A DNA stretch of 64,000 bases. Source: a plasmid. A program made the position numbers and the translations under genes. Location of the stretch: sequence record NZ_CP049149.1; one strand, written 5' to 3'. Shown here one piece after another: positions 1-64,000 of the stretch. Positions within the stretch are counted from its first letter, which is position 1. Each line of letters begins with the position of its first letter. The notes under the pieces are model-generated. The model was not told the origin of the DNA. It saw only the letters and a list, made by a program, of their open reading frames with translations, and searched no databases.

Positions 1-441
1 TAAAAAGCTGTAGCTCCGAATCGTTCCGTCAGGGTCTCTTTCCGTATAGGACTCCAGTTTTTTCGGATCAGCGTTCCTGCGGCGCGCTTCTTTCAGTCTG
101 TATTGTGCCTTGTACATCTCCTTGTAGGCTTGTTCTGTGCGCTTCATCTTGATCTCATATGCCTCTTTACTGCCGAGATAAGCGGCCATTTCGAGGTCAC
201 AGTTGAAGCTAATTTTTGGATCTGGTGAGGCATATTTGCCCAGCACTTCCTTTAAGTCATTGTCGTTAGAGACAAAGTAGGCATGGCTTCCACACAATTT
301 GTCGGCTCTGTCCTGGGCAATGGCGACGCTTGAAGTGGAATAAATATCGACATTGCCACCAATGTACTTCTGATCTTTCGGTGGTGTGGACGCGCACCCA
401 GCCAACCCGATTGCCAGTGTCGCCAAAATCACGCGTTTCAT
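1..441 (-). CDS. lipoprotein, partial (C-terminal part lies beyond window start)
   Basis: ATG at 441-439 on minus strand preceded by AAGGAGA SD; N-terminus MKRVILATLAIGLAGC is a signal peptide with lipobox; frame open to position 1 (no stop in window, so absent from ORF track). Confidence 0.5.
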   Translation of the reverse strand, partial: MKRVILATLAIGLAGCASTPPKDQKYIGGNVDIYSTSSVAIAQDRADKLCGSHAYFVSNDNDLKEVLGKYASPDPKISFNCDLEMAAYLGSKEAYEIKMKRTEQAYKEMYKAQYRLKEARRRNADPKKLESYTERDPDGTIRSYSFL

Positions 442-666
442 TGTTCTTCTCCTTGTTTCCATCAGCTTTGCTGAATGGCTGCGATTATAGAGTGCGCTTT
501 AACGGATATGAATGTTTGATACCATGTAAAAATAGGTATGTAATTACTTATATCTTTTGCGATAATCATGCGCCTATACATTTCCTTATGTGCCGTGCTG
601 ACCAGATTGTTCGCCTCTCAAGCACGCTTAGAATTTGTATCAAAACAACCACAAAGGAAAAGACAC

Positions 667-1752
667 ATGACTGTTCCATACGGGGTGATTTCAGATCCCC
701 ATTATCATCGTTGGGATGCTTTTGCGACAACTAACTCTGACGGTCTGAACTCCAGACTGGAGATTCAACTCGACGCAACCAAAGAAGCGGCGAGAGCCAT
801 GAAAGCGGCAGGATGCCAGTACATGCTGGTGGCTGGCGACACGTTCCATGTACGAGGCGCAGTATCACCTTCCGTTCTGCACTTTGTCACAGAAACCTAC
901 GAGTGGATCATCAAAGAGCTTGGCCTTGAAGTGGCTATGCTGGCCGGGAACCACGACCTCGAAACTAACGACTCTGTCTACAGCGCCAACGCTGCGGCGT
1001 CGTTGCGCTCGATTGGCGTGGAGATCGTCTGCGGCAAGCGTGCCCACTCCATCAAAATGGGTGACGTTACCGTTCATATGATGAGCTGGCGCAACAACCA
1101 CGCGGAGCTTATCAGCGACCTCAAGACACTGCGTTCCGGGCTGTCTGGCGACAAGCATGACGTTGTAGTGCATACCTCGATCAACAAAGCAATCCCAACG
1201 ATGCCAGATGTGGGCATCGATGCGCAGGAGCTGAAAGACATTGGCTTCCGCCTGCTCTTGTCTGGCCATTACCACAATCACAAAGAAGTGCTGCCGGGTG
1301 TGGTGAGCATCGGCGCTCTGACACATCAGAATTGGGGCGATGTGGGGTCGCTGGCCGGTTTCATGATCGTGAACCCAGACGGCACTTTCACCCACCACGA
1401 AACCTCGGCGCCCAAGTTCGTGAACCTGGAAGACGACGTCGACGATTCGCTGATCCGCGGCAACTACGTGCGCTTCCGCGCCGTCGTCGAAAGTGATGAA
1501 GAAGGCATCAAAATCCAGAACGTCCTTAAAACGATGGGAGCCAAAGGCGTCGTATGCAACTTCATCCGCAAGGCCTCAATGATGGAAGGCACTGCCAGCA
1601 CCGCAGAGACCAGCAAGATTGACAGCCTGGGCGAGTCCGTTGCGGCCTACTGCAAGATCGTCCACGACACAGACGGCGGCTTCGACCTGAGCAAACTGGA
1701 CATGTTGTGTCAGGAAATCCTGACCGAAGCAGAGAGTGCGGAGGCAGTGTGA
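667..1752 (+). CDS. sbcD: SbcD/Mre11-family nuclease subunit (calcineurin-like phosphoesterase)
   Basis: phosphoesterase motifs ISDPHYH, VAGDTFH, GNHD, GHYH; ATG 667 with AGGAAAAG SD; followed by Rad50/SbcC-like ATPase. Confidence 0.7.
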   Translation: MTVPYGVISDPHYHRWDAFATTNSDGLNSRLEIQLDATKEAARAMKAAGCQYMLVAGDTFHVRGAVSPSVLHFVTETYEWIIKELGLEVAMLAGNHDLETNDSVYSANAAASLRSIGVEIVCGKRAHSIKMGDVTVHMMSWRNNHAELISDLKTLRSGLSGDKHDVVVHTSINKAIPTMPDVGIDAQELKDIGFRLLLSGHYHNHKEVLPGVVSIGALTHQNWGDVGSLAGFMIVNPDGTFTHHETSAPKFVNLEDDVDDSLIRGNYVRFRAVVESDEEGIKIQNVLKTMGAKGVVCNFIRKASMMEGTASTAETSKIDSLGESVAAYCKIVHDTDGGFDLSKLDMLCQEILTEAESAEAV

Positions 1753-1985
1753 TGACGACCGGTTCTGCGGGCTTTTACGACTATGCGAGCGCAATGGAGA
1801 GGCTTGCTCGTGGGCAGACCGTGATGGTTCACAAGCCCTACCCGTCTGGTGGGAATCCCCTGGCGTTTTATCTGGGAAGACTGACAGAACAAGGTGTGTT
1901 GAAGCGCCAGTCTTTTCCGGCTCACACAGAGTTCAGATTACAAAAAGGTCAAAAACTGACGCGTAAGATCAGAGGCGTTAAATGA
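1752..1985 (+). CDS. small hypothetical protein (77 aa)
   Basis: ATG overlaps sbcD stop (TGATG) and its stop overlaps sbcC start (ATGA): translational coupling between the two nuclease subunits. Confidence 0.4.
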   Translation: MTTGSAGFYDYASAMERLARGQTVMVHKPYPSGGNPLAFYLGRLTEQGVLKRQSFPAHTEFRLQKGQKLTRKIRGVK

Positions 1986-3898
1986 AATTTTTAAAGCTCA
2001 CCGTTGAGAATTTTATGGCGCTGGCCATCGCCGAAGTCGAACTGGATCAGCGCGGGCTGGTGCTCATCCAGGGCGTTAACAGCGGCGACTCTTCCGCAGC
2101 CAGCAATGGCGCGGGCAAATCGACCCTGATGAACAGCTTGATGTGGTGTCTTTATGGCGAAACAGCGCATGGCGTAAAGGGTGACGATGTGCTGTCGACG
2201 GGGCATGAGAAAAACTGTCGAGTCATGGTCACAATCGAAGACGAGGGTAAGCGTTACGCCATCATTCGTCATCGCAAACACAAAGAGTTCAAAAACCGGC
2301 TGATCGTGCGTGGCGAAGACGGCGACATGACCAAAGGCAAGGATACGCTGACGCAGGAGTTTGTAGAGCGTCTGATTGGCGCGTCAAAAGAGGTCTTCAT
2401 GGCTTCCATATACGCCAGTCAGGAAGCCATGCCAGATCTGCCAGGCATGTCCGATAAAAACCTCAAAACCATCGTGGAGGAAGCTGCTGGTGTCGACCGC
2501 CTGACTCGGGCCTATGCCATCGCTCGCGAACGTGCCAACGCGGCCGCAGCGCGCATGGACGTCACCAAATCCAAAATGGATGCCTGTCTCACACTTATTG
2601 AGACGGCGCAGGCGGAAATTGAATCTGCCAAAACCTCATCTGAAAGCTGGGAGCGTGAGCGTGGCGAACGTCTGGATAAGGCTCGCGTCGACTTGGCCGG
2701 TGCGGAAGTCACGCTGGCCGAGGTCGTGATGGAAATGCGCACGCTGCCAGAGCAAATTCGCGATACAGAAAACGCTATCGCCACCGAACGAGAGAAGCTG
2801 GCCTCTAAAGAAGAGCATGATGCGAAGCTACTGAAGGTGCGTGGCGCTGTCACTGAGATCCGCGCCAATATCCGCACAGCAGAGGCCGCACAAAATGACG
2901 CCATGAGTCGTGCTCGTGCATTCAAAACCAAAGCGGAGGAGGTTAACACCAAAGTTGGAGCGCCCTGCTCTACGTGTGGCAAACCTTACTGCGAAGAAGA
3001 TTTATCAACCGTGAAGGAGGGGTTAATTGAACAGGCTCGCAATGAGATCAGCCAGGCGCAGGCATTTGCAACGGCAGTGGCTCAACACAAAACGCGTCTT
3101 GAAAAGGCGCTCGGAATCGAATCCGCTCTTGTCGCAGCAACCCCCGACGTGTCTGCCATCATTGCCAAAATCGAACGACTGACAAATGAGCTGAGTGCAT
3201 TACGCCATCGCGAACGCGAACTGTCGGCTGTTGAAGCGCTGGTCGCGAGAGCGCGCAATGAGGTCAATCGCATTATCGCTGAAGCCAACCCATTCATTGC
3301 GGTCATTAAACGCCATGAAGAGAACCTGGCTGCCAATAAATCTAATTATGCAGTACTTAAAACTGAGTTAAATAATATTCAGGAGCAGGCTTTGCTGTTA
3401 GAGAAAGCTCGCCAGGTTTACTCACCAGCTGGCGTTCGCTCTCACATCCTGACCTCCGTCACGCCTTTCCTGAACGTCAGGACAGCGGAATACCTCAACA
3501 CGCTTTCAGACGGCAATATCGTGGCTGAATGGTCAACGATGGAGACAACCAAGAAAGGTGAATATCGCGACAAGTTCAATATCAGCGTGACGAAAACAGG
3601 TTCCAGCAAATCCTTCCAGACACTATCAGGTGGCGAAAAACGTAAGGTGCGCATTGCGTGCTCGCTGGCTCTGCAAGATCTGGTTGCCAGTCGCGCGAGC
3701 AAGAGCATAGAGCTGTTTATCGGCGACGAGATCGACGACGCGCTCGATACAGCGGGGCTGGAGCGTCTCATGGGGATTCTGGAGTCCAAAGCGCGCGAGC
3801 GCGGCACAGTCATGATTATCTCGCACAAAGAGATGAAGTCCTGGTTCCGGGAAACCATTACTGTCGAAGTGAAAGAGGGGCGCAGCTATGTCGTTTAA
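1982..3898 (+). CDS. sbcC: SbcC/Rad50-like SMC ATPase
   Basis: N-terminal Walker A NGAGKSTLMNSL, long central coiled coil with CxxC hook-like (CSTCGKPYC), C-terminal signature LSGGEKRKV and Walker B LFIGDEID. Confidence 0.75.
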   Translation: MKFLKLTVENFMALAIAEVELDQRGLVLIQGVNSGDSSAASNGAGKSTLMNSLMWCLYGETAHGVKGDDVLSTGHEKNCRVMVTIEDEGKRYAIIRHRKHKEFKNRLIVRGEDGDMTKGKDTLTQEFVERLIGASKEVFMASIYASQEAMPDLPGMSDKNLKTIVEEAAGVDRLTRAYAIARERANAAAARMDVTKSKMDACLTLIETAQAEIESAKTSSESWERERGERLDKARVDLAGAEVTLAEVVMEMRTLPEQIRDTENAIATEREKLASKEEHDAKLLKVRGAVTEIRANIRTAEAAQNDAMSRARAFKTKAEEVNTKVGAPCSTCGKPYCEEDLSTVKEGLIEQARNEISQAQAFATAVAQHKTRLEKALGIESALVAATPDVSAIIAKIERLTNELSALRHRERELSAVEALVARARNEVNRIIAEANPFIAVIKRHEENLAANKSNYAVLKTELNNIQEQALLLEKARQVYSPAGVRSHILTSVTPFLNVRTAEYLNTLSDGNIVAEWSTMETTKKGEYRDKFNISVTKTGSSKSFQTLSGGEKRKVRIACSLALQDLVASRASKSIELFIGDEIDDALDTAGLERLMGILESKARERGTVMIISHKEMKSWFRETITVEVKEGRSYVV

Positions 3899-4634
3899 TC
3901 TGAGCCGCTCGCAGTTCCTGCAAATGTTCGCTGTGATGCAGTCGATTAAGCTGATAAACAGCCACACCGCGATAAACAGGCCGCTGGGGCTTTGCTGGCA
4001 AAACAGCAATATCAGTGAAGAGCAGTTCTCGGCACTGGTAGATCTGCTGTCGAGAACGCCGGTGATGCCAAATCTTGATGAGCTGCCGTCAGGAAGCACA
4101 GCCCCAATCCTCATCAACCCATTCGCGGAAGGTGGATACCTTCCGCACACAGGGCCAGGTTTTGTGGTTATCCCTGAAACTGATGGTCTGAACATCACAG
4201 AGAATGCGCTCTTCGGGGCGATAGCGGCGCACATTAGCACTGCCTTCGCCAACATGACACGTTACGTCAATATGCGCGCAACGCACATCACCATGCCTGG
4301 TGAGGCGTTTTCCAGCTTCGACATTGAGCTGGACACCTCTCACCCTGTAGTGGGGAGCGCCAGGCTATGTTTTGGCTGTGAGGATGGCAGTGTCGCAGCG
4401 GTGGAAGTTGTGCTGCCCTATGTGTTTCAAGCGAACAAAGAGGATGCGCGCCAGCTCATCGATATCATGCGCCATTTTATCGGGCAGAGCATGATCGACT
4501 CTGATATTGCTGCCGGTGTGCTGACCAGTGACAGCGTTAGTGTGATGGGTGGTGTTTATGAGCCTGTTCGTCGTGAACCGGTAAAGACTCTTGAGCAGAA
4601 GTTAATGGAATGCCCTATGTGGGCAACATGGTAA
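3888..4634 (+). CDS. hypothetical protein (248 aa)
   Basis: ORF overlapping sbcC stop, co-directional in operon; no recognisable motif. Confidence 0.45.
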   Translation: MSFNLSRSQFLQMFAVMQSIKLINSHTAINRPLGLCWQNSNISEEQFSALVDLLSRTPVMPNLDELPSGSTAPILINPFAEGGYLPHTGPGFVVIPETDGLNITENALFGAIAAHISTAFANMTRYVNMRATHITMPGEAFSSFDIELDTSHPVVGSARLCFGCEDGSVAAVEVVLPYVFQANKEDARQLIDIMRHFIGQSMIDSDIAAGVLTSDSVSVMGGVYEPVRREPVKTLEQKLMECPMWATW

Positions 4635-4643
4635 GGAGACTAA

Positions 4644-5213
4644 ATGAGTAAAGTGATTCGCGTGGTCGGTGTCGACCCGTCAATGAGCAACTTCGGCCTG
4701 GCGGTTGGCACGCTGGATCTGGAAACAGACAAGCTCAACATTCACGGCCTGACGCTGGTAGAAACCAAAGCTGGCGGCAACAAAAAGACCGTTCGCGTTA
4801 ACAGTGACGATCTGCGCCGCGCCAATGAAATCTGGCGCACAGCCAAGCCCATCATTGAGCAGGCGCATATGGTGTTCTGTGAGCTGCCGGTTGGCAGTCA
4901 ATCCTCGCGCGCCCAGACCTCATACGGTGTCTGTATTGGCGTGCTGGCGTGCGTGGATAAGCCGCTGATTCAGGTTACGCCAAACGAGATCAAGCACTAC
5001 GTGGGCAACAAGCTGACCACGTCTAAAGAGGAAATCATTCAGTGGGCGGTTCAGCAGCAGCCAGACGCCCCGTGGCTCCGCAGAAAGCAATCTGGCAGGG
5101 ATGTCATGGTCGCCAAAAACGAACATCTTGCGGATGCCGTCGCTGCGATCTACACCGGTATGCAGACCGATCAGTTTCGTCAGGTTCGTGATGTTCTCTC
5201 CGGCATTTTATAA
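4644..5213 (+). CDS. RuvC-like Holliday junction resolvase
   Basis: VVGVDPS..G N-terminal Asp motif, FCELP, C-terminal HLADAVAAIYTG resembling RuvC catalytic residues; SD AAGGAGA before ATG. Confidence 0.6.
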   Translation: MSKVIRVVGVDPSMSNFGLAVGTLDLETDKLNIHGLTLVETKAGGNKKTVRVNSDDLRRANEIWRTAKPIIEQAHMVFCELPVGSQSSRAQTSYGVCIGVLACVDKPLIQVTPNEIKHYVGNKLTTSKEEIIQWAVQQQPDAPWLRRKQSGRDVMVAKNEHLADAVAAIYTGMQTDQFRQVRDVLSGIL

Positions 5214-5252
5214 GTCCGATATTGATAGATAAGTGCTTATCTAATAACATTA

Positions 5253-5281
5253 AGCCACTACATATAGTGGCTTTTTTTTTT
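5253..5281 (+). terminator. rho-independent terminator
   Basis: hairpin AGCCACTACATATAGTGGCT followed by T10 run, between resolvase gene and nrdA. Confidence 0.65.
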
Positions 5282-5290
5282 GGAGGACAC

Positions 5291-7639
5291 ATGATAACCA
5301 TCGTTAAACGTAACGGTTCAACTGAGCCGCTGTCAGAGGAAAAATATAATCGCGTTGTGATGTGGGGCGTAGAGAACATTCGCAACGTTAGCGCGTCTGC
5401 CATCGCTATGGGCGCAGCCGCAAGCATTTTTGATGGTATGACCACCAGCCAGCTGCATGAGGCTCTGGTGAAGTCAGCTGCCGATTTAATCTCTAAAGAG
5501 ACTCCGAACTATTCCCAGGTTGCGGCGCGTCTGAGCCTGTTCAAGATCCGCAAAGATGCGTTCGGCCAGTACGCTTACCCACACTTCTATCACCACATTG
5601 TGAGCAACGTTAGCCGCAGTGTTTATGATGAAGAGCTGCTGAAATCCTACACTCGTGAGGAAATCGACGAGCTGGGTGCCTACATCAAGCCTATGCGCGA
5701 CGAGTTTTTCAGCTATGCCGCCACCGTTCAGCTGGCCAGCAAGTACCTTGTTCAGAACCGCGTTACTGGTCAGGTTTATGAGGCGCCGCAGCAGCTCTAT
5801 ATGCTGGTGGCCATGTGCCTGTTCCAGAATTGGGAAGATGGCTGTGCGGGCAAATCTCGACTGGAGATGGTCAAAGGCTTCTATGACGTCACCAGTACCT
5901 TCAAACTCTCTCTGCCAACACCCATCATGGCCGGTGCTCGTACTCCGACTCGCCAGTTCTCCAGCTGTGTGCTGATTGAGGCAGAAGACAGCCTGAAAGG
6001 GGTTAGCGCTGCATCTGCTGCGATTATTGACTATGTATCGCGCCGTGCAGGTATTGGCATCGGCTTTGGTCGTCTGCGTGCGCTGGGCAGTGAGATCCGC
6101 AATGGCGAAGCTATCCACACTGGCGTTATCCCGTTCCTGAAACATTTCCAGACCGCAGTGAAGTCTTGCTCCCAGGGCGGCGTTCGTGGCGGCGCGGCGA
6201 CAGCGTACTACCCAATCTGGCACCTCGAAGTTGAGAGCCTTTTGGTAGTGAAAAACAACCGGGGTGTTGAGGAAAACCGCGTCCGTCACCTGGACTATGG
6301 CGTGATGATAAACCGTCTGATGTATCGCCGTCTGGTACGCAACGAAAACATCACTCTTTTCAGCCCACATGATGTACCGGACCTGTACGATGCGTTTTTT
6401 GCCGATCAGGACAAATTTGAAGAGCTGTATGCACAGTACGAAGCAGATGAGAGCATTCGTAAGAAGTCGATTCCGGCTGTGGAACTGTTCTCTACGCTGT
6501 TGCAGGAACGTGCTTCTACTGGCCGCGTGTATATCGCCAACGTTGACCATATGAACGAGCACGGGTCTTTCGATCCGGAAGTTGCGCCGGTTCGCCAGTC
6601 CAACCTCTGCGCGGAGATCACGCTGCCAACCAAACCGCTGGCTTACACTGACGATCCGAATGGTGAAATCGCGCTTTGCACCCTGTCTGCCTTTAACCTC
6701 GGGGCAATCGACTCTCTGGACAGCCTGAAAGATGTCGCGTTCTATGCGGTTGCGGCTCTGGATTCACTGCTGGACTATCAGGACTACCCGCTGGCTGCTG
6801 CCGAAGTTCCGGCAAAAGCACGTCGTAGCCTCGGCATCGGCGTAACCAACTTCGCCTACTATCTGGCCAAGAACGGCTTCAACTACTCCGACGCCGCTGG
6901 CAACCAGCTGGTGCATGAGACGTTTGAAGCGATCCAGTATTACCTCCTCGATGCAAGCTGCCGCCTGGCTGAAGCCAAAGGCGCGTGTGAGTGGTTCTCC
7001 CACACCAAGTATGCGAAGGGGCTGCTGCCTGTAGACCATTACCGCAAGACGCTGGACGCCAATCCAGAAACGTCCTTCGAACTGAAAATGCCGTGGGAAG
7101 AGCTGCGTGGCCGCATTCTCAAGCATGGTCTGCGTAACTCGACGCTGTCTGCCCAGATGCCTTGCGAGACTTCCAGCCAGATCACCAACTCCACCAATGG
7201 CATCGAGCCGCCGCGCGGTCCGGTTTCCGTCAAGTCTTCAAAAGACGGCATTGTGAAGATGGTTGTTCCGGATTTCGAGCAGCTGAAAGACCAGTACGAG
7301 TACCTCTGGGATATGCCGGACAACCACGGCTATCTGACGAAGGTGGCAATCATCCAGAAGTTCTTCGATCAGTCTATCTCGGCCAACACCAACTATGACC
7401 CGACTCGCTTCCCTGGCGACAAGGTTCCAATGATGAAGCTGCTTGAAGACTTGCTCTACGCGTACCAGCAGGGCGTCAAGTCCCTCTACTACCACAATAC
7501 GCGTGATGGCGCTGGCAAGCGCGACGATGAAGAGTCTGCCTCTCCGGAGCCGACTGTGGTGGTCAAGCCCGAACCAGTGGCTGAACCAGAACCCGTTGTT
7601 GAGCGAGAAGAAGAATACGACTGCGGTTGCAAGATCTGA
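5291..7639 (+). CDS. nrdA: ribonucleoside-diphosphate reductase alpha subunit (class Ia)
   Basis: colinear with enterobacterial NrdA: ATP-cone N-terminus, TPTRQFSSCVLIE, CSQGGVRGGAAT, PVRQSNLCAEI, SETSSQITNSTNGIEPPRG, C-terminal CGCKI; ATG 5291 after GGAGGACAC SD. Confidence 0.95.
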   Translation: MITIVKRNGSTEPLSEEKYNRVVMWGVENIRNVSASAIAMGAAASIFDGMTTSQLHEALVKSAADLISKETPNYSQVAARLSLFKIRKDAFGQYAYPHFYHHIVSNVSRSVYDEELLKSYTREEIDELGAYIKPMRDEFFSYAATVQLASKYLVQNRVTGQVYEAPQQLYMLVAMCLFQNWEDGCAGKSRLEMVKGFYDVTSTFKLSLPTPIMAGARTPTRQFSSCVLIEAEDSLKGVSAASAAIIDYVSRRAGIGIGFGRLRALGSEIRNGEAIHTGVIPFLKHFQTAVKSCSQGGVRGGAATAYYPIWHLEVESLLVVKNNRGVEENRVRHLDYGVMINRLMYRRLVRNENITLFSPHDVPDLYDAFFADQDKFEELYAQYEADESIRKKSIPAVELFSTLLQERASTGRVYIANVDHMNEHGSFDPEVAPVRQSNLCAEITLPTKPLAYTDDPNGEIALCTLSAFNLGAIDSLDSLKDVAFYAVAALDSLLDYQDYPLAAAEVPAKARRSLGIGVTNFAYYLAKNGFNYSDAAGNQLVHETFEAIQYYLLDASCRLAEAKGACEWFSHTKYAKGLLPVDHYRKTLDANPETSFELKMPWEELRGRILKHGLRNSTLSAQMPCETSSQITNSTNGIEPPRGPVSVKSSKDGIVKMVVPDFEQLKDQYEYLWDMPDNHGYLTKVAIIQKFFDQSISANTNYDPTRFPGDKVPMMKLLEDLLYAYQQGVKSLYYHNTRDGAGKRDDEESASPEPTVVVKPEPVAEPEPVVEREEEYDCGCKI

Positions 7640-7644
7640 TAAGC

Positions 7645-7667
7645 GTGGGGAGAAATCCCCACTTTTT
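7645..7667 (+). terminator. rho-independent terminator
   Basis: GTGGGGAGAAATCCCCAC hairpin + TTTTT after nrdA stop. Confidence 0.6.
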
Positions 7668-7770
7668 CATTTTGTTGCACGCCTTATTTTCACCAATAAG
7701 ATAACAACTTGTTTTGATAGTCATTAAAACAAATTGTTAAAACCATTCGATAACATTCAAAGGGAAACAC

Positions 7771-8913
7771 ATGAGCTATTCCACTTTCCGTTTGGGCGCT
7801 AACGACGCAACAAAAGAGCCAATGTTCCTCGGGCAGTCCGTGAACGTGGCGCGCTACGATCAGCAGAAATACCGTGACTTCGAAAAGCTGATTGAAAAAC
7901 AGCTCTCTTTCTTCTGGCGTCCTGAAGAGGTCGATATCACCACTGACCGCATCGACTTCAACAATAAGCTGCAAGAGCACGAGCGTCATATTTTTCTGAG
8001 CAACCTGCGTTACCAAACGCTTCTGGACTCCGTTCAGGGTCGCAGCCCAAACGCGACTCTGCTGCCGCTGATCTCCATTCCTGAGCTGGAAACGTGGGTT
8101 GAGACCTGGTCGTTCTCTGAAACTATTCACAGCCGTAGCTATACGCACATCATCCGCGGCATGGTGGACGATCCGAGCACCGTCTTCGATGGCATAGTGG
8201 CTGATGAAGAGATTATCAGCCGGGCTATCAGCATCTCTTCCGAGTATGACAAGCTCTATGACATGACCTGCGCGCGCCAGCATCTCGGCGAGGATGAGTT
8301 CGAGCGCCTGTATGCTGCGGATTTCGACGGAAAGCCCTACCCTCTTCACCGTCAGCTGTTCCGTACACTGGTCTCCATCAATTCGCTTGAGGCGATCCGC
8401 TTCTATGTGAGCTTCGCGTGTACGTTCGCTTTTGGCGAGCGAAAACTGCTGGAAGGTAACACCAAAATCATGCGCTTCATTGCGCGCGATGAGGCACTTC
8501 ACTGTGAAGGTACTGAGCGTATGCTCCGCTTCATGCGCACCGGCCGTGAGGGGCTGCTGTGGAAGCAAATCGCTGCTGAGGAGGAGAATTACATCTATCA
8601 GACCATGATGGATGTGGCAGGACAGGAAATGCGCTGGGCTGACTATCTGTTCAAAGATGGTTCGATGATTGGTCTGAACGCGGAAATCCTCAAGACCTAT
8701 GTAAAATACCGCACCAACCTGGCAATGCGTCGCCTGGGTCTGAACCCACTGTTCCCGGAAATCAAAGACGATCCGCTGGTGTGGATGAACAAATGGCTGT
8801 TCTCCGACACGCTGCAAATTGCCCCGCAGGAAGCAGAGCAAAGCACCTATCTCGTTGGTCAGATTGACTCGACTGTCGACCGCGCAGGTCTGAACCAGTT
8901 CGCTGACCTTTAA
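7771..8913 (+). CDS. nrdB: ribonucleoside-diphosphate reductase beta subunit (class Ia)
   Basis: near-identical blocks to E. coli NrdB ([68 protein letters not shown]) including di-iron ligand motifs. Confidence 0.95.
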
Positions 8914-8994
8914 AATCCGCTCTCATCGTTTTGTGGCCTGGCTGAGCTGGGTCACAATCCATGCATCAAATGAAGTTCTAAGGAAAGAAAAGAC

Positions 8995-9870
8995 ATGACA
9001 TTCACGAATCTGACCGATCATCTTAAGCTTGCTGCCGACAAACTGGTCGGCTTCAAACCTGAGCCTTATGAATTGAATCCGGGCTACGCTATGGCGACAG
9101 AAAGCATCTACAAGATGGTTGACCAGTTCCACGAGCTGTTTCAGCACCCGCGTCGTGCCATGCCGGAGCCGTCGTTACTGCGTCTGCGCGCCAAGCTGAT
9201 CCACGAAGAAGCTGTCACTGAAGGCATCCCAGCTGCCAGGAACGGCGACATGACTGCTCTGCTGGATGCGATGGCTGACTTTCTGTATGTGGGCATCGGC
9301 TCAATGGTGGCGATCAAAGGCGGCATTTCTACCGGGATGAGCTATTACACCCAGGAACAAAGCGTAGATCGCTTCTTCGAAACCATCATGGTTCCGGGCA
9401 ACACCGTCTTTGACGATATGGCCATTCCGTTCCGGGAAGCAGAAGAAGCGGTCGACATGCTGAATGCGCTGGCAGACAGACTGGTAAAAACGAAAGTCAG
9501 TGATGCCGAACTCATTCAGGCGCTGCGCCGCGTAATGAACAAAATTTATGTGGCCTGCATGATGACCTACCGCCTTGCAGACTTTCTGGGTATCGATGTC
9601 GTCGAGCTGGTGGCTGAGATCCACCGTTCAAATATGACGAAGCTGTGGCCAGCTGATGCCGAGGAGCGTCGTGTAGCGGTAGAGAACTGCAAGTACGACA
9701 AAAATGATCTGGGCTTCCGTCATGCAGACGGCACCGAGATGATGATCGGCTTCCGTTTGTCCGATGGGAAGATCCTCAAATCCCCCACCTACAGCGATGT
9801 TGACCTGACTCCCTTCGTTGAAAAGGCAAAAACTTCTGCATTGTACGAAGTGGTTAAAAATCATTTGTAA
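8995..9870 (+). CDS. MazG-like all-alpha nucleoside triphosphate pyrophosphohydrolase (putative)
   Basis: EEAVTE ... DMTALLDAMADFLYV resembles the ExxE...ExxD metal-binding motif of MazG/dimeric dUTPase family; position between nrdB and thyA typical for phage dNTP house-cleaning enzymes. Confidence 0.4.
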   Translation: MTFTNLTDHLKLAADKLVGFKPEPYELNPGYAMATESIYKMVDQFHELFQHPRRAMPEPSLLRLRAKLIHEEAVTEGIPAARNGDMTALLDAMADFLYVGIGSMVAIKGGISTGMSYYTQEQSVDRFFETIMVPGNTVFDDMAIPFREAEEAVDMLNALADRLVKTKVSDAELIQALRRVMNKIYVACMMTYRLADFLGIDVVELVAEIHRSNMTKLWPADAEERRVAVENCKYDKNDLGFRHADGTEMMIGFRLSDGKILKSPTYSDVDLTPFVEKAKTSALYEVVKNHL

Positions 9871-9937
9871 GTACAAGCTTATCAAGTTATATTGACTGGG
9901 CGTGTTTTATTGTCCAAGTTCTTAATATCTTTTCCTG

Positions 9938-9965
9938 TGGTGGCCTCTGTGCCACCATTTTTTTT
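9938..9965 (+). terminator. rho-independent terminator
   Basis: TGGTGGC CTCTGT GCCACCA hairpin followed by T8. Confidence 0.65.
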
Positions 9966-10051
9966 GCCCCAATTTCTAGCGTTGAAGGCTTCTGCCGGAT
10001 AAACTTGCATAAGTAGATATGTATGTACTTACCTATTAATGCGAGGTTGAT

Positions 10052-11155
10052 TTGTCTCTTTTACTGAATCGTGAGCATACCAACGGTCAACTTACCAGTA
10101 CGTCGTATGCCAAAATTGTTGAAACCGTACTCAAAACTGGCGTCCATGCGGGTGATCGCACCGGCACCGGCACGATGAGTGTCTCTTATGTCCCGTCTTA
10201 CTACATGCTGACGGGTGGCTCTGTGCCGCTGATCTCCGGCAAGTCCGTTAATCTCAAACCGCTGCTGGTAGAGCTGGAGTGGTATCTGAAAGGAACCGGC
10301 AACATCCAGTTCCTGAAAGACCACGGTGTAAAAATCTGGGATGCATGGGCTGATGAAAATGGCGATTTAGGCCCGGTGTATGGCAAGCAGTGGCGTCGCT
10401 GGAACGACACCCGCATCGTTGCGCACAGCGACTATCTGCGCCAAATCGACACCTTTCGCGAACGAGGCTACAAGGTTGAGGGCTATCTGGGCGTTGAAGA
10501 AGATCGGGTGGTTTTATCCCGCGAAATTGACCAGCTACAGCGCATTGTCGACAAGCTCCGCACCAACCCTACCGATCGTCGAATCCTGCTGAATGCCTGG
10601 AACGTCGGCGAGCTGGAGGACATGAAGCTTCCACCCTGCCACTTTGTCTTCTCACTATGGAGTCGCGAGCTGGACTTTGAAACCCGTCTGGCAATGGCAA
10701 CCGAGATTGGCGTGCAGCATAACCGTCACGGCCATGAGTCTGTTTACACACAGATGCTCTGCATTCTGGAACAAGATGGCGGCATTACCGAAAGCGTGCT
10801 GGACGCGTTGGGCATCCCGAAACGCATCCTGAACTCTTGTCTGGTGCAGCGCAGCGTGGACACCTTCGTTGGGCTTCCCTTCAACATTGCAGGCTACGGC
10901 ATCCTCACCCATTTCCTCGCGAAGATCACCGGCCATATGGCTGGCGCCTTTGTGCATTTTGGCTTTGACGTTCACCTCTACGACAACCACATGGACGGCG
11001 TTAATGAGCTGATGGGGCGTGAAGTGCCGGCACATTCCGATCCTGTCGTCATTTTCCCGCATGAGTGGGCAGAGCTGGATGATTTTAAGTGGGAAGGGGT
11101 GCAGGTCTGCGGCTATGACCCGCTTCCGTGGATCAAGGTTCCAGTGGCGGTGTGA
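10052..11155 (+). CDS. thyA: thymidylate synthase (ThyA family) with two insertions
   Basis: DRTGTGT, ELEWYLKG, WADENGDLGPVYGKQWR, LPPCH (catalytic Cys), GLPFNIAGY (Asn = uracil specificity), HLYDNH; 367 aa vs 264 aa for E. coli ThyA owing to ~30 and ~45 aa insertions; TTG start with GAGG SD. Confidence 0.8.
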   Translation: MSLLLNREHTNGQLTSTSYAKIVETVLKTGVHAGDRTGTGTMSVSYVPSYYMLTGGSVPLISGKSVNLKPLLVELEWYLKGTGNIQFLKDHGVKIWDAWADENGDLGPVYGKQWRRWNDTRIVAHSDYLRQIDTFRERGYKVEGYLGVEEDRVVLSREIDQLQRIVDKLRTNPTDRRILLNAWNVGELEDMKLPPCHFVFSLWSRELDFETRLAMATEIGVQHNRHGHESVYTQMLCILEQDGGITESVLDALGIPKRILNSCLVQRSVDTFVGLPFNIAGYGILTHFLAKITGHMAGAFVHFGFDVHLYDNHMDGVNELMGREVPAHSDPVVIFPHEWAELDDFKWEGVQVCGYDPLPWIKVPVAV

Positions 11156-11156
11156 T

Positions 11157-11570
11157 ATGGCCAGAGGAATGTATGTGCTGTGTGAAATCGAAGGTGTGCT
11201 GGCGCGGGCCAGCCATCGTGAATCGGTGTCTGATGCAGATGCAGGCGCTCTCATTGCAGGTGACGAACTCATCTTTTCCACCAGCCGCATGTTGCGCGGT
11301 TTTGCTCGCTCCGGCGCTGAAGTGGTGCTTATCAGCAGCCGCCCGGAGACGCTTGAAGAGCCGACCAAACGCTGGTTGATAGATTTTGGGATTGATTACG
11401 ACTGGCTGCACCTGGCTCCGCGGGGTGTCAGCTTCGATACCCACGTCAAACGCACGTTGGCGGCGCACAAAGGCGACTTACTCATCGCCGCGCTGATACA
11501 CGACCCAAGATTGCGTGCCGTTCTGGCAGAGTCCCATCAGCGACCGACGATTTATGAGGTGAGCCAATGA
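11157..11570 (+). CDS. hypothetical protein (138 aa)
   Basis: ATG 2 nt after thyA stop, ends overlapping DHFR start (ATGA); no clear motif. Confidence 0.45.
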   Translation: MARGMYVLCEIEGVLARASHRESVSDADAGALIAGDELIFSTSRMLRGFARSGAEVVLISSRPETLEEPTKRWLIDFGIDYDWLHLAPRGVSFDTHVKRTLAAHKGDLLIAALIHDPRLRAVLAESHQRPTIYEVSQ

Positions 11571-12043
11571 AGATGATTGCAGCTGTCGGCCGCAATTATG
11601 AGATCGGCATTGGCAATGATCTCCCCTGGCGCTGCCCGGCCGATTTGAAGCTGTTCAAACAGCTCACCAGAAACGCCACCGTCGTGATGGGGCGTAAGAC
11701 GATGGAAAGTCTCAAGCGCCCGCTTCCGGAGCGCCACAATCTCGTTTTGACGCGTTCTCGTGGCTATATGCCCAATGGGTTTTACCCCGCGAGCGTGGAG
11801 GATGTGCTGGCGTTGCCAGATCCGGTGTGGGTTATTGGCGGCGGCCAGATTTACTCCGTGATGATGCCGCATGTGGAAGAAATTTGGCTCTCACACATTG
11901 GCGTGGACGTGCCAGAGGCTGACGCGTTCTTCCCGGCGCAGATGATGCGCGCTTTAGGCTTTGTGCCCGTGGATACGGCTTATACCCAACGTGCGAGTGA
12001 GGATGAGCCTGGCTTTTTGCAGATCGTTTACAGAAGGTCGTAA
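11567..12043 (+). CDS. frd: dihydrofolate reductase
   Basis: MIAAVGRNYEIG, LPWRCPADLKLFKQLT, VVMGRKTMESL, VIGGGQIY colinear with FolA. Confidence 0.85.
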   Translation: MKMIAAVGRNYEIGIGNDLPWRCPADLKLFKQLTRNATVVMGRKTMESLKRPLPERHNLVLTRSRGYMPNGFYPASVEDVLALPDPVWVIGGGQIYSVMMPHVEEIWLSHIGVDVPEADAFFPAQMMRALGFVPVDTAYTQRASEDEPGFLQIVYRRS

Positions 12044-12687
12044 TGGATTACCGGATTGGGATCACTGGTGCCCAGGGCAGTGGAAAAACAACCTTGGCCA
12101 ATTTTATCGATCGGCATTACGGCATCCCCTATGTGGATGCCGGTGTCGGCAAGCTGATGAGCGAGCTTGGCGTAAAAGTGGGAGAGCAGCTGCCGCTTTA
12201 CGAACGCCTGCAAGTGCAAATGGAGATTGCCAAACATATCGAGCTGATTACCCGCGGCATGGAAGGCTTCGTGATTGACCGCACACCGCTGGATGTCGTG
12301 GCTTACACGTTAGATCTGGCAGGCCAGACCAATGAAGAGCGCTGCATCGAGCTGGCACTTGAAATCGAGCGGTTTTGCCACCGTGCTGCCGTCAGCAACT
12401 TCAACGCGATTGTCGGGCTTCGACCCGGCGTGGCATTGAGCAATGCCGATCGAAGCCGGGAGCAGCGTGCTTCTCTTGACCGACTCTATGTTGCGCGTAT
12501 CGATGCGCTGATGTGTGGCGAACTCACCAAGATTAACGCCATGCCCAGAATTGGCGACCTGCAAGTCTTCGTCATCTCAGAGAAATGCAAAACGATAGAT
12601 GCTCGGGCCAGGTCTGTTATGCGCGTGCTGGATGGTGCCGTCGAGCGGATCGAGCGCCGTGCTATTGGGCGAGTTACCTATCACTGA
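12043..12687 (+). CDS. P-loop deoxynucleoside monophosphate kinase-like protein
   Basis: N-terminal Walker A ITGAQGSGKTTLANFI; start overlaps frd stop; position with thyA/frd as in T4/T5 dNMP kinase. Confidence 0.55.
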   Translation: MDYRIGITGAQGSGKTTLANFIDRHYGIPYVDAGVGKLMSELGVKVGEQLPLYERLQVQMEIAKHIELITRGMEGFVIDRTPLDVVAYTLDLAGQTNEERCIELALEIERFCHRAAVSNFNAIVGLRPGVALSNADRSREQRASLDRLYVARIDALMCGELTKINAMPRIGDLQVFVISEKCKTIDARARSVMRVLDGAVERIERRAIGRVTYH

Positions 12688-12750
12688 AACTTGCTCGCCT
12701 GTTACGCGATGCGACAATCCACCACGCAGAATCATTTCAGGAAAAACAGC

Positions 12751-13170
12751 ATGATAGATGAACTACCCCTGACTGATGAGTTAGATCGCAAAGTTGTCGA
12801 AGCGCTGATCCGCATTGCGGATGAACAGGATCGCTCACTCATGACAGAGCGCGAAGCGCGGCTGGCAATCCGCGCTATTTTCGAGTCAGCGCAGGGTCTT
12901 GTTGGGGAGGAAGTTGGCGAGGCCATTAACGTGGCCATGTCGCAATTTAACCACGGCACCAAACGCCCGCTCTTTCCTCTGCATCTCCAGTTGGCTGGCG
13001 GATCGGTGCTCTATGTCTCCGTCTGCCTCGAAACGAACCAGATTAACGTCCTCAATACCACGACGGGTGAATGGCGAGCGCCAGTCGTCTGTGAAAGTGG
13101 TGAGGAAGCCTTGAAGAAGGCCGCTCAGTTTGTGCGTGGCGCACTGCTGAAAGGCGCGAAGAAGCTGTAA
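12751..13170 (+). CDS. hypothetical protein (139 aa)
   Basis: ATG 12751 preferred over ORF-track start; no motif. Confidence 0.4.
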   Translation: MIDELPLTDELDRKVVEALIRIADEQDRSLMTEREARLAIRAIFESAQGLVGEEVGEAINVAMSQFNHGTKRPLFPLHLQLAGGSVLYVSVCLETNQINVLNTTTGEWRAPVVCESGEEALKKAAQFVRGALLKGAKKL

Positions 13171-13179
13171 GGAGTAGCA

Positions 13180-13737
13180 ATGACCACGATTGTCGGTGGT
13201 ATCGATATCGAGTCCACAGGGCTGGATTTCACATCCGGCCATAAAATCATTGAAATCGCCATTACGCGTTACGATCTGGACACCCAGACCCACATCGACA
13301 GCCTTGAAATGCGTTTCAATCCACGCCGCAGTATCGACCCAAAAGCCCAGGCGGTGCATGGCATTTCGCTGGAGGCGCTGGCCGCGGAGCCGCTGTTGTC
13401 TGACCATGCCAAAGAGATTGCTGCCTACATGGGCGCGTGCAGTGTATGGGTGGCGCACAACGGCGAAGCTTTCGATATTCCGTTCATCCGCCACGAGTTC
13501 GCCGGGTATGGGGTGACACTGCCAGATGTGCCGCTGGTGGATTCCATGTTATCAGGCCTCTGGGCGACCGAAGACGGCAAACGCCCACGTCTGGAAGAGC
13601 TGGCGTTCTCTCTGGGCTTCGTATATGACCGAGAGAAGGCGCACAGCGCGCTCTACGATACAGAACTCATGATGCAATGCTTCTTCAAAGCGCGTGAAAA
13701 ATACGGCTTCTTTAAACTCCCCTTCGAAAGCGCCTGA
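13180..13737 (+). CDS. DEDDh 3'-5' exonuclease (DnaQ/RNase T-like)
   Basis: Exo I GGIDIESTGLD, Exo II VWVAHNGEAFDIPF, Exo III HSALYDTELM. Confidence 0.7.
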   Translation: MTTIVGGIDIESTGLDFTSGHKIIEIAITRYDLDTQTHIDSLEMRFNPRRSIDPKAQAVHGISLEALAAEPLLSDHAKEIAAYMGACSVWVAHNGEAFDIPFIRHEFAGYGVTLPDVPLVDSMLSGLWATEDGKRPRLEELAFSLGFVYDREKAHSALYDTELMMQCFFKAREKYGFFKLPFESA

Positions 13738-13753
13738 TGGCGCTTTCTTTTTC
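13727..13753 (+). terminator. rho-independent terminator
   Basis: AAAGCGCC TGAT GGCGCTTT hairpin + CTTTTT overlapping stop codon. Confidence 0.55.
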
Positions 13754-13858
13754 CCTCAAGTCATTCTAACTGCCTGCATTTATCTCTTTTCCGCCTAATA
13801 GGTCTTGTCAAAATACGCTCATCAAAACGCAGTACGCGATTAACGAAAGGAGATAAAC

Positions 13859-14662
13859 ATGAGCACTATTAATAACGCAGTTAAGAACGATGACCTGGAC
13901 GAACTGACCGCCATGCTCCAGTCACTGGATGAGCCAGTGGCAAAAGCGGCGAAGTCGAGCGGCAGCGATGACATTGACGATCTGCTGGCTGGTCTGGATG
14001 ACCATATCACTCGTCCGGTTGAAGCTGTTGCGGATGAGGTTATGCATAGCGTGGCAAATGACGACATGAGCAGCGTCTTTGAAGAGCTGGAGGTAGAGCA
14101 CGAGTCCGTAAAGGTTGTTGAGACGGCGCACGATATGGCATCCGAGCCAGCAACTGAAAACGAACCTGTGATTGAAGCGCACAACAATGAGTTTAAAGGG
14201 ACCGATCCAACTCCTGCGCCTGAAGTGCAAACGGCCAAAACAGAGCGGGCGCCAGCCAAGCCTCGCTTCACTCTGGAAGGCAAGGGTGAAGAGTTCTTTA
14301 GCAGTGCGGGTCTGGATCGCGAGGCTTTTACCAGTGCCTTCGAGAAGGCGCCTGTGAAAGCGAAGGATAAGATCTTAAACCTTCTCAACTGGTTCAGTGG
14401 CGGTCCGGAAATTAGCGTTTATACGGTGATTGCTGTGCGCCACATTCTTGAAACCAAGACGGTGACCAGTAACAGCATCAAGCTGGCACTGATGAGCAAT
14501 CCGGAAAAGCCGTATCCGCTGAACACTGCCTCAACACAGGCTGGTCAGATGATGGCGCTGTTTCCTGCTGTCGGCATCGCGACGCGTGATGGTGGAACGC
14601 TGACGCTGAACGAAGCGTCCCCGATCATCAAGAAATTTGTAACGGAGTACACTATTGGATGA
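13859..14662 (+). CDS. acidic hypothetical protein (267 aa)
   Basis: D/E-rich N-terminal half, SD GGAGATAAAC before ATG. Confidence 0.5.
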   Translation: MSTINNAVKNDDLDELTAMLQSLDEPVAKAAKSSGSDDIDDLLAGLDDHITRPVEAVADEVMHSVANDDMSSVFEELEVEHESVKVVETAHDMASEPATENEPVIEAHNNEFKGTDPTPAPEVQTAKTERAPAKPRFTLEGKGEEFFSSAGLDREAFTSAFEKAPVKAKDKILNLLNWFSGGPEISVYTVIAVRHILETKTVTSNSIKLALMSNPEKPYPLNTASTQAGQMMALFPAVGIATRDGGTLTLNEASPIIKKFVTEYTIG

Positions 14663-14716
14663 CCTCTTCCAGCCTAAAGAAGAGTCCTTTCTAAGATTAA
14701 ACTGTATACCGCTGTT

Positions 14717-14749
14717 GATTTGGGCGATTTTAGCCATATCGCCCAAATC
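14717..14749. terminator. bidirectional stem-loop between convergent genes
   Basis: GATTTGGGCGAT ... ATCGCCCAAATC 12-bp inverted repeat. Confidence 0.5.
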
Positions 14750-14782
14750 GTTGTGCAGGCCTGTCTTGGAGTTCACGCGGAT

Positions 14783-15061
14783 TTAGATATTCCGATCCTG
14801 TTTCGCGCTATTCCCCTTCACAAGGTCGGCCGCCCAGGCGACGAGGTAAGCCAGAGCAAAAAAACCGACGAAACCGGCTAGTTTCATCAACCATCCATCG
14901 AGGATAAAAAGGCAACCAAAAGCCGCAAAAGCGCATAGACAGGTTGAAACCGCTTCGACCATATTTGCCGAATAAACCCTCAGGGATTTGAAAATACTAT
15001 TTCGCGAGGAGTTTGCAGATTTCATTTTCAATCCCTTTGCACTGAACCGGATGGCTTTCAA
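14783..15061 (-). CDS. small membrane protein (2 predicted TM helices)
   Basis: hydrophobic stretches CLCAFAAFGCLFILDGWLMKLAGFVGFFALAYLVAWAA; low GC; antisense to flanking operons. Confidence 0.4.
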   Translation of the reverse strand: MKAIRFSAKGLKMKSANSSRNSIFKSLRVYSANMVEAVSTCLCAFAAFGCLFILDGWLMKLAGFVGFFALAYLVAWAADLVKGNSAKQDRNI

Positions 15062-15674
15062 TATACATTAGATAAGGTTCAAGTTCACTTTCAACGAGAA
15101 AGTAAACCATATCCAGATTCATGTAGACGACCTTATAATAGGTAATCGGGTATTTTTGCTGCATACGTCGAGATGCTCTTGCAGCTTCTTCGATCAGGCC
15201 TTGTATCATAACGATGTTGAGAGTAAAGGCTGACGCTACGCGAGTGACACGCATCATGATGTCGCTCATTTTTACCCGATTTATTATACGTTTAGCAATA
15301 TACTGGGAGATGAACGCGTTTGCGCCCATACGGCTGCCCAACTTTGCATCTGAGTAATGAAGCTTATCGTTAATCGCTTTCTTACCCGCATCATCTAGTT
15401 TCTCATAGAAATCACTGATCACCATCGTAACCAGTTTCCTGACCGGTTCTTCATTCGATGCAAGATCTTTGAACGCTCTCATAAATCGCTCGGTTTCATA
15501 CTCATTACGTACTTTCATCTCGCGACCAAAGGCGCCTGACCCTTCAGCCGTTCTTACAATGGTTAAATAAAGCCCTTGTGGAACAGCCGCCAGCCCGTCA
15601 ACAATTCCTTTAGCTACTAGTTTTGCATCCATAAAATCCATCTCACGAAATATGCCGATTTTGTAGGTTATCAA
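14997..15674 (-). CDS. hypothetical protein (225 aa), minus-strand moron
   Basis: long ORF in ~40% GC segment, opposite to surrounding genes, flanked by stem-loops. Confidence 0.5.
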   Translation of the reverse strand: MITYKIGIFREMDFMDAKLVAKGIVDGLAAVPQGLYLTIVRTAEGSGAFGREMKVRNEYETERFMRAFKDLASNEEPVRKLVTMVISDFYEKLDDAGKKAINDKLHYSDAKLGSRMGANAFISQYIAKRIINRVKMSDIMMRVTRVASAFTLNIVMIQGLIEEAARASRRMQQKYPITYYKVVYMNLDMVYFLVESELEPYLMYIESHPVQCKGIENEICKLLAK

Positions 15675-15903
15675 AACTGTATTGCTGAATAGCTAACCAT
15701 CATTCTATTTCAGAAAATTCCCAGATCGTTGAACTAAGCAGTGTAGATTTTAATGACTCTGAGTGTTTAATACGCTACATAAGACCATCCATAACCAGCA
15801 CCCAAAAAACGCGTCAGAATGCATTTCCTTTGCAAATTCTGGCGCGTTTTCTTTTGTTTGCGATTTGCTGTGCCAAATGAAACAATAGGTAAGCAGTTAC
15901 CTA

Positions 15904-16509
15904 ATGGAAAGAGCAATGATTGCAGCTGAAAAAATCAAAAAGCGAGAGCGAGATGCCTCTCTTCGAGACCTTTGGCGCACTCCCAAATGGTTGTTTATCG
16001 CCATCCAACGATATATAGGCGCCGAGTTCGATGTGGACGTCGCCTGCAACAAGGATAACGCGTTACTGCCCAACTACATCGGCGTTGAACGTGATGCCCT
16101 GAAAAGCAGCTGGGGTGAGCCTGGCACCGTGGCATTTCTAAACCCGCCCTACTCCCGGATATCTCCTTGGATCGACGCGGCCATTCGGGAGCAGGCGCGT
16201 GGCGTAACGACAGTCATGCTGATCCCACAGTCCCTCGATACCCAATGGTATGAACGCGCCACTGAGTGCGCCAACGAGACCGTTATTCTGTCTGGCGGCC
16301 GTGTGGCGTTTGTGGAGCCGGATGTCGAGCTGGGGCTGGTGGAGGTCAACGTGAATCCCGGTGGCAGTATGCTGGTCATCTTCCGTGGGTTTTGTCAGGA
16401 AGCTGGGCATGTCATCAGCAAGATACCGCTGGCGGTGATGAAAAAGCTGGGTGGTTATGATCCTGCCAATGTCATCAGAAAGAAAAGACCAGTTAAGAAG
16501 GCAGCTTGA
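15904..16509 (+). CDS. phage-type DNA N6-adenine methyltransferase (Dam-like)
   Basis: LWRTPKWLF, NPPY motif (FLNPPYSRISPW), VTTVMLIP typical of phage Dam MTase family. Confidence 0.8.
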   Translation: MERAMIAAEKIKKRERDASLRDLWRTPKWLFIAIQRYIGAEFDVDVACNKDNALLPNYIGVERDALKSSWGEPGTVAFLNPPYSRISPWIDAAIREQARGVTTVMLIPQSLDTQWYERATECANETVILSGGRVAFVEPDVELGLVEVNVNPGGSMLVIFRGFCQEAGHVISKIPLAVMKKLGGYDPANVIRKKRPVKKAA

Positions 16510-16523
16510 TACCAGTCTGAGAG

Positions 16524-16592
16524 TGTTTCAGAACCTGCTTCCGTATATATAAATAACTAAGTACTAATTATTAATATATACAGAAACAGGCT
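16524..16592. repeat. large imperfect palindrome element, copy 1 (promoter/operator-like)
   Basis: TTCAGAACCTGCTTCCGTATATATAAATA...ATATATACAGAAACAGG; TTCAGA-N16-TATAAA gives sigma70-like spacing; near-identical copy at 44602-44656. Confidence 0.5.
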
Positions 16593-16708
16593 TTTAAAGT
16601 CTGTGTTTCTGAACCCACTCCCAGACCGATTTACACCTCCAGAACTCTCTGGAACCCCTCTCCAGACGCTCTAGAATCGTTTTTAAAGACACAGTAAGGA
16701 AAACTATC

Positions 16709-16939
16709 ATGGCATACCCGACGAACGTCGTAGCGCTCGTTGAGAGCGATTTTCTGGCCAAAGCCCGTGACATGATGAAAGATCGCGAAAAGGCTTTCAG
16801 TCTGTACGAATGGTCACTCAAATGCCTGCACGCAGGCGAGCATCGCGAGTTGCTGGAGCAGCTCTTAGGCGAACTTATCAATGAGGTGTTTGCACTCAAT
16901 GTCCAGCTTCATGGGCGAGATAATAACCAAACAGTTTAA
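16709..16939 (+). CDS. hypothetical protein (76 aa)
   Basis: ATG with AAGGAAAA SD downstream of palindrome element. Confidence 0.4.
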   Translation: MAYPTNVVALVESDFLAKARDMMKDREKAFSLYEWSLKCLHAGEHRELLEQLLGELINEVFALNVQLHGRDNNQTV

Positions 16940-17470
16940 TAGGTAAGTACAAACTATTTTAAGCCGTGATCGCCAGTGATAAAATCTCCGCGCTGGCAGA
17001 TGTATCTGCCAGCTCGACCTGATGGGTGGGGGATAGCGTCACTGGCGTCAGGTTTAAAAAAGCCCACTACCAGCGTAGAACCGGCACCGTTTAGGGGTTG
17101 GGGAAGGGGGAACCAAAGTGGGCAGAGACAAGGGTCACTTTATGATTGTCGAGTCTGGGATGTTTCGAGAGGTTGAATCCAGTACTCCCCTTCATAGAGT
17201 GTGGGAAGATCTCGGTTCTGGGGTGCTGTCATCCATAACTTCCCAAGCCTAAGCTGGCAGTAGACTTAGGTCATAACTTTTCAGGTTATGTAACGACCAG
17301 GTTGGTGAGGAATTTTTGTACTCACCTCCCTGGGAGAGTATTACCTGAAAAGACAACCTCTCACTTCGTTCGAGGTGAACTTCACTCACTTCGTTCGTTC
17401 AGTTCAGGGGATTTAACCCCTGTTCTGGGAAGTAAGTTTTTTTATTAATTTAAATACTTTACACGCACGC
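16940..17470 (+). other. 530-bp non-coding, hairpin-rich region (possible structured RNA/regulatory DNA)
   Basis: no credible ORF; perfect 20-bp palindrome CTGGCAGATGTATCTGCCAG (16993-17012), G-rich tract, direct repeat TCACTTCGTTCG x2, CAGGGGATTTAACCCCTG hairpin, then AT-rich block. Confidence 0.3.
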
Positions 17471-17524
17471 GTGCGCACACGCGCGAGGAAAAAAATCGTC
17501 GCGGCGCGCGTTTCTGGAGCCACC

Positions 17525-18118
17525 ATGACGACGAAGACACCAGCCCGACAAAAAACTGGCTGCCGGCCAAAGTCCAAACGAAACCATCCCCAGACCCGAT
17601 TCAAAACTCCCGCAGTCGACTTCAATCCCCAGCTTAAAACCGTAAAAGTGTTCAGTGACGGCTCCTGCCTCAAAAATCCGGGCGGGCCTGGTGGCTACGG
17701 CATTGTTCTCCAGTATCGCGATGAAGAGCGCGAGCTTTCTGATGGCTTCCACAGCACCACCAACAACCGCATGGAAATGATGGGCGCGCTGATGGCTCTG
17801 GAGCGGCTCAAGTACCCCTGTAACGTCATTCTGTATTCGGACAGCCAGTATCTCAAAAACGGCATGACGCTCTGGATGAAAGGCTGGAAGCGCAACGGCT
17901 GGGTGACGTCAGAGAAGAAGCCAGTGAAGAATGTTGATTTGTGGAAACGACTCGATGCAGCGGCCAGTCGACATAACGTTCGCTGGCAATGGGTCAAAGG
18001 CCATGCCGGACATCGCGAGAATGAGATCTGCGACCGGCTGGCAAAGATAGCTGCTTTCGCCGCAGCGGATACCCCACACAAACGAGATATCGGTTTTTTG
18101 GCTCAAAATGATAAGTAG
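17525..18118 (+). CDS. rnhA: ribonuclease HI
   Basis: ~55-60% identity to E. coli RnhA by eye ([48 protein letters not shown]); ATG 17525 with GGAG SD gives ~45-aa basic N-terminal extension not present in host enzyme. Confidence 0.85.
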
Positions 18119-18261
18119 GTATTTACCTATCATATTAAATCAGGTATCTTATCCATCGTCAGGATGACGAAGCGTCGGTAAGGCGCTGTTCCACGGATGG
18201 AACGCCCAAAGGCGGCTGGCAATGCCAGCCGCAACTCTTTCTGACATTGAATGGATTTCAC

Positions 18262-18738
18262 ATGGCACACCAAACGCCTCTCACTTCTTTCAAAAAGCGC
18301 CCCCGTTCAATACGCCTTGCTTTGGCTGAGTTGTTTAGCGGCCGTGTTTCCGCACGTCTTGCGCAGCTTGAAGAGCGGGTGTTTGACCTGGAGGTGCGGG
18401 CTAATGCCCAGGCCACCACGATTGCCAATCTGGGGACGATTATCGCCGTCGATAAGGCAGGCGATTCCGCCAAATCCCGGAAGCACACAGGGAAAAGCAA
18501 TGGAAAATTTTCAAAGAAAGCGTCTGATGCCAATGGCCTACGCGCTAATTTTGGTTTCTCTGGCCGCGGCAGCAGTTCCAGCCGGTCAGAGCCTGTTGAT
18601 ACCGGATTCAACCACTACCACCACACCATCGTCGACGACACGCCTTCCAGAGAAAGCGTCTGCCACTCTGGATGGGATGTCTCTGGACACGATTCCGGGT
18701 CGTCCTGCGATTTCGGATCTTCCTCCTGCTGCGACTGA
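18262..18738 (+). CDS. hypothetical protein, outer frame of overlapping ORF pair
   Basis: open frame with coiled-coil-like N-terminal half; weak RBS; C-terminal half is low-complexity and fully overlaps 18500-18751. Confidence 0.25.
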   Translation: MAHQTPLTSFKKRPRSIRLALAELFSGRVSARLAQLEERVFDLEVRANAQATTIANLGTIIAVDKAGDSAKSRKHTGKSNGKFSKKASDANGLRANFGFSGRGSSSSRSEPVDTGFNHYHHTIVDDTPSRESVCHSGWDVSGHDSGSSCDFGSSSCCD

Positions 18739-18751
18739 GATGACGGCATGA
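18500..18751 (+). CDS. secreted Thr/Pro-rich small protein (83 aa)
   Basis: AGGGA SD 6 nt before ATG; signal-peptide-like MPMAYALILVSLAAAAVPA; stop overlaps next start (ATGA); codon usage looks coding. Confidence 0.45.
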   Translation: MENFQRKRLMPMAYALILVSLAAAAVPAGQSLLIPDSTTTTTPSSTTRLPEKASATLDGMSLDTIPGRPAISDLPPAATEMTA

Positions 18752-18945
18752 GATTTAGTTTTCAGAAGACTTTCACGCTGATGGTTGGACTTTGTGTCCT
18801 TCTGCTCGGCGGTTGGGTCATGAATCTGTTGAAGCTGATCGCCAGCGGAGATCTGCATTCTCACGCCGGGATAACACTGGCCCGCGTCGTGGGGGTCTTT
18901 CTGGTGCCGGTTGGCGGCATCCTCGGCTTTTTTAACGCTGAATGA
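18748..18945 (+). CDS. small membrane protein (2 TM)
   Basis: LMVGLCVLLLGGWVMNLL and VVGVFLVPVGGILGFF hydrophobic helices; coupled to upstream gene. Confidence 0.45.
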   Translation: MRFSFQKTFTLMVGLCVLLLGGWVMNLLKLIASGDLHSHAGITLARVVGVFLVPVGGILGFFNAE

Positions 18946-18999
18946 TTTTCAGGGTTGCTTAAACAATTTGTTAAATCACTTAACTAATAGGGAAAACAC

Positions 19000-19425
19000 A
19001 TGTTAGGTTTTTTAAAAAAGAAAACGCGTAAAGCGGTTGTTGAAGTGAAAAAGATGGAGAACCGCGACGCTGTAGAGGCGACCGTCTGGGGTGCCTACAT
19101 GATCGCATACGCTGACGGCAACTGTGATGCCAAAGAGATCGCCATTCTTGAAAAAACCATCGCGGCGCTGCCAGCATTCTCTCCGTTCGCAGGCGAAATC
19201 GCGCAGATGAGCAGCAACATTCGCGCGCGTTATGAGGCATCTCCGCGCTCTGCCAATGCCCAGGCTCTGCGTGAGCTGGGTGACGTAGCCGGTACGCCGG
19301 AAGCTGTAGATGTGCTGTGCCTGTGCATCGACATTGCAGATCAGGATGGCATCGGCGAAGAAGAAGAGATTGTGCTTAAGAAAATCGCACAGGCGCTCCA
19401 GCTCTCTCTGGATGCGTACATCTAA
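19000..19425 (+). CDS. TerB-like domain protein (putative)
   Basis: two repeats of the ADG-x-D-x-E-x3-L pattern (YADGNCDAKEIAILEKTI; ADQDGIGEEEEIVLKKIAQAL) reminiscent of TerB; preceded by promoter-like repeat. Confidence 0.4.
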   Translation: MLGFLKKKTRKAVVEVKKMENRDAVEATVWGAYMIAYADGNCDAKEIAILEKTIAALPAFSPFAGEIAQMSSNIRARYEASPRSANAQALRELGDVAGTPEAVDVLCLCIDIADQDGIGEEEEIVLKKIAQALQLSLDAYI

Positions 19426-19580
19426 TGGCAGAGAAATTAAGGCTGGCCGTCGTCGCCATTCTTCTCGTGCTGGTCGTGCTGGTGGACTTCACTGGCAAAC
19501 TGATGTCTATCGCGGCAGATGGCGTGTTGGTTGGATTGGCTATCTACTTTGCCCAACCTCTACTTAAAAAATCGAAGTGA
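19425..19580 (+). CDS. small membrane protein (51 aa)
   Basis: TAATG overlap with upstream gene; LAVVAILLVLVVLV TM segment. Confidence 0.35.
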   Translation: MAEKLRLAVVAILLVLVVLVDFTGKLMSIAADGVLVGLAIYFAQPLLKKSK

Positions 19581-19584
19581 TCGC

Positions 19585-19612
19585 CGAGGGCCACCTGGCC
19601 CTCGATTCTTCT
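19585..19612 (+). terminator. stem-loop terminator candidate
   Basis: CGAGGGCCA CC TGGCCCTCG perfect 9-bp stem followed by T-rich stretch. Confidence 0.45.
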
Positions 19613-19707
19613 GGTTTAACCGTTATGACGCGTTTGCCCCCCTCTTCTGAATTGTCAGAATAAAGCCACCAAGAAAACAAATTATTTTAACAATTAAGGA
19701 AAAACAC

Positions 19708-20286
19708 ATGTGTGATAAATGCACCGCCGCTAACGCTGAAGTAAAGAAGATCATTAATGAAGTCGGGGCTAAAAAACTCGTAGGGATGCTTGATTCTATA
19801 ACTGGTCATGGTGACGCTCATCCGCTGGAACGCATCATGGCCATCGTCCAGGTCATGGACTTATTTGATGAACCAATGAAAATCCTGATGCTTGCTCGTC
19901 ACTTTGGCGGGGCGTATGTGGAAGAGCATGAACGTGCCAATAAACTGCAGGCAACTCTGGACATGATGAGCGAACCAAAATGCGCGCCGGCGCCAGAGCT
20001 CTCCGGAGACAATATGGGCATTGAAAGCAAAGAGCGGGAGATCGCCAGCCTTAAGTCTTCTTTAGGCATGTTAATTACCGCCTTTAAACTAATGGCAACC
20101 CATAACGGTTTCAAAATGCCAGAGCTAACCGGCGATGAACATCCCGCTGCTATTCGCCAGCTACTTGGTGCCATGACGGATAATATGGATGAAGCGAAGA
20201 GCCCTATCGAAGATATGATGCGAGAACTTGCCCACCGCCACGATCTAAATGACCAGCCGCACAAGATGCAGCAAGTCAGCCACTGA
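19708..20286 (+). CDS. hypothetical protein, paralog A of a duplicated cassette (192 aa)
   Basis: ~50% identical over full length to 28346-28915 (N-terminal MCxxC, conserved C-terminus KCAP...FKMPE...DMMRELAHRHDL); preceded by promoter-like repeat. Confidence 0.6.
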   Translation: MCDKCTAANAEVKKIINEVGAKKLVGMLDSITGHGDAHPLERIMAIVQVMDLFDEPMKILMLARHFGGAYVEEHERANKLQATLDMMSEPKCAPAPELSGDNMGIESKEREIASLKSSLGMLITAFKLMATHNGFKMPELTGDEHPAAIRQLLGAMTDNMDEAKSPIEDMMRELAHRHDLNDQPHKMQQVSH

Positions 20287-20298
20287 ACCTGAAATAGC

Positions 20299-20318
20299 AA
20301 GGGGGCGAGAGCCCCCTT
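20299..20318 (+). terminator. GC hairpin after paralog A
   Basis: AAGGGGGC GAGA GCCCCCTT; same structure follows paralog B. Confidence 0.4.
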
Positions 20319-20414
20319 CCCCTCCTCCGTAGCCCTCTGTATAGATCTTTTACGCCTTTTCTTATCTGAGATAATAAAACCAATAGGAAAACAAATTGTT
20401 TATATGGTGGGATT

Positions 20415-20630
20415 ATGAGTGCTGCGCTTTCTGTCCTTGAGTCTTTTGCTTCGAACACCGGTATCGACCACAGCAAAGAGATGAACGTCATCCATGCAAT
20501 CGTGGCCGAGTGCGAGAAAGGGATCGCGTTCATGCACCAGGTTCACGACTTCACTTATGGCGACGAACGTCACTGGAATAAGTGTTTAAGATTTGTACTA
20601 CGTACATTGGAAGTGGAAATTATTTGGTAG
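20415..20630 (+). CDS. small hypothetical protein (71 aa)
   Basis: follows promoter-like repeat; N-terminus homologous to truncated ORF at 29035. Confidence 0.45.
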   Translation: MSAALSVLESFASNTGIDHSKEMNVIHAIVAECEKGIAFMHQVHDFTYGDERHWNKCLRFVLRTLEVEIIW

Positions 20631-20691
20631 GGATATAAGATCATATCCCTAAGCTCTTTTAAGAAAAAATTTCTTAATAACCTAATGTAAT

Positions 20692-23600
20692 TTAAATCCT
20701 TCCTCCAACCCCTTTAAATTTTTCGATAAACGCCCCAATTTTTTGGAATACGGTCTGCTTTTTCGTTTTGTACTGAGGATTCAGTGGACTGAGTTTTGGT
20801 AGCGTCTCATTTAACTCCGTCCCATTTTCGGTAGCATATTCCCGTTTGAGTGATGTACGGATATAGCGCCTTGCCGCCTCTTCATTGAGGTTTTCTTCCT
20901 TAATCAACGCTTCCGCTTCCTGTTGCTGTTCACGCTGAGCATAGGTAAAGAATGCATCAATGATACTGGCCTTATCCGGCATGTCATCAAGGTTAGTTTG
21001 CTGAATAAAGTCAACAATCAGACCTTCTTTGGCACGGTTGCCCAGACTTGACCGGATTAAGCGTCGGACCTCTTCAGTCAGGGCTTCTTTACCCTTTTTC
21101 TGACGGTTGTGGTCAAAAATCAGGCCCAGAATGTAGTCCAGGTTAATCTCTTGCGACTTGAGCAGGTCAATTTCAAACACCACGTCATCCCAGTCCGTGG
21201 TTGATGTATCCCTGTCGTTTGCTGCTTTTTCACGTCGCTGCCAGTCCCGGATATCATTGTAAGCTGAGCGGTAGTCCTGAACTTTACGTTCGGCAGGGAG
21301 GCGAATGGTTTGTAATTCAGCAAATTTTTCATCATCCACGTAGTGCTCTGCTTTAAAGGTTTCTACCGCTTCCGGGTCACTAATATCAACCTTCTGCAGG
21401 GCTTTCAGCGTGGCAAATTCATCGTAGTTTTGCAGGATGTTTTCTGCCCGCAGATATTCACCAAACAGTTTGACGAAGGCTTTTTTCTCTTTTTCACTGT
21501 CGATACTGGCAGGGTCAGGGAAGCGCTGCTCCAGCTCCGAAACAATAGACATAAAACCTCGTTTAGCTTCGCCGGTTGCCGCATCGCTAAAGCCCTGCAT
21601 GTACTCTTCGTAGCTTTTTTCCAGTACCACATTCTTGGTGTTTTTGTCGCCAAAAAGTGTAATGGCATCAATGGTGGGACGCTCCAGGTCCCTGAAAGTC
21701 ACGATATTGCCGAAGGTTTTGGTTGCATCATAGATACGGTTGGTGCGTGAGAATGCCTGCATCAGACCGTGATAACGCAGGTTTTTGTCAACGAACAGAG
21801 TATTGAGAGTCGGAGCATCAAAGCCAGTCAAGAACATTCCCACCACGATGAGAAGGTCAATATCCTGATTTTTCACTCGTTGAGCTAAATCGCGGTAGTA
21901 GTTCTGGAAACCGTTACTGTCGGTGCTGAAATTGGTTTTAAAGTGATTGTTATAGTCATCAATGGCTGAATCCAGGAATTCCTTTGCGCTGCTGTTCATT
22001 GCACTGGTATCAAAACTTTCGTCGGTAATATCACCAATGGCGCTTTGCTCTTCATTAGCAGCAAAAGAGAAGATAGTTGCAACCCGAAGGCGTTTATAGC
22101 TGCCTGATTTTTTTGCTGCTTCTTCCTGTAGTACTTTAAACGTCGAGTAATAAGCTTTTGCCGCTTCCACACTGCTAACTGCTAACATGGCGTTAAAGCC
22201 CTTAGCTCCCGGGAAGGTTCGGTGCGTTTTCTGACGGAAGTTATTGAGAATGTATTGCGTTATTTCCTGGATACGCAGTGGGTGTAAAAATGCCTGTTGG
22301 TTTTCAGCCGCGCTGAGTTTTTTCTCATCAGTTTCCGTTTCAAGAGACTTAAACTGTGGGCGGACATCGTTATAGTCCACCTTAAACTTCAGCACTTTTT
22401 CATCACGAATCGCATCAGTAATGACGTAAGAATGTAATTCACGCCCGAAGACGCTGGCGGTGGTTTCTGCCCCCAGTGCATTTTCCGGGAAAATAGGCGT
22501 ACCAGTAAAACCAAACTGATAAAAGCGTCTGAATTTCTTTTTGAGGTTTTTCTGGGCCTCACCAAACTGGCTGCGGTGACACTCATCAAAGATAAACACC
22601 ACCTGCTGCTGATAGACGGGCAGGTCAGCTTCGGCTTTCATCAGATTATTGAGTTTCTGAATGGTTGTGACGATAATTTTGTTATCGTCCTTATCCAGGT
22701 TTCTTCTGAGGCCTGCTGTATTATCCGAACCATTGACACTGTCCGGAGAGAAGCGCTGATACTCCTTCATGGTCTGGTAATCGAGGTCTTTCCTGTCGAC
22801 CACGAAGAAGACTTTATCGATAAAGTCCAGCTCAGTAGCCAGACGTGCGGCCTTAAAGCTGGTCAGGGTTTTTCCTGACCCTGTGGTATGCCAGATAAAT
22901 CCACCGCTTTCGGGTTTTGACCAGTTCTTCGCTTTAAAAGAGCTGTTGATTTTCCAGAGAATGCGCTCGGTGGCGGCAATCTGATAGGGGCGCATGACGA
23001 GCAGCGTCTGGCTGCTGTCAAACACGCTGTAATTAAACAGAACATTCAGCAGAGTATGCTTCTGGAAGAAAGTGGCGGTAAAGTCCTTCAGGTCCTTAAT
23101 CAGAGTGTTATCCGACTTCGCCCAGTTCATGGTGAAATCAAAGCTGTTTTTATCCCGCTTAGTGGTACTGGCAAAGTACCGGGTATCGGTTCCGTTAGAT
23201 ATCACAAACAGTTGCAGGTATTTAAACAGAGAGTTGTCGCTGTTAAAGCTTTCCTTACTGTAACGGTGTATCTGGTTAAAGGCTTCACGAATCGCCACGC
23301 CGCGCTTTTTGAGTTCGATTTGCACCAGCGGCAGGCCGTTGACCAGAATCGTAACATCATAACGGTTAGCGTGTGAGCCGGTCTGTTCAAACTGCTGAAT
23401 GACCTGCACCTTATTGCGCAGCAGGTTCTTTTTATCTATCAAATAGATGTTTTCCAGACGACCATCATCAAACGTAAAATCACAGATATAGTCGATATGG
23501 ATTTTACGGGTTTTGTCCAGGCTGCTGTCACTGGGGCTGTCCAGATATTGCTCTGCGAAGCGCCGCCATTCACTTTCGTTAAACACCACACCATTAAGAC

Positions 23601-23808
23601 GCTGAAGCTGGTCCCGCACATTCGCCAGCATCGCAGTCGGTGACTTAACGGAGATAAACTCATAACCCTGATTAAGAAGATCCTGAATCAGCGCCCGCTC
23701 AAGGTCCGATTCGCTCTGGTAGCTGTCACCGGTATCCATAACTTTTGTGTATTTATCAAGGACGATAAAGTTATTGGATTCAGCAATAGTGTGTGTTTGA
23801 TGAGTCAT
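20692..23808 (-). CDS. hsdR: type I restriction enzyme R subunit
   Basis: SF2 translocase motifs WHTTGSGKT (Walker A), [10 protein letters not shown] (DEAH/DECH box), TGTPI, C-terminal helical domain; 1038 aa; low GC. Confidence 0.9.
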
Positions 23809-23929
23809 AGCGCATCCTTTGTGCCGCCTGGCAAGGGCCGGAAGGGAGTTAAGAGTGACTTCCGGCGTGTAAAAAATAGTCTATATACTGACCGGGTGTT
23901 AAGGTGGCCCGATCGGTAGCAATGGTCAA

Positions 23930-25198
23930 TTAATTACTGACAGTTTCAGGTTTCGGGAAACTGAAAAGTAAATCACGGTAGTATTCGTATTGTTTCTGGC
24001 GCAACTCGATTTCACGCGGGAGACCTTCAGTGATGGAGTTGGTCAGTGTGTCGAATTTATCCAGAATCCGAACGATTTCAGACTGGATGGCAAGGGATTT
24101 TTCCGGATTGTCCGGGCAGGGGATTGGGATTTTCAGTTTGTTTAAAACGGATTGTGTTTGGCTTGGTACTCCTCCTGCTTGGTTCATTTCGCCAAGGCCA
24201 ACCGTCGTTAAGAAGTAGTAAAGATACTTTGGCCTAATTTGTGCTTCATCAATTTCCGTATAAAAAATGGTGTCAACGGTCCAGAATGGAACATCGATGA
24301 AAAATAAATTACCAAGCGAGCCTTTTCTCGGAATTAAGACTGAAGGCTTATTATAGGCATAGGTATCTACATATCGCATGATTCCACCTGAACCGTAAAC
24401 AGGGAACTCGCCTTCGCTGAGAGATTTATGATCCTTGCCATTTCTGATGCGAGCCAAATCACTCAATGGCAACCACTCAACCTCAACCCCATCCAGCAAT
24501 TTTTCCAGATAAATAGGTTTTTCCTGCTCCTCATCAAAACTCAGCAACTGGTCGCGATAGTAGTTGTACTGCTTTTTGCGCATGGTAAGTTCAGCTGTAA
24601 GTTCAGCTGTAAGTTCAGCTGTAAGTGCAGTAAACTTATCCAGAATCCGGACGATTTCAGACTGGATAGCAAGGGACTTGTCCGGTTTATTCGGACAAGG
24701 TATAGGGATTTTGAATCCTCCCATTACTGCTGAGTTCAAGTTGTTGATGGTTGAGCTATTCAACATTTCATCGAGATATTTTTGAAAAATATCACTTGTT
24801 AAAACGTGAAATAAATAACGCGGATTTAATTTTTCATCGCATCTGACAACACCCATAAATCCGCCAAAGTAGTAGTCAATATCTGATTCAATGTAAGCAA
24901 CTTTTCCAACATGTTCACGGCTACCACTTGCTGCGCTTATCAGTATGTCGTCCTTATATAGTTTTTGCGAATCCTTTACTTTGGTGTCAAACTTCACCAG
25001 TTTGACATCATTTAAATTTAAACAATTACTAGACAAAGTGATATTGTTAGCACGAAGGACCCTGTAACCTTGACCATCTGCGCTTTCATTCGATTTGCTG
25101 TAAGTTAAACCACGTATATATTTCGCGACTTCTCCCAGAGTCTTCCACTCAACAACAACTCCATCTAGCAATTTGTCTAGATAACTCAGCTTGCTCAT
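23930..25198 (-). CDS. hsdS: type I restriction-modification specificity subunit (two TRDs, IC-family central repeat)
   Basis: two target-recognition halves each followed by [15 protein letters not shown]; central [14 protein letters not shown] and conserved [10 protein letters not shown] / [10 protein letters not shown] blocks; start overlaps hsdM stop. Confidence 0.9.
24584..24631 (-). repeat. 12-bp tandem repeat encoding (TAEL)3 in HsdS central spacer
   Basis: GTAAGTTCAGCT x3 plus degenerate 4th unit on plus strand = ACAGCTGAACTT codons on minus strand. Confidence 0.8.
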
Positions 25199-26751
25199 GA
25201 CTGCACCTCACGGCCTTCAATTTCAGCCACAATTACATCGATATCCTTACGTAACTGATCGATTTTGCCGACGGTGATTTTCAGTTCAGTATTCAGTTCG
25301 GAGATATCAATTATTTCTCGGGTATTCATGGCTTCGACGTAGCTGCTGACTGACAGGTTATAGTTATTGGCGGCAACTGTTTCATGAGGGATAGTTTTAG
25401 CGAGGTGGTCAATATCCGCTTTGCTGGCAAAGGCCTGCATAATCTGTTCGATATGACCATCAGTCAGGATATTGTTATTGGTTTCTTTCTTGAACAAACC
25501 GCTGGCATCAATAAACTGAACACTGGTGTCAGTTTTATGTTTAGACAGCACCAGAATGTTAACGGCAATGGTGGTGCCGAAGAACAGGTTTGGCGCGAGT
25601 GAAATCACCGTTTCAACATAGTTGTTGTCGACCAGGTACTGGCGGATTTTCTGCTCTGCACCGCCACGGTAGAAAATACCGGGGAAGCAGACTATTGCTG
25701 CACGTCCTTTAGCAGACAGGTAGTTCAGCGCATGTAGTACAAACGCAAAGTCAGCTTTTGATTTCGGGGCCAGTACGCCAGCTGGAGCAAAGCGCTCATC
25801 GTTAATCAGGGTCGGGTCGTCACTGCCAATCCACTTAACCGAGTACGGAGGGTTAGAGACAATCGCATCGAACGGTTTTTCATCGCCAAAGTGAGGCTCA
25901 GTCAGGGTATTCCCCAGTCTGATATCAAATTTGTCGTAGTTGATGTTATGTAGGAACATGTTCATACGCGCCAGGTTAAAGGTTGTATGATTTATCTCCT
26001 GACCATAAAAACCTTCTTCAATGATATGGTTATCAAAGTGTTTTTTCGCCTGAAGCAGCAGTGAACCGGAGCCAGCTGCAGGGTCATAGATTTTGTTGAC
26101 GTGAGTCTGACCGTGCATCGCAAGCTGAGCAATCAGCTTAGAGACGTGCTGAGGTGTGAAGAACTCCCCGCCAGACTTACCGGCATTTGCCGCATAGTTA
26201 GAAATCAGGAACTCGTAGGCATCACCAAACAGGTCAATCTGGTGCTCGTTAAAATTCCCCAGTTTTAGCCCCTCAACGCCTTTGAGAACGGCGGCAAGAC
26301 GGGTGTTTTTGTCTTTGACTGTGTTACCCAGTCGATTGCTGGTCGTATCGAAATCGGCGAACAGGCCTTTGATGTCGGCCTCCGACGGGTAGCCGTAGGC
26401 AGAGCTTTCTATAGCGACGAAGATACTGTTTAAATCAGCATTTAGCCTGTCGTTGGTGTTCGCTTTAGCGGCAACGTTGCAGAACAGCTGGCTCGGGTAG
26501 ATGAAATAGCCTTTAGTCCTGATGGCATCGTCTTTGATGTCATCGGTAATGATGCTGTCATCAAGTGCTGCATAATGTATGCTCTCATCCCCTGCTTCCA
26601 TGTAGCTGGAAAAATTCTCACTGATGAAGCGGTAGAAAAGGGCACCGAGTACATACTGTTTAAAATCCCATCCATCTACGGAGCCTCTGACATCATTGGC
26701 AATGGCCCAGATTTGGCGGTGTAGCTCTGCACGCTGCTGAAGGCTTGTCAT
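25195..26751 (-). CDS. hsdM: type I R-M N6-adenine DNA methyltransferase subunit
   Basis: N-terminal HsdM domain ([37 protein letters not shown]), AdoMet motif [11 protein letters not shown], motif IV NPPY. Confidence 0.9.
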
Positions 26752-26999
26752 TTTGTATCCTGTTGTATGATTCTTAAGTACTGTTATTGGCCCGATTTTA
26801 TCGCAATTTCATATTGATGACAGGCTTTGTATGTCATACGTTGCACTGAGAGTTCGTTTGCCCGGTTGTGTAGCCAACACTCTTTCAGTCAGGCCAGTAG
26901 AAACGTTGTGCTGACGATAAATACTGAAGCCCCAATACTATCGGGGCTGAACGTTCAGTCGGTGAGAATTTCTTCATCCGTATCCATTGTGGATGGTGA

Positions 27000-28200
27000 T
27001 CAGGGCGAGAGCGTGAACAAATTGTTAAATTGACTTCAATTCAGCCAGCCCTGCGTCCAGTACCTTTTCCAGATATGGGCTGCTCATGCCCGCAAATTGC
27101 TGCTTCTTCCGTAAGCTTGCCTTACGGCTGGTTTCGGCTCGCAGCATGTTTTGCGCCATGTGTCGTGCACAGGCCAATATTTGAGGGGCATCACCTCGAT
27201 ATATCTGGCAGGCATCCTCATTCATCACGACATCCAGTACCCAATGCAGTTGGTTTTCGATGCCCCAATGACTGCGCACCCCGTTGGCAAATTGCTCTTC
27301 GGTTAGTTCAGCCGAGCTGATGTAGTAACGGTACTCTAGCGATTCATGCCCCTTGCTGTCGCACCGATAACCGATGGCAACCCCCAAGCTGGATAAACCT
27401 TTCCAGGCCGGGAACTGCTCGGCTATCGCCCCAACTGGCATGACATGGTACTCACGGATCTCTATTCGCCCCCGTGAGCGCTCTATCTTGGCCTGATGGC
27501 TACCTTCTCGGGCCTGCAGCGCCATGGCCTCACGTACTGCGCGATATAGGGTTTCTTGGTTGCCTTTGACTGCCAGTAGATAGTCGCCTCCCTTATCGAC
27601 TATCTTGGCAGCAATCTCGGTTTGGCAACCCATAGCATCAATGGACACCAAACAACCACGGACATCCAGCAACACCAGTAATTCCGGAATAGCAGTGATT
27701 TCATTGGACTTAGTGTCTGTCTTGACCTGTCCCAGCACCACGCCATTGGCGCTGGCAAACGCGCTGACCATGTGGATGGTGGATTGCCGATCCTCACGGT
27801 TATATGAACTACGTAGAACCTTGCCATCAATAGCAATCAATTCACCACTGACGCGTTTGTGGACGACTTTCATCCATTTGAGGAAACAAGCCTGAAATTC
27901 GTCTGGCGCCAGCCGGGATATCACTCTGGCAATGGTGTCGTGCACAGGAAGTCCGTTGGGAAACAAGCCTTTATCCTGGAGCCAGCGGCAATGGGCCTGA
28001 CCGAAGTCTTCAATATCTTCCCAGCCTTCACATCCACCAATGACGGCGCATACCGTCAGGAACACGATGTCGAACAAGGGGTAAGCAATTTTTGCCGACT
28101 GACGCGGGTCCTGAAGATCAGCAAAAATTTCAGCAAAGGCATCCAGTTGCATTGATGTACTCCCAGAAAAGGAAGTATCAGATCACAACTGATCCCCAGG
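27000..28200 (-). mobile_element. ISAs1-family insertion sequence (boundaries approximate)
   Basis: transposase ORF fills the element; terminal inverted repeats not confidently identified; sits between hsdM promoter region and paralog B promoter repeat. Confidence 0.45.
27025..28152 (-). CDS. ISAs1-family (H-repeat-associated) transposase
   Basis: N-terminus MQLDAFAEIFADLQDPRQSAKIAYPLFDIVFLTVCAVIGGCEGWEDIEDFG characteristic of H-repeat/ISAs1 transposases; DDE region present. Confidence 0.8.
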   Translation of the reverse strand: MQLDAFAEIFADLQDPRQSAKIAYPLFDIVFLTVCAVIGGCEGWEDIEDFGQAHCRWLQDKGLFPNGLPVHDTIARVISRLAPDEFQACFLKWMKVVHKRVSGELIAIDGKVLRSSYNREDRQSTIHMVSAFASANGVVLGQVKTDTKSNEITAIPELLVLLDVRGCLVSIDAMGCQTEIAAKIVDKGGDYLLAVKGNQETLYRAVREAMALQAREGSHQAKIERSRGRIEIREYHVMPVGAIAEQFPAWKGLSSLGVAIGYRCDSKGHESLEYRYYISSAELTEEQFANGVRSHWGIENQLHWVLDVVMNEDACQIYRGDAPQILACARHMAQNMLRAETSRKASLRKKQQFAGMSSPYLEKVLDAGLAELKSI

Positions 28201-28345
28201 TCAAAATGTACTGTGCTCGGTTAAAAAACGTTCATGATCTTGCCCTGCCCTGCTCTCCCTTAAACACAAACTTTCTTGTCATTACGTATAATGTGATAAT
28301 AAGACATATAAGAAAACATTTTGTTTAAACTAATAAGTAAATGAC

Positions 28346-28915
28346 ATGTGTCTGAATTGCAAAGATAAATACGCAGAGATGAATGCAAAATTTGAAGAAA
28401 TGGAAGTCGTGGATCTGGTAAAAATGCTTGGTATAGTGCGCGGCACAGAGCAGTCTTCAGTGCCTGAAAGACTGATTACTGTCGTTAAATTCGCTTCAAT
28501 TTTTGATGACCCAATGGAAATCATTGGCCTGGCGCACCAACTAGGTGTTCACTATCTGGCAGAGAAAGATCGCGCCGATAAAATGCAATCCACACTGAAT
28601 ATGGTCAGCGAGCAGAAATGCGCACCGAGCGCCAGCAAAACTGACGAAACTGTCGCCAGTAAAGACCGCGAAATTGCCGGTCTGAAATCTTCGATGGCCA
28701 TACTTATTTCTGCCTTTAAGTTGATGACCACCCAGACAGGTTTCAAAATGCCTGAGATGAACAATGAAGATCCGATGGCTGTGCGTGAACTGTTGGGCGC
28801 GCTGGCCGACCAGCTGGACACCAAGAAAAGCCGCCTGGAAGACATGATGCGCGAGCTAACCCACCGACACGATCTGACTAAACAGCCGCACAAAGCGCAG
28901 CACGCGAATCACTAA
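28346..28915 (+). CDS. hypothetical protein, paralog B of duplicated cassette (189 aa)
   Basis: homolog of 19708-20286; own promoter-like repeat at 28295-28330. Confidence 0.6.
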   Translation: MCLNCKDKYAEMNAKFEEMEVVDLVKMLGIVRGTEQSSVPERLITVVKFASIFDDPMEIIGLAHQLGVHYLAEKDRADKMQSTLNMVSEQKCAPSASKTDETVASKDREIAGLKSSMAILISAFKLMTTQTGFKMPEMNNEDPMAVRELLGALADQLDTKKSRLEDMMRELTHRHDLTKQPHKAQHANH

Positions 28916-28932
28916 TCGCTTGACTCAATGAC

Positions 28933-28952
28933 GGGGGCGAAGCCCCCTTTTC
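28933..28952 (+). terminator. rho-independent terminator
   Basis: GGGGGC GAA GCCCCC + TTTTC. Confidence 0.5.
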
Positions 28953-29034
28953 ATGCCTGTAAATCCTCCTACTATGCCTTTTGAGCTCTGAAAAATAACA
29001 CCAATAAGAAAACAAATTGTTTAATGCTTTTATT

Positions 29035-29124
29035 ATGAATACAGCCCTTTCTATTGTTGATGACATTAGTCTGAACACTGAAATCGACTATCGGCAGGAG
29101 ATGGGTGTTATGGAGCCAGTCTAG
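29035..29124 (+). pseudogene. truncated copy (29 aa) of the 20415-20630 small gene
   Basis: MNTALSIVDDISLNTEIDYRQEMGVM aligns with MSAALSVLESFASNTGIDHSKEMNVI then terminates; downstream DNA is a lower-GC insertion. Confidence 0.35.
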
Positions 29125-29271
29125 ACGACGATACCATTCTGCTATTCTTCAAACACGGAAACATCCACTTTCTGGTTGGCTCTCAAGCTACTAGGTTATT
29201 CATGTCCGTAGGTGGAAATAAGTGTGCCAACAGATGTTATGGTAAATAAGAGTGATGTGAAGCTATGAATC

Positions 29272-29775
29272 ATGGGGAGAAATACACGGATGGAAGTCGA
29301 GATATGTGGTGTTGCAAATGTGCCGGAACTAGCCCATCTTTTTGTTGAAATGGAGGATTATTACTTCGGTCGCGGCGTTGTCAGCTATGAGGATATGAGC
29401 GCTTATCTTGCTGACAAAGTATTCTCTACTTATTCAGGCGTTACGGTTGTTGGTGCTCGTAAAAAAGGAGAGCTTGTTGGATTTGCCACTTTTTCGCTGA
29501 TGTTCCCCGCGCCGCTTTGTTCCGGTCAGGCATTTATGAAGGAGATCTTTATATCAGAAGCGGTACGAGGCCAAGGTGTCGGTAAATCGCTAATTAGGTT
29601 TATCGCAAACTTTGCCCTCAAACACGGTTGTTCACGCCTTGACTGGACTGCGGAGAAGTCCAATCCGAAAGCCGGAGAGTTTTACTTGTCCATTGGTGCC
29701 ACTCTAATTGAAGAAAAACAGTACTTTAGGCTGGAGGGGAAGGATCTCGAGACGTTTTCTTCACTCGCTGAGTGA
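29272..29775 (+). CDS. GNAT-family N-acetyltransferase
   Basis: acetyl-CoA motif A RGQGVGKSLIRFIANFA; ~45% GC; alternative ATG at 29290 has better SD. Confidence 0.7.
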   Translation: MGRNTRMEVEICGVANVPELAHLFVEMEDYYFGRGVVSYEDMSAYLADKVFSTYSGVTVVGARKKGELVGFATFSLMFPAPLCSGQAFMKEIFISEAVRGQGVGKSLIRFIANFALKHGCSRLDWTAEKSNPKAGEFYLSIGATLIEEKQYFRLEGKDLETFSSLAE

Positions 29776-29866
29776 GTATCAGAATAGGGCGCACTTTTGA
29801 TGTTATGATTATTTCTCGTCAATTTGTTAATAGTTAACGTAAAGATACGGAGAGTGGAATAAACAA

Positions 29867-30271
29867 ATGACAATTTTAGTGACGATACAGAGCCAACTTG
29901 TTGTTGGTGAGGCGCAGGTGATAAAGAGCTTGGCTCCTGAAGGGATGTTGGCAGCCGTTTTCGAGGACGATGGTGAAACCGGGTATTTCTACGCTCTTGA
30001 TGAGTCTGTCGACGGCAACGCCATTCAAGACGCAGTACATATTTACAACGTAGAAGATATTGCGGATGGAGATATCCCTTCTGACGTTAAAATCGGCTGG
30101 TCTCAAGATAGTCAGAAGTGCGTGCTTCTGATCAACGGTTATCCCTACGGGGTGTTCGATTTCGTGGGCAAAAACGGGTATTGCAGAAGTGGCTTTCCTC
30201 CACCGATTAATGATACATGGTCGGCATCCGGTCATGAGTGGAGCGACGCAGTGGATGATTTTTTTCGATGA
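29867..30271 (+). CDS. hypothetical acidic protein (134 aa) downstream of GNAT
   Basis: GGAGAGTGG SD; the fully overlapping minus-strand ORF has no RBS. Confidence 0.5.
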   Translation: MTILVTIQSQLVVGEAQVIKSLAPEGMLAAVFEDDGETGYFYALDESVDGNAIQDAVHIYNVEDIADGDIPSDVKIGWSQDSQKCVLLINGYPYGVFDFVGKNGYCRSGFPPPINDTWSASGHEWSDAVDDFFR

Positions 30272-30524
30272 ATCCAAGCAAGCCTAGCATCTGCCGTTAT
30301 GCTTCTAATATTAAGCACTTATATGGGAGGTCGCTTCTTGCATCGATATATCTATACTGTTTGCGACATTTCGGTTGAGTGTTTGATAAGGTTCCATTGA
30401 TAATAAAACCCAAATGGTAAAGACCGTTCGTAAAGTAAGGCCAATCTTGTGGCCTTAAACAAATTGTTTTCACCCACTAGTTATTATCCCATCATTTAAA
30501 ATTGCCCTTTTCTGAACGCACGGA

Positions 30525-30544
30525 TACTGTTTGTATATACAGTA
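30525..30544. promoter_or_regulatory. LexA (SOS) box candidate
   Basis: TACTGTTTGTATATACAGTA = CTGT-N8-ACAG matching 18/20 of consensus TACTGTATATATATACAGTA, 18 nt upstream of ATG 30562. Confidence 0.5.
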
Positions 30545-30561
30545 TTCAGGGTGGAAAAAAG

Positions 30562-30828
30562 ATGGGCGGCAAAGACAGCAACTACCAGATCGTTTATCGC
30601 GGCGAGACGCTTCAGTGCCTCAAGCCTGGGCAATATGTCTTCTTTCAGCGGCTGAAAGAGTATGGCGGAGGATTCTGGTTGGGAAAAACCTACGAAGATG
30701 GCTTTGAGTTTGTGCTGGAGTGGCCAACCTCTCTGAGTGAGGGGCTGCTGTATCTGATGTCACTTGAGCGCATGGAGGCGAACTATCTTGAGTTTGTTAA
30801 TGACATCGATGATTTTAAGCTGACCTGA
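30562..30828 (+). CDS. small hypothetical protein (88 aa), putatively SOS-regulated
   Basis: ATG 30562 behind LexA-like box. Confidence 0.5.
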   Translation: MGGKDSNYQIVYRGETLQCLKPGQYVFFQRLKEYGGGFWLGKTYEDGFEFVLEWPTSLSEGLLYLMSLERMEANYLEFVNDIDDFKLT

Positions 30829-30910
30829 CAACCTCAGGCATCTTTTTAATGCCGTATGTGATTTGAGATAATAACACACACAAGAAAACAATTTGTTTAA
30901 GGAGGTTCCC

Positions 30911-31147
30911 CTGTTCGGAACCACGGGCGAAATCATTGAGAAGCTGGAGAACTATCCGGAAAACAATTTTCTTCTGATGGTCATGTGGCACAAGTAAGGC
31001 GTAAGCTAGGTTCGACCGGATCTGACAGACGAGCAGTGCGTACAGGTGATGCGTAAAATCAAGGACTTCCATGATGGGAATGTGGGCGTGAATTGGGATG
31101 TTATCGCTAACACGGCCGATATCCTGTTTCTGAAGGAGAAGGCGTGA
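30911..31147 (+). pseudogene. decayed small gene (no ATG start, in-frame TAA and TAG)
   Basis: perfect promoter repeat + AAGGAGG SD at 30855-30903 but first in-frame codon is CTG; frame continues through TAA (30995) and TAG (31007) to TGA 31145 with protein-like sequence on both sides. Confidence 0.3.
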
Positions 31148-31464
31148 TGCTGACATTCAACGAATCCTATAAGACGGCTGTGATCGGCACCGCCCATGTC
31201 ACGGGCAAAGACTTTTAGCTGCTGCCTGTCGTGTGCTTTGACCCATTGACCGATCGCGGACTGAATTGGGTACACGGCACACAGTACGGCTGGATTGTTC
31301 GTGCGGGAATTCGAGGGAATGACTGGAGGGAAGAATTGCATGAGTACGGCATTTCGAAAGAGACGATCTCAAACACACAGACCATACTAGATGCCGGATA
31401 TGACGCGGTACATTTTGACAGTGATGTGGAGCTGGTGGATGGGATACCGGCATGGGATTGGTAA
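31147..31464 (+). pseudogene. small gene interrupted by in-frame amber codon
   Basis: ATG 31147 overlaps previous stop (TGATG); same frame runs to 31464 apart from TAG at 31216-31218. Confidence 0.35.
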
Positions 31465-31477
31465 GGGAGAGAAAAAG

Positions 31478-31672
31478 ATGACGGCAGAAGACGTGATTAA
31501 TGATGTGCTGGTGGAGCTGGGTAAGCTACCTGATCATCTCCTCATAGCCACCGTATTTGACAACATACCTGCTGAGTTAAAGGCCCTGGCCAATGAGTGG
31601 GGATGGATGGATACGGAAGTTAGAGAGCAGCTATATGCGATAGCCTGGCGGATTGTTAACGCGCAACAATAG
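31478..31672 (+). CDS. small hypothetical protein (64 aa)
   Basis: AAGGGAGAG SD before ATG 31478. Confidence 0.45.
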   Translation: MTAEDVINDVLVELGKLPDHLLIATVFDNIPAELKALANEWGWMDTEVREQLYAIAWRIVNAQQ

Positions 31673-31823
31673 CCTGCAACGCGTTGACATTGGTGGTCAC
31701 TAATTGAGGATTTCTATAAGAACTCGTTGATCGCCCTCTTCCCTACTCTCCAACTTCATACACTCCAGGCGCGGCAAGGCTTTTACGCACATAACACCCA
31801 CAAGAAAACAAATAAATAATACA

Positions 31824-32009
31824 TCAATGAAAAGTCAACGCTTTACCCTGATTTGGTCCAAAAAGTTGACGTTTTGCCATGTCACTTCTTATATCCGTTA
31901 AGCAGCGTACCAGAGACCAACACCCTGCGACGAAAACGCCAAAAACGACTCCTGATACCACCACAAAACAGACATGCTCAGAATGGCTCTCGTTGCGTTT
32001 AATGAGCAT
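31824..32009 (-). CDS. small membrane protein candidate (61 aa)
   Basis: minus-strand copy of promoter repeat at 32013-32030 abuts ATG; one TM segment; no SD. Confidence 0.25.
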   Translation of the reverse strand: MLIKRNESHSEHVCFVVVSGVVFGVFVAGCWSLVRCLTDIRSDMAKRQLFGPNQGKALTFH

Positions 32010-32039
32010 ATAAACAAATTGTTTTAGGCATTAAGAAAA

Positions 32040-32640
32040 CAACAAAACAAGATAACGAAGAAAAGGAACTGCCATTACCCACACCCAGGCAATACCCACC
32101 TCTTCCTGCCAGGCTACCGAAAAGACCAACCTCATTGCCCTAGGCTACCGACCCCATGAAGCAAACCTCGAGCACTACCAAAAAGCGACAAGAGAAAGGC
32201 AATTTCTCTGAACGCCATTCCCCCAATACACGGAAGAGATACCCGGGAAGAAACTCCAGACCAGAACAGTCCCCGGCGTCATATCGTTTACCCACTCTTA
32301 CCCCGAAAGATAACGCAAATTCCTGATTAGCAGGGAACGCCATTACTTCACATAAGGAGAACTACAACAGACCAGAAATCACATCACCCACACTTCCACC
32401 TCTCAAGGTAAACGAAAGGAAAAGCGCACACGCCATTACTCCATACACAGAGAAGAACTATCCCCAAAACGAAGAATACAGACCAGAGGAAAACCACAAG
32501 AAAACCATCTCTACAACATCTGCAAAACCACTTACCGGCAGAGAGAAGAAAGTCGCCTTTTCTCCCATACGAATGGTCACCGTATAGAGCGCTAATAAGA
32601 GAGATACGAGTCCCCATAAGAGAGGTTATTCGAGTCAGGA
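32040..32640 (+). other. 600-bp untranslated strongly A+C-rich, G-poor tract with degenerate direct repeats
   Basis: G ~15%, C ~30%, A ~40% on coding strand; recurrent ACGCCATTAC and AGACCAGA units; opposite-strand ORFs encode implausible G/T-codon proteins. Confidence 0.5.
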
Positions 32641-32810
32641 AAGAGCACAGATATAAGAGAGAGGGGATGGCGGGGGATCGCTCCCTTTCCCGTATTTATT
32701 CAAGTCATGATTTTATCCCCCGTAACATCCCTGCGGTCGAACGAGTGAAAGGGCTACCGCGAAAATCAATCGGGAGCGTCCCCGCAGGGGAAAGGCTGGC
32801 TGCCTGAGTG

Positions 32811-32843
32811 GAAACGGCTGGAGGTTTTTCGGGAAACGGCTGG
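32811..32843. repeat. iteron-like direct repeats GGAAACGGCTGG x2
   Basis: two copies 21 bp apart; related triplet at 36167-36232; both loci preceded by CTCCCGCAGGG-like sequence. Confidence 0.4.
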
Positions 32844-33080
32844 GTTCCCGTCATGGAAAGGGGGCGTGTCGGTATAGAGACAAAATGCCGCGGGGACGGC
32901 TGATTCTCTGGCGGTACACCGTTTGGTGCGCGGGTGGCTTTCTTCCCGCTGCGCGCAGCTGCTGATACGTATTCTGCCAGAGCGTTCGAGGGTCACAAGC
33001 TGTTTCAGTAGGTTTTAGGGAAGAGGAAAATACTGCTCACCAGCCCTGCGGTGCGCGTTGAGAAGAATAATGTAAAAAGC

Positions 33081-33131
33081 GCTCCCGATACGCTCCCGGA
33101 TACTCACTACTTTTCCAGTTCTCCCCGATAC
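33081..33131. repeat. direct repeats CTCCC(G)GATAC x3 immediately upstream of a promoter repeat
   Basis: copies at 33083, 33094, 33121. Confidence 0.4.
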
Positions 33132-33209
33132 AAAATGCTTTTTAGCCTATGTCTTATTGCGATAATAACACCAACGAGAAAACAACGTGTTTAGACAATG
33201 GAGAAAAAC

Positions 33210-33428
33210 ATGTACAAGCATTTGAACATCAGCATCACCCTTTGCGGAGAAGAGACATGTACTGACGAACTCCAGATCTCTCTGGATGACGTTATCCGCT
33301 CTGCGGATGTCGCTGGGCGCATTGGTACGTTGATTGGCGAAGGGTATCGCGAGGGCACGTTTGATTTTCATATCGAGGACAACGCAATGTCCGTCGCGTG
33401 GAACTGCACAACGTCAGAGTCCAGATAA
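33210..33428 (+). CDS. small hypothetical protein (72 aa)
   Basis: GGAGA SD 5 nt before ATG 33210; promoter repeat at 33159-33196. Confidence 0.45.
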   Translation: MYKHLNISITLCGEETCTDELQISLDDVIRSADVAGRIGTLIGEGYREGTFDFHIEDNAMSVAWNCTTSESR

Positions 33429-33440
33429 AGGAGGAAGACA

Positions 33441-33653
33441 ATGAATATGCCTGTGATTGTGGAAGTATGGAGCGTGGACTCGCTGGCCGAATGTCTTGAT
33501 GGCGTAGGGCCAGCACTGACCCGTAAATTATGGTCGTTTGTACCAGCTAAGGGAGAGTCACCCAAAGGGAAGGATGTTTGGCACCTGCTGACTGATGAAG
33601 AGAAGCGGGAGCTGGTGGCCGCAGTGAAAGAGGAGTTCCCTGACGAAGATTAA
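33441..33653 (+). CDS. small acidic hypothetical protein (70 aa)
   Basis: AAGGAGGAAGACA SD before ATG. Confidence 0.5.
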   Translation: MNMPVIVEVWSVDSLAECLDGVGPALTRKLWSFVPAKGESPKGKDVWHLLTDEEKRELVAAVKEEFPDED

Positions 33654-33658
33654 CAACG

Positions 33659-33678
33659 GCCACCAGCAGGTGGCTTTT
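33659..33678 (+). terminator. rho-independent terminator
   Basis: GCCACC AGCA GGTGGC + TTTT. Confidence 0.5.
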
Positions 33679-33789
33679 GAGTGATTGTGGCCTGCGGCCA
33701 GCTGAATGCCGGAACGCTTCGCTTGGTGGCCGTTTTCACACTGGTATTATTTACACCAACAAGAAAACAAATTGTTTACGGAGTGTGCA

Positions 33790-34101
33790 ATGAATACCGA
33801 GATGATTTTGAAACTGGATAAGCTCCAGCCTCGCAAAGACAAACCTGCAGTACTCGGTTCGATCACTTTACTGGACATAGTGGCCAACGGCACAGCCATC
33901 CGACTTTTCAAAGAGACCGTTGTCGTCTTCGGCGAAACTTCTCGCAAGCGCATTGTAATGAACGTCCGGCGCTATAGTGCGAAAGGGTGGGTAGCTAAAC
34001 AAGTTATCTGGCCTGAGTCAGATCTGGAGTTGGCTTTACTGGAAGTTAACAAGGTCGCCCAGCAGGAAATTCAACGCGCAACAACCCTCGCCATAGCATA
34101 G
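33790..34101 (+). CDS. small hypothetical protein (103 aa)
   Basis: promoter repeat at 33750-33785 then ATG 33790. Confidence 0.5.
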   Translation: MNTEMILKLDKLQPRKDKPAVLGSITLLDIVANGTAIRLFKETVVVFGETSRKRIVMNVRRYSAKGWVAKQVIWPESDLELALLEVNKVAQQEIQRATTLAIA

Positions 34102-34134
34102 TCATGTGCAACACAGATTAGTCGAATTTACGAC

Positions 34135-34163
34135 AGCCCCGTCGATCCTTCGGGGCTTTTTTG
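34135..34163 (+). terminator. rho-independent terminator
   Basis: AGCCCCG ... CGGGGCT hairpin + TTTTTT. Confidence 0.6.
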
Positions 34164-34220
34164 TATTGTAAGTACTTACCTATGGCGATAGTATTACGAC
34201 GCATTTACATGGAGGTAAAA

Positions 34221-34628
34221 ATGAGTTTGACCAAAGAAGATTTAGTATTTGACCTTTACTACGCATCCAGCACTGACGAAGAAGGCAATAAACTGGCCCA
34301 GCTGACCGTTCAGTTCCGTGATGCATCGGCTGTTCCGCATGTGACTACCCAGCTGGCCCGCACAACTCTTAAGCGTGATCGCTCGAAGGTTTATGCCGTC
34401 GGCGAGCAATCCGTGAAAAATGGTTCGGACACTCTGCTGGCCGCCATTGAAGCCTATTATCGAACAGACCCGAAGACCATTTTCGAAAACCTGATGGCAC
34501 AGGTTCAGGATATGATCGAGGGCAACCTGGGCGCCAACAATACCTGGGTTGGTTCATACGGCATAACCATTGTGTCTGGCGGCTCTCTGGAAGAGTATCT
34601 GCCTGAGTCCGTCTACAACGTCCAGTAA
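34221..34628 (+). CDS. hypothetical protein (135 aa)
   Basis: GGAGGTAAAA SD before ATG 34221; preceded by palindrome GTAAGTACTTACCTAT. Confidence 0.55.
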   Translation: MSLTKEDLVFDLYYASSTDEEGNKLAQLTVQFRDASAVPHVTTQLARTTLKRDRSKVYAVGEQSVKNGSDTLLAAIEAYYRTDPKTIFENLMAQVQDMIEGNLGANNTWVGSYGITIVSGGSLEEYLPESVYNVQ

Positions 34629-34636
34629 ACCAGCCA

Positions 34637-34662
34637 ATGGCGCGTAACCCGCGCCATTTTTC
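34637..34662 (+). terminator. rho-independent terminator
   Basis: ATGGCGCG TAACC CGCGCCAT + TTTTT. Confidence 0.6.
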
Positions 34663-34756
34663 CCCAACCCGTAAACAAGTTGTTTTATACCTTTTCTGAG
34701 TTGCGATAATAACACCAATAAGAAAACAAGTTATTAACGAAGTGGAGGAAATGTTC

Positions 34757-35131
34757 ATGGGACTTGATATCTATATTGAGACGCAGCCAAAAAACGATCT
34801 GAATAACGAGGCATCCAGAAAGCAAGTTGGCTACTTCCGTAAGTTCAATGCTCTCGTTGGGTGGATGAACCGTAACGTAGGTGAAGTTGTAAATTGTGAA
34901 CTTTTAGAAGTTACGATGAATGATATTTGTGCTCTCAAGGCTGATTTGATTCGTCTAAACGAAAGCAATTGTGAAGAGTATCTGCCTACCCAGGAAGGGT
35001 TTTTCTTCGGTAGTCAGGAGTACGATGAAGGGTACTGGAATGACGTGGAAGAGCTGAAAGAGCTTGTGGATGAGCTGATTAAAAATCACGACTTCTACAA
35101 TAACAGACTGACATTTTGCGCCTGGTGGTAA
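34757..35131 (+). CDS. hypothetical protein (124 aa)
   Basis: promoter repeat at 34700-34735, GGAGG SD 8 nt before ATG 34757. Confidence 0.5.
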   Translation: MGLDIYIETQPKNDLNNEASRKQVGYFRKFNALVGWMNRNVGEVVNCELLEVTMNDICALKADLIRLNESNCEEYLPTQEGFFFGSQEYDEGYWNDVEELKELVDELIKNHDFYNNRLTFCAWW

Positions 35132-35133
35132 AT

Positions 35134-35415
35134 ATGACTGATTTCACCATCTCCCCGAAAGCAGAAAACGTATGGCTGGAATCCTGGCTTGACCTGTCGC
35201 CGGCCGAGCAAAAAGAAATGGATTACGTCGAACCGGACGAACAAACCAGCTCCCGCTTCTTCCATTATCAGGATAGCGTTTATGACATTGCCGATTTCAT
35301 GCGCGATGACCGCTTCCCGGAATGGCACGCCGGCTATCCACTGAATGCCTTCGCTATGCTGATGATCCGCGTGACAGATTCAGACGACACCATCGACATC
35401 GGATTACTTCATTGA
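35134..35415 (+). CDS. acidic hypothetical protein (93 aa)
   Basis: ATG 2 nt after previous stop. Confidence 0.5.
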   Translation: MTDFTISPKAENVWLESWLDLSPAEQKEMDYVEPDEQTSSRFFHYQDSVYDIADFMRDDRFPEWHAGYPLNAFAMLMIRVTDSDDTIDIGLLH

Positions 35416-35619
35416 GAGAGGAGAGTCACCGATGCTGGTGGCTCTTAATTACCACCTACTTTCCCCAGGCTAAAAACACCCACCTCTTACCGCCAGGCTA
35501 CCGAACCACCCACCGACTTCCCGACGGCCACCAGCTGCCGAAACAGAACGCTTGGACGCCTCACACCCACTGCGATAATTAAACCAACGAGAAAACAAGT
35601 TGTTTAAAGGATTATCACA

Positions 35620-36102
35620 ATGAACTATATCGCCACTGTAAACACTCCCGCGCATGGCACCATCTCTGTCACATACTCCGACATTGAAAAGAACATCCTG
35701 GGCGCCTGGCGCGAAGAAGAGACCATCCAGCTGTCCGGGAAAGAGAAGCAGCAGATCGCCAAAGACATCATTTGCAACCGTCGATTCACGCGGGTATTTG
35801 AGAAAGCGTATGTGGTAAATTCTGGGTTTGGAACATTTGTCTTCCCGGTGCGCTCCGGGAGATTCTGTCAGTCCAAGCTGACTGAGTTTGCCTCGCAGAT
35901 CGCTATCTGGATTAAGACTCAATCGTCGTTCGATTTTAGCGATGATGAAGCAATAGCGCAGGGTATGCGGATCGCCAACAATGCAATTAAATACAAAAAC
36001 ATCACGTATGCCGCTGGCGTTGACTCATGGAAACTGTTTTGCGCTAACTTTATGCTGAATGTATTCGCCAGCAATCGGATTCACATACTGGCTGGCAAGT
36101 AA
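35620..36102 (+). CDS. hypothetical protein (160 aa)
   Basis: promoter repeat at 35570-35605, AAGGA SD. Confidence 0.55.
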   Translation: MNYIATVNTPAHGTISVTYSDIEKNILGAWREEETIQLSGKEKQQIAKDIICNRRFTRVFEKAYVVNSGFGTFVFPVRSGRFCQSKLTEFASQIAIWIKTQSSFDFSDDEAIAQGMRIANNAIKYKNITYAAGVDSWKLFCANFMLNVFASNRIHILAGK

Positions 36103-36166
36103 GAGGGGAGGGGGCTGGAAATGCCCCTTTCTTTCCGTCCACCAGCTCCCGCAGGGAAGATTTTCA

Positions 36167-36232
36167 GAAACGGCCAGAAGTCCATCAGGACAACCGAAGG
36201 AAACGGCCAGGGAATTTTAGGGAAACGGCTGG
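36167..36232. repeat. iteron-like direct repeats GAAACGGCCAG / GGAAACGGCCAG / GGGAAACGGCTGG
   Basis: three copies spaced 32 and 21 bp in a non-coding region; homologous to 32811-32843 locus. Confidence 0.4.
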
Positions 36233-36690
36233 GGTCGCCTTCAGGTAGAAACAGAGCGGGAGATGCCCAGAATCGTATCAGCCATCACGCGGAAAGAATC
36301 AGCGGAAGCTGGTGGGCGCTTTAACCCCTGAGCCATACAGACAGCTTTCGCTACGTGATTATGTGCATCAGTGGGTAAGCCACCGCCAGCGCGCAGACGT
36401 CGCGCCAACGTGATAATCATATGCCAGCGCCAGCACGTCATGCCAGTATTGCCGACACGCCCCGAAAGAAAGCGCATCGCCACCAGCAGACACCAGCAGC
36501 ACCCATCACCAGACAATCACATCCACAACCACACCAGAAAAGCCATGCGCTAAAACGCAACACCTCGCACTGTGAGCGCTCGTTATTGTGGGTAATGTGT
36601 ATGTATTGGGAAGGAATAAAACGCGTCACAGTGGCGCTTTTTAATGGGTTTATTTTCGTGATAGCTGGTGGAGAAAAGACAATAAAAAAT

Positions 36691-36750
36691 GCGCCATTAT
36701 GGCGCGCTTGATGTGATAAGCAGAAACAAAAAAGCGCCCATAGTGGGCGC
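36691..36750 (-). terminator. two tandem minus-strand rho-independent terminators
   Basis: GCGCCAT T ATGGCGC and GCGCCCA TAG TGGGCGC hairpins, each followed by T-run on minus strand, downstream of 36762-37412. Confidence 0.5.
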
Positions 36751-36761
36751 TCCTTCGTTAG

Positions 36762-37412
36762 TTATGCTTTGAATGCTTCAGCAAGGTAGTTGTAGAAATC
36801 ATTTTTGATAAAGCGATATTGCTGTGATCCGTTTTTCGCTGCGCCCATTCCTTTAATCTTCTCAACCAGTCCGAGACGTTCACACAGGTTGATAAGCTGG
36901 TTGGCTTGCGTATAGCCAGCGTCTGGTTTCAGCTCGTTAACTTTTTTCGCTTCGTTCATCAAATCGTATACAGCACCATTTGTGAACGTGTCGATCTCAT
37001 CATTAATCATTTCAATAAGAGCAAACACGCGAGAGCCAGACATATCTGCAACACTGTAAACGCATTTGCCAGACTTGATAGACTTCACCAGGTAGACAAG
37101 TTTTTCCAATGAATAGCTGTTAGCCATTGCTTCGCGGAAAAAGACTTCTGGCGCTTGTTTGCTTGCTTTAATAGCGTAGTAGAACACACCAGCTAATTTC
37201 TCATCGTTTACAGCGTTCAGCACGTTGTTGGTGAAGTATGCAAGCTTAGTAGTAGCAGCCAACATGTTAGCTTTATCTGCTTTGGTGTGGGTGCCATTCT
37301 GATAATGATTGTTATAAGTCTGTGTAGCGTTATCAGCGTTAATCTGTAATTCGTTAGCGATAACTACAGCAGCGTCGATGATAGCTTTTTTAGAGATAGA
37401 TACGTTAGACAT
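36762..37412 (-). CDS. hypothetical protein (216 aa), AT-rich island
   Basis: minus-strand ORF in low-GC DNA with very AT-rich upstream region 37413-37720. Confidence 0.55.
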   Translation of the reverse strand: MSNVSISKKAIIDAAVVIANELQINADNATQTYNNHYQNGTHTKADKANMLAATTKLAYFTNNVLNAVNDEKLAGVFYYAIKASKQAPEVFFREAMANSYSLEKLVYLVKSIKSGKCVYSVADMSGSRVFALIEMINDEIDTFTNGAVYDLMNEAKKVNELKPDAGYTQANQLINLCERLGLVEKIKGMGAAKNGSQQYRFIKNDFYNYLAEAFKA

Positions 37413-37682
37413 GATTTTAATCCTTATGTAATATTGAAAACTTAATTATTTATTTATCGTTAGCGTGTTTGCTTTCGATGGGTGTAATTATCGATATTCG
37501 GTTTTTTAATGCAAGTACTTTTTCAAAAAAATATAAAAAATTTTCTTCAATAAAAATCAAAGTCTTAGAAATAAATCGCATTTGGTCGAAGGTGTTCCCT
37601 AAATAAATTCCCTGTTCGGTGTTTCGCCCTTATATATTTAATCGGGATGCGGGAAATAAATATAAAGGGGAGTGACACATAA

Positions 37683-37710
37683 AATAATAACCGGACTTAG
37701 CCGGTTATTA
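37683..37710 (-). terminator. minus-strand rho-independent terminator
   Basis: ATAACCGG ACTTAG CCGGTTAT + T-rich on minus strand. Confidence 0.45.
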
Positions 37711-37721
37711 CCCTTATAGAT

Positions 37722-38282
37722 TTAAAACGGGATAATGCGTTCGACCCAATCGAACATAACGACCATCTTCCGACCGCCGCCAATGTTGAGCGTGACCTGA
37801 CAAGCGTCAACGCCTGACGACACACCTTCAATTTCACGGCCGTCCGCCATGTAGACCCTTATAGATTTCTGCGCTTCATGAGCCTGACGACAAATCTTGA
37901 AGAAGTCACGGCGGGATGGCCGATTGTCCACATAGTCCGGGTGTACAGCGATGCGACCGGTGAAGTCGTGCGCTATGCCTTCTGTCACACCTGATTCAAT
38001 GGTACTGATTCGCTCAAGTGGCAGCCTTATACGATTTTCTTTGTCGAACGGGGCAGGGCAAAGGTCGACTTTATTGCGAGACGACATTAACCCCTGAACG
38101 TACATGCAGAACACCTGACCATCATCCAGAGTGACCCTTACAGGAATAAGGGATTTGCGCCAGAACATCAGCGCTTTCTCCACGAAGGAGTAATCGCGTG
38201 GCCAGACCTCTGCGGGTATTCCATATGTGATGTCTGTAACCATAGCCTTCTGCTTATTAATTACTGGTGCCTTATTATACAA
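37722..38282 (-). CDS. hypothetical protein (186 aa) with internal sequence duplication
   Basis: two related segments VRVTLDDGQVF...IRLPLERISTI and IRVYMADGREI...MVVMFDWVERIIP. Confidence 0.5.
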   Translation of the reverse strand: MYNKAPVINKQKAMVTDITYGIPAEVWPRDYSFVEKALMFWRKSLIPVRVTLDDGQVFCMYVQGLMSSRNKVDLCPAPFDKENRIRLPLERISTIESGVTEGIAHDFTGRIAVHPDYVDNRPSRRDFFKICRQAHEAQKSIRVYMADGREIEGVSSGVDACQVTLNIGGGRKMVVMFDWVERIIPF

Positions 38283-38385
38283 ACCTGGCAGTCTTTTTCA
38301 CTTGAAGGGACAGGCAAAAGCCTCATATTTGGCGGTCTTGACACAAAAATAGCGATAAGAATAATAGCACGCGCCAGGAGGGGAT

Positions 38386-39165
38386 ATGAATAAAAAATAT
38401 ACATTACCGCTACTAATTATCGCATCACTTTTATCTGGCTGTAAGCCCAATGAAGAAAAGGCCATTGAGGCCATTAAGAAAGACATACGCACAAGCTTAA
38501 TAGATCCGGAGTCTGCCAGATTTTCCAATATCCGAGCCTTAAGATTAGGCGAGGGCAGCGCCAGTTATATGGTGTGCGGTGAGGTAAACGGCAAAAATGC
38601 GTTAGGGGCATATACGGGAGCAACGCGCTTTAATGGTTTGATATTAGATATCGACCATATCGTTCCCATCGTATATATGGATGTTCCCAACTCAAGCTTG
38701 GATGAAAAGCTCGGCTTTAAAGAGCAGAACATCGCCTGTGGACCCGATGGCGTGTCGCGATATTTGCAGCGAAAGTCCATGAGGAACAGCATCCATAAAA
38801 AGGTTTCTGAGCTTGAACAAACCGCGTTAGGGAAGGCAGTTGTTGCGGCCGCCAGCGAGCTGACGTATATGTCGCGTGAGATGGGCGATGACGCCGAGGT
38901 GAAGGATGTCTACGCTCGGGAGACCGACGATTACGCGTTTGTGAGCGTCGGTGGCGAATACAGAAAGACGCAGTATTACAAGTTCAGGAAAAACGGGAAG
39001 GGCGAACTGGAGCCGGTCAGGGGGCTATCCTATAACCAACTGCCCGAGGCTGTTTATGAATGTTATTCAGGAAACAGGGATGAAACCTGTATTACGAAGC
39101 TGGAAATTGCAGAGCTAAGAAAAAGAGAAAACAAAATAGACGACTTTGTCGTACCTGCCCGCTGA
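38386..39165 (+). CDS. lipoprotein (259 aa)
   Basis: signal peptide MNKKYTLPLLIIASLLSGC with lipobox LSGC; AGGAGGGGA SD. Confidence 0.6.
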   Translation: MNKKYTLPLLIIASLLSGCKPNEEKAIEAIKKDIRTSLIDPESARFSNIRALRLGEGSASYMVCGEVNGKNALGAYTGATRFNGLILDIDHIVPIVYMDVPNSSLDEKLGFKEQNIACGPDGVSRYLQRKSMRNSIHKKVSELEQTALGKAVVAAASELTYMSREMGDDAEVKDVYARETDDYAFVSVGGEYRKTQYYKFRKNGKGELEPVRGLSYNQLPEAVYECYSGNRDETCITKLEIAELRKRENKIDDFVVPAR

Positions 39166-39169
39166 AGCT

Positions 39170-39248
39170 GCAATGAGAGAGTGACCTCTCTCATTGCACA
39201 GCTAGCAACCGCACAGCGTGCTCATGATTCTAATCAGAGCACGCTGTG
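39170..39248. terminator. two stem-loops between convergent genes (bidirectional terminators)
   Basis: GCAATGAGAGAG...CTCTCTCATTGC and CACAGCGTGCTC...GAGCACGCTGTG 11-12-bp perfect stems. Confidence 0.5.
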
Positions 39249-39250
39249 GT

Positions 39251-39529
39251 TCACGGTAACCGTTTAAGGATATCTTCCAAATCCTCTTTGGTCATGCCCG
39301 AGTTTTCATAAATCTTCATGACTTTTTCGCGCGCTTTTGCTGACGCTTCAAGCGCCGTTGCGCTCTTGTCGAAATCGGCCATCGTCATGTTGCTCAACAC
39401 CAGATTAATGATGTCGGCCTTTGACAGCCTTATGTTGCGATCTCGCAGACGTCCCTGAAAAGACTCCAGTTTGTCGTTCGCCTTCTCGGTCAGTTGAACC
39501 TGACAGTGTATAGCGCGTTTGTCACCCAT
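39251..39529 (-). CDS. ribbon-helix-helix-like small DNA-binding protein (putative)
   Basis: N-terminal KRAIHCQVQLTEKANDKL beta-strand-then-helix pattern typical of Arc/MetJ/CopG; directly downstream of helicase. Confidence 0.4.
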   Translation of the reverse strand: MGDKRAIHCQVQLTEKANDKLESFQGRLRDRNIRLSKADIINLVLSNMTMADFDKSATALEASAKAREKVMKIYENSGMTKEDLEDILKRLP

Positions 39530-39531
39530 GC

Positions 39532-41091
39532 TTAATCTCTATTCAAAACAGTAAAATCAAAATTGCCACCTACCGGCAACACCCCCTCAGCGAATCCGGG
39601 CGTTGTGTCTATTATGTTCTTCCGCTCATAGGAGTGTGACATAAGATATTTATTACTTATATCAATGAAGTCGGTAATGAAACACACATTTGCCTTATTT
39701 TTCTTGGCTCGAAGACCACGCCCAACCCGCTGACGCATTTCGACTTCGGCCTTGCCGCCTCCAGCCAAAATGACAGCACCCACGCTCGGAACGTCTACGC
39801 CGACGTCCAGTATGGTTGAGCCGATGAGGACATCTATCTTGCCCGTGGCCAGACTGTTTAACTTAGTCTGTCTGGTAGCCTGGTTGGACTCACCATAGAT
39901 GAAATCGACTTGCAGACCGCTCTCTTTCATCATCTCCATCAGGATCTGCCCATGCCGTTTCAGACGCACCAGCGTCATGCAATTCAGCCCGTGACGTTTA
40001 TACATGAGAGCCTCACGTACTATTGCTTCATTGCGTGCCAAATTGTAAACGATGCCCAGCTGATAGGCTTTCTGGTACGACGTACCCATGCCGACCCGGA
40101 AGTTCAGATGTTTGGATGCAAGCTCCGACCGGATACGGACATTGTCCGGAGTGTAAGCGATTTTATGATACAGGAAGTAAGGTTTCGCAAGGATGCCTCG
40201 ATCAATGAGATATTTCTCCGTGACTTTGATCTCTATTCTGCCCGCAACGGCCATCAGGCGCATGTTGGCTTCGGTCGAGTCTTTCATGAAAGGCGTGGCT
40301 GTCAGCGCAAGACGATAGTCGGCGTTTACGCAGAGGCGGGCGATATCGTAGAAGTTCGAGCCGGACGATTCATGCGCCTCTTCCAGAATGAGTAGCGAGA
40401 CACTGGAAAGGAATCGTTTTACCAGCTCCCGGCGCTTGAGATGGTGGTTCTTCTTCTCAGGCGTTGCGTCCCGCGGCGGCTCTTCGAGAAAACTGGCCAG
40501 TGTCTGCACGGTTGCCACGTTGATGTGGCGCGAGACCTGAAATTCACCCGAACCGATAACGCCCACCTTCTGACCTTTCAGCCACGGCTCTCCATTTTCA
40601 GCGCGGTAGTCGATGGATTTCTGGAAATTCTCCGCCATCTGGAACATCAGGACGGAACGTGTGGTTAAAAACAGCGTCATCCGACCAATTCGGGCAGCTG
40701 CCTTGCACGCGACGTTGGATTTCCCGCCGCCAGTGGCAATCTGCGCAATCATCATCCCTTCGCGCACCAGCGTTTCCACTGTCTGATCCTGATATGCGTA
40801 GTCCGGGTTGTACGGAAATGGGTTAACTACCGGATTGGGTTTGCCAAGCGCCGGCACTTTATCCTTGCGTACATGCACGCATTTAATGCCCGCTTTGTTC
40901 AGGTTTGCAGCCACTGGCTTTGCGAATCCTGCTGGGAACGCATTTTTGCTCCAGTTGAACATCGTACTGGTGCCTTTCCAGTCACCTGCCTCCACTTCGT
41001 AGCTCAACATCTCCTGAACAAGTCGTTTTACATTGTCATCAGCGCCAGAAATAAGCGCATTGACCGCATTCGATACAATCCGAACTGTCAT
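39532..41091 (-). CDS. SF2 DEAD/DEAH-box family helicase (ResIII-like)
   Basis: Walker A TGGGKS, DEAH-like LLILEEAHE, SAT-like LTATP, C-terminal helicase domain with QRVGRGLR arginine finger. Confidence 0.7.
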   Translation of the reverse strand: MTVRIVSNAVNALISGADDNVKRLVQEMLSYEVEAGDWKGTSTMFNWSKNAFPAGFAKPVAANLNKAGIKCVHVRKDKVPALGKPNPVVNPFPYNPDYAYQDQTVETLVREGMMIAQIATGGGKSNVACKAAARIGRMTLFLTTRSVLMFQMAENFQKSIDYRAENGEPWLKGQKVGVIGSGEFQVSRHINVATVQTLASFLEEPPRDATPEKKNHHLKRRELVKRFLSSVSLLILEEAHESSGSNFYDIARLCVNADYRLALTATPFMKDSTEANMRLMAVAGRIEIKVTEKYLIDRGILAKPYFLYHKIAYTPDNVRIRSELASKHLNFRVGMGTSYQKAYQLGIVYNLARNEAIVREALMYKRHGLNCMTLVRLKRHGQILMEMMKESGLQVDFIYGESNQATRQTKLNSLATGKIDVLIGSTILDVGVDVPSVGAVILAGGGKAEVEMRQRVGRGLRAKKNKANVCFITDFIDISNKYLMSHSYERKNIIDTTPGFAEGVLPVGGNFDFTVLNRD

Positions 41092-41155
41092 AAAGCTCTT
41101 TCCTTCGTGCCTTTTGTATGTTAATTGGCTATTATAGTAAGTAATTACTTATGCA

Positions 41156-41854
41156 ATGGATTGTATCAGAAATATGGATGTGAAAATTACCATTATGCAG
41201 GTGGAAGTCGCCAACCTGCGTCCGAATCCCTGGAATACCAACTCTGTTGGGGCGCAAAACTTCGAAAAACTGAAAGGCTCTATCGAGAAATTGGGCTTTT
41301 TTAAGCCAATTCTCGCGCGGGAGCTGGACGGCGGCTTTTTTGAGATCCTCGGCGGCGAACACCGCTGGCGGGCAGCGATGGAACAGGGCATTTCAACGGT
41401 TCCCGTCATCTCCGTGGGCAAAATTAACGACCTGGTGGCCAAACAGATGTCCCTCGTCGATAACGAGCGCTACGGCGAAGACGATCAGGTCGCTTTGCAG
41501 CGCTTAATCGAAGAAATCCAGTCTGAAATCGACTACCGGTTGTCCGATATCGCCCCGTATGACGACGAAATGGCGGCAACACTCGCCAAAGCGTCCGTTA
41601 TCGATCTTGAAGCGCTGGAAGCGCTCTCCCGTGGCGATGACGAGCCGGTCGATGAGGACAAACGCGAGAAAACCGAGCGAGTCGGCGCTGAACACCAGAC
41701 GATGCGCTTCAAGGTGACGTTTGATGCGTCAGATCGCGTCGCCGACACCATCAAAACCATCATCAAAGAGCAGGGAATCAATACCGGTAACGAAATGGAG
41801 AACGCCGGGGAAGCCCTGGTGTGGCTGGTCGACTACTACAAGGAGCGTATGTAA
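41156..41854 (+). CDS. ParB/Srx-like N-terminal domain protein 1
   Basis: ParB box ILGGEHRWRAA; start uncertain (ATGs at 41156, 41174, 41195). Confidence 0.6.
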   Translation: MDCIRNMDVKITIMQVEVANLRPNPWNTNSVGAQNFEKLKGSIEKLGFFKPILARELDGGFFEILGGEHRWRAAMEQGISTVPVISVGKINDLVAKQMSLVDNERYGEDDQVALQRLIEEIQSEIDYRLSDIAPYDDEMAATLAKASVIDLEALEALSRGDDEPVDEDKREKTERVGAEHQTMRFKVTFDASDRVADTIKTIIKEQGINTGNEMENAGEALVWLVDYYKERM

Positions 41855-42522
41855 TGACCAAAAACTTTGAAATCGTCTATCGAAACCCGGCAGAACTCAT
41901 CCCGTATGAGATGAACGCCAAAAAACATGACGAACAGCAGATCCGCGATCTGGCGGCCGCCATCAAAAAGCGCGGTTTTGACCAGCCGATCACGGTCGAC
42001 AAGCACGACGTCATCATTACTGGCCACGGTCGTCGCGAGGCGGCACTTCTGGCTGGTCTGGAGCGTGTGCCGGTCATCGTTCGCGACGATCTGAGCGAAG
42101 AAGAAGTAAAGGCGAAGCGTCTGGAAGACAACCGCCTGGCCAGTATTGACTACGACGCCATCAAATTGCAGCAGGAACTGGAATCCCTGGTGCTGGGCGA
42201 CGTCGAGGTCTTCGGTTTTGAAGAGCGCGAGCTGAACGTGCTTGTCGGCAGCATGACCGAAGAGATGGAAACCGGCTCTCTGGTGCTCAATCTGGGCGAA
42301 GAGACGGAACGCCAGAAAGAAGAGCACACCGAGATCAGTCGCGAAGTGGCCGCTGAAGAAGTCCGCGTCATCGACGTATTGGGCTTTAAAACGCTCCCTG
42401 CTGGCTCTGCCATTGTGGTTGGGGATTTGCTTGCCCACATGGAAGAAATCACGGGAGAGAGCGGGGTAGACGCTTTCGTGGCGTATGCGGAGAAAGTTTC
42501 TTCTGGGGAGCTGGCTGCATGA
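41854..42522 (+). CDS. ParB/Srx-like N-terminal domain protein 2
   Basis: ITGHGRREAALLAG ParB motif; TAATG overlap with upstream gene. Confidence 0.6.
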   Translation: MTKNFEIVYRNPAELIPYEMNAKKHDEQQIRDLAAAIKKRGFDQPITVDKHDVIITGHGRREAALLAGLERVPVIVRDDLSEEEVKAKRLEDNRLASIDYDAIKLQQELESLVLGDVEVFGFEERELNVLVGSMTEEMETGSLVLNLGEETERQKEEHTEISREVAAEEVRVIDVLGFKTLPAGSAIVVGDLLAHMEEITGESGVDAFVAYAEKVSSGELAA

Positions 42523-43157
42523 GCAAATACACCATCAACGTATCGTTTCAGACCCGCGTGAACAAAACCACGCGCACGCTGGAGATTGCCGAATCGTTCG
42601 GTCTTGGCCTGGACGAAAAAGAGTGGACGCTTTACGACAATCTGGAGCTGGAAGTGAAGCAGGGCGATGTGGTGTACATCACCGGCCAATCCGGTTCCGG
42701 TAAATCCGTTGTGCTGCGCGAGCTGCAACGCCAGATGAAGGATGAAGGGCTTTCTGTAGCCTCCATCGATGACTTTACCTTCGACAATGAGGTTAACGTC
42801 ATTGACCAGCTGGGCAAAACCACCAGCGAAGCGCTGGGGCTGCTGTCTATGGCGGGATTGAATGACGCCTATCTCTTTGTGCGTAAGCCATCCGAGATGT
42901 CTGACGGTCAGAAATACCGTCTCAAGATCGCCAAGCTGATCGAGTCAGGCGCCAAAGTCTGGGCAGCCGACGAATTTGGCGCTGTTCTCGACCGCGTAAC
43001 CGCCCAGGTTGTGGCGTCGAACCTCCAGCGTGCCGCCCGAAAGGTTGGCGCGACGGTAATGGTGGCGACGACCCACGAAGACCTGAAGAACGCGCTGCGC
43101 CCGGATATGCAGATCACCAAGCACTACAAAGAACGCGTGAAGGTGGAATATGCCTGA
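42519..43157 (+). CDS. single-domain ABC-type ATPase
   Basis: Walker A GQSGSGKS, signature-like MSDGQKYRL, Walker B VWAADEFGAVLD, H-loop TTHE; ATGA overlap upstream. Confidence 0.65.
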   Translation: MSKYTINVSFQTRVNKTTRTLEIAESFGLGLDEKEWTLYDNLELEVKQGDVVYITGQSGSGKSVVLRELQRQMKDEGLSVASIDDFTFDNEVNVIDQLGKTTSEALGLLSMAGLNDAYLFVRKPSEMSDGQKYRLKIAKLIESGAKVWAADEFGAVLDRVTAQVVASNLQRAARKVGATVMVATTHEDLKNALRPDMQITKHYKERVKVEYA

Positions 43158-43404
43158 TTTGAAGATCGTAGAGCTGAAGCCATCGAAAGAGGCTGACAAC
43201 AACAACGTTGAAGTCATCCGCCTGCTGGAAGAAGCACTCCAGTACGCCAGAGAAGGCAAAAGCCAGAGCCTGGCACTGCTGATGATCAACAACGACGGCA
43301 GTGTGCTGGATTGCTGGCATAACGGTGGGCGTCCATACGTCATGGTTGGGGCGATGGAATCGCTTCGCCTGGACTTCATCAATGCCAATATCGAGCGTAG
43401 GTGA
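43150..43404 (+). CDS. small hypothetical protein (84 aa)
   Basis: overlaps ATPase stop; part of coupled operon. Confidence 0.45.
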   Translation: MPDLKIVELKPSKEADNNNVEVIRLLEEALQYAREGKSQSLALLMINNDGSVLDCWHNGGRPYVMVGAMESLRLDFINANIERR

Positions 43405-43409
43405 TCGAC

Positions 43410-44300
43410 ATGACAGGCATCATCATCAAACGCTACCGCCCGGAAGAGTTCCCGCGTCATCTGGACTTTCTGGAGCGTATGACCGTAACCAAAGGCACGG
43501 TTGAAGACTGGCACGCGCTGAAGTCGCTGCACTACAAGACGGATGGTAAGCCGTTCGCGCCAACGTATTACCGCTGCGAACTGGACGACCGGCTGGTGGG
43601 CGTCGTGGTTATGGCTTACCCGAAACTGCTGCTGGCGCCTCGCCATCGCATGTTTCCTAAGCTGAAGCCAACCACCAATACCACCGTGGCCAACCAGTAT
43701 TGGGGCCGGTACGTGAACAACAACTTTGCGGTGATCAGCCGTTCCGTTGTTGACACTCAGTACCGCGGTGTCGGCGTCTCCTATCGAATGATTAATCTGG
43801 TTAGCAGGATGCACGACCGGCCAATCATCGAGATCCAGTCGTCGATGAGCAAATACAACCCGTTCGCCATGAAAGCAGGGTTCCAGTTCATCCGTCCGGA
43901 GCGTCCGAAGAGCTATGAGAGTGCGTTGCGCGTCTTCCAGCGTCATTTCCGTTCTGACCCTGGCGACAACGAAGCGATCGTCAAAGAGCTGTTCGCCATG
44001 AGTGAGTCTCGCCGTCGTCGTGCGCTGCGCGATCTGGTCGCTGACTACCACAAGAACAGTTCCCTGGCCAAAGCCGGGCGTAATCGTGGCACGACGATTC
44101 AGGACATTGCCGACAGCCTGGTGGACGAGGCCAGCATCGTGAAGCTGCTCAAGGACATTCACAACCTGAGCTTCACGTCTCCGCTGTATGGCGTGTACCG
44201 AAACCCGGACTTTGGTCGTCAGCTGCCGGACACGCTGCCACTGCTGGCATTCGACAAACAGCCTTTGAATAAACCTCTTGAAATTGCATTACCGGCATAA
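43410..44300 (+). CDS. hypothetical protein with GNAT-fold-like N-terminal region (299 aa)
   Basis: VVDTQYRGVGVSYRMINLV resembles acyl-CoA binding motif A of GNAT fold; GTG 43401 overlapping upstream stop is alternative start. Confidence 0.5.
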   Translation: MTGIIIKRYRPEEFPRHLDFLERMTVTKGTVEDWHALKSLHYKTDGKPFAPTYYRCELDDRLVGVVVMAYPKLLLAPRHRMFPKLKPTTNTTVANQYWGRYVNNNFAVISRSVVDTQYRGVGVSYRMINLVSRMHDRPIIEIQSSMSKYNPFAMKAGFQFIRPERPKSYESALRVFQRHFRSDPGDNEAIVKELFAMSESRRRRALRDLVADYHKNSSLAKAGRNRGTTIQDIADSLVDEASIVKLLKDIHNLSFTSPLYGVYRNPDFGRQLPDTLPLLAFDKQPLNKPLEIALPA

Positions 44301-44309
44301 GGATTTGCC

Positions 44310-44576
44310 ATGACGTTGACCGACAAACAAAAAGACATCATCAAAACCATCAATTTAGGCCATGAGCGTGGGCATCTGCTCGATCTGGACGAGCTACTGG
44401 AAGTGCTGCCGTACAAAACGACCAAACAGAGTATGCAGTTCTCGATCCGCGCACTGGTGAAGAAGGGGCTGGTGGAGAAAGGAATGTGCCGCCAGCGCGG
44501 TGATTCCGGCTACCACCGTCGCACGCTGGGACTGACCACGTTAGGTCGTGCCAGAGCCAAATTACTGGTGATGTAA
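44310..44576 (+). CDS. winged-helix-like small protein (88 aa)
   Basis: helix-turn-helix-like segment SMQFSIRALVKKGLVEKG; basic C-terminus. Confidence 0.4.
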   Translation: MTLTDKQKDIIKTINLGHERGHLLDLDELLEVLPYKTTKQSMQFSIRALVKKGLVEKGMCRQRGDSGYHRRTLGLTTLGRARAKLLVM

Positions 44577-44601
44577 GTCGGTCTGGGAGCCAGTTTGAGA
44601 G

Positions 44602-44656
44602 CCTGCTTCCGTATATATAAATACTAAGTGACTTATTAAATATATACGGAAGCAGG
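44602..44656. repeat. large palindrome element, copy 2 (promoter/operator-like) upstream of terminase
   Basis: perfect 16-bp arms CCTGCTTCCGTATATA / TATATACGGAAGCAGG with 23-nt AT-rich loop; flanked by TTGAGA and TCTGAA; copy 1 at 16524-16592. Confidence 0.5.
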
Positions 44657-44771
44657 TTCTGAATACTCCCCAGCCCGGTTTTAAACACCCAGAAAACAAA
44701 TTGGTTAGGCACTGAATTAAACAAGTTGTTTAGGAGCGCAAGGATGCGCTCTGAGTGTTTTAGAGGGATCT

Positions 44772-45413
44772 ATGACTGTAGAAAAAGACGAGAGCAAAAC
44801 TCGCCTGACACCAGCTGAGTGGGCAGAAGCCGAAGCGAAGTGGACTTCCGGTGAATACACACTCTCCAAGCTGGAGGAAGAGTACGGCATTCGTCGTGAA
44901 ACGCTCTCCAGACATTTCAAAAAGCGTGGATTAGAGAAAGGCGCGGACTCCGTTGGGAAGATGGTGCGCGAGTCGCTTAAATCCGACGCAGAGCTGCGTG
45001 CGAAGGCGCGTGCAGAGAAAATCGAAGAGCGCCGGACTCGTTACGACGATTGGGCGTTCGCACTCGGTCGTATGGTGATGCATGAGGTGGCCACAGCTAA
45101 GAAGGACGGCAGGCCACTGGCAGCCATCGAAGATGACCTGAAGAGTCTCCAGCGTGCCAGCGGCACACTCGCTAAGTGCTTCGAAATATCCTCGAAAGCA
45201 CTTGGTATGGATCGCGTGGAGAACGAGGACGACGAAATCCCGAGCCTGGTATTTGGCGAACTTACGCCTTCCCAGGTGGCGCAGCTGCGTAAGGAAGATG
45301 ATGAGCCGGATCTGATTGATGACGATCTGCTTGAGTCACTCGAAGAGGAAGCACTGAGCGAAGCTGAGGGCGATTCTGACGCGTCTGGTGATGAAAGTGA
45401 TGGGAGCGTCTAA
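44772..45413 (+). CDS. terminase small subunit (putative)
   Basis: immediately upstream of TerL with stop/start 2 nt apart; HTH-like N-terminus; acidic C-terminus. Confidence 0.5.
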   Translation: MTVEKDESKTRLTPAEWAEAEAKWTSGEYTLSKLEEEYGIRRETLSRHFKKRGLEKGADSVGKMVRESLKSDAELRAKARAEKIEERRTRYDDWAFALGRMVMHEVATAKKDGRPLAAIEDDLKSLQRASGTLAKCFEISSKALGMDRVENEDDEIPSLVFGELTPSQVAQLRKEDDEPDLIDDDLLESLEEEALSEAEGDSDASGDESDGSV

Positions 45414-45415
45414 CT

Positions 45416-46672
45416 ATGGCCATCCCGTCGTCTCTGAGTCTCGTACAGCTGCATTCTGGGCAGATGCAAGTCTTCCAGTCGCCACATCGTTTCAAAGTGG
45501 TGTGTGCGGGTCGACGCTGGGGTAAATCCCGGTTGTCGATCTCCACCATCATCCGCGCGGCAGCCAAAGAGAAGAAGCAACGTGTCTGGTACGTCGCACC
45601 GACGTACCAGATGGCTCGCCAGATCTTGTGGGATGACCTGCAGGAAGTTCTGCCGCGTAAATGGGTTCGTAAGAAAAACGACACCACGATGACCATCGTG
45701 CTGAAGAACGGCTCTGAAATCGCGCTGAAAGGTGCGGATAAGCCCGATACGCTTCGTGGTGTGGCACTGCACTTTGTGGTGCTCGATGAATTTCAGGATA
45801 TGAAGCCGGACACCTGGTACAAGGTACTGCGTCCGACACTGTCCTCTACCCGTGGCGGTGCGCTGATCATCGGTACGCCAAAAGGCTTCTCCGAGTTCCA
45901 CAAGCTGTGGACTATCGGTCAGAACAAAGATTTGCAACGCAAGGGGCAGTGGAAGAGCTGGCAGTTCGTTACGGCTGATTCTCCGTTCGTACCGAGCGCG
46001 GAAATCGAAGCAGCGAAGAACGATATGGACCCTAAATCGTTCGCACAGGAATACCTGGCCAGCTTCGAGAACATGTCCGGGCGCGTCTACTATCCGTTCG
46101 ACCGCAACGTGCATGTTAAGCCGCTCCAGTTCAATCCGAAGCTGCCGATCTGGGTGGGGCAGGACTTTAACATCGACCCAATGTCCTCGGTCATCCTCCA
46201 GCCACAGCCAAACGGCGAACTCTGGGCTGTCGATGAGCTGGTGCTGTTTTCATCCAACACCGCGGAAGTGTGTGACGAACTGGAGCGCCGTTACTGGCGC
46301 TGGAAGTCACAGGTCACGATCTTCCCTGACCCGGCTGGCGCCTACCGCCAGCACGCGCGCGGTGAATCGGACGTGGACATCTTCAAGGAAAAGGGCTTCC
46401 TGCGCGTCGATTATCCGAAGAAGCACCCGCCCATTGCAGACCGTGTGAACGCTGTGAACCGTATGCTGATGAGCGCTTCTGGTGAAACCCGACTGTATAT
46501 CGACCCGAAGTGCAAACACCTGATCGACTCGCTTGAGAAGGTTATCTATAAACCCGGCTCCCGCGATATGGATAAGACGGGTGGCATCGAGCACAGCGCA
46601 GACGCATTGGGTTATCCAGTTCATCGTAGGTATCCGGTGAAAAATCGTGTTATTCTTGGCGGTTCAAGGTAA
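45416..46672 (+). CDS. terminase large subunit
   Basis: Walker A VVCAGRRWGKS, Walker B HFVVLDE, C-terminal RNase H-like nuclease region. Confidence 0.85.
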   Translation: MAIPSSLSLVQLHSGQMQVFQSPHRFKVVCAGRRWGKSRLSISTIIRAAAKEKKQRVWYVAPTYQMARQILWDDLQEVLPRKWVRKKNDTTMTIVLKNGSEIALKGADKPDTLRGVALHFVVLDEFQDMKPDTWYKVLRPTLSSTRGGALIIGTPKGFSEFHKLWTIGQNKDLQRKGQWKSWQFVTADSPFVPSAEIEAAKNDMDPKSFAQEYLASFENMSGRVYYPFDRNVHVKPLQFNPKLPIWVGQDFNIDPMSSVILQPQPNGELWAVDELVLFSSNTAEVCDELERRYWRWKSQVTIFPDPAGAYRQHARGESDVDIFKEKGFLRVDYPKKHPPIADRVNAVNRMLMSASGETRLYIDPKCKHLIDSLEKVIYKPGSRDMDKTGGIEHSADALGYPVHRRYPVKNRVILGGSR

Positions 46673-46704
46673 GTAAGTGCATACCTATAAATGGAATTTA
46701 GCAA

Positions 46705-48279
46705 ATGGAATTGACTGACAAGCAAATCAAAGACCTAGTGGAGCGACGCCACCCGGAATACTTGAAGAAAAAAGAACATTGGGATTTCCTCGCCAGCACT
46801 TACGCTGGCGGGCGTGCCTGGTTCACCGACAACATCTTCCGCTACTTCAAAGAGGGCGATCAGGAGTTCAAGGAGCGTCTGGAGCGCGCCTACCGCTTCA
46901 ATCATACCCGCGAAGTGGTCAACCTCATCAACAAGTATCTGTTCAAAGAGGACATTCATCGCAACACCGATGAGGCACCGGAGCAGATCCGCCATTTCTG
47001 GAGGCGAGCCACACGCCAGAATGCTTCAATTGACGCATTCATGGCGGCTATCGATCTCCAGTCGTCAATTTATGGCCGTATCTGGGTTGTCGTTGACAGC
47101 ACCATGAATGGCGATGTGGAGTCCGTTGCTGACGAGAAAAACAAGGACGCGCGTGCCTACGCCTACTGGATTTCTCCGCAGCAGATGCTCGATGTCGCCT
47201 GGGATGACGATGGGAACATGCTTTGGGCGCTGATTGTGGAAGTGGCGCGTGACGATGCCGATCCGTTCACCTCAACCGGTCAGGAGTATCAGCGTTACCG
47301 CCTGTGGACACAGAACGAATGGTATCTCTTCCGTGAGGAAGTCAAAAGGGGATCTGGTGGCGCAGGCCGTCGCCAGTCAAAGGTCGTGCTGGAGGATTCT
47401 GGCGAGCATAAATTGGGCATGGTGCCGGTCTTCCCGGTTGATTGCATTGGTGAAAGCGAATCGCCTTATTTCAGCCCATCTCTCATCGACGATATCGCCT
47501 ATCTCGATCGTGCTGTTGCCAACTACCTGTCGAACCTTGATGCCATTATTCAGGATCAGACGTTCAGCCAGCTGGCCATTCCGGTGCAGTCACTGCTGCC
47601 AGGCGATGAAAACCATACCAAAGTCCTTGAAATGGGCACCAAGCGCGTCTTTACCTTCGATTCCGAGAGTGGCAACCAGCCGTTCTACCTGTCGCCAGAC
47701 CCGAAACAGGCACAGATGATCATCACCACCATTAAGACGGTGATTAACGAGATCTACCATTCCGTTGGGGTGGCTGGTGAGCGCACCAAACAGGACAACG
47801 CCCAGGGTATCGACAACTCTTCCGGCGCAGCCAAGATGTATGACTTCCAGCGCGTTAACAGTCTGCTGGTGACAAAAGCGGAACGTCTCGAAAGGGCGGA
47901 GCGCCAGATGATGCAGTTGGTAGCGAAATGGATGGGGATCAGTCTGGATGAAGATAACTCTCTCATCTCCTACCCGGAAAGCTTTGATATTCGTGGTCTG
48001 ACAGACGAATTTGCGGTTGCTGAAAAACTCGCGCTTCTGCAAGCGCCTGATTCTGTACGTCGGCACCAGATGGAAATGCTCATTGAGAAGGTGTTCCCGA
48101 ACATTTCCGAGGCGATGAAAAAGGAATTTGATAAAGACCTCTTGAATTTTCCGCCAAAAAATGATCTAAACACCCTTGAAAATAAGTCAGTACTTACTTA
48201 TGATCGAGGGGCAGCCCAAGCAAGCGGGCAAGATCAACCCCGAGGGAATGGGGACTCATCTACTCAAGAGACCGAGTGA
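46705..48279 (+). CDS. portal protein (putative)
   Basis: 524-aa ORF directly after TerL in virion module. Confidence 0.6.
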   Translation: MELTDKQIKDLVERRHPEYLKKKEHWDFLASTYAGGRAWFTDNIFRYFKEGDQEFKERLERAYRFNHTREVVNLINKYLFKEDIHRNTDEAPEQIRHFWRRATRQNASIDAFMAAIDLQSSIYGRIWVVVDSTMNGDVESVADEKNKDARAYAYWISPQQMLDVAWDDDGNMLWALIVEVARDDADPFTSTGQEYQRYRLWTQNEWYLFREEVKRGSGGAGRRQSKVVLEDSGEHKLGMVPVFPVDCIGESESPYFSPSLIDDIAYLDRAVANYLSNLDAIIQDQTFSQLAIPVQSLLPGDENHTKVLEMGTKRVFTFDSESGNQPFYLSPDPKQAQMIITTIKTVINEIYHSVGVAGERTKQDNAQGIDNSSGAAKMYDFQRVNSLLVTKAERLERAERQMMQLVAKWMGISLDEDNSLISYPESFDIRGLTDEFAVAEKLALLQAPDSVRRHQMEMLIEKVFPNISEAMKKEFDKDLLNFPPKNDLNTLENKSVLTYDRGAAQASGQDQPRGNGDSSTQETE

Positions 48280-48301
48280 TAAGTAACGAAAAGGAATTTC
48301 T

Positions 48302-49195
48302 ATGAATCTGTGGCAAATGCTAATGGCCCGACGCGGGCTGATGGATGTAGCTGAAGGGCATGAGCGCGGTGGCGCTGGTGGCGGTGCTCCTGCTGATCAA
48401 GAAGAGCATGGTGCGCAAGACCCAGGCAGTCAGGGCGAGCAGAAAGATCAGCCCAAAGGTGACGACGAGTTTGCAGGCATGACTCAAGAAGAGCTGCTGG
48501 CAGAACTCCGCAAGTCCCGGAAGACCAGCGCTGACCTGCTGAAAGAGAACATGAAGCGCAAGGAGAAAGAGCGCTCTCTGGCCGATCAGCTGGCGCAGTA
48601 TGGTGACATTGATCCGGCGCGCGCACGTCAGCTTCTGGAAGCTGAACAGGCCGCAGAAGAGGAACGCCGTAAGGCGGAGCAGGCTGAACTGGAACGTCGT
48701 GGCGAGTTCGACGCTGTGAAAAAACAGATGATCGAAGCTCACCAGGCTGAACTCGCGAAGCGTGACGAACGCTACTCCGCACTGGAGAGCGAAAACGCGG
48801 CGCTGCGAGCGCAGCTGGTTGAAATGACGGTCGGCGCTTCATTCAGCGGCTCTGCCTTCCTGCGTGAAAAAGTTCTGATGACTCCGGCTAAGGCTCGCGT
48901 TATCTACGGCTCTCATTTCGAAGTGGGTGAAGACGGTAGCGTTGTTGGTTATGACAAGCCGGTAGGTCAGAAGGAACGTGCTGTTCTGGTTGACGGCGAG
49001 GGCAAGCCGTTACCGTTCGAATCCGCGATTGAACGCATTCTGCGTGCAGATCCGGAAGCTGACGCACTGTTGCGCAGCGAAGCCAAGCAGGGTGCAGGTT
49101 CAAACAGCAAACCGACCCACAAAGTAAACCAGCCGAAGAGCAAGTCGACTATGGATAAGTTGACCTCCGGTCTGGGGAAAATTGGACTCAAGTAA
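48302..49195 (+). CDS. scaffolding-like coiled-coil protein (putative)
   Basis: Gly/acidic N-terminus, extended charged coiled coil, between portal and capsid genes. Confidence 0.45.
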   Translation: MNLWQMLMARRGLMDVAEGHERGGAGGGAPADQEEHGAQDPGSQGEQKDQPKGDDEFAGMTQEELLAELRKSRKTSADLLKENMKRKEKERSLADQLAQYGDIDPARARQLLEAEQAAEEERRKAEQAELERRGEFDAVKKQMIEAHQAELAKRDERYSALESENAALRAQLVEMTVGASFSGSAFLREKVLMTPAKARVIYGSHFEVGEDGSVVGYDKPVGQKERAVLVDGEGKPLPFESAIERILRADPEADALLRSEAKQGAGSNSKPTHKVNQPKSKSTMDKLTSGLGKIGLK

Positions 49196-49220
49196 CATCT
49201 TAATCATAGGGAAATGAAAG

Positions 49221-50102
49221 ATGCCGTTACTCCGTGACGAAGCTGAAAAGCTGTCTAACAACGAACTTGAGCAGGGTGTGATCGAGACAATTATCGATCG
49301 CGACGACCTGTTCGCTGTCCTGCCGTTCATGAAGATCGACTCCAAAGCGTATCTTTACAACCGTGAAGCTACCCTGAGCGAAGCGACCTTCATTGATGTG
49401 AACGACACCATCACCGAAGGTGCGGCAACCTTCACCGAGCACGTTGCGAAGCTGCGTATCCTGGCAGGCGACGTAGATGTCGACAAATTCCTGGCGACCA
49501 CTATGTCTGACACCAACAACCAGCTGGCAATCCAGGTTCGTCAGAAGGTTAAAGGTCTGGCGCGCGCATTCCGCCGCAACCTGATTCTGGGTGACTCCAC
49601 CACCAACAGCAAAGCCTTTGACGGCATTCCGAAGCTGATGCACAAAGACCAGAATGTTGACATTGCGAAGGCAGCGATGACCTTCTCTATGTTCGACGAG
49701 CTGGTCGACGCAGTGAAAGATCTGGGCGCTGACTGCATCATGATGCGTTCCGAGCACCTGCGTGCTTACCGCGCGCTGCTGCGCACCGTAAACATCGGCC
49801 CGTCTGAAATCATGATGGAAAACTTCGGCCGTCCGATGCTGTGCCATAACGGCGTTCCGTTCATCGTTAACGACTTCATTCCGAAGAACGATGGCGACGA
49901 CTCCGCAAATATCTACTGTCTGCACCTGTCTGAAGAGAACGGTGTTACCGGTCTGTACGGTGGCGAAAACGCGGGTATCGTGGTGGAAAACATCGGTACT
50001 GTTCAGAACAAAGATGCAACTCGTACCCGCGTGAAGTGGTACTGCTCTCTGGCGAACAAGCACGATAAAGCTATCGCGGCGCTGACCAACGTCAAAATTT
50101 AA
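49221..50102 (+). CDS. major capsid protein (putative)
   Basis: 293-aa ORF after scaffold, strong SD GGGAAATGAAAG, followed by palindrome motif. Confidence 0.6.
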   Translation: MPLLRDEAEKLSNNELEQGVIETIIDRDDLFAVLPFMKIDSKAYLYNREATLSEATFIDVNDTITEGAATFTEHVAKLRILAGDVDVDKFLATTMSDTNNQLAIQVRQKVKGLARAFRRNLILGDSTTNSKAFDGIPKLMHKDQNVDIAKAAMTFSMFDELVDAVKDLGADCIMMRSEHLRAYRALLRTVNIGPSEIMMENFGRPMLCHNGVPFIVNDFIPKNDGDDSANIYCLHLSEENGVTGLYGGENAGIVVENIGTVQNKDATRTRVKWYCSLANKHDKAIAALTNVKI

Positions 50103-50177
50103 CAATTTTTGTAGGTAATAACTTACCTATGTGTTAAGGGTGGGCTATACGCCCACCTTTTTTGTAGGAGCAAGAGT

Positions 50178-50612
50178 ATGAAACCAGCGAAGATTCGCAT
50201 CCTTGAACCGCAATTTTCTGCTTACACGGGTCTGCTTTGCGGCGTCCTTTTCGAAAATGGCGTGTCTGTTGCGGAGCTGCCATTTATCGATCAGCAGCGT
50301 ATTTGTGCCTCCATGCGTGCGACCACGATTGATGGCGAGAACGTCTCACCCTCTGCCGCTTATGCTTTACGTGGCAATCTGGTTGCAGACCAGATCGTAG
50401 AGCCTGAAGCTCCAGAAATCGTGCCCATGAAGCGCGGCGTCGAGGAGAAGGAACCAGCTCCGGTTCAACGTTTTACGCGTGAAGAGCTTGAGTCCATTGC
50501 GGATAGCGAAGGCATCGCAGGCCTGCGTCAAATTGGTAAGCCGTTAGGGTTGAAAGCCAAAGGCATCGTAGAAATGATCGAAGGCATCCTGAAAGCACAG
50601 GGCGGTGAGTAA
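50178..50612 (+). CDS. head-associated hypothetical protein (144 aa)
   Basis: position in head module, SD GGAGCAAGAG. Confidence 0.45.
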   Translation: MKPAKIRILEPQFSAYTGLLCGVLFENGVSVAELPFIDQQRICASMRATTIDGENVSPSAAYALRGNLVADQIVEPEAPEIVPMKRGVEEKEPAPVQRFTREELESIADSEGIAGLRQIGKPLGLKAKGIVEMIEGILKAQGGE

Positions 50613-51445
50613 TGACACAACTCGACACGTACCGTAGTGGGGAATCCGTTTCCCTCTCTTTTGTATTTAACGTGCTGGATATCGAGTCGGCCACTTTTAC
50701 CGTTAAAGACAGTGCCGGGGCGATTCTCGTTAGTGATGAGCCGCTGGAAATCAGCGAGGGTCAGATGTCCATTCCGGTTGTCGTGTCGGCCGAGCATAAC
50801 CAGCTCGTCGAAAAGCAGCGAGATCTCCGCTACGTCATCGTCAAAGCCACAGCTGCGGGACTGACCCATGAAGAGCGGAAGATGTATGTCCTGCTTAACA
50901 GCTTTGAACTGGCCATCCCTGCTCAGTCGTTTGCCACCGTCGCAGACGCCCAGATGCAAGCTATCGATATGCTGAACGGCGACACTCTGCTGGCTGATGG
51001 CGAAGGGCTGATGCGCAAGCGTCTTATCGAAGCCACCAGACGCGTCAAAACGCTGCCATTTTCGATTCGCAAAATCCTGCGAATCGATTTTGACCGTTAT
51101 GACCGTCCCCAGAACATGCTCAACGTATATGACCTGCCGTGGGGCGCAGATGGGGCTTACCGTCATGACCTGGTCGATTGGGAGAAAATGACGCAGGAGC
51201 GCTTTGAAGAGTTTCCGGACTATTTCAAAGAGGCTCTGATGCTGGCCGTGGTTAACGAAGCCTGTGAAATCGCAAACGGCAATGATGTGGCGGCAGCTCG
51301 CGAGGACGGCATTCTGTCGGAGTCCATTGGTGAGACCACCAACATGTACCGTACCGGTAAAGCGGCCAATGTGCATGTTGCCCGGAGCACCTGGCGGCTG
51401 CTGGTGAGTTACATCAACAATCGAATGATTGTTCGCCGTGCGTAA
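50612..51445 (+). CDS. head-tail connector/head completion protein (putative, 277 aa)
   Basis: overlapping start (ATGA) with upstream gene. Confidence 0.4.
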   Translation: MTQLDTYRSGESVSLSFVFNVLDIESATFTVKDSAGAILVSDEPLEISEGQMSIPVVVSAEHNQLVEKQRDLRYVIVKATAAGLTHEERKMYVLLNSFELAIPAQSFATVADAQMQAIDMLNGDTLLADGEGLMRKRLIEATRRVKTLPFSIRKILRIDFDRYDRPQNMLNVYDLPWGADGAYRHDLVDWEKMTQERFEEFPDYFKEALMLAVVNEACEIANGNDVAAAREDGILSESIGETTNMYRTGKAANVHVARSTWRLLVSYINNRMIVRRA

Positions 51446-51542
51446 TGCCCGTCGCACCCTTTACTTCTGGTCGAAAGGCTCAAGACGAGTAATCGCGCCT
51501 TCGCCTGGTAACGGGCGCGACGTTTGTCACGAGGGAGTGTGG

Positions 51543-51887
51543 ATGAATATTTCATGGCAAGCAGAGATCGCCATCTACCGTTTTGGCGCGAAAAACGTCT
51601 ACGGGGAGGCGCAGTTGCAGTTCGTCAGGAAGACGAATGTCGGTGTCGTTAAGTTCGAACAAAGCAATGAGAGATCGTCAGTGCGCGCAGACAGCTCGGG
51701 GAGCCGCGGTAAGGCAAATCTGGAGTTATTTGACGCCGTTCTGGTGATTCCCCTTGAAGCAGCAGTTCAGCTTGATGATGTGCTGATCATGGAGGGGCAA
51801 AAGCTGAAGGTATCCAGTGTTCATCGTCGCTGGGGGCTTCGCGGACGGCCTGGGCACCTTGAGGTTGGAGCTAACATATGGGTCTGA
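51543..51887 (+). CDS. head-tail joining protein (putative, 114 aa)
   Basis: GAGGGAG SD 5 nt before ATG 51543. Confidence 0.4.
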   Translation: MNISWQAEIAIYRFGAKNVYGEAQLQFVRKTNVGVVKFEQSNERSSVRADSSGSRGKANLELFDAVLVIPLEAAVQLDDVLIMEGQKLKVSSVHRRWGLRGRPGHLEVGANIWV

Positions 51888-52351
51888 AATACGACGCGCA
51901 CCAGTTTAAGCGTGCTGGTGAAAGACTCAATAACAGCCAGAAAGCCTTTAAACGCTATCTCATTCGGGATATGGAAAAGCTGGCGCGTCTGGTTGAGCGC
52001 CTGGCAAGGGCAATGGCTCCGTTGGAAACCGGCTCTTTGGAAAGCGCGATATTTGCCCGCGTCGTTAAGGAGGGATATTCAGGCTTACGCATTGAGCTAT
52101 CCGTCTCTGGCGCAAAGCCGCGTGAAGGGCACCCTAACGTGGAAGTGGGCGATTACGCCGAATACATGGAGTTGGGCAAATATCGACTTGGCTACTTGTC
52201 CAGATTGAAAAGTGTCACTAACCCGCCTGTCGCTGGTGTTAAGCCCCGTGTTGGGCCTAACTTCCTCGAAAGAGCAGCGCAGATCAGCGAGAAACAATTC
52301 TCGCAGACAGTGGTTGAGGCAGCGCGGAAAGCTGGTTTTACGAGAGGTTAA
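51878..52351 (+). CDS. neck/tail completion protein (putative, 157 aa)
   Basis: overlaps upstream stop; position before tail terminator-like gene. Confidence 0.4.
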   Translation: MGLKYDAHQFKRAGERLNNSQKAFKRYLIRDMEKLARLVERLARAMAPLETGSLESAIFARVVKEGYSGLRIELSVSGAKPREGHPNVEVGDYAEYMELGKYRLGYLSRLKSVTNPPVAGVKPRVGPNFLERAAQISEKQFSQTVVEAARKAGFTRG

Positions 52352-52352
52352 T

Positions 52353-52736
52353 GTGTTTATAGAAGCGTTTGCGAGCCTGATGCAAAAAGCCAAAGTTGGC
52401 ACGGTGGGTACGGACATATTTTGTCATTACATGCCATCTAACGTGAAATCCGGCGTGCTCCTGATTAACCCAAATACCGGCATCAAGATTGATCATGAGT
52501 TGCAGGACTTCTACTTCGACGCTTTCACTATCGTTGTGCGAAGCGCGACGATCACAAAGACGATGGAGAAGGCCAATAAAATCATGTCGATGTTCCCGGT
52601 TGAGGAAACGCAGACAGGTGGTGTCTATTTCCGCATGGCTCGCCCGATGACAATGCCGATCACCTATCCCAAAAACGACGGAGCGCTGATTGAAGCCGGT
52701 ATTCCGATTGAATTTGCTGGCTATTTGTTGAATTGA
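52353..52736 (+). CDS. tail terminator-like protein (putative, 127 aa)
   Basis: GTG start 5 nt after GAGAGG SD, 1 nt after upstream stop. Confidence 0.4.
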   Translation: MFIEAFASLMQKAKVGTVGTDIFCHYMPSNVKSGVLLINPNTGIKIDHELQDFYFDAFTIVVRSATITKTMEKANKIMSMFPVEETQTGGVYFRMARPMTMPITYPKNDGALIEAGIPIEFAGYLLN

Positions 52737-52810
52737 ATAAATAGGTAAATATATACTTACTATTGGCACAGTGAGAGTGCTGTTTTATCGGAAAAAGGAG
52801 TTTTCCAATA

Positions 52811-53557
52811 ATGTCTAATACCCATGTAAAAAACATCAAACTCGGCGCGTGCAAAGTGTCGTTTGGTGGCGTGGATCTGGGTTACACCAAAGGTGGCGTG
52901 CAGGTTGAGGTCGCAACCGAAACCATGAAAGTCACCGTTGACCAGCTGGGTCAGACCACGATCTCCGAGCTGGTGCAGGGTCGTAATATCACGATTACCG
53001 CACCGCTGGCCGAGTCCGTGCTGAAGAACATGGTTGATTTGATGCCTGGCTCTACCCTGAGCGAAGACTCAAACACCGTGACCATCACTTCCGCGCAGGG
53101 CGTAAACCTGATCGACGTGGCCAAAGAACTGGTTCTGACGCCGCAGGATACCACCGACTACGTTCTGACCATCCCCAAAGCAGCGACTGCGGGCAACTTC
53201 ACCATGACCTACCAGTCTGATGATGTTCGCGTTTTCTCCGTTCAGTTCACTGCTTATCCGGATGACAACGGCACGCTGGGGAGAATGAGCGGCCCAAAGC
53301 CGGTTGAGTCCGTCAAGATCACGCCGGAATCTCCGGAAGTGAAGGCGGGCGAAAACGTTCAGCTGACGGCTGAAATCACTCCAGCAGATGCAAGCGATAA
53401 ATCCGGTGTCTGGGAATCGGATGCCCAGGGCACAGCAACTGTCGACCAGACTGGTCTGGTTCATGGTGTAGCTGAAGGTACGGCAAACATTACCTTCACC
53501 AGCACCAGTGGTGGCAAAAAAGCGACCAAATCCGTGACGGTTAATGCAGCCGAATAA
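52811..53557 (+). CDS. major tail protein with C-terminal Ig-like (Big_2) domain
   Basis: C-terminal VKITPESPEVKAGENVQLTAEITPADASDKSGVWESDAQGTATVDQTGLVHGVAEGTANITFTS like lambda gpV; precedes chaperone and tape measure genes. Confidence 0.7.
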   Translation: MSNTHVKNIKLGACKVSFGGVDLGYTKGGVQVEVATETMKVTVDQLGQTTISELVQGRNITITAPLAESVLKNMVDLMPGSTLSEDSNTVTITSAQGVNLIDVAKELVLTPQDTTDYVLTIPKAATAGNFTMTYQSDDVRVFSVQFTAYPDDNGTLGRMSGPKPVESVKITPESPEVKAGENVQLTAEITPADASDKSGVWESDAQGTATVDQTGLVHGVAEGTANITFTSTSGGKKATKSVTVNAAE

Positions 53558-53617
53558 TCGTAGCGTTAAGTAAGCAGAGGCTCAGGCAGAGCCTCTTTTT
53601 TAAAAGGACTTAAACCA

Positions 53618-53935
53618 ATGACTAAATTACTCGACCTCGACGCCATTCTGCCCCCGAAGAAAAGCATCAAGTTCGGCGGTCAGGAATACCCCATCGTTGA
53701 AATGACTGTTGGCCTTTTCGTCTCCATCAAACAGATGGAGGGCAAAGATCTCCAGAACATGTCCCCGGTCGACCAGGTGACTGCTTATGCCGATCTGGTT
53801 CGCAAGGTAATCCCATCGGTGCCGGACGCTGTGCTGGAAAAACTCACTGTCCCGCAGCTTCAGCAAATCTTCACCTTCGCTATGGAAGTGATTGATGAAG
53901 AAAACGAAAAAGCGGCTGGTGAAGGGGCAAAGTAA
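53618..53935 (+). CDS. tail assembly chaperone (gpG-like)
   Basis: small acidic protein immediately upstream of tape measure. Confidence 0.55.
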   Translation: MTKLLDLDAILPPKKSIKFGGQEYPIVEMTVGLFVSIKQMEGKDLQNMSPVDQVTAYADLVRKVIPSVPDAVLEKLTVPQLQQIFTFAMEVIDEENEKAAGEGAK

Positions 53936-54285
53936 TTTCCCGCGATGAGTCCGGGGTAAAGACCGTTTCGATAGACCTCGGATTCTATTTCAGTCGTGTA
54001 GTTGCTCACTACGCCGTGTCGCCAATGGAGCTGCTGGGCATCCCTCTGACGATGTTCTGGATGCTCAGTCGCAATATCGACCGTCTGCGCGCGGAAGAGG
54101 ATATCCGCAACCTGCAAGTCGCTCGCGCTGCCCAGGCGGATGGCGAGGGCGTTAAGGCGTTCATGGAGGGTTTGCAACTCAGGATTGGAAGACCAGTCGT
54201 AACCGATAAAGTCTACGATCCGCGCAAGGACAAGGCAGACCCTGACGCCAAAGAGCAGCTGATGCAAATTTTTGGCAGAGGATGA
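53923..54285 (+). CDS. gpT-like frameshift extension of tail chaperone (putative G-T fusion segment)
   Basis: -1 frame relative to 53618-53935 is open from 53923 to 54285 and overlaps the last 4 codons of the G-like ORF. Confidence 0.3.
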   Translation, partial: RGKVISRDESGVKTVSIDLGFYFSRVVAHYAVSPMELLGIPLTMFWMLSRNIDRLRAEEDIRNLQVARAAQADGEGVKAFMEGLQLRIGRPVVTDKVYDPRKDKADPDAKEQLMQIFGRG

Positions 54286-57200
54286 CAAGGGAATGTCACA
54301 AAACGTAGAGTTTATCCTGTCGCTGGAAGACAAGCAGTTTACAGCGTCAATCGACCGGGCGGGTAAGTTACTTACCAGATTCGGTGAGCAGGCCACCAAG
54401 CCAGCTCAGAAAATTAACAGCCTGGAACGCTCGTTGGGTTCGGTCTCCCGCATCATCGGCGTTCTGGAATCCAGGCTCGATGCCACGGCAGACAAACTAC
54501 AGGACGTAGCTGCTGGCTTCGAGCTTGTTTCCGATGCTTCGCGTAAAGCGCGTGGCAACATCACCAGTCTCAATGCGGGGTTGAAAGCCCTCGTTGAGCG
54601 CGTCGACTCCACCACTTCATCCGTTAACAAGCTTACTACTTCACTGCGCAAGGTTCAGTCAGAGCTAAACGAGTTCTCTGATTGGGCGACGTTTGCGAGC
54701 AAGAGCGCCAGCCGCTTTGGCATGGAAGTCAAAGAGACCTCTTCGGCCATTGGCGGCATGAATACGCGTTTGGGAGCCACGAGCAAAAAACTCAGCAATT
54801 GGGGTGTGACGACCAGTCAGGCCGCCGAAGGGCTGAAAAAAGTGCGCGATCAGATGGACGCGGTTATTGGTCGCCAGCAGCTCATTGGCAAGCCTGTACG
54901 CGTGCGCACAGTAGGAAATGGTGACGGCTCGGGACATGGCGGCAACGGTCGACGCGATGGATTTGCTGGTCATGGCGGGAGAAGCAGTGAAGGGAGCATG
55001 TTCTCCGGTCTGCGCGGCAACATTTTCCTTCTGGGTGAGGTCGGTGATGCCGCCAGAACAGTGACCGATATCCTGTTCGGCTGGCAAAAACCCATCGTCG
55101 AAGCCTCCGCACAGATGGAACGTATGCGCGTCATGCTGCGCGGCTTGAACAAAGACAAAGCCAATCCGGCACAAGCGGCCGCAGATGACATGCAGTACAT
55201 CGTGGGTATGGCTCAAAACGCGCCATTCGCGATGGAGGCATTAACAGATGCTTTCGTGAAATTCCGTTCCGCTGGTCTCGATCCGACTGATGGCTCTATG
55301 AAGTCATTGGTGGACTCTGTCGCCCGCTTCGGTGGTGACAGTGTGCTGCTTAAGCGCGCGGCAGTGGCTGTACAACAGATGTCTGGTAAGGGCGTCGTGT
55401 CGATGGAAGAGCTGCGCCAGCAATTAGGTGAAGCTGTGCCAAACGCGATGCAAGCAATGGCGGATGCTGCCGGTATCACGATGGGCGAGCTGACCAAAGC
55501 GGTTGCGAGCGGTACGGTCGAGGCGAAACAGGCGCTTTCGTTGATGTTCGTTGGTCTGCGTGCTGAAAACCAGAATGCAGCCAAAGACATGATGCAAACC
55601 TATACCGGTGCGCTGGCACAGCTGCAAACCTCCTTCACGCTCTTTGCTGATCGCGTCGGTCAGGCGGGCTATCTCGATTCTCTCTCCAAAGGGATGAAAG
55701 AGCTGGCGTCCATCATGAACAGCGCAGAGGGCATTTCGTTCGCTAACTCTCTTGGCTCCGGTCTCAACTCAGCAATTGACTCGCTACGTGATCTGGCGCA
55801 GTGGCTGGCAAGAAATCAGGAGTTAGTCACCAGCCTGGGCGAAGCGGTCGCAGCAATGGTGGCGTTTAAAATAATGCGCGCTGGCATCATGGGTGTGGTT
55901 GGCACTGCGGGCGAGATGGTCAATGCGTTTGCGAAGATGTCCACCGCGATACAGGCGCCGTTCAACATGGGTGCGACCGCAGTGACGCGTTTTAATCGCG
56001 CTGCGCGGATGGGGCTGGGGCCGATACCATCGCTGATCTTCTCTATTCGAGGCGCGATAGCGGGGCTTCAGGGGGCGTTTGCTGGTCTGACTGCGTTCAT
56101 GGCAGCAAACCCGATTGGCGCAGCGTTTACCGTGGCCACTGTCGCCATCGCTGGGCTGATAACGTACATGACCATGCTCCGCAGCGAGACGTCCAAAGTC
56201 GTTGACGAGATCCGCAAAATCCCGGAAGCGATGACGGCCGCCAAGCGCGCGCAGATGGTTGAGTACAAAGAGCGCCTCGATCGTCAGATTTCCCAGAAGC
56301 AGCAGGAACTCAACTCTGGCGAAAAGGTGATTTATGGCCCCGGTATGGCTGGCACCACCGTCAAAGTAGATCGGCAGAAGGTGGAGTCCGAGCTTAAAGA
56401 CCTGCTCGCCGAACGCGAGCGTCTGGGCGGAGCCATCTCGATGGGGGATGCGGCGGTCGCCAAGCGGCAGGCTAAAGAAGCTGCCGAAACGCAGATTGAG
56501 AAAATCCGCGCCGACAACCAGGTTTTCTCAGCTTCGTTTGTGAAAGCGCGTCAGGAAGCACTGGAGAAGATCCAGAAAATCACTGACGACAAATCGCTGT
56601 CCGATGACGAGAAAAACAAACTGCTCGCGCCGCTCCGTGAGACGGTAAACAACTCCTACATGAAGCCAGCGCAAAATCTGGTGGAGGCGCTTTCTAAGCG
56701 TAAGACGGCGACGGAAAAGGAGATTGCCCATTACAGCGATCTGCTTGAGAAAGCGAAGAAGGAGGGGAATACCGAGCAAATCCAGAAGCTGGAAGGCAGC
56801 ATTCGTGGCTATCAGGAGCATCTGGAAGCTGTTGCTCAGGAGCTGACGCAGGCCGAGTTTGAGCGCGACAGCGCGTCGAAAACCGGTAAAGGCGTCGTGT
56901 CCAACCAGGGCACCGTTTTGGGTCTGGGAACAAACGATAAGGCGTCGCAGAAAGCGCTGGCGCAGTTCATGCGAAACCAGATGGACTCGGCCAGATACCA
57001 GCGCACCATGCCGGACGGTACGCCGATGCTGGACTTCGAAGGCAAGCCTATCGTTGGACCTAAACAGCTCAAGACGCAGTTGAGCCTGCAAAAAGCCTCC
57101 AGCGCAAACTCTCTGGAAAAGATGAGCGATGAAGAGCGTACAGCTGCCATTGCTGCATTGACCAAAGCGCGTGAACTGGATGCCGCAGCAGCAGAGAAAG

Positions 57201-58801
57201 CTTCTCAGCGTGCTGCCAACGCATCCCAGCGCGCCGCGAAGAAAGAAGAGAATGCGCAACGCAGGCTGGCGGCTGGCTACCAGAAAGCGCTGGACAGAGC
57301 CGATCAGCTGATGGGGCAGATGGGTGAAAGCTCAAAGGCTACGGTCTCGTTTGACCAGTCTCTTCGCGATACGACCAAATCGCTGACTGACCTGGCCAAC
57401 GCTGTTCCGAATGAGTTCATTACTCAGGAGATGATCGACAAGGCCAAAGCCCGGCTGGCAGATCTGGCTGGTGCGAGTGCCGAATATCGCGAGATGTTTA
57501 ACCGTCGCAACGTCGAGCAGATGATCTCCACCTGGGCGCCCGAATCCAGCTCAATCATCAACGCTGGCTACACGCAGTCTCGTGAAGAGCGGGTGGCGGA
57601 GTTTAACGACACGTACAACCGCAATCTCAAGGCACTGATGGAGCTGCGGGACAAGGCCTCAGATCCGAAAATTGTGGCGCTCTTTAACAAGCAAATCAAA
57701 CGGCTTGTTGCTGCGGGCAATACCGCGCTCATTAAAGAGACCGGTACGGCGACGCAGAAGATGGCGCTGGAGTTTGAGAATCTGGCCGAGCAGATCGAAA
57801 ACAGCTGGAGCAATCTCTTTAGCAACCTGACCGAGACGCTGACTGACTTTGTCATGAAGGGGAAACTGGACTTCTCCAGCCTGGCAGAATCTATCCTCCG
57901 GGATATCACCAACATGGTCGTAAAGACGCAAATTACCTTGCCTCTTATGAATATGTTGGGGATGGGAACGACGGCAGCAGGCAATGGCCAGAGTGGAAAC
58001 CTGATGAACGGTGTCGCTTCTGCAATTGCCAATCAGGGGGTGTCGCTTGGTTCCGCAGGCGGCGCGGTGGCAAACGGCGATAAGACGGTAGGCGAAGCCA
58101 CCAAAGAGACAGCCTCCGGGGTCGACTCAATGGGGCAGGCATCCCAGAACGCAGCAAATGGCTTAAGCCAGGCTGTATCTGGTGTCTGGGACTGGACAAA
58201 ATCCCTGTTTACCGGCACCGACGCGACCAAAGACCAGACTAAGGCGGTGAACAGCAGCATCCTCAGCATGAGCAACCTTTCTACGGTGGCTTCCGGGCTG
58301 GCTGCCACGTTCGCAATGATTGGCGCGAACTCTTCCAGCTCTTCAAGTCGCTGGTTGAACTTCGGTATGTCTCTGGCGAGTACTGCGGTTGCTGCCTGGG
58401 CTGGCTCTTCTTCCTCGGCGAACGTGAAAGCGCACGCAAATGGCGGCATCTTCGGTAAGAACGGCGCGGTCCCGTTGCGCGCATACCAGACGGGGGGTAT
58501 CGCAACCTCGCCGCAACTGGCGTTGTTCGGGGAAGGTTCTATGAACGAGGCCTACGTCCCGCTTCCGGACGGCAAGACCATTCCGGTGACGCTGTCTGGT
58601 GATGTGGGCGGAGGCAAAGTCATGGCACCGGTATCCATCAGCATCAACGTCACGAAAGAGGGCGGTTCCGAGAGCAGCTCTGGCGACGAAAAAGGCGCAT
58701 GGACTGGCGCAGCCAAGCAGATAAAAGCGATTGTGCTCGACACCATCGCGCAGGAGAAACGCTCGGGCGGTTCACTCAACAAGTATACCGCGCGAGGGTG
58801 A
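54272..58801 (+). CDS. tail tape measure protein
   Basis: 1509 aa, extended alpha-helical, Gly/Ser/Ala-rich C-terminal region. Confidence 0.85.
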   Translation: MAEDDKGMSQNVEFILSLEDKQFTASIDRAGKLLTRFGEQATKPAQKINSLERSLGSVSRIIGVLESRLDATADKLQDVAAGFELVSDASRKARGNITSLNAGLKALVERVDSTTSSVNKLTTSLRKVQSELNEFSDWATFASKSASRFGMEVKETSSAIGGMNTRLGATSKKLSNWGVTTSQAAEGLKKVRDQMDAVIGRQQLIGKPVRVRTVGNGDGSGHGGNGRRDGFAGHGGRSSEGSMFSGLRGNIFLLGEVGDAARTVTDILFGWQKPIVEASAQMERMRVMLRGLNKDKANPAQAAADDMQYIVGMAQNAPFAMEALTDAFVKFRSAGLDPTDGSMKSLVDSVARFGGDSVLLKRAAVAVQQMSGKGVVSMEELRQQLGEAVPNAMQAMADAAGITMGELTKAVASGTVEAKQALSLMFVGLRAENQNAAKDMMQTYTGALAQLQTSFTLFADRVGQAGYLDSLSKGMKELASIMNSAEGISFANSLGSGLNSAIDSLRDLAQWLARNQELVTSLGEAVAAMVAFKIMRAGIMGVVGTAGEMVNAFAKMSTAIQAPFNMGATAVTRFNRAARMGLGPIPSLIFSIRGAIAGLQGAFAGLTAFMAANPIGAAFTVATVAIAGLITYMTMLRSETSKVVDEIRKIPEAMTAAKRAQMVEYKERLDRQISQKQQELNSGEKVIYGPGMAGTTVKVDRQKVESELKDLLAERERLGGAISMGDAAVAKRQAKEAAETQIEKIRADNQVFSASFVKARQEALEKIQKITDDKSLSDDEKNKLLAPLRETVNNSYMKPAQNLVEALSKRKTATEKEIAHYSDLLEKAKKEGNTEQIQKLEGSIRGYQEHLEAVAQELTQAEFERDSASKTGKGVVSNQGTVLGLGTNDKASQKALAQFMRNQMDSARYQRTMPDGTPMLDFEGKPIVGPKQLKTQLSLQKASSANSLEKMSDEERTAAIAALTKARELDAAAAEKASQRAANASQRAAKKEENAQRRLAAGYQKALDRADQLMGQMGESSKATVSFDQSLRDTTKSLTDLANAVPNEFITQEMIDKAKARLADLAGASAEYREMFNRRNVEQMISTWAPESSSIINAGYTQSREERVAEFNDTYNRNLKALMELRDKASDPKIVALFNKQIKRLVAAGNTALIKETGTATQKMALEFENLAEQIENSWSNLFSNLTETLTDFVMKGKLDFSSLAESILRDITNMVVKTQITLPLMNMLGMGTTAAGNGQSGNLMNGVASAIANQGVSLGSAGGAVANGDKTVGEATKETASGVDSMGQASQNAANGLSQAVSGVWDWTKSLFTGTDATKDQTKAVNSSILSMSNLSTVASGLAATFAMIGANSSSSSSRWLNFGMSLASTAVAAWAGSSSSANVKAHANGGIFGKNGAVPLRAYQTGGIATSPQLALFGEGSMNEAYVPLPDGKTIPVTLSGDVGGGKVMAPVSISINVTKEGGSESSSGDEKGAWTGAAKQIKAIVLDTIAQEKRSGGSLNKYTARG

Positions 58802-58844
58802 TTAACCCGGCCGCTCTTCGGGGCGGCCATCACAAGGATGTGAG

Positions 58845-59180
58845 ATGACAAGGAAAACTTTTACCTGGTATCCGGATTATGAGTCCGAGAAAACGGTTAA
58901 GCCCAATGTAACGATCCTGAGCTACGGCGATGACTATGAGCAGCGCCAGTCGCAGGGGCTTAATCGCATTAAAGAAGAGTGGTCTCTGACCTTTACACGC
59001 TCCTACGACATCATCAATGCCGTAGACGACTTCCTCACCGAGCGCGGCGCGGTTGAGTCCTTTTACTGGACGAACCCGCGAGGGAAGAAGATCGTGGTGG
59101 TCTGCGACAGCCATACTGTTAAACGCTACGAGGGCTATCAGGTGTTGACCGCAACCTTCCGGCAAGTGTTCGAGGCTTAG
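58845..59180 (+). CDS. minor tail protein (lambda gpM-like)
   Basis: YGDDYEQRQSQGLNRIKEEWSLTF aligns with lambda M FGDGYSQRAPAGLNANLKTYSVTL. Confidence 0.6.
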   Translation: MTRKTFTWYPDYESEKTVKPNVTILSYGDDYEQRQSQGLNRIKEEWSLTFTRSYDIINAVDDFLTERGAVESFYWTNPRGKKIVVVCDSHTVKRYEGYQVLTATFRQVFEA

Positions 59181-59268
59181 TTTCTCTTGCTGGATAGGTA
59201 AGCACTTATTTACTATTATTAAGGGGCGCTGACAGGATGTTGGCGCTCGTTGTTTCAAGGATGAAATC

Positions 59269-59970
59269 ATGGGTATTAAAGCAGATATTCAGAGCTTGTC
59301 GCCCTCTGCGCTCATTGAGCTGTTCGTGCTGGATATGTCCAACACGACGTCCGGAGGTAAGCGATATTTTCATGCTGGCACCAATGAACTGAGCCAGCCA
59401 ATCATATGGCAGGGGATCAGTTACGAGCCGTGGCCAATTGTCGCATCTGGTTTTGACAAATCAGGTCAGGGAACGCTGCCGCGTCCAAAAATTCAGGTTT
59501 CGAACTTTGGCGGCACGGTCTCTGCTGAAGTTCAGGCGAATGACGATCTGGTTGGGTGCAAAATCACGCGAAAACTGACCCTCGCGCGTTTTCTCGATGC
59601 CGCCAATTTCGAAGATGGAAACCCTACAGCAGATCCGAACCAGCATTTCCCGGATGAAATGTGGTTTATCGAACAGAAGACGCTGGAGACACACCAGGTT
59701 GTCGAGTTCGAGCTGTCCAGCGTGTTCGACCTGATGGGGGTGCAGCTGCCGTACCGGCAGATCATCAAAAACACCTGCCCGTGGAAATATCGCGGCGCAG
59801 AGTGTGGCTACACCGGCCCCTATTTTGACAAGAACAACAGGCAGACAACGCTTGCCGCCGCGGATTACTGCACCAAGCGCTATGACGCCTGCACAGCCAG
59901 AAAGAACTTTTTCGCCAATGGCGTTATTCACTTTGGCGGGTTTATCGGGGCGACGCGCTATGAGTCATAA
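59269..59970 (+). CDS. minor tail protein (lambda gpL-like)
   Basis: GKRYFHAG, IIWQGISYEPWPI, NTCPWKYRGAECGY, HFGGF blocks as in lambda L. Confidence 0.65.
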   Translation: MGIKADIQSLSPSALIELFVLDMSNTTSGGKRYFHAGTNELSQPIIWQGISYEPWPIVASGFDKSGQGTLPRPKIQVSNFGGTVSAEVQANDDLVGCKITRKLTLARFLDAANFEDGNPTADPNQHFPDEMWFIEQKTLETHQVVEFELSSVFDLMGVQLPYRQIIKNTCPWKYRGAECGYTGPYFDKNNRQTTLAAADYCTKRYDACTARKNFFANGVIHFGGFIGATRYES

Positions 59971-60757
59971 ATCGCTCCCTGCGCTGTCTTCTGACGTGAT
60001 GCAGCAAATCTATCTCTGCGCCATCAATCGCTACCCAAATGAAGCGTGTGGCTTTCTGGTGCGTACCCGTGGCGAAAAGTATCGCTTCATGGAAGCGAGA
60101 AACGTGTCGGAAGACCCGCGGAATACGTTTGTCATGCACGCCGAAGACATCATCGCGGCCGAGGATGCCGGAGAGGTGGTTGCCATCTGGCACTCTCACG
60201 TCGACCAGTCTGCGGAAGCGTCCGATGCAGATCGCGCCGGGTGTGAGGTAACAGAAATTCCGTGGCTGATCCTCGCGATTCGAAAGAGTGTGGATGCTGA
60301 AGCGCCATACCACTTTAGCGAAATGAACGTAATCACCCCAGAGGGATTTGAGATGCCCTATCTGGGGCGCCCCTATGTGTTCGGTGTATTCGACTGCTGG
60401 ATGCTTTGCCGCGATTACCTCAAGCGCGAGTTTAACGTTGAGCTGAACGCCAATGCGCACCTGCATATCCCATCCTGGTATACCGGTGACGACGATATTC
60501 TCGACCAGAACTACCGCAATGAGGGGTTGGTTCGCCTTGCCCCCGGCACGGAGCCGCGGCGAGGCGATATCTTCTTCATCCAGTACGGAAAAATGCCCGA
60601 CCACTGCGCGGTCTACATCGGTGACGGCATGATTTTGCATCACCAGATCGACCGTCTGAGCTGCCGTACCTATTACGGCGGCATGTACCAAAAACACACG
60701 ACGCATCATTTGCGTCACAGAGACTTACTCAAGGGAGATGAGACGTGTCTGAGTTAG
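59960..60757 (+). CDS. tail assembly protein (lambda gpK-like; MPN/JAB + NlpC/P60)
   Basis: JAMM-like HSHVDQSAEASDAD motif plus NlpC/P60-like FDCWMLCRDY...H; ATG 59960 overlaps gpL-like stop. Confidence 0.7.
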   Translation: MSHKSLPALSSDVMQQIYLCAINRYPNEACGFLVRTRGEKYRFMEARNVSEDPRNTFVMHAEDIIAAEDAGEVVAIWHSHVDQSAEASDADRAGCEVTEIPWLILAIRKSVDAEAPYHFSEMNVITPEGFEMPYLGRPYVFGVFDCWMLCRDYLKREFNVELNANAHLHIPSWYTGDDDILDQNYRNEGLVRLAPGTEPRRGDIFFIQYGKMPDHCAVYIGDGMILHHQIDRLSCRTYYGGMYQKHTTHHLRHRDLLKGDETCLS

Positions 60758-61356
60758 TGCATGTGCAACTTGGCGGCGCTATGGCAAAGCACTTTGGTCG
60801 CCACTGGCATCTGAAGGTACGCAATACCAAACAGGCCATTGATCTGATTGAGGCGAACCGCCCAGGGTTCAAAGCGTGGATCAAGCGCAACATGAACACC
60901 TACGACAAGTACCACATTCAGATTACCAATAAGCAGGGTCATAAGTGGTCAATGGACGAGACCGAATACCAGATGATGGGGGAGTCGGACAACATCTCCA
61001 GAATCCGCATTACCCCCGTTCCCCGTGGTAGCGGTGGCTCCGGCTTCGGGTGGTTTCAGACGCTTGTCGGGGCTGCAATGGTTGTCGTGGGCGCATTCAC
61101 TTCCGTTGTGACTGGCGGCGCGGCGTCGGCGTTAGTGGCTGGTGGTCTGTCGCTAATGATGGGGGGTATTTCCATGCTGCTTTCGCCACAGGCTGCAAAC
61201 AGCTCTGTGAGGCAGGCGGATAACACCGAATCGTTCTATTTCGATGGACCGCAGAACACCACAAACCAGGGCAACCCGGTACAGCTTATTTACGGAGAAG
61301 AAGTGTTGGTTGGTTCGCAGGTCGTGAGTTCCTCCATCACCATCGACCAAATTTAA
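60745..61356 (+). CDS. tail assembly protein (lambda gpI-like)
   Basis: size, position and Gly-rich hydrophobic C-terminal half like lambda I. Confidence 0.6.
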   Translation: MSELVHVQLGGAMAKHFGRHWHLKVRNTKQAIDLIEANRPGFKAWIKRNMNTYDKYHIQITNKQGHKWSMDETEYQMMGESDNISRIRITPVPRGSGGSGFGWFQTLVGAAMVVVGAFTSVVTGGAASALVAGGLSLMMGGISMLLSPQAANSSVRQADNTESFYFDGPQNTTNQGNPVQLIYGEEVLVGSQVVSSSITIDQI

Positions 61357-61377
61357 TCACAAGGGAATTTTTGAACA

Positions 61378-64000
61378 TGGATCAGTTCAAGAAGAAAAAA
61401 TTGCCGCTCCTGATTGCCGGGGCGGGTGGTAAGAAGAAAGGCGGTGGCTCCAGCCGCACACCAGTTGAAGCCAATGACACCGTTAATTCGCGTGCGATGG
61501 CATCCATCCTCGATCTGCTCGGAGAAGGTGTCATCGGCGGGCTTGTGGACGGCGCAAAATCGATCTTCATTGATAACCTGCCGATTATCAACGAGGACGG
61601 CTCCTCAAACTTCAGCGGGATTACCTGGGAGTTCCGCGACGGCTCGCAAGACCAGACTCCAATGGCCGGGTTCGACTTCGTCGAAACGCCGAAATCAGTC
61701 AACATCCAGCTGAAGAGAACGCACCCTGTTACTGTGGCCATCGACAACGATGATGCCGACCGGGTTCGTGTCATCATGAAGTTCCCGTCGCTTCGTAGCA
61801 TCAGCAAAAAAACTGGCGATACCAACGGTACGACGGTTCAGTACAGGTTCCAAATCGCGAATGGCGATGACACATTCAGAGATGCGATCCCGGAAGGAGA
61901 GAAAAGCGCAGAAATCACGCTGACTGCTAAAAAGTCTGGCGTGTACTACCGCAGCTACGAGCTGAAGCTGCCGAAGCCAGGTCGTTCGTACAAAATCCGT
62001 GTAACCAGACTGACGGATGACAGCACCTCGTCGTACCTCTTCAACGATACCTGGGTCGACTCCCTCGGTGAAATTGTCGATACCCCGATGAACTACCCGA
62101 ACTCGGTTCTTTGCGGCCTGAAAGTTAACTCTGAACAGTTCGGCGGCACCATGCCAGCACGTTCGTATCTGGTCAGAGGGTTAAAGATCCGTGTGCCGGC
62201 GAATTACAACGAGACCTCAAATACCTATGTTGGCGTCTGGGATGGCACCTTTAAGCTGCTGTCGTCCTCGAACCCAGCCTGGATTCTCTTCGACCTGCTT
62301 ACCAATACTCGCTATGGCCTGGGTCAGTTTGTCTCGGAATCCATGATCGACCTCGGCCAGCTGTACCAGATTGGCCGCTATTGCGACGAAGAAGTTAACG
62401 ATGGCTTCGGCGGCAAAGAGAAGCGCTTTGCCATCAATACGCAGATCACCAGTCGCCAGGACGCCTATCGTCTGATTCAGGACATCGCTGGGGCATTCCG
62501 GGGCATGGTCTTCTGGGCTGGCGGTATGGTGAACATCATGCAAGACAGCCCGTCAGATCCGGTCATGATGTTCACCAACGCGAACGTCAAAGACGGCATG
62601 TTCACCTACAAAGGCTCTGCACGAAAAGACCGTCCTTCTGTTGCGCTGATTACCTACAACAACAAAGAGGATGGGTATAAGCAGAACGTTGAATATGTCG
62701 AAGATCAGGAAGCGATGGCTCGCTATGGGGAGCGTAAGACCGAGTCTGTGGCATTCGGATGCACTAGTCGAGGACAGGCTCACCGTGTAGGGCTTTGGCT
62801 GCTCTATACCGCGCGTATGGAGTCGGACATGATCACTTTCACCGCGGGGCTTGATGCTTCCTTCCTGATGCCCGGCGAGACCGTGCTTATTCAAAATAAG
62901 TATCGTGCCGGTAAGCGAAACTCCGGTCGTATCATGGCGTTCGACCGGAACAGCATCACTCTGGATGCGCCCGTCAAGCTCATGAAAAGCGGCAGCTTCA
63001 TCCGGATCTTGAATCAGGATGCGGAAATCGTTGAACGCGACATTCTGGAAACTGGCGAGGACATCACGAAAGTGACCTTTACGAAGGCGCTCGCCCCCAA
63101 TGAAATGCCTGTGCTGAACGGTGTCTGGACGATCACCGAGCCAGACCTGGAGCCAATGCGCGTGCGCATCATCAGCATCGCACAAGGCGAAACTGCCGGG
63201 TCATTTGACATTACCGCAGTAGAAAACAACCCGACCAAGTATGAAGCGATAGATAACGGGGCAACACTGATTGCGCAGAATACGACTGTGCTCGATCCCA
63301 CGTACTCCAAACCCTCTAACCTGCAAATTTCCGAGGGAACGTACATCTCAAGCCCCGGCAACCTGTCCGTGAAGTTGATCGCGACGTGGGAGGGCAAGTC
63401 GCCAGAATACTGGATCAGCTGGCGTCGCTCCGACGAAAACCATGTGTCCAACTGGCAGTCTGCGCGCGTCACCGAAGAGCAGTACGAAATCGCCAATGTT
63501 GCTGAGAATGGCCAGTACGACTTTCAGCTTTACGCGGTGTCGTTCAGCGGCAAAAAGACTGAAGTCATCAGCACCGTTTACAAGGTTCTGGGAACGATGA
63601 CGCCGCCATCTGCACCTAGTGGCCTGACTGCCGTTGGCGACTATCGCAATGTGATCCTGAATTGGGTTAACCCTGACTCCGTTGACCTCGATCACATCAA
63701 TGTTTACGCATCCAGAATTAATGACCTGAGCACCGCAAAACTGGTCGCGGAAGCTGCCAGCACCACCTTTACCCACGCTGGGTTGGGGGACAGCGAAACC
63801 TGGTTCTATTGGGTGCGCGCGGTAAACAAACGCGGCATGTTGAGTCCGCCGAACTCAAATCTTGGCACCGAAGCGATGACCAGAGACGTGCTCTCGTTCC
63901 TGACCGGGAAAATCACTTCTTCAGAGCTGGGGCAGGAGCTGCTGGAAGAGATCGACACCAAAGTCTCGCAGGAGGCGGTGGACGCCATTTATCAGCAAAT
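61378..64000 (+). CDS. central tail fibre / host specificity protein (lambda gpJ-like), partial at window end
   Basis: blocks GVWDGTFK, DGFGGKEKRF, FGCTSRGQAHRVGLWL, fibronectin-III-like repeats; frame open to position 64000. Confidence 0.85.

Follow-up and report, generated by a model that had tools for sequence, protein, structure and literature searches.

Two lineage alleles of one backbone gene flank a restriction-modification and IS block at a probable mosaic junction in an SSU5-like phage-plasmid

Introduction

Phage-plasmids (P-Ps) exchange defence genes and transposases by recombination (PMC10879196), and temperate phages and satellites carry defence and cargo hotspots, such as those of P2/P4 (PMC13586616). 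For p2 of Kp1604, a related plasmid, the RM system was inferred to be a defence against the uptake of mobile elements (PMC8969562). At the locus considered here the type phage-plasmid SSU5 (JQ965645) has one copy of a gene that we call X (SSU5_094), an intact 561-aa methylase and an antirepressor upstream.

The DNA that we analysed, referred to below as the window, is a stretch of 64 kb. Its X is 60% identical to SSU5_094 and, as in SSU5, is followed by a promoter/operator unit and then by the start of a DUF4942 ‘putative DNA modification methylase’. A preliminary description of the window proposed that a restriction-modification (R-M) and IS island is enclosed by two diverged paralogous cassettes, each consisting of a gene, a GC hairpin, a promoter repeat and a small gene, and that such a paralog array acts as a cargo hotspot. 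As set out below, the “cassettes” are very probably two old lineage alleles of a single-copy backbone gene, adjoined by recombination of an R-M block beside an IS.

Results

Identity of the element

The window belongs to an SSU5-like phage-plasmid. It is collinear with SSU5 (exonuclease, Dam, RNase H, X, DUF4942), and 20,570 bp of it are 100% identical to a 107,988-bp contig, which falls within the size range of the SSU5 group (~100-115 kb). In the comparison with related phages suggested in the preliminary description, synteny at the locus matched SSU5, pJN2-26, one Salmonella plasmid and LF82, with X normally single. The features of the locus are listed in Table 1.

Table 1. Coordinates of the features at the X/DUF4942 locus of the window
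Feature	Position	Strand	Remarks
TerB-like gene	19000-19425	+	Backbone; Pfam
DUF3927 gene	19425-19580	+	Backbone; Pfam
Predicted promoter/operator unit before X(A)	19653-19688	+	TGTCAGAAT-N9-AAGAAAACAAATTATTTT
X(A), 192 aa	19708-20286	+	phrog_5508/SSU5_094 homologue; Klebsiella-lineage allele
GC hairpin after X(A)	20299-20318	+	AAGGGGGC-GAGA-GCCCCCUU; -16.4 kcal/mol
Predicted promoter/operator unit, DUF4942 gene, A copy	20367-20402	+	TGAGATAAT-N9-AGGAAAACAAATTGTTTA
DUF4942 5' stub, A copy	20415-20630	+	Codons 1-53 native (to nt 20573); phrog_25525
Hairpin between stub A and hsdR 3' end	20628-20651	not assigned	Possibly a bidirectional terminator
Predicted type I R-M operon	20692-26751	-	Three intact ORFs
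hsdR, 1038 aa	20692-23808	-	EcoR124_C domain
hsdS, 422 aa	23930-25198	-	TAEL x3 repeat at 24585-24630
hsdM, 518 aa	25195-26751	-
DUF262/HEC-05 gene remnant	26955-27001	-	Last ~15 codons; end of donor-type DNA
ISAs1-family IS, 1246 bp	27002-28247	-	Pfam, family match, inverted repeats
ISAs1-family transposase, 375 aa	27025-28152	-
Intergenic DNA, resident pCsaCS931a-type	28248-28345	+	Includes X(B) promoter/operator unit, ~28290-28327
X(B), 189 aa	28346-28915	+	phrog_5508; Cronobacter-lineage allele
GC hairpin after X(B)	28933-28947	+	GGGGGC-GAA-GCCCCC, then UUUU; terminator-like
Predicted promoter/operator unit, DUF4942 gene, B copy	28988-29023	+	TGAAAAAT-N9/10-AAGAAAACAAATTGTTTA
DUF4942 5' stub, B copy	29035-29124	+	~24 codons native (to ~29103)
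GNAT acetyltransferase	29272-29775	+	Replacement cargo, co-oriented with captured promoter
DUF2251 protein	29867-30271	+	Replacement cargo, co-oriented with captured promoter

Two alleles of gene X

The identity of the two X proteins, previously put at about 50%, is 48% over the full length (92 of 192 residues, 66% positives, E 2e-62). The pairwise alignment extends from end to end and does not reflect low complexity; the MCxxC start noticed earlier is present in both proteins, as is the segment ...EDMMREL(A/T)HRHDL..QPHK, and both match the phrog_5508 profile at positions 1-189 of 189 (E 1.5e-98 for X(A) and 2.4e-86 for X(B)). At the DNA level the two ORFs are ~66% identical, with dN of 0.42 and dS of ~2.4 (synonymous sites saturated), and the longest exact run shared by the cassettes is 16 nt. 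X(A) is 97-100% identical to orthologues in Klebsiella phage-plasmids, and X(B) is 99.5-100% identical to those of the Cronobacter lineage, the exact X(B) protein being present in 111 assembly blocks. In the family X is normally a single-copy gene: it was found at 743 places in 733 plasmids (PLSDB), and once per locus in 73 of 73 IMG/VR loci. Since the synonymous sites are saturated and each copy is near-identical to a different lineage, X(A) and X(B) are alleles from two lineages joined by recombination, and no in-situ duplication took place.

A true cargo-recruiting paralog array would have required tandem duplication in situ of X together with the terminator, promoter and small gene, followed by divergence. 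The direct orientation of both units, their similar internal layout and the cargo that does sit between them agree with such an origin; it is nevertheless scarcely credible in view of the near-identical single-copy orthologues of A in Klebsiella and of B in Cronobacter, the saturated divergence between A and B, the single-copy state of X in ~733 plasmids and 73 viral contigs, and the layout of hairpin, promoter and DUF4942 start, which is the ancestral X-DUF4942 intergenic region seen in SSU5. A tandem array was rejected also because the copies are nearer to orthologues from other elements than to each other and the multi-copy state is uncommon. Thus, of the earlier reading, the hotspot is retained (see below) and the paralog array is not.

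Among the syntenic genes of the region, X has diverged most (48-50% identity vs 59-94% for its neighbours). Chimeric X alleles exist as well.

DUF4942 stubs and the promoter/operator unit

The “small genes” downstream of the two X alleles are both stubs of a DUF4942 methyltransferase gene. Their 5' ends are homologous, as was described, and align to residues 1-53 (A) and ~1-24 (B) of the 561-aa DUF4942 protein (PF13708, phrog_6263); the truncation, which had been ascribed to copy B only, affects both. Past codon 53 the ORF of stub A is foreign DNA read through to a stop. The DUF4942 domain (~140-295) and the N6-MTase motif region (~395-530) are missing from both stubs, which are gene remnants and not methyltransferases. 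The lower GC content reported after 29125 turned out to be a slight drop, 0.42-0.46 vs 0.46-0.50.

The GC hairpin and the promoter-like repeat reported after each X copy are present. A U-tract follows the B hairpin and not the A hairpin, and the fold z-scores of both are weak (-0.7 for A and -1.4 for B). The promoter-like block shared by the cassettes has its 3' limits at 20402 (A) and 29023 (B); it is, however, no cassette feature, as it occurs at 15 sites in the window (0.04 expected), always before start codons, and precedes X and DUF4942 in all lineages examined. It is a predicted promoter/operator unit, genome-wide and conserved in the family, and its common use suggests a single regulatory circuit as a candidate for control of the early accessory genes.

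Type I R-M operon and ISAs1-family element

The R-M/IS island between the X copies was recovered as described before. The intact hsdR, hsdM and hsdS genes form a predicted type I restriction-modification system (profile scores of 1562 bits for REase_I, 397 bits for MTase_I and 449 bits for Specificity_I). In the type IC enzymes EcoR124I/II, the length of the target-site spacer is determined by how many TAEL repeats HsdS contains. The EcoR124_C domain of the window HsdR and a 12-bp repeat (x3.8) encoding TAEL x3 in its HsdS suggest likeness to these enzymes.

The IS belongs to the ISAs1 family, as follows from its transposase domains (DDE_Tnp_1_assoc and DDE_Tnp_1, Pfam), terminal inverted repeats CAGGGCGAGAGCGTGAAC and CAGGGCAAGATCATGAAC matching at 15 of 18 positions, and a length within the ~1.2-1.3 kb of the family; it is 97% identical to an Aeromonas element of this family. 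No target-site duplication is present at its ends, where ..gatggtgat on one side and ccctgctct.. on the other are unrelated sequences from two parents. Lacking the direct duplication expected of a simple insertion, the IS joint is a hybrid junction. A composite transposon and an integron-like cassette array were both rejected, as the 64-kb window holds no second IS copy, there is no integrase ORF in 19.6-29.2 kb, and the repeated block is the promoter/operator unit found at 15 sites before start codons.

Parentage of the segments

Klebsiella P-Ps match copy A and its type I R-M genes at 96-100% identity. Positions 19400-27000 match the Klebsiella P-P pE16K0288-2 (CP052264.1) with 92-100% identity, in the order DUF3927, X(A), 53-codon stub, hsdRSM and start of DUF262. 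In Klebsiella R-M phage-plasmids such as pE16K0288-2, the DUF262/HEC-05 gene that comes after hsdM is complete, the target-recognition domains of hsdS differ from those of the window, and both a second X and ISAs1 are absent. Positions 28248-31484, with X(B), the 24-codon stub, GNAT and DUF2251, are 99.5% identical to pCsaCS931a (CP027108) of Cronobacter sakazakii, which has an Mrr-like nuclease gene (Mrr_cat) at the position of the A/R-M/IS block. By sliding identity, the backbone preceding block A is of the Cronobacter type; the match to this parent falls at ~19200, and that to the Klebsiella lineage reaches 98-100% at ~19400. Since the interval 19200-19400 fits neither parent well (78-86%), a third lineage may have taken part in the left crossover.

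In pH322_1 (CP078111), also from C. sakazakii, the left side, comprising backbone, X(A) and hsdR, matches the window at ~100% identity, whereas the right side consists of a promoter and a full-length DUF4942 gene after the R-M genes, with no X(B). This difference between the sides points to more than one exchange in the history of the locus.

The joint coincides with a 1.2-kb repeat-class element, and the 100%-identical contig was assembled from short reads (Logan), so an assembler might have fused co-resident Klebsiella-type and Cronobacter-type SSU5-like phage-plasmids at a shared IS. We regard such a chimera as highly improbable: an independent NCBI assembly (L009), diverged by 2-5% and with a different hsdS, has the same architecture and joints, the contigs, at ~108 kb, have the length expected of one P-P genome, the DNA that precedes block A has a backbone of Cronobacter and not of Klebsiella type, and the window has one IS copy.

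Proposed history of the junction

The ancestral order would have been TerB, DUF3927, a slot, X (SSU5_094 homologue) and the DUF4942 orphan DNA methyltransferase (SSU5_095 homologue), each gene having its own extended -10 promoter and palindromic operator. Two older events are envisaged at DUF4942: a type I R-M operon with a DUF262/HEC-05 gene would have replaced it from codon 54 in the Klebsiella lineage, and GNAT and DUF2251 from ~codon 25 in a Cronobacter lineage, which had also an Mrr-like nuclease gene upstream of X. The window itself would have arisen when a Klebsiella-type block (TerB end, DUF3927, X(A), 53-codon stub, hsdRSM and the last 15 DUF262 codons) displaced the resident DUF3927-Mrr segment of a Cronobacter-type element. 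At the left joint a homologous crossover presumably took place within TerB or close to it (~19200-19400); the right joint, the IS with its flanks from different parents, most likely formed by recombination between two IS copies or by IS-mediated deletion in a cointegrate. We only infer the route through two IS copies, since neither proposed parent was found in PLSDB or IMG/VR with an ISAs1 copy at the relevant site. The outcome is two diverged intact X alleles that point the same way on either side of the R-M/IS island, both with a hairpin, a downstream promoter/operator and a dead methyltransferase stub. The order of these events is the one we consider probable, and the prevalence of the A-type block (384 Klebsiella records vs 2 Cronobacter records) suggests transfer from Klebsiella to Cronobacter.

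A cargo hotspot

That SSU5-like phage-plasmids have a cargo hotspot at this locus is confirmed, and three of its slots vary: between DUF3927 and X, between X and DUF4942, and the DUF4942 body. The slots hold type I R-M, a HEC-05/DUF262 gene, an Mrr-like nuclease, a Rha antirepressor, GNAT with DUF2251, or MarR with an invasin-like adhesin. DUF4942 is interrupted by differing cargo at no fewer than five positions. In two lineages it contains a type I R-M operon, located at codon 53 in one and at codon 157 in the other, and these operons are related (~83% nt identity). In the window, GNAT would be expressed from the captured DUF4942 promoter.

These two R-M insertions, together with the pH322_1 island, which is flanked by two 80%-identical copies of the promoter and 5' DUF4942, might speak for a discrete mobile cassette that targets the DUF4942 promoter or 5' end and carries or duplicates X, promoter and stub. 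We find this very unlikely, as the island has no recombinase or integrase besides the ISAs1 transposase, and the IS is missing from the Klebsiella and E. coli versions; the two R-M versions are similar in coding sequence only, with unrelated ends; breakpoints and right-hand neighbours (DUF262, full DUF4942 or IS) vary by context; and the repeats, at 66-80% identity, are no copies made by insertion.

Discussion

In all likelihood the region is a mosaic junction within an early-region accessory hotspot of an SSU5-like phage-plasmid, i.e., a recombination scar of ordinary mosaic evolution. It has consequences for annotation. The ORFs of 71 aa (“DNA modification methylase”) and 29 aa, present in hundreds of Klebsiella and Cronobacter plasmids, should be read as dead 5' stubs, and the pair of 190-aa genes as alleles and not as paralogs.

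A more far-reaching reading, which we think unlikely, takes X/DUF4942 for a dedicated co-regulated exchange site, where an orphan, presumably anti-restriction, methylase is repeatedly swapped for complete defence systems and X is under diversifying selection. If this were true, the related R-M operons would have entered DUF4942 twice independently (codons 53 and 157), and the captured promoter/operator would place cargo under the element's own repressor. X, as the gene under such selection, could then act in host specificity or counter-defence, and possession of two alleles would widen the range of hosts or defences handled.

Our literature search found no description of an X/DUF4942 hotspot in SSU5-like elements, and the mapping of the locus gives a recurrent cargo hotspot a definite position in a phage-plasmid family that is clinically common. 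Current views are not overturned, as phage-plasmids are already known to exchange defence genes and IS elements in mosaic fashion (PMC10879196). Compared with SSU5, the window carries X as two alleles and the methylase as two dead stubs, with R-M, IS and GNAT cargo in addition. With the systems described earlier (PMC13586616; PMC10879196) it shares interchangeable defence systems at fixed backbone positions and an IS tied to exchange; unlike in those systems, one slot is the body of the DUF4942 gene, which cargo overwrites, leaving the promoter and first codons in place.

The allelic cassettes flanking the restriction-modification island

By megablast, the region was placed in approximately 110-kb plasmids of Klebsiella and Cronobacter and in SSU5-group Klebsiella phages. 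Its gene order, nrdAB, thyA, folA, exonuclease, Dam, RNase H, TerB, DUF3927 and X (the homologue of SSU5_094, phrog_5508), is collinear with that of Salmonella phage SSU5, the E. coli LF82 plasmid/phage Cyrano, Klebsiella phage pJN2-26 and a Salmonella plasmid. The window matches a 107,988-bp contig (L008) with 100% identity across 20,570 bp.

The two similar ORFs noticed in the preliminary description, designated here X(A) and X(B), are both present and align end to end (48% identity, 66% positives, E 2e-62), the match spanning the whole length rather than low-complexity segments alone; the refuting condition named in the preliminary description thus does not apply. Both proteins start with MCxxC and end with ...EDMMREL(A/T)HRHDL..QPHK, their C-terminal halves being better conserved. 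Each X ORF is followed on its 3' side by a GC hairpin, an AT-rich conserved block terminating in (A/G)GAAAACAAATTGTTTA and a short ORF; the DNA of the two cassettes is ~66% identical, and between them lie one IS and, on the minus strand, the intact hsdR, hsdS and hsdM genes of a type I restriction-modification (R-M) system. Overall, this observation is confirmed.

Coordinates of the features of the locus and of the promoter/operator unit in the window
Feature	Position (nt)	Strand	Remarks
X(A)	19708-20286		192 aa
GGGGGC...GCCCCC hairpin after X(A)	20299-20318
Short ORF after X(A)	20415-20630
Tandem repeat in hsdS	24585-24630		12 bp, 3.8 copies
ISAs1-family IS, right joint	27002-28247		1246 bp; Pfam DDE_Tnp_1_assoc and DDE_Tnp_1
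X(B)	28346-28915		189 aa
GGGGGC...GCCCCC hairpin after X(B)	28933-28947
Short ORF after X(B)	29035-29124
Promoter/operator unit	7698, 7723, 19671, 20385, 28310, 29006, 30882, 33176, 33761, 34720, 35589, 44690, 44715	+
Promoter/operator unit	30456, 34672	-
ORF with Flag1_repress match	37722-38282	-	candidate regulator

The backbone gene X is normally present once per element, and X(A) and X(B) are alleles of it from two lineages. One copy was found in 73/73 IMG/VR loci and in every reference locus, and a tblastn search with X(B) located 743 places in 733 plasmids. X(A), together with everything at ~19400-27000, is 92-100% identical to Klebsiella phage-plasmids, e.g., pE16K0288-2, and X(B), together with 28248-31484, is 99.5% identical to the Cronobacter plasmid pCsaCS931a; the A-type block occurs in 384 Klebsiella vs 2 Cronobacter records. 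A scan of genome contigs for the locus revealed two loci only, both in Kluyvera. The 'paralog array' proposed in the preliminary description is not supported, since X is single-copy almost everywhere and the two copies are of Klebsiella and Cronobacter type. The lineage-specific near-identity and the saturated synonymous divergence between X(A) and X(B) (dN 0.42, dS 2.4) indicate that they separated long before their juxtaposition, and in-situ duplication is thereby ruled out. Between the lineages, no syntenic gene has diverged further than X: its amino acid identity is 48-50%, vs 94% for DUF4942 and 59-94% for the neighbouring genes. One X protein (P0020) is a natural chimera with an N-terminal half 98% A-type and a C-terminal half 96-97% Enterobacter-type. 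The GC shift, considered as a sign of foreign origin, was too small to be used as such.

Junctions of the mosaic

In pCsaCS931a, and in six or more further contigs with identical X(B), the gene order is TerB - DUF3927 - Mrr-like nuclease (minus strand) - X(B) - stub - GNAT - DUF2251. In the window, the place of the DUF3927-Mrr segment is occupied by DUF3927 of the Klebsiella type, X(A), a 53-codon stub, hsdRSM, the last ~15 codons of a DUF262/HEC-05 gene and the IS. Identity to the Cronobacter parent drops at ~19200 and that to the Klebsiella type climbs to 98-100% at ~19400, which puts the left crossover in the end of TerB. The right joint is formed by the ISAs1-family element, the only copy of this IS in the window, which is 97% identical to an Aeromonas copy and has inverted repeats matching at 15/18 positions. 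The sequences flanking it, gatggtgat and ccctgctct, show no relationship to one another and lead into different parents. An IS lacking a target-site duplication and having flanks of different origin is a classic sign that two IS copies have recombined or that an IS has mediated a deletion in a cointegrate. Judging from IS biology, the right joint would have arisen by one of these two routes, and we consider it very likely that IS-associated recombination brought the two alleles of the X/DUF4942 locus together.

In GCA_033939685.1 (L009), an independent assembly that diverges by 2-5% and has another hsdS (404 vs 422 aa), the architecture and joints are the same; this recurrence shows the arrangement to be real and inherited. 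A search of IMG/VR for the exact IS/X(B) junction yielded no match. The longest exact match between A and B DNA is 16 nt, and RecA recombination usually requires ~23-27 nt; a ready on/off switch for the island, working by RecA-mediated loss of the DNA between A and B, was rejected, as the match is too short.

A second mosaic junction was observed at ~31484-31680: the DNA leftward of it is 99.5% pCsaCS931a-like, and that to the right (31678-35000) is ~96% like Klebsiella phage-plasmids and only 70-77% like pCsaCS931a. In the region 19680-22484 of the related plasmid pH322_1 (L001), hsdM is split, residues 260-517 and 1-290 being ~1.2 kb apart, probably due to an insertion; in this plasmid a promoter unit comes directly after the R-M genes and is followed by full-length DUF4942, without a second X.

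Remnants of the DUF4942 gene and diversity of cargo

The gene starting at the position of the short ORF in SSU5, pJN2-26, the Salmonella plasmid and LF82 encodes a 561-aa DUF4942 DNA methyltransferase (SSU5_095; PF13708, phrog_6263). The ORF of cassette A represents residues 1-53 of this protein, diverging at nt 20573, beyond which foreign DNA begins, and the ORF of cassette B represents ~24 residues, up to roughly nt 29103. What had been regarded as a separate small gene is in both cases a 5' remnant of the DUF4942 gene, and, as only 53 and ~24 residues are matched, both cassettes are truncated: the truncation previously ascribed to copy B holds, and copy A shares it. Many plasmid annotations call the 71-aa stub of A a "DNA modification methylase", and it recurs often enough to form a separate PHROG (phrog_25525).

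The suggestion that the locus is a cargo hotspot is supported by the varied DUF4942 breaks and slot contents among 73 IMG/VR loci. DUF4942 is intact in 50 of the 73; it is cut at codon 53 and followed by type I R-M of the Klebsiella type in six, and cut at codon 157/158 and followed by type I R-M of the E. coli type in ten. Two cuts occur in one locus each: one at ~36, with other cargo, and one at ~314, behind which lie genes for a MarR regulator and an inverse-autotransporter adhesin of 1416 aa. A further cut, at ~codon 24 and followed by GNAT, characterizes the Cronobacter lineage. In 51 loci of the same set, nothing occupies the DUF3927-X slot; 11 have a Rha/antirepressor gene there and two an Mrr-like nuclease. 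An extra gene is present in the X-DUF4942 slot of 30 loci. In PADLOC, the cargo falls under type I R-M, HEC-05 (which is the DUF262 gene) and Mrr-like/PDC-S02-like.

The Klebsiella-type and E. coli-type R-M share ~83% nucleotide identity in the hsdR and hsdM coding DNA only, their ends being unrelated; they were either captured twice independently or descend from one old insertion whose borders were later remodelled. In the codon-157/158 loci, which belong to E. coli-lineage phage-plasmids (L028, L029, L034, L040, L052-L054, L056, L060, L075), the R-M operon is located ~700 bp past the DUF4942 start. The element cut at ~314 (L033, E. coli-type, 12600-19440) bears an intimin/invasin-like adhesin, i.e., virulence-type cargo. 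The tandem repeat in hsdS of the window codes for TAEL x3 in central HsdS; in the EcoR124 family, the HsdS repeat number alters the target spacer.

The promoter/operator unit

The 18-mer AAGAAAACAAATTGTTTA occurs 15 times in the window at ≤3 mismatches vs 0.04 expected. Most plus-strand sites share the layout gCCTTTT - ~7 nt - TGnGATAAT (extended -10) - AACACCAAY - AAGAAAACAAnTTGTTTA, the unit ending 12-20 nt ahead of a start codon and having as its core AAACAA-N-TTGTTT, a perfect 13-bp palindrome. It is located ahead of both X and DUF4942 in SSU5 and the examined Klebsiella, Salmonella and Cronobacter relatives, and ahead of X in LF82, and is therefore a predicted family-wide promoter/operator for early accessory genes. 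Being family-wide, it gives no sign of copying between cassettes A and B, of which a promoter repeat had been thought a feature. The captured DUF4942 promoter, we infer, drives transcription of the cargo lying behind the unit in the same orientation (GNAT, DUF2251), and the distribution of the unit suggests that one repressor controls many early accessory genes. A candidate is the minus-strand ORF with a precomputed Pfam match to Flag1_repress (FljA-like repressor, PF03614) in the identical contig L008, a putative regulator for the operator motif. A generic sigma-70 scan displayed no enrichment (16 found vs 16.1 expected) and failed to pick up the actual extended -10 units; sites resembling terminators were mildly enriched (18 vs 12.3 expected), and Rfam gave no match in 15-35 kb of the window.

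Possible function of X

No match to X was found in Pfam or by PADLOC, and a profile search of PDB retrieved nothing at E≤1. An exhaustive HMM profile search of 1.84 billion representatives returned 20 matches, all belonging to X's own small family or fragments. The AlphaFold2 model is all-helical and unreliable (pLDDT 69, pTM 0.29), and Foldseek comparison of it with PDB gave nothing below E 5. An Ocr/ArdA-like nature was rejected on charge, X being merely mildly acidic (pI 5.5-6.0). X is intact at every locus with destroyed DUF4942, and two genes lie between X and DUF4942 in a distant relative; consequently, X is not an obligatory partner of the methylase. A role as a controller of the DUF4942 methylase was dropped, X not being strictly linked to DUF4942.

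Relation to known systems

Our literature search found no description of the X/DUF4942 locus, the DUF4942 breakpoints or the promoter/operator unit. Defence genes and transposases are known, in general terms, to be exchanged between phage-plasmids (PMC10879196), the R-M system on the related Klebsiella plasmid p2 of Kp1604 was inferred to be a defence against mobile-element uptake (PMC8969562), and the defence hotspots of P2/P4 are well known (PMC13586616). The locus is a new and clearly resolved example of an already known kind of event.

Follow-up and report, generated by a model that had tools for sequence, protein, structure and literature searches.

A probable EcoR124-family (type IC) restriction-modification cassette as accessory cargo of an SSU5-like phage-plasmid

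The genes hsdM, hsdS and hsdR on the minus strand of the window (the whole stretch of DNA analysed, 64,000 nucleotides) very probably form an intact restriction-modification (R-M) cassette of the EcoR124 family, type IC, carried as accessory cargo in the variable slot of an SSU5-like phage-plasmid. The system is a new allele of a well-known one, in a defence hotspot that was already known. The observation holds but is nothing unusual, such an arrangement being common in SSU5-like phage-plasmids.

Table 1. Features of the hsd cassette, its flanks and the backbone in the window.
Feature	Position	Strand	Evidence and remarks
Dam-like N6-adenine methyltransferase gene	15904-16509	+	PF05869 E=7e-38; TIGR01712 117 bits
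hypA, left backbone anchor of the variable slot	19708-20286	+	phrog_5508 E=1.5e-98
71-aa ORF, 5′ remnant of the backbone DUF4942/'DNA methyltransferase' gene	20415-20630	+	matches phrog_6263 residues 1-53 (548-aa profile)
hsdR, type IC restriction/translocase subunit, 1038 aa	20692-23808	-	Pfam HSDR_N, SWI2_SNF2/ResIII, T1R_D3, EcoR124_C; TIGR00348 734 bits
Candidate hsdR promoter (Pres), weak	23873-23902	-	TTAACA-18-TATTTT, 9/12 positions; in hsdS-hsdR gap
hsdS, specificity subunit, 422 aa	23930-25198	-	two Methylase_S domains
TAEL repeats in hsdS	24585-24630	-	Tandem Repeats Finder: period 12, 3.8 copies
hsdM, N6-adenine methyltransferase subunit, 518 aa	25195-26751	-	HsdM_N, N6_Mtase; TIGR00497 639 bits
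Candidate hsdM promoter (Pmod), weak	26795-26823	-	CTGTCA-17-TAAAAT, 9/12 positions
Terminator-like hairpin overlapping the DUF262 remnant	26923-26959		fold -17.3 kcal/mol, z=-2.5
3′ remnant of DUF262/GmrSD-like gene, last 14 codons and stop	26955-27000	-	translates to SPSTMDTDEEILTD and stop
Complete ISAs1-family IS, 1247 bp	27001-28247	-	NF033564 (transposase), inverted repeats
IS inverted repeat, left	27001-27018		CAGGGCGAGAGCGTGAAC; begins CAGGGC
ISAs1 transposase gene, 375 aa	27025-28152	-	NF033564 413 bits, E=1e-123, positions 1-314/314; PF13808, PF01609
IS inverted repeat, right	28230-28247		CAGGGCAAGATCATGAAC; begins CAGGGC; 15/18 positions match the left repeat
(CCCTG)2 at right IS joint	28243-28252		IS terminus and target sequence
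hypB, second phrog_5508 gene	28346-28915	+	phrog_5508 E=2.4e-86
GNAT acetyltransferase gene	29272-29775	+	Pfam Acetyltransf_1
DUF2251 gene	29867-30271	+	Pfam DUF2251
Two ParB-like genes	41156-42522		PHROG matches

The hsd genes and their EcoR124 counterparts

PADLOC, Pfam and NCBIfam matches all supported the family identity of the hsd genes. HsdR carries the EcoR124-type C-terminal domain (PF12008 EcoR124_C, E=3e-72, profile positions 1-260/260) and aligned over its full length with EcoR124I HsdR (PDB 2w00; 2130 bits, about 91% identity, 829/909 of the residues shown), while HsdM is 93% identical to EcoR124 HsdM (PDB 7bst_D; 480/517 aa). Both values exceed the rule of thumb by which members of a type I family share more than about 70% HsdR/HsdM identity with the archetypes (PMC10030836). 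The motifs are intact in HsdR (D151, E165, K167, GSGKT at 310, DECH at 408) as well as in HsdM (DPAAGSG at 223, NPPY at 300). The start of hsdS overlaps the stop of hsdM (ATGA), and a gap of 121 bp, which contains the weak Pres candidate, precedes hsdR; in the type IC family, hsdR is transcribed from a promoter of its own. The hsdM-hsdS-hsdR order, the length of HsdR and the catalytic motifs are those of EcoR124I and EcoR124II (R124 plasmid; PDB 2w00, 7bst-7btr), of which the carrier, however, is a conjugative IncF plasmid. The EcoR124_C domain, the TAEL repeats and the 91-93% identity to EcoR124 thus confirm the complete type IC system of the original prediction, with the open reading frames where it had placed them.

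HsdS matches EcoR124 HsdS (PDB 7bst) in the conserved regions at its N-terminus, centre and C-terminus; these are nearly identical to those of EcoR124I/II, TAEL repeats included, and the number of three repeats is that of EcoR124II. Unlike EcoR124 HsdS, the protein has an extra duplicated segment after the central region. Both target-recognition domains are unlike those of EcoR124I and of most relatives, and therefore the target sequence differs from that of EcoR124. The first of these domains is only about 30% identical to its EcoKI counterpart, and the recognition sequence is not predictable from this comparison. According to PMC10030836 and PMC6789123 (the latter citing Price et al. 1989), the number of TAEL repeats sets the length of the target spacer. 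The sister locus L006, with the same target-recognition domains, carries two repeats instead of the three found here. This difference is predicted to be the classic EcoR124I/II N6/N7 spacer switch, three repeats setting a spacer of N7 in the window and two a spacer of N6 in L006.

The carrier element and its variable slot

A tailed-phage context had been predicted, and terL/terminase, portal, major head/capsid and tape-measure proteins are indeed encoded in the window (PHROG matches); the head module (45400-49400) is 89.6% identical in nucleotide sequence to Salmonella phage SSU5, with 100% of the query covered. The backbone shows 97-99% identity to pCS1 and pCsaCS931a; the closest relatives, circular plasmids about 110 kb in size, were typed as IncFIB or rep_cluster_763. 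Judged from its sequence, the replicon carrying the region 20692-28200 appears to be an SSU5-like phage-plasmid of the Cronobacter pCS1/pCsaCS931a type, of about 108 kb; a classical integrated or virulent phage was rejected as the carrier. SSU5-like phage-plasmids of Cronobacter have already been described (PMC9169379), and we infer Cronobacter as the host genus solely from the nearest plasmids. Phage records exist for relatives of the element, among them SSU5 and vB_KpnS_p4727. The Dam-like methyltransferase gene, which had been recognised as the phage's own, was verified by both profile matches and found in every relative compared; it belongs to the backbone, outside the hsd cassette. A chimeric join at 20.7-28.2 kb, which would have undermined the original prediction, was excluded because the same layout with both IS junctions recurs on independent contigs (NCBI and Logan) about 108 kb long.

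The slot between DUF3927/hypA and a conserved block from about 31.6 kb is filled by different genes in different elements: DUF4942 and other genes in phage ST13-OXA48phi12.3, hsdRSM and DUF262 in Klebsiella pKPT877-IncFIB, hsdRSM and DUF4942 in pCS1, and a restriction endonuclease, hypB, GNAT and DUF2251 in pCsaCS931a. On its left side, hypA is 97-98% identical in nucleotide sequence to the Klebsiella and pCS1 relatives. The alignment to ST13-OXA48phi12.3 ends at 20573, within the intact 1686-bp DUF4942/methyltransferase gene of that phage, and this position marks the end of backbone homology, where the inserted cassette begins on its left side. The cassette of pCS1 has a 219-bp copy of the DUF4942-remnant segment on each side. 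The search for an empty site in related phages, proposed with the original prediction, was successful: the site is uninterrupted in ST13-OXA48phi12.3, and SSU5 and several relatives are without the cassette. By this comparison of sequences, the hsd cassette is accessory and not core.

The junction running from hypA through the DUF4942 remnant to hsdR is shared with Klebsiella IncFIB phage-plasmids of about 110 kb (pKPT877-IncFIB, NZ_CP084243; phage vB_KpnS_p4727, PQ492289) and with Cronobacter pCS1 (NZ_CP012254), the cassettes of which are 95-97% (hsdR) and 88-92% (hsdM) identical in nucleotide sequence to that of the window. However, their HsdS proteins have other target-recognition domains, the DUF262 gene of the Klebsiella hsdRSM-DUF262 cassette is cut to 14 codons by the IS in the window, and the sequence right of the IS is here of pCsaCS931a type, hence the two phrog_5508 genes. 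Interchangeable anti-phage genes at a fixed backbone position are also a feature of the hotspots for defence genes in P2/P4-like phages and satellites (Rousset et al. 2022, cited by PMC10879196). Likewise, R-M systems are carried by temperate phages replicating as plasmids among the P1-like phage-plasmids, namely the type III system EcoP1I and type IC-like systems in vB_EcoM-673R5 and phi456 (bioRxiv 10.1101/2025.09.12.675607). In contrast to these hotspots and phage-plasmids, the window combines an SSU5-group backbone with a type IC cassette.

A type I R-M system in a tailed phage had been thought uncommon, a view that the databases contradict. The cassette was present at the same locus in 211 PLSDB plasmids (at least 80% of 19700-27000 present), and 736 plasmids had an SSU5-type head module by megablast; the ratio 211/736 is approximate since megablast misses diverged backbones and since the 211 records include a few large plasmids, such as NZ_CP063946 (434 kb), that are perhaps not phage-plasmids. 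The deposited phage vB_KpnS_p4727 has the cassette at the same locus, and close relatives of HsdM are encoded on at least 121 IMG/VR viral contigs. R-M systems in phage-plasmids were described previously (bioRxiv 10.1101/2025.09.12.675607; PMC10879196).

The ISAs1-family element and its joint

The ISAs1-family IS predicted to abut the cluster proved to be complete, with a full-length NF033564 match and both ends present. Elements of this family are about 1.2-1.5 kb long, with terminal inverted repeats of 14-22 bp and CAGGG ends (ISfinder description). The closest relatives of the IS are from Aeromonas. Its ends coincide with those of a 1244-bp contig of Aeromonas allosaccharophila CECT 4199 (an ISAeme1-like element), which also has CAGGG termini and a transposase with 93% amino-acid identity. 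Unlike the Aeromonas elements, the IS is here a single copy in an enterobacterial phage-plasmid, and enterobacterial species-representative genomes yielded no copy of high similarity.

A target-site duplication is absent around the IS, the flanks being GGATGGTGAT and CCCTGCTCTC. Such a duplication is the mark of a simple insertion and is not family-defining for ISAs1. The flanks come from non-contiguous sources. To the left lies the DUF262 3′ end, where the remnant SPSTMDTDEEILTD corresponds to the C-terminal SPSTIDTDEEILTD of the DUF262 protein (621 aa) in pKPT877-IncFIB, each followed by a stop; to the right lies the pCsaCS931a sequence upstream of hypB. Because the target duplication is lacking and the flanks are non-contiguous, we read the IS site as a recombination or deletion joint. 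At the right joint, two copies of CCCTG are present in the window and in the sister loci L005, L006 and L008, four in L007, L009 and L010, and one in the IS-free pCsaCS931a.

The segment 28248-31484 is 99.5% identical to pCsaCS931a. There, hypB (66% nucleotide identity to hypA), the pCsaCS931a-type allele, sits where hypA sits in other elements. This pCsaCS931a-type segment joined at the IS also contains the accessory genes GNAT and DUF2251, which show 100% identity in every sister locus that bears the IS. An identical transposase occurred in no other context; at least 12 public contigs have it, with four hsdS alleles among them. Identity across sister contigs is 99.9-100% for the IS and its right flank, while in some of them it is 91-92% for hsdM and 95-97% for hsdR; as the contigs were retrieved by the exact transposase sequence, selection partly accounts for the 100% identity of its coding sequence, but not for that of the flank.

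From the adjacent IS, the original prediction had drawn a recent mobilisation; on that view, the R-M system would be an unusual, recently acquired cargo moved into the phage genome by ISAs1, for example within a composite or one-ended transposition unit. The cassette does have an intact IS next to it, its transposase complete and its two inverted repeats present, and the near-identity of the IS and its right flank among sister contigs indicates an IS event that is recent compared with the divergence of the backbones. The base composition of the cassette (20574-27000) is also foreign, with 45.0% GC against 52.2% (1-19500) and 54.0% (40000-64000), and GC3 values of 0.41-0.54 in the hsd genes against 0.60-0.68 in core genes. 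The predicted low GC of the hsd genes is thus correct, but the low-GC zone reaches beyond the R-M system and spans the entire accessory region, as far as about 39 kb. The GC content of the IS is 51.6%. Moreover, the IS is present once, with none at the left edge of the cassette just inside the backbone DUF4942 gene, and neither a second IS copy or end at 20.5-20.7 kb nor a donor replicon with an IS-bounded hsdMSR unit was seen. In 211 plasmids and in phage vB_KpnS_p4727, the same cassette and left junction are free of any IS. The IS left no target duplication and interrupts the DUF262 gene, which belongs to the module, and its one joint is common to elements with four hsdS alleles. A transfer of the cassette by ISAs1 is, on this evidence, very unlikely.

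Predicted activity and history of the cassette

The close relationship to EcoR124I predicts how an intact cassette would act. An M2S1 complex would methylate adenines in a bipartite target, of which the half-sites would be set by the two target-recognition domains of HsdS; with HsdR added, unmethylated targets would trigger ATP-driven translocation and cleavage at a distance. These steps are proposed because of the 91-93% identity to the characterised EcoR124I. In a lysogen, incoming phages and plasmids without the mark may be restricted, while the phage-plasmid DNA, packaged DNA included, would bear the mark and pass through cells with the same allele. Self-methylation of the phage genome and a role in defence, both put forward in the original prediction, are reasonable inferences and remain putative functions.

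The cassette could instead be inactive, or act as a methyltransferase only (M2S1), marking and protecting phage-plasmid DNA without restriction. The scan for promoter-like hexamers upstream of hsdM and hsdR gave a count not above that of shuffled sequence, and the IS, which replaced the upstream DUF262 gene, could have changed the transcription entering hsdM. However, the 249 bp upstream of hsdM (26752-27000) are 97-100% conserved in IS-free relatives and the terminator-like hairpin was kept. The three open reading frames are full-length, with intact nuclease, ATPase and methyltransferase motifs; in the sister loci for which the complete hsdR was read, the gene is intact (1038 residues), and the remaining loci showed no disrupted copy. 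We consider a silent or methylation-only cassette improbable.

Addiction effects were also named in the original prediction. There is, in our estimate, very little chance that the system serves mainly as an addiction module, stabilising the phage-plasmid by post-segregational killing rather than defending the host. R-M systems on mobile elements can act as poison-antidote systems (PMC10879196), and a low-copy plasmid prophage, such as this one with its ParB-like proteins, needs stable inheritance. However, many natural relatives are without the cassette, which is hence dispensable, and by established knowledge such a function is not expected of type I systems. Type II R-M systems show post-segregational killing, while type I systems, EcoR124I included, are gained and lost without killing, restriction being alleviated or limited by complex assembly.

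For the intact type IC cassette favoured here, comparison of the elements gives the following history. The hsdRSM-DUF262 module lies 159 bp into the backbone DUF4942/methyltransferase coding sequence, downstream of hypA; it occupies this site in hundreds of Klebsiella and Cronobacter relatives. Later, in this lineage, an Aeromonas-type ISAs1 IS probably became the joint of the truncated DUF262 gene and the pCsaCS931a-type segment (hypB-GNAT-DUF2251), through recombination at a copy of the IS or through an adjacent deletion that the IS mediated, with no target duplication left. The hsd alleles were then swapped by homologous recombination while the frame around them stayed fixed, and the number of TAEL repeats changed.

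The hsd genes and their replicon

The four large minus-strand open reading frames that the original prediction had described were all present at the positions it gave (see table), and its claim of a complete type I (type IC) restriction-modification (R-M) system is borne out by the domains, the catalytic motifs and the near-identity to EcoR124. PADLOC called the three hsd proteins REase_I, Specificity_I and MTase_I. HsdR has the same length as HsdR of EcoR124I (PDB 2w00), aligns with it from end to end (2130 bits) and is about 91% identical over the 909 residues displayed, and HsdM shares 93% identity with its EcoR124 counterpart, chain 7bst_D. The nuclease residues D151, E165 and K167 of HsdR are present, as are its motor motifs, Walker A GSGKT (K313) and DECH at 408; HsdM carries DPAAGSG at 223 and NPPY at 300. 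The system adds a new allele to the EcoR124 family.

Features in and around the accessory segment and elsewhere in the replicon
Feature	Coordinates	Strand	Description
ORF upstream of the Dam-like gene	14997-15674	-	225 aa; TTG start
Dam-like N6-adenine methyltransferase	15904-16509		Phage gene
Palindromic element, copy 1	16515-16598		AT-rich, ~76 bp
First phrog_5508 gene (hypA)	19708-20286	+	Left of the slot
hsdR	20692-23808	-	1038 aa; HSDR_N, SWI2/SNF2-ResIII, T1R_D3, EcoR124_C; TIGR00348, 734 bits
hsdS	23930-25198	-	422 aa; two Methylase_S domains
hsdM	25195-26751	-	518 aa; HsdM_N, N6_Mtase; TIGR00497, 639 bits
ISAs1-family element	27001-28247		1247 bp
IS transposase ORF	27025-28152	-	375 aa; full-length match to the ISAs1 transposase model
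Second phrog_5508 gene (hypB)	28346-28915	+
GNAT acetyltransferase and DUF2251 genes	29272-30271		Low-GC accessory segment
Palindromic element, copy 2	44581-44663		AT-rich, ~76 bp
Tape-measure gene	54272-58801		1509 aa

The hsdM and hsdS genes overlap by ATGA, and a gap of 121 bp lies ahead of hsdR. The type IC layout predicts two promoters, and promoter-like hexamers are found upstream of hsdM (26823 to 26795) and of hsdR (23902 to 23873). However, the promoter and terminator scan returned sites no more numerous than in shuffled sequence, and these hexamers are therefore candidate promoters only. By analogy with the nearly identical EcoR124I, M2S1 would methylate a bipartite target and R2M2S1 would translocate DNA, cleaving on meeting unmodified targets. 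A lysogen would restrict incoming unmodified phages and plasmids, and the phage-plasmid DNA replicated in it would bear the mark. The addiction effect that had also been proposed is, to our knowledge, not expected of type I systems. The original observation was confirmed and its interpretation partly supported.

Over most of its length, the window shares 97-99% identity with two plasmids of Cronobacter sakazakii, pCS1 and pCsaCS931a. Its identity to the ~110-kb IncFIB plasmids of Klebsiella and to Klebsiella phage ST13-OXA48phi12.3 is 77-96%. It encodes a large terminase subunit, a portal, a major head protein, a tape-measure protein and two ParB-like proteins, and its head module shares 89.6% nucleotide identity with Salmonella phage SSU5. 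Taken together, the plasmid relatives, the phage structural genes, the ParB-like proteins and the identity of the head module assign the host replicon to the SSU5 group of phage-plasmids, members of which have been described in Cronobacter (PMC9169379). A chromosomal prophage was considered and rejected, since the closest relatives of the element are ~110-kb circular plasmids and a search of the 64-kb window for tRNA genes was negative. Host contamination or a chimeric join, either of which would have made the cassette an artefact, was likewise rejected: the arrangement recurs on at least 12 independent contigs, and over the stretch compared (21025-34000) one Logan contig of 107,988 bp matches the window at 100% identity.

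The Dam-like methyltransferase was confirmed by domain and family profiles. Just downstream of its gene lies the first copy of the palindromic element, and the second copy is just upstream of the packaging module; the two are 83-84% identical, match in both orientations and occur as the same pair in pCS1. Copy 1 folds strongly (-23.9 kcal/mol, z=-3.4), and the element may be a terminator, a regulatory site or a binding site. Residues 262-545 of the tape-measure protein also match the 'endolysin' family phrog_1768 (E=3e-39), which may represent a lytic domain within this protein.

The accessory slot and the distribution of the cassette

The cassette occupies a slot between the DUF3927/phrog_5508 genes and a conserved block that begins near 31.6 kb, and the content of this slot varies among relatives. 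In ST13-OXA48phi12.3, the slot holds an intact DUF4942/'methyltransferase' gene together with other genes, and this represents the uninterrupted site. Klebsiella pKPT877-IncFIB carries hsdRSM with a DUF262 (GmrSD-like) gene, pCS1 carries hsdRSM with DUF4942, and pCsaCS931a has a small restriction endonuclease, a second phrog_5508 allele, GNAT and DUF2251. The cassette is dispensable, since many relatives are devoid of it. In the window, the left backbone homology ends at 20573, 159 bp into the DUF4942 gene, leaving an ORF of 71 aa with a match to the N-terminus of phrog_6263. Direct repeats of 219 bp (3935-4153 and 10432-10649; 79% identity), both of them copies of the 5′ end of the DUF4942/methyltransferase gene, lie on either side of the hsd cassette in pCS1. 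Recombination between these repeats would excise the cassette and restore the site as it is in ST13-OXA48phi12.3. PADLOC gave no credible match for the two phrog_5508 genes, the GNAT, DUF2251 and TerB-like genes or the 71-aa ORF. Downstream of the DUF3927 and phrog_5508 genes, the slot forms an accessory and defence hotspot across SSU5-type elements of Cronobacter, Klebsiella and E. coli; both this type of defence slot and this type of phage-plasmid are already known.

At least 80% of the segment 19700-27000 was found in 211 PLSDB plasmids, and 736 plasmids of this database carry the SSU5-type terminase-portal-capsid module. Among 12 phage records with this module, vB_KpnS_p4727 has the cassette at the same locus. 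Relatives of HsdM are encoded on at least 121 IMG/VR viral contigs, some in the same context as in the window and others in remoter SSU5-type contexts with a phrog_5508 homologue of 48-51% identity. Related type IC systems with 83-84% nucleotide identity are carried by the Escherichia phages vB_EcoM-673R5 and phi456 and by Salmonella phage SJ1, and E. coli chromosomes and conjugative plasmids likewise harbour the hsdRSM-DUF262 module. Surveys have recorded R-M systems in phage-plasmids of the SSU5 and P1 types, where they are often exchanged (bioRxiv 10.1101/2025.09.12.675607; PMC10879196). The description of such cargo as uncommon thus does not hold for phages of this class. The main value of these data is corrective: a complete type I R-M system in a 'phage' is striking when taken alone, but SSU5-like phage-plasmids routinely exchange R-M systems and other defence modules, and this very cassette recurs at this locus in hundreds of public sequences. 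The arrangement is already in public records, annotated and undiscussed; our literature search found no account of this cassette in pKPHS1-type plasmids.

The 201 bases at 26800-27000, which comprise the spacer upstream of hsdM and the last 46 bp of DUF262, are 100% identical in the E. coli conjugative plasmid pQnrS1_005237 (NZ_CP026578; locus compared 5907-14275), which is of the IncFIB type. In this plasmid, DUF262 lies beside IS1203, IS1A and a type II Zorya system and has no accompanying hsd genes, which shows that the module is in circulation among the defence islands of plasmids.

The low GC content claimed for the R-M genes was recovered (45.0% in the cassette versus 52-54% in the flanking backbone; GC3 of 0.41-0.54 in the hsd genes versus 0.60-0.68 in core genes), but the low-GC zone is not confined to them and takes in the entire accessory region as far as about 39 kb. 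The kilobase 15001-16000, just upstream of the Dam-like gene, has 41.9% GC, with lower values only at 37001-38000 (40.8%) and 24001-25000 (41.8%); it contains an ORF of 225 aa, and pCsaCS931a has a hypothetical gene at the matching position.

The ISAs1-family element and its joint

The assignment of the element beside hsdM to the ISAs1 family stands, on both its full-length transposase match and its inverted repeats (18 bp, matching at 15/18, starting with CAGGGC). Its GC content is 51.6%. The ends agree with those of a 1244-bp contig of Aeromonas allosaccharophila, the transposase of which is 93% identical, and the nearest relatives all come from Aeromonas or Tolumonas; a search of enterobacterial species-representative genomes gave no close copy. 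The left flank consists of the final 14 codons of DUF262, the gene that follows hsdM in relatives, and the right flank is pCsaCS931a sequence from upstream of phrog_5508 (99.5% identity over 28248-31484). These two flanks are non-contiguous in other elements, and no target-site duplication was detected when 8-10 bp on each side were compared by eye and by a repeat search. Both observations argue that the IS is a recombination or deletion joint. Because it joins non-contiguous flanks, the window carries two phrog_5508 genes, which are 66% identical in nucleotide sequence and elsewhere hold the same position.

The recent mobilisation of the R-M genes by the IS, as originally proposed, was not sustained. 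At its left edge the cassette borders backbone DUF4942, and a second IS copy or end is absent there. The sequence rather indicates that the IS did not carry the R-M system in, and that the event at this Aeromonas-type joint eliminated almost the whole of a GmrSD-like type IV restriction gene.

An exact-protein look-up recovered the identical transposase on at least 12 contigs, in the same context every time. These contigs were found by this route only, the joint being absent from PLSDB and IMG/VR. Across them, the region upstream of hsdM, the IS and the 3.2 kb to its right are 99.9-100% identical; in some of them, identity falls to 91-92% in hsdM and to 95-97% in hsdR, and four hsdS alleles are found (422, 418, 433 and 402 aa). 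The simplest reading is that the IS event happened once and that homologous recombination later replaced the hsd alleles. At the right end of the joint (28243-28252), the IS terminus and an identical target 5-mer form a (CCCTG)n tract with two copies in the window, four in three sister loci with the same joint (L007, L009 and L010) and one in the IS-free pCsaCS931a; this looks like slippage at the IS end or microhomology at the joint. The neighbouring GNAT and DUF2251 genes form a conserved pair that is 100% identical across all IS-bearing sister loci.

HsdS specificity and the target spacer

HsdS shares its N-terminal, central and C-terminal conserved regions with EcoR124 HsdS, whereas both target-recognition domains (TRDs) differ. 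Among PDB sequences, TRD1 is closest to TRD1 of EcoKI, which recognises AAC, and TRD2 had no informative match. Since the identity between the two TRD1 sequences (~30%) is too weak, the half-site is left unnamed. Prediction of the recognition sequence was abandoned for the same TRD1 match and the TRD2 result, and the predicted properties of the target are limited to its spacer length.

The sequence of the central conserved region is [16 protein letters not shown], and a 12-bp tandem repeat of 3.8 copies (24585-24630) encodes this TAEL region. In the sister locus L006 (GCA_047428785.1), the TRDs and hsdM are identical to those of the window, but HsdS has two TAEL repeats instead of three and 418 aa instead of 422. 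According to published work, two repeats of this type go with a 6-bp spacer and three with a 7-bp spacer (PMC10030836; PMC6789123), the original example of the switch being EcoR124 versus EcoR124/3 (PMC6789123, citing Price et al. 1989). As repeat number is tied to spacer length in this literature, we infer an N7 target for the window and an N6 target for L006, and the pair offers a ready natural test of the EcoR124I/II spacer rule. Variation between two and three repeats is not rare: of 50 EcoR124-like HsdS from phage-plasmids and viral contigs, 30 have two and 15 have three. Clustering of the same proteins gave 16 groups of TRD1 and 19 of TRD2, combined in 27 ways.

A wider reading, which we consider unlikely, is that the type IC cassette of SSU5-like phage-plasmids acts as a fast-changing compatibility barcode. 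Sibling phage-plasmids would restrict each other's virion DNA through TRD swaps and TAEL slippage (N6 to N7) in an otherwise near-identical element; the turnover would be driven by competition between phage-plasmids and not by host defence, and the conserved IS joint could provide portable homology aiding cassette exchange.

A second copy of the N-terminal motif of HsdS ([20 protein letters not shown]) follows the central conserved region, at residues ~222-242. This duplication is also present in the Klebsiella allele and in the 433-aa allele, and is absent from EcoR124, pCS1 and the 402-aa alleles.

Follow-up and report, generated by a model that had tools for sequence, protein, structure and literature searches.

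A conserved, untranslated A/C-rich module of SSU5-like phage-plasmids as a candidate transcriptional insulator

Layout and conservation of the module

The source element is a Klebsiella SSU5-like phage-plasmid, and the window is the whole stretch of its DNA that was analysed (64,000 nucleotides). The module described here (Table 1) is surrounded by genes that all lie on the + strand. Homology to SSU5, Cyrano, and plasmids of Enterobacter, Citrobacter, and E. coli begins abruptly at ~31680; the genes upstream of the module are different in every lineage, and the neighbouring cassettes each possess a promoter/operator unit and a terminator. Searches of Pfam, PHROGs, and PDB gave nothing on the functions of the neighbouring proteins, and a PPR match of the 33706-34101 protein was rejected as a summed-repeat artefact. 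The module was matched by 911 plasmid records in PLSDB, some of them natural copies with an IS5 insertion or a truncation, and of 5426 complete E. coli genomes, 236 contained the motif A block. For more distant relatives, a search of genome contigs with the phrog_1641 protein returned one locus only, and a pattern search of viral contigs returned SSU5-like contigs only. PGAP annotation of the region in relatives is blank, and our literature search found no description of it.

Table 1. Features of the module, its flanks and the second locus (window coordinates)
Feature	Coordinates	Strand	Basis or remark
Upstream small gene, 93 aa, phrog_10191	31391-31672	+	ORF list, PHROG match; variable cargo
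Conserved gene-free module	31680-33197	+	1.5 kb; largest ORF-free stretch of the window
SL1, two-tier stem-loop, no U tract after it	31691-31736	+	RNAalifold, single-sequence folds
Full A/C-rich, G/T-poor, structure-poor untranslated tract	31700-32640	+	Base composition, folding, homologue alignment
G-free, C-rich 34-nt run directly 3' of SL1	31734-31767	+	C/G scan
Highly conserved block with inverted repeat CGAAAAGUCAACG ... GUUGACGUUUUG	31826-31876	+	Alignments, RNAalifold
Left arm CUUAUAUC of 8-nt long-range complement	31888-31895	+	Brackets the tract
Dispersed 13-bp palindromic operator AAACAANTTGTTT, one copy	32012-32024	.	Without recognisable conserved promoter or downstream gene
Motif B, GCCAUUAC(Y)(Y)	32071-32441	+	Copies at 32071, 32214, 32339, 32432
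Motif A array, two ~31-nt units CCACCUC-N8-CAGGCUACCGA	32091-32152	+	Conserved in all lineages
Right arm GAUAUAAG of 8-nt long-range complement	32650-32657	+	Brackets the tract
3' hairpin, G.U-rich, U-rich tail, intrinsic-terminator-like	32664-32703	+	Terminator scans, RNAalifold
Motif C array, GG(G)AAA(C/G)GGCUGG x3, 22-nt spacing	32788-32843	+	G-rich part of module; conserved in relatives
Canonical promoter/operator unit of gene 33198-33428	33139-33198	+	Repeat family D1/D3
Second locus: repeat of design, stem-loop then C-rich motif A array	35422-35530	+	Six homologues including pMT1
Second locus: intrinsic terminator after gene 35620-36102, then motif C	36110-36236	+	Sequence, motif scan, alignment to 32655-32850

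A preliminary description had singled out 32040-32640 as a C-rich, G-poor, untranslated tract. Base fractions there on the + strand were A 0.374, C 0.298, G 0.175, and T 0.153, close to the figures first given except that G is 17.5% and not 15%, and A 37% and not 40%. The biased tract is longer than that description had it, running over ~31700-32640, of which 32040-32640 is the 3' two-thirds. A+C peaks at 0.68, the maximum within the 64 kb (window mean 0.50, sd 0.03), and T is as strongly depleted as G. The reported excess of C over G was borne out in 78-nt sliding windows across 31700-32640, with a median C/G of 1.79 and C above G in 92% of windows; YC dimers were slightly enriched (z = 2.3). 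Folding also bore out the reported lack of RNA structure. The mean MFE was -19.5 kcal/mol per 150 nt, compared to -41.3 (sd 9.0) for the whole + strand, making the tract the least-structured ~900 nt of that strand in the window. Shuffled sequences of equal composition were no more structured than the tract, and no excess fold was detected on either strand (z-scores from -0.76 up to +1.67 for the tract as a whole and for parts of it). Since covariation of the proposed helices also did not exceed shuffled controls, an overall RNA fold was rejected as the feature of the tract. Two shorter tracts named earlier as similar in composition, 35440-35570 (C 0.44, G 0.15) and 36400-36560 (C 0.37, G 0.18), were indeed so, and both are among the 25 least-structured 150-nt windows.

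The distance from SL1 to the right arm is held at 887-927 nt in 20 sequences, and motif blocks of 10-27 nt are invariant in the same number. Elements from Salmonella, Escherichia, Enterobacter, and Citrobacter show the same A/C profile at 60-73% identity. Exchanges between A and C are the commonest class of difference between homologues, at 27% in the tract versus 9% in the adjacent G-rich part. Identity of the tract to SSU5 and Enterobacter is 0.73, compared to 0.45 for the 4-fold sites of flanking orthologues overall and ~0.54 for those of the two adjacent genes. In the first 60 nt after SL1, C averages 0.38 and G 0.13 across 20 homologues, with 17% of columns invariant. Judged by these alignments, the composition of the tract is selected and not inherited, because the A/C profile persists at 60-73% identity, A-C exchanges dominate, and the C/G balance after SL1 is kept despite variable columns.

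Helices, repeats, and operators

The outer helix of SL1 has 9 bp, formed by UGG(C/U)GGUCA with UGAUCGCC(A), and single-sequence folds of the stem-loop ranged from -11 to -21 kcal/mol. All 19 distinct sequences contain a G.U pair, and pairing across the helix reaches 98.8%; the inner helix is kept though its sequence differs in each of three lineages. SL1 is a candidate protective 3' stem-loop for upstream transcripts, as predicted by folding, and the G-free run that follows it is the best candidate for a primary rut site. In the highly conserved block downstream, which shows little covariation, GUCAACG is also complementary to CGUUGAC at 31682-31688. The 8-nt long-range complement that brackets the tract carries one compensatory change, C-G to U-A in the Klebsiella lineage, which was not significant against shuffles. 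Overlapping its left arm, the conserved CUCUUAUACC (31886-31897) loosely resembles boxA (CGCUCUUA), with a GCUC part that varies between lineages. The 3' hairpin is conserved with AU/GC and GU/GC exchanges and has a paralogue at 36110-36136. In the window, as in sequences of the Cyrano type, the tail is rich in U; in the SSU5 type it reads UAGAAAUUC. The G.U pairs of SL1 and the 3' hairpin can form in + strand RNA only.

The degenerate direct repeats mentioned in the preliminary description were found again as GCCATTACYY, all on the + strand, with one mismatch in the copy at 32214. The last three copies of this motif B extend to ...AYACRGAGAAGAAC, and across 20 sequences the ~27 nt surrounding 32432 hardly vary. 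CAGACCAGA occurs at 32257, 32368, and 32479, a spacing of exactly 111 nt, and once more elsewhere (4 in the window versus 0.47 expected). A segment of ~30 bp said to be shared with the downstream locus is real; 31 nt at 32091-32121 are 90% identical to 35475-35505. These positions fall within motif A arrays, of which SSU5-type relatives have three units at the upstream site. Weaker copies of motif C continue to ~32900, and two further copies lie at 36199-36232.

The operator AAACAANTTGTTT has 16 copies in the window versus 0.24 expected. Copies other than the one within the tract each precede a small + strand gene, with a TGCGATAAT -10 element on one side and the start codon on the other; in the unit that ends the module, the extended -10 TGCGATAAT is at 33158-33166 and the operator at 33180-33192. 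A 5.3-kb span around the module contains ten Chi sites, in both orientations. At the second locus (35422-36236), a conserved 9-bp stem-loop with a Chi site (35422-35445) directly follows the stop codon of gene 35116-35415, and the C-rich motif A array occupies 35452-35530. The terminator there, at 36110-36136, consists of GGGGC/GCCCC and UUUCUUU.

Coding potential, transcription, and known families

No credible ORF was recovered, as stated earlier; there are short ORFs on both strands, and these are not co-linear between homologues. A coding function on either strand was rejected because all six frames match homologues about equally, without co-linearity, and substitutions in the tract lack 3-periodicity. 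A conserved translated ORF was looked for in relatives and none was found. Stop triplets are depleted in the tract (14 versus 26) because T sits in pyrimidine contexts. Small hydrophobic - strand peptides starting from the ATG within GTAATGGCG were also considered. The - strand ORFs annotated in SSU5 and MK422451 match the window ORF over their first ~20 codons, after which indels shift the frame, and only those ~20 codons are common. The tract has no residual similarity to the gene of the second locus (phrog_1641), and a pseudogene of it was rejected.

Transcription was assessed from RNA-seq of Cyrano/LF82, available as a gene-level table from whose counts the type of terminator cannot be read (PMC9928086 S1). 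The upstream gene CYRAN_102 had log2(5+FPKM) values of 5.6-9.2, or ~45-590 FPKM. For CYRAN_103, corresponding to the tract's first third, values were 2.32-2.90 (0-2.5 FPKM) in vitro (LB, B1, B6) and 3.35-4.27 (~5-14 FPKM) in 3 of 4 macrophage samples, and the downstream gene CYRAN_105 rose independently to 7.8 (PMC9928086). These data suggest that transcripts of the upstream gene hardly enter the tract in Cyrano. The drop falls at the module's 5' end (~31700-31800 in the window); thus, 32040-32640 is not needed for the apparent termination and is at best a back-up.

The preliminary description had also offered a noncoding RNA as an alternative, which fared poorly: no promoter and no Rfam family were found for it, and expression is very low in Cyrano lysogens. 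A search for internal sigma-70 promoters gave only non-conserved candidates; those with a -10 near 31998 differ between lineages, and most lack key bases. Rfam 15 gave no match at gathering score in the window, the hits being at chance level (E 0.66 and 2.1), and no tRNA or tmRNA was found. A sponge for Hfq or CsrA was rejected, as ARN/AANAANAA and GGA counts were at shuffle expectation and expression was that low, and antisense action on host genes was rejected since, at BLAST sensitivity, E. coli chromosomes gave no match to the motif A block. CsrB/CsrC and Pseudomonas CrcZ are protein sponges, and RARE in the mgtCBR leader is a cis-acting RNA that antagonises Rho. The tract resembles them as unstructured RNA with repeated short motifs, which in those RNAs titrate or trap an RNA-binding protein. 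However, its motifs are unrelated to theirs, GGA and ARN/AANAANAA are not enriched, and no promoter was detected.

An invertible switch of the fimS type, acting through an 8-bp inverted repeat, was rejected because the flipped junction was found in 0 of 434 plasmids spanning it. A RepA iteron origin or incompatibility locus was also rejected; RepA iterons (TATGCTGTCAGCGGT) differ from motifs A, B, and C, and in a relative the iterons, DnaA boxes, and a GATC cluster adjoin rep, ~29 kb distant. The Y. pestis plasmid pMT1, which we take to be a defective phage, lacks the module and is nevertheless maintained as a plasmid, so the module is not needed for plasmid maintenance. No N-like gene and no antitermination factor or site were identified.

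Proposed insulation and rival explanations

Our leading reading, with a probability of roughly 0.45, is that the tract forms the main part of a conserved transcriptional insulator that is not translated, at which Rho stops transcription of variable cargo, and that this insulator separates the variable cargo genes from the early-gene cassettes under repressor control. Transcripts of cargo on the + strand, which gene orientation and the Cyrano counts for the upstream gene suggest, would lose their ribosomes at the stop codon at 31672, and SL1, a predicted and conserved structure, would form at 31691-31736. From 31734-31767 on, ~0.9 kb of naked, C-rich, G-poor, barely pairing RNA would let Rho load, reach RNA polymerase, and terminate. 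Exonucleases may then trim the RNA to SL1, as in the model of Dar & Sorek 2018 (PMC6061677). The 32040-32640 segment would be a redundant Rho-loading zone, and a final, intrinsic stop would be provided by the G.U-rich hairpin at 32664-32703. The net effect would be to keep cargo (moron) transcription from downstream cassettes, each of which is served by a promoter and operator of its own. A further layer could be formed by the invariant repeats and the operator at 32012, with protein binding and possibly regulated read-through.

This reading draws on a known architecture. At Rho-dependent 3' ends, a C-over-G region comes after a stable stem-loop that lacks a U tract (Dar & Sorek 2018, PMC6061677), and this arrangement was found at 31691-31767 and again at 35422-35530. 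Like E. coli-type Rho terminators (PMC6061677), the module has untranslated RNA after a stop codon, a stem-loop without Us, and a weakly structured C-over-G region, and conserves composition and not sequence in its first ~60 nt; gene-level counts from the homologue Cyrano suggest a collapse of transcripts at this point. In contrast to them, its C>G zone is ~ten times longer than needed and of fixed length, and it carries invariant repeat arrays, a repressor operator, and a second hairpin at its end.

Lambda tR1 and trp t' are classical Rho-dependent terminators, and Rho needs only ~80 nt; the fixed ~0.9 kb (887-927 nt) is therefore unexplained by rut. A rut region, the first proposal of the preliminary description, is plausible on sequence grounds, as the tract is untranslated, has C>G over ~0.9 kb, and has little structure, but the fixed length, the repeats, the operator, and the 3' hairpin are left unexplained. 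The invariant blocks speak against a plain rut, since a rut needs composition only, as does the depletion of T, which is not a Rho-binding requirement. The internal operator at 32012 would have no role in a plain terminator. The higher identity of the tract than of flanking 4-fold sites is likewise, by the alignments, evidence against a plain rut. The companion proposal, that the tracts set polarity between cassettes, agrees with the local arrangement, where every small gene comes with a separate promoter, operator, and terminator.

Phage systems offer partial parallels. Rho-dependent polarity is said to act in phage-plasmid immunity at c4-icd-ant of P1 and P7, reportedly described by Biere et al. 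in 1992, and in satellite immunity at timm of P4, reportedly described by Briani et al. in 2000. The present element resembles these as a temperate, plasmid-like phage with a proposed Rho stop in untranslated RNA that would silence lytic or anti-immunity genes. Unlike it, they hinge on a small antisense RNA with defined targets, none of which were found here. The promoter-early stem-loop (PeSL) repeats of T4 form insulated early-gene cassettes, and the similarity lies in recurring promoter units (~60 nt and equipped with an operator in the present element), stem-loops, and variable small early genes between them. T4 units, in contrast, are short, and to our knowledge nothing comparable to a 0.9-kb A/C-rich spacer has been described for them.

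Several observations could be read in other ways. The module is the largest non-coding region and is conserved between variable cassettes, it holds three repeat families each in one orientation, and its iteron-like motif C is phased at 22 bp (two helical turns) at two loci 3.4 kb apart, also in Cyrano. These features would suit a DNA-level cis element of the lytic cycle, either a lytic origin or a protein platform with motifs A, B, and C as sites and the A/C tract as a spacer or transcribed activator region. The dispensability of the module for plasmid maintenance, given its absence from pMT1, the cluster of Chi sites, and the replication proteins that the phage-plasmid itself encodes, including RNase HI and a UvsW-like helicase, point the same way. 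We nevertheless find such an element unlikely. The strand-asymmetric composition is kept even in variable spacers, indicating a single-stranded, strand-specific function, and the G.U-dependent hairpins point to RNA. DnaA boxes and a marked AT-rich unwinding element are absent, the cumulative GC skew has no inflection there, and the motifs are unlike RepA iterons, with no initiator assignable among the neighbours. Still less likely is a functional lncRNA of the lytic programme, a ~0.9-kb structure-free A/C scaffold enclosed between the 3' hairpin and either SL1 or the 8-nt long-range helix, with motifs A and B as binding sites for phage or host factors; in one version it would act as a decoy, trapping Rho after induction and so relieving termination, either locally or across the genome. 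Selection for unpairability, seen in the depletion of both G and U and the dominance of A-C exchanges, would agree with it, as would the fixed length, the invariant motifs in a single orientation, the conserved + strand hairpins at the bounds with one compensatory change in the long-range complement, and a repressor operator just upstream of 32040-32640, as at regulated early promoters. However, no conserved sigma-70 promoter was found, and levels were 0-14 FPKM in ten Cyrano samples, including 5-7 FPKM in MB1 samples in which the operator-controlled CYRAN_105 reaches ~200 FPKM. The lack of an Rfam family, of enriched Hfq (ARN) or CsrA (GGA) motifs, and of a complementary target on E. coli chromosomes at BLAST sensitivity also weighs against it.

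That the module consists of decayed former gene cassettes or promoter units, functionless and kept by linkage, is very improbable. Its presence, length, and composition are kept across genera while the neighbouring genes vary, identity exceeds that of 4-fold sites, blocks are invariant, and an extreme, maintained A/C bias is not a product of decay; nor is there residual similarity to the gene of the second locus. Such decay would account for the canonical promoter/operator relics at 31791-31811 and 31993-32024, for motif A and the hairpin with motif C flanking a real gene at the second locus, and for natural copies that tolerate IS5 insertion or truncation. The module could also be a regulated RNA device and not a passive terminator, in which case a fixed-length, unpairable A/C RNA would carry invariant motif arrays that dock a phage or host factor; we rate this as doubtful. 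It is similarly doubtful that such a factor turns off Rho termination after induction, as in a conditional insulator, or makes the RNA a Rho trap. The G-rich iteron-like arrays at two loci might couple transcription to lytic replication.

SSU5-like phage-plasmids are common in Enterobacteriaceae and bear resistance and other cargo genes. If the insulator reading is true, a built-in insulator would let the element gain promoter-bearing cargo without disturbing its repressed early genes, which would explain the coexistence of variable cargo with a conserved lytic programme. In that case it would also supply genetic engineering with a terminator part that is compact, portable, and orientation-specific. 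Annotation pipelines leave the module blank; it is non-coding, large, and strongly conserved, and the invariance of its repeats, together with its fixed length, makes it a candidate site for regulation of the lysogeny-lysis programme.

Composition, coding capacity and conservation of the module

The gene-free module (31680-33197, + strand) is the longest ORF-free stretch of the 64-kb window and lies in a region that is part of a Klebsiella SSU5-like phage-plasmid. The base bias that the preliminary description had noted at 32040-32640 was confirmed and is not random (A 0.374, C 0.298, G 0.175, T 0.153). A+C peaked at 0.68, the extreme of the entire window, whose mean is 0.50 (sd 0.03). The bias set in at about 31700, 5' of the flagged position, and we refer to the A/C-rich, G/T-poor part up to about 32640 as the tract. 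The claim that it holds no credible ORF was borne out by frame comparison, substitution pattern and indels. A coding tract was rejected, as stop-to-stop frames of five homologues matched similarly whatever the frame or strand and were not co-extensive. Tract mismatches had no 3-periodicity (chi-square p > 0.09 throughout); the real gene adjoining the tract had the expected excess of third-position mismatches. Indels between lineages had lengths that were not multiples of three. PGAP left the module blank in every relative inspected, and other annotators placed small, mutually inconsistent ORFs on both strands. No part of the tract folded better than its own shuffles on either strand, and in absolute terms it was the least structured ~900 nt of the window's + strand RNA. 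By base-pairing rules, the joint depletion of G and U would leave this RNA unable to pair. A second large ORF-free gap (16937-17524, 588 nt) had balanced composition, predicted structure above average (-0.39 kcal/mol per nt) and no Rfam match at gathering score; it is unrelated in character to the tract.

Six Klebsiella phage-plasmid records and plasmid pKP389-3 matched 31700-32700 at 94-95% identity. A distant-mode search with 31680-33200 matched 911 PLSDB plasmids (Klebsiella, Escherichia, Enterobacter, Salmonella, Citrobacter and Cronobacter) as well as the phages SSU5 and Cyrano. Several large Klebsiella plasmids (170-340 kb) among these matches carried only the first 745 nt of the module, and one Klebsiella plasmid had IS5 inserted within it. 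In Y. pestis pMT1 (L029, 2238-4090) the module is gone, as are many early genes; nrdB is followed there by IS1541, immediately after which come a canonical promoter/operator unit and the 35116-35415 orthologue. The module neighborhood comprises + strand early, nucleotide-metabolism and replication genes, then small genes without known function. Homology to all relatives began sharply at about 31680, independent of the upstream gene; upstream genes differed in each lineage and included IS elements. The window carries a GNAT acetyltransferase and a DUF2251 protein there (29272-29775, 29867-30271), and close relatives carry a GIY-YIG nuclease, DUF6602 or IS elements instead. This position has the look of a cargo hotspot whose end falls precisely at 31680.

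An A/C-rich block with a G-rich block 3' of it was kept, at 61-72% identity, in SSU5, in Cyrano and in plasmids from E. coli, Enterobacter, Citrobacter and E. fergusonii. Tract identity was 0.73 to both SSU5 and Enterobacter. At 4-fold degenerate sites, identity was lower: 0.45 across six orthologous flanking genes (n = 198 and 194) and about 0.54 in the two that adjoin the module. The excess over 4-fold sites was small for Cyrano (about 0.59 vs 0.52) and the genes are mosaic; patchy conservation is therefore the safer claim. Blocks of 10-27 nt were invariant across 20 sequences, and the spacers between them were nearly randomised yet retained tract composition. A-to-C or C-to-A was the most frequent difference class (27% in the tract vs 9% in the G-rich part). 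The distance from SL1, the stem-loop at the 5' edge, to the right arm of a long-range complement was 887-927 nt in 20/20 sequences, and base fractions between them ranged over A 0.35-0.40, C 0.29-0.32, G 0.13-0.17 and T 0.16-0.18. Given this stability and the A/C exchanges in spacers, composition and length are maintained besides particular motifs.

Stem-loops, repeats and operators

Positions of features in and around the module
Feature	Position	Description
SL1	31691-31736	two-tier stem-loop
8-nt long-range complement	31888-31895 with 32650-32657	flanks ~750-nt tract
Internal operator copy	32012-32024	inside module
Motif B (GCCATTACYY)	32071, 32214, 32339, 32432	
CAGACCAGA	32257, 32368, 32479	spacing exactly 111 nt
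3' hairpin of tract	32664-32693	conserved, many G.U pairs
Motif C, GG(G)AAA(C/G)GGCTGG	32788-32843; 36199-36232	iteron-like direct repeats, 22-nt spacing
Second stem-loop	35422-35445	conserved 9 bp, directly 3' of stop of gene 35116-35415
AAACAANTTGTTT	7702, 7727, 18961, 19675, 20389, 28314, 29010, 30457, 30886, 32012, 33180, 33765, 34673, 35593, 44694, 44719	

The outer helix of SL1 (9 bp, one G.U pair) was nearly invariant, and the inner helix had three sequences in three lineages, paired in each. No U tract was found 3' of SL1, which is directly followed by a 34-nt G-free, C-rich run; over the 60 nt past SL1 in 20 homologues, mean C was 0.38 and mean G 0.13, with only 17% invariant columns. 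The second stem-loop, whose 3' arm is a Chi site, repeats this design: it precedes a C-rich array of motif A (35452-35530), and both recur in SSU5, Enterobacter, E. coli and Y. pestis pMT1. The tail of the tract's 3' hairpin was U-rich in the window and Cyrano-type sequences; a paralogue of this hairpin, 3' of gene 35620-36102, has a clear U tail. Apart from one compensatory C-G to U-A exchange in the Klebsiella lineage, where a C-to-U and a G-to-A change match, both arms of the 8-nt complement were invariant in relatives. Covariation of all proposed helices combined was not above shuffled controls (20 sequences); the helices are therefore taken as conserved complementarity, not proven structure. 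An invertible switch was rejected, with no inverted segment among 434 assembled plasmids.

The motif B repeats noticed earlier were recovered, as was a 31-nt segment (32091-32121) said to be shared with the second locus, which is 90% identical to 35475-35505. The exact spacing of CAGACCAGA was confined to the Klebsiella lineage, only the first copy being kept elsewhere, and suggests that a ~111-nt unit has been homogenised locally.

The 13-bp palindrome AAACAANTTGTTT occurred 16 times in the window vs 0.24 expected, usually between an extended -10 (TGCGATAAT) and the Shine-Dalgarno/start codon of small + strand genes. The palindrome probably serves as operator for a (master) repressor of many early promoters, and its copies are dispersed, as are the C1 operators of P1. 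Given these promoter/operator units and the terminators, the region is made of self-contained cassettes of promoter, operator, gene and terminator. The internal operator copy had no conserved promoter or gene attached. SSU5-type sequences have a half-site 25 nt 3' of it, the same spacing as in the double operators 7702/7727 and 44694/44719, the latter just 5' of packaging/late genes.

Chi (GCTGGTGG) was present in 23 copies in 64 kb vs 2.0 expected; a 5.3-kb stretch around the module (31431-36671) has 10 of them, in both orientations, and the module itself has none. Enterobacter and Cyrano relatives had a comparable cluster. The motif C loci are 3.4 kb apart, each ~90-125 nt 3' of a terminator-like hairpin, and the repeats are kept in Cyrano. 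A classical plasmid origin adjoining a RepB-family rep gene lies outside the window (L008, NZ_CP166762.1, 10900-12900), with tandem DnaA boxes, five AGATCC repeats and about ten TATGCTGTCAGCGGT iterons.

Expression of the homologous region in Cyrano

Misson et al. (PMC9928086) tabulated RNA-seq of the Cyrano-bearing E. coli strain LF82 as log2(5+FPKM) in duplicate for five conditions: LB (overnight), B1 and B6 in vitro, and MB1 and MB6 in macrophages. CYRAN_102, 5' of the module, had values of 6.0/5.64 in LB, 7.4/7.68 in B1, 9.21/9.04 in B6, 8.43/8.29 in MB1 and 6.88/6.74 in MB6. CYRAN_103, a spurious ORF that starts about 50 nt past SL1 and spans the first third of the tract, had 2.32-2.90 (0-2.5 FPKM) in the three in vitro conditions, and 3.35/3.63 and 4.27/2.85 (about 5-14 FPKM at most) in macrophages. 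CYRAN_104, over the G-rich part, had 2.6-4.7, and CYRAN_105, the first gene 3' of the module, rose independently to 7.5-7.8. By these gene-level FPKM values, which are blind to termination type and may come from an unstranded library, transcription appears to end at the module's 5' edge, and the tract is nearly silent in Cyrano lysogens.

Candidate functions of the module

Neutral decay of the tract is contradicted by the conservation pattern and is very improbable. A functional long non-coding RNA, serving as scaffold or Rho trap, would account for the motifs and length; however, neither promoter nor expression was found, there is no Rfam family and Hfq and CsrA motifs are not enriched, making this reading quite doubtful. 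A DNA-level lytic element such as an origin is unlikely: the iteron-like motif C arrays at two loci, the dense Chi cluster and the dispensability of the module for plasmid maintenance (it is absent from pMT1) speak for it, but it leaves the strand-specific composition of the variable spacers and the G.U-dependent hairpins without account, and the module repeats are unlike RepA iterons.

The best-supported reading, to which we give a probability of roughly 45%, is that the module is a transcriptional insulator predicted to act through Rho. The earlier proposal of a rut region is reasonable, with independent support from the stem-loop design and the Cyrano drop, but it is not complete and, for the flagged 600 nt, unproven. 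The Rho reading leaves without account the motif A and B arrays, the fixed length, the equal T depletion, the internal operator, the 31790-32030 block and the 8-nt complement. Ribosome-free RNA behind a protective SL1 would present a long, unpairable C>G zone on which Rho may load, the RNA would be trimmed back to SL1, and the 3' hairpin could back up the loading zone as a terminator. We file the module as an unusually long, motif-rich, fixed-length variant of a Rho-dependent terminator/insulator, which would shield operator-controlled downstream cassettes from transcription of the variable, often expressed upstream cargo.
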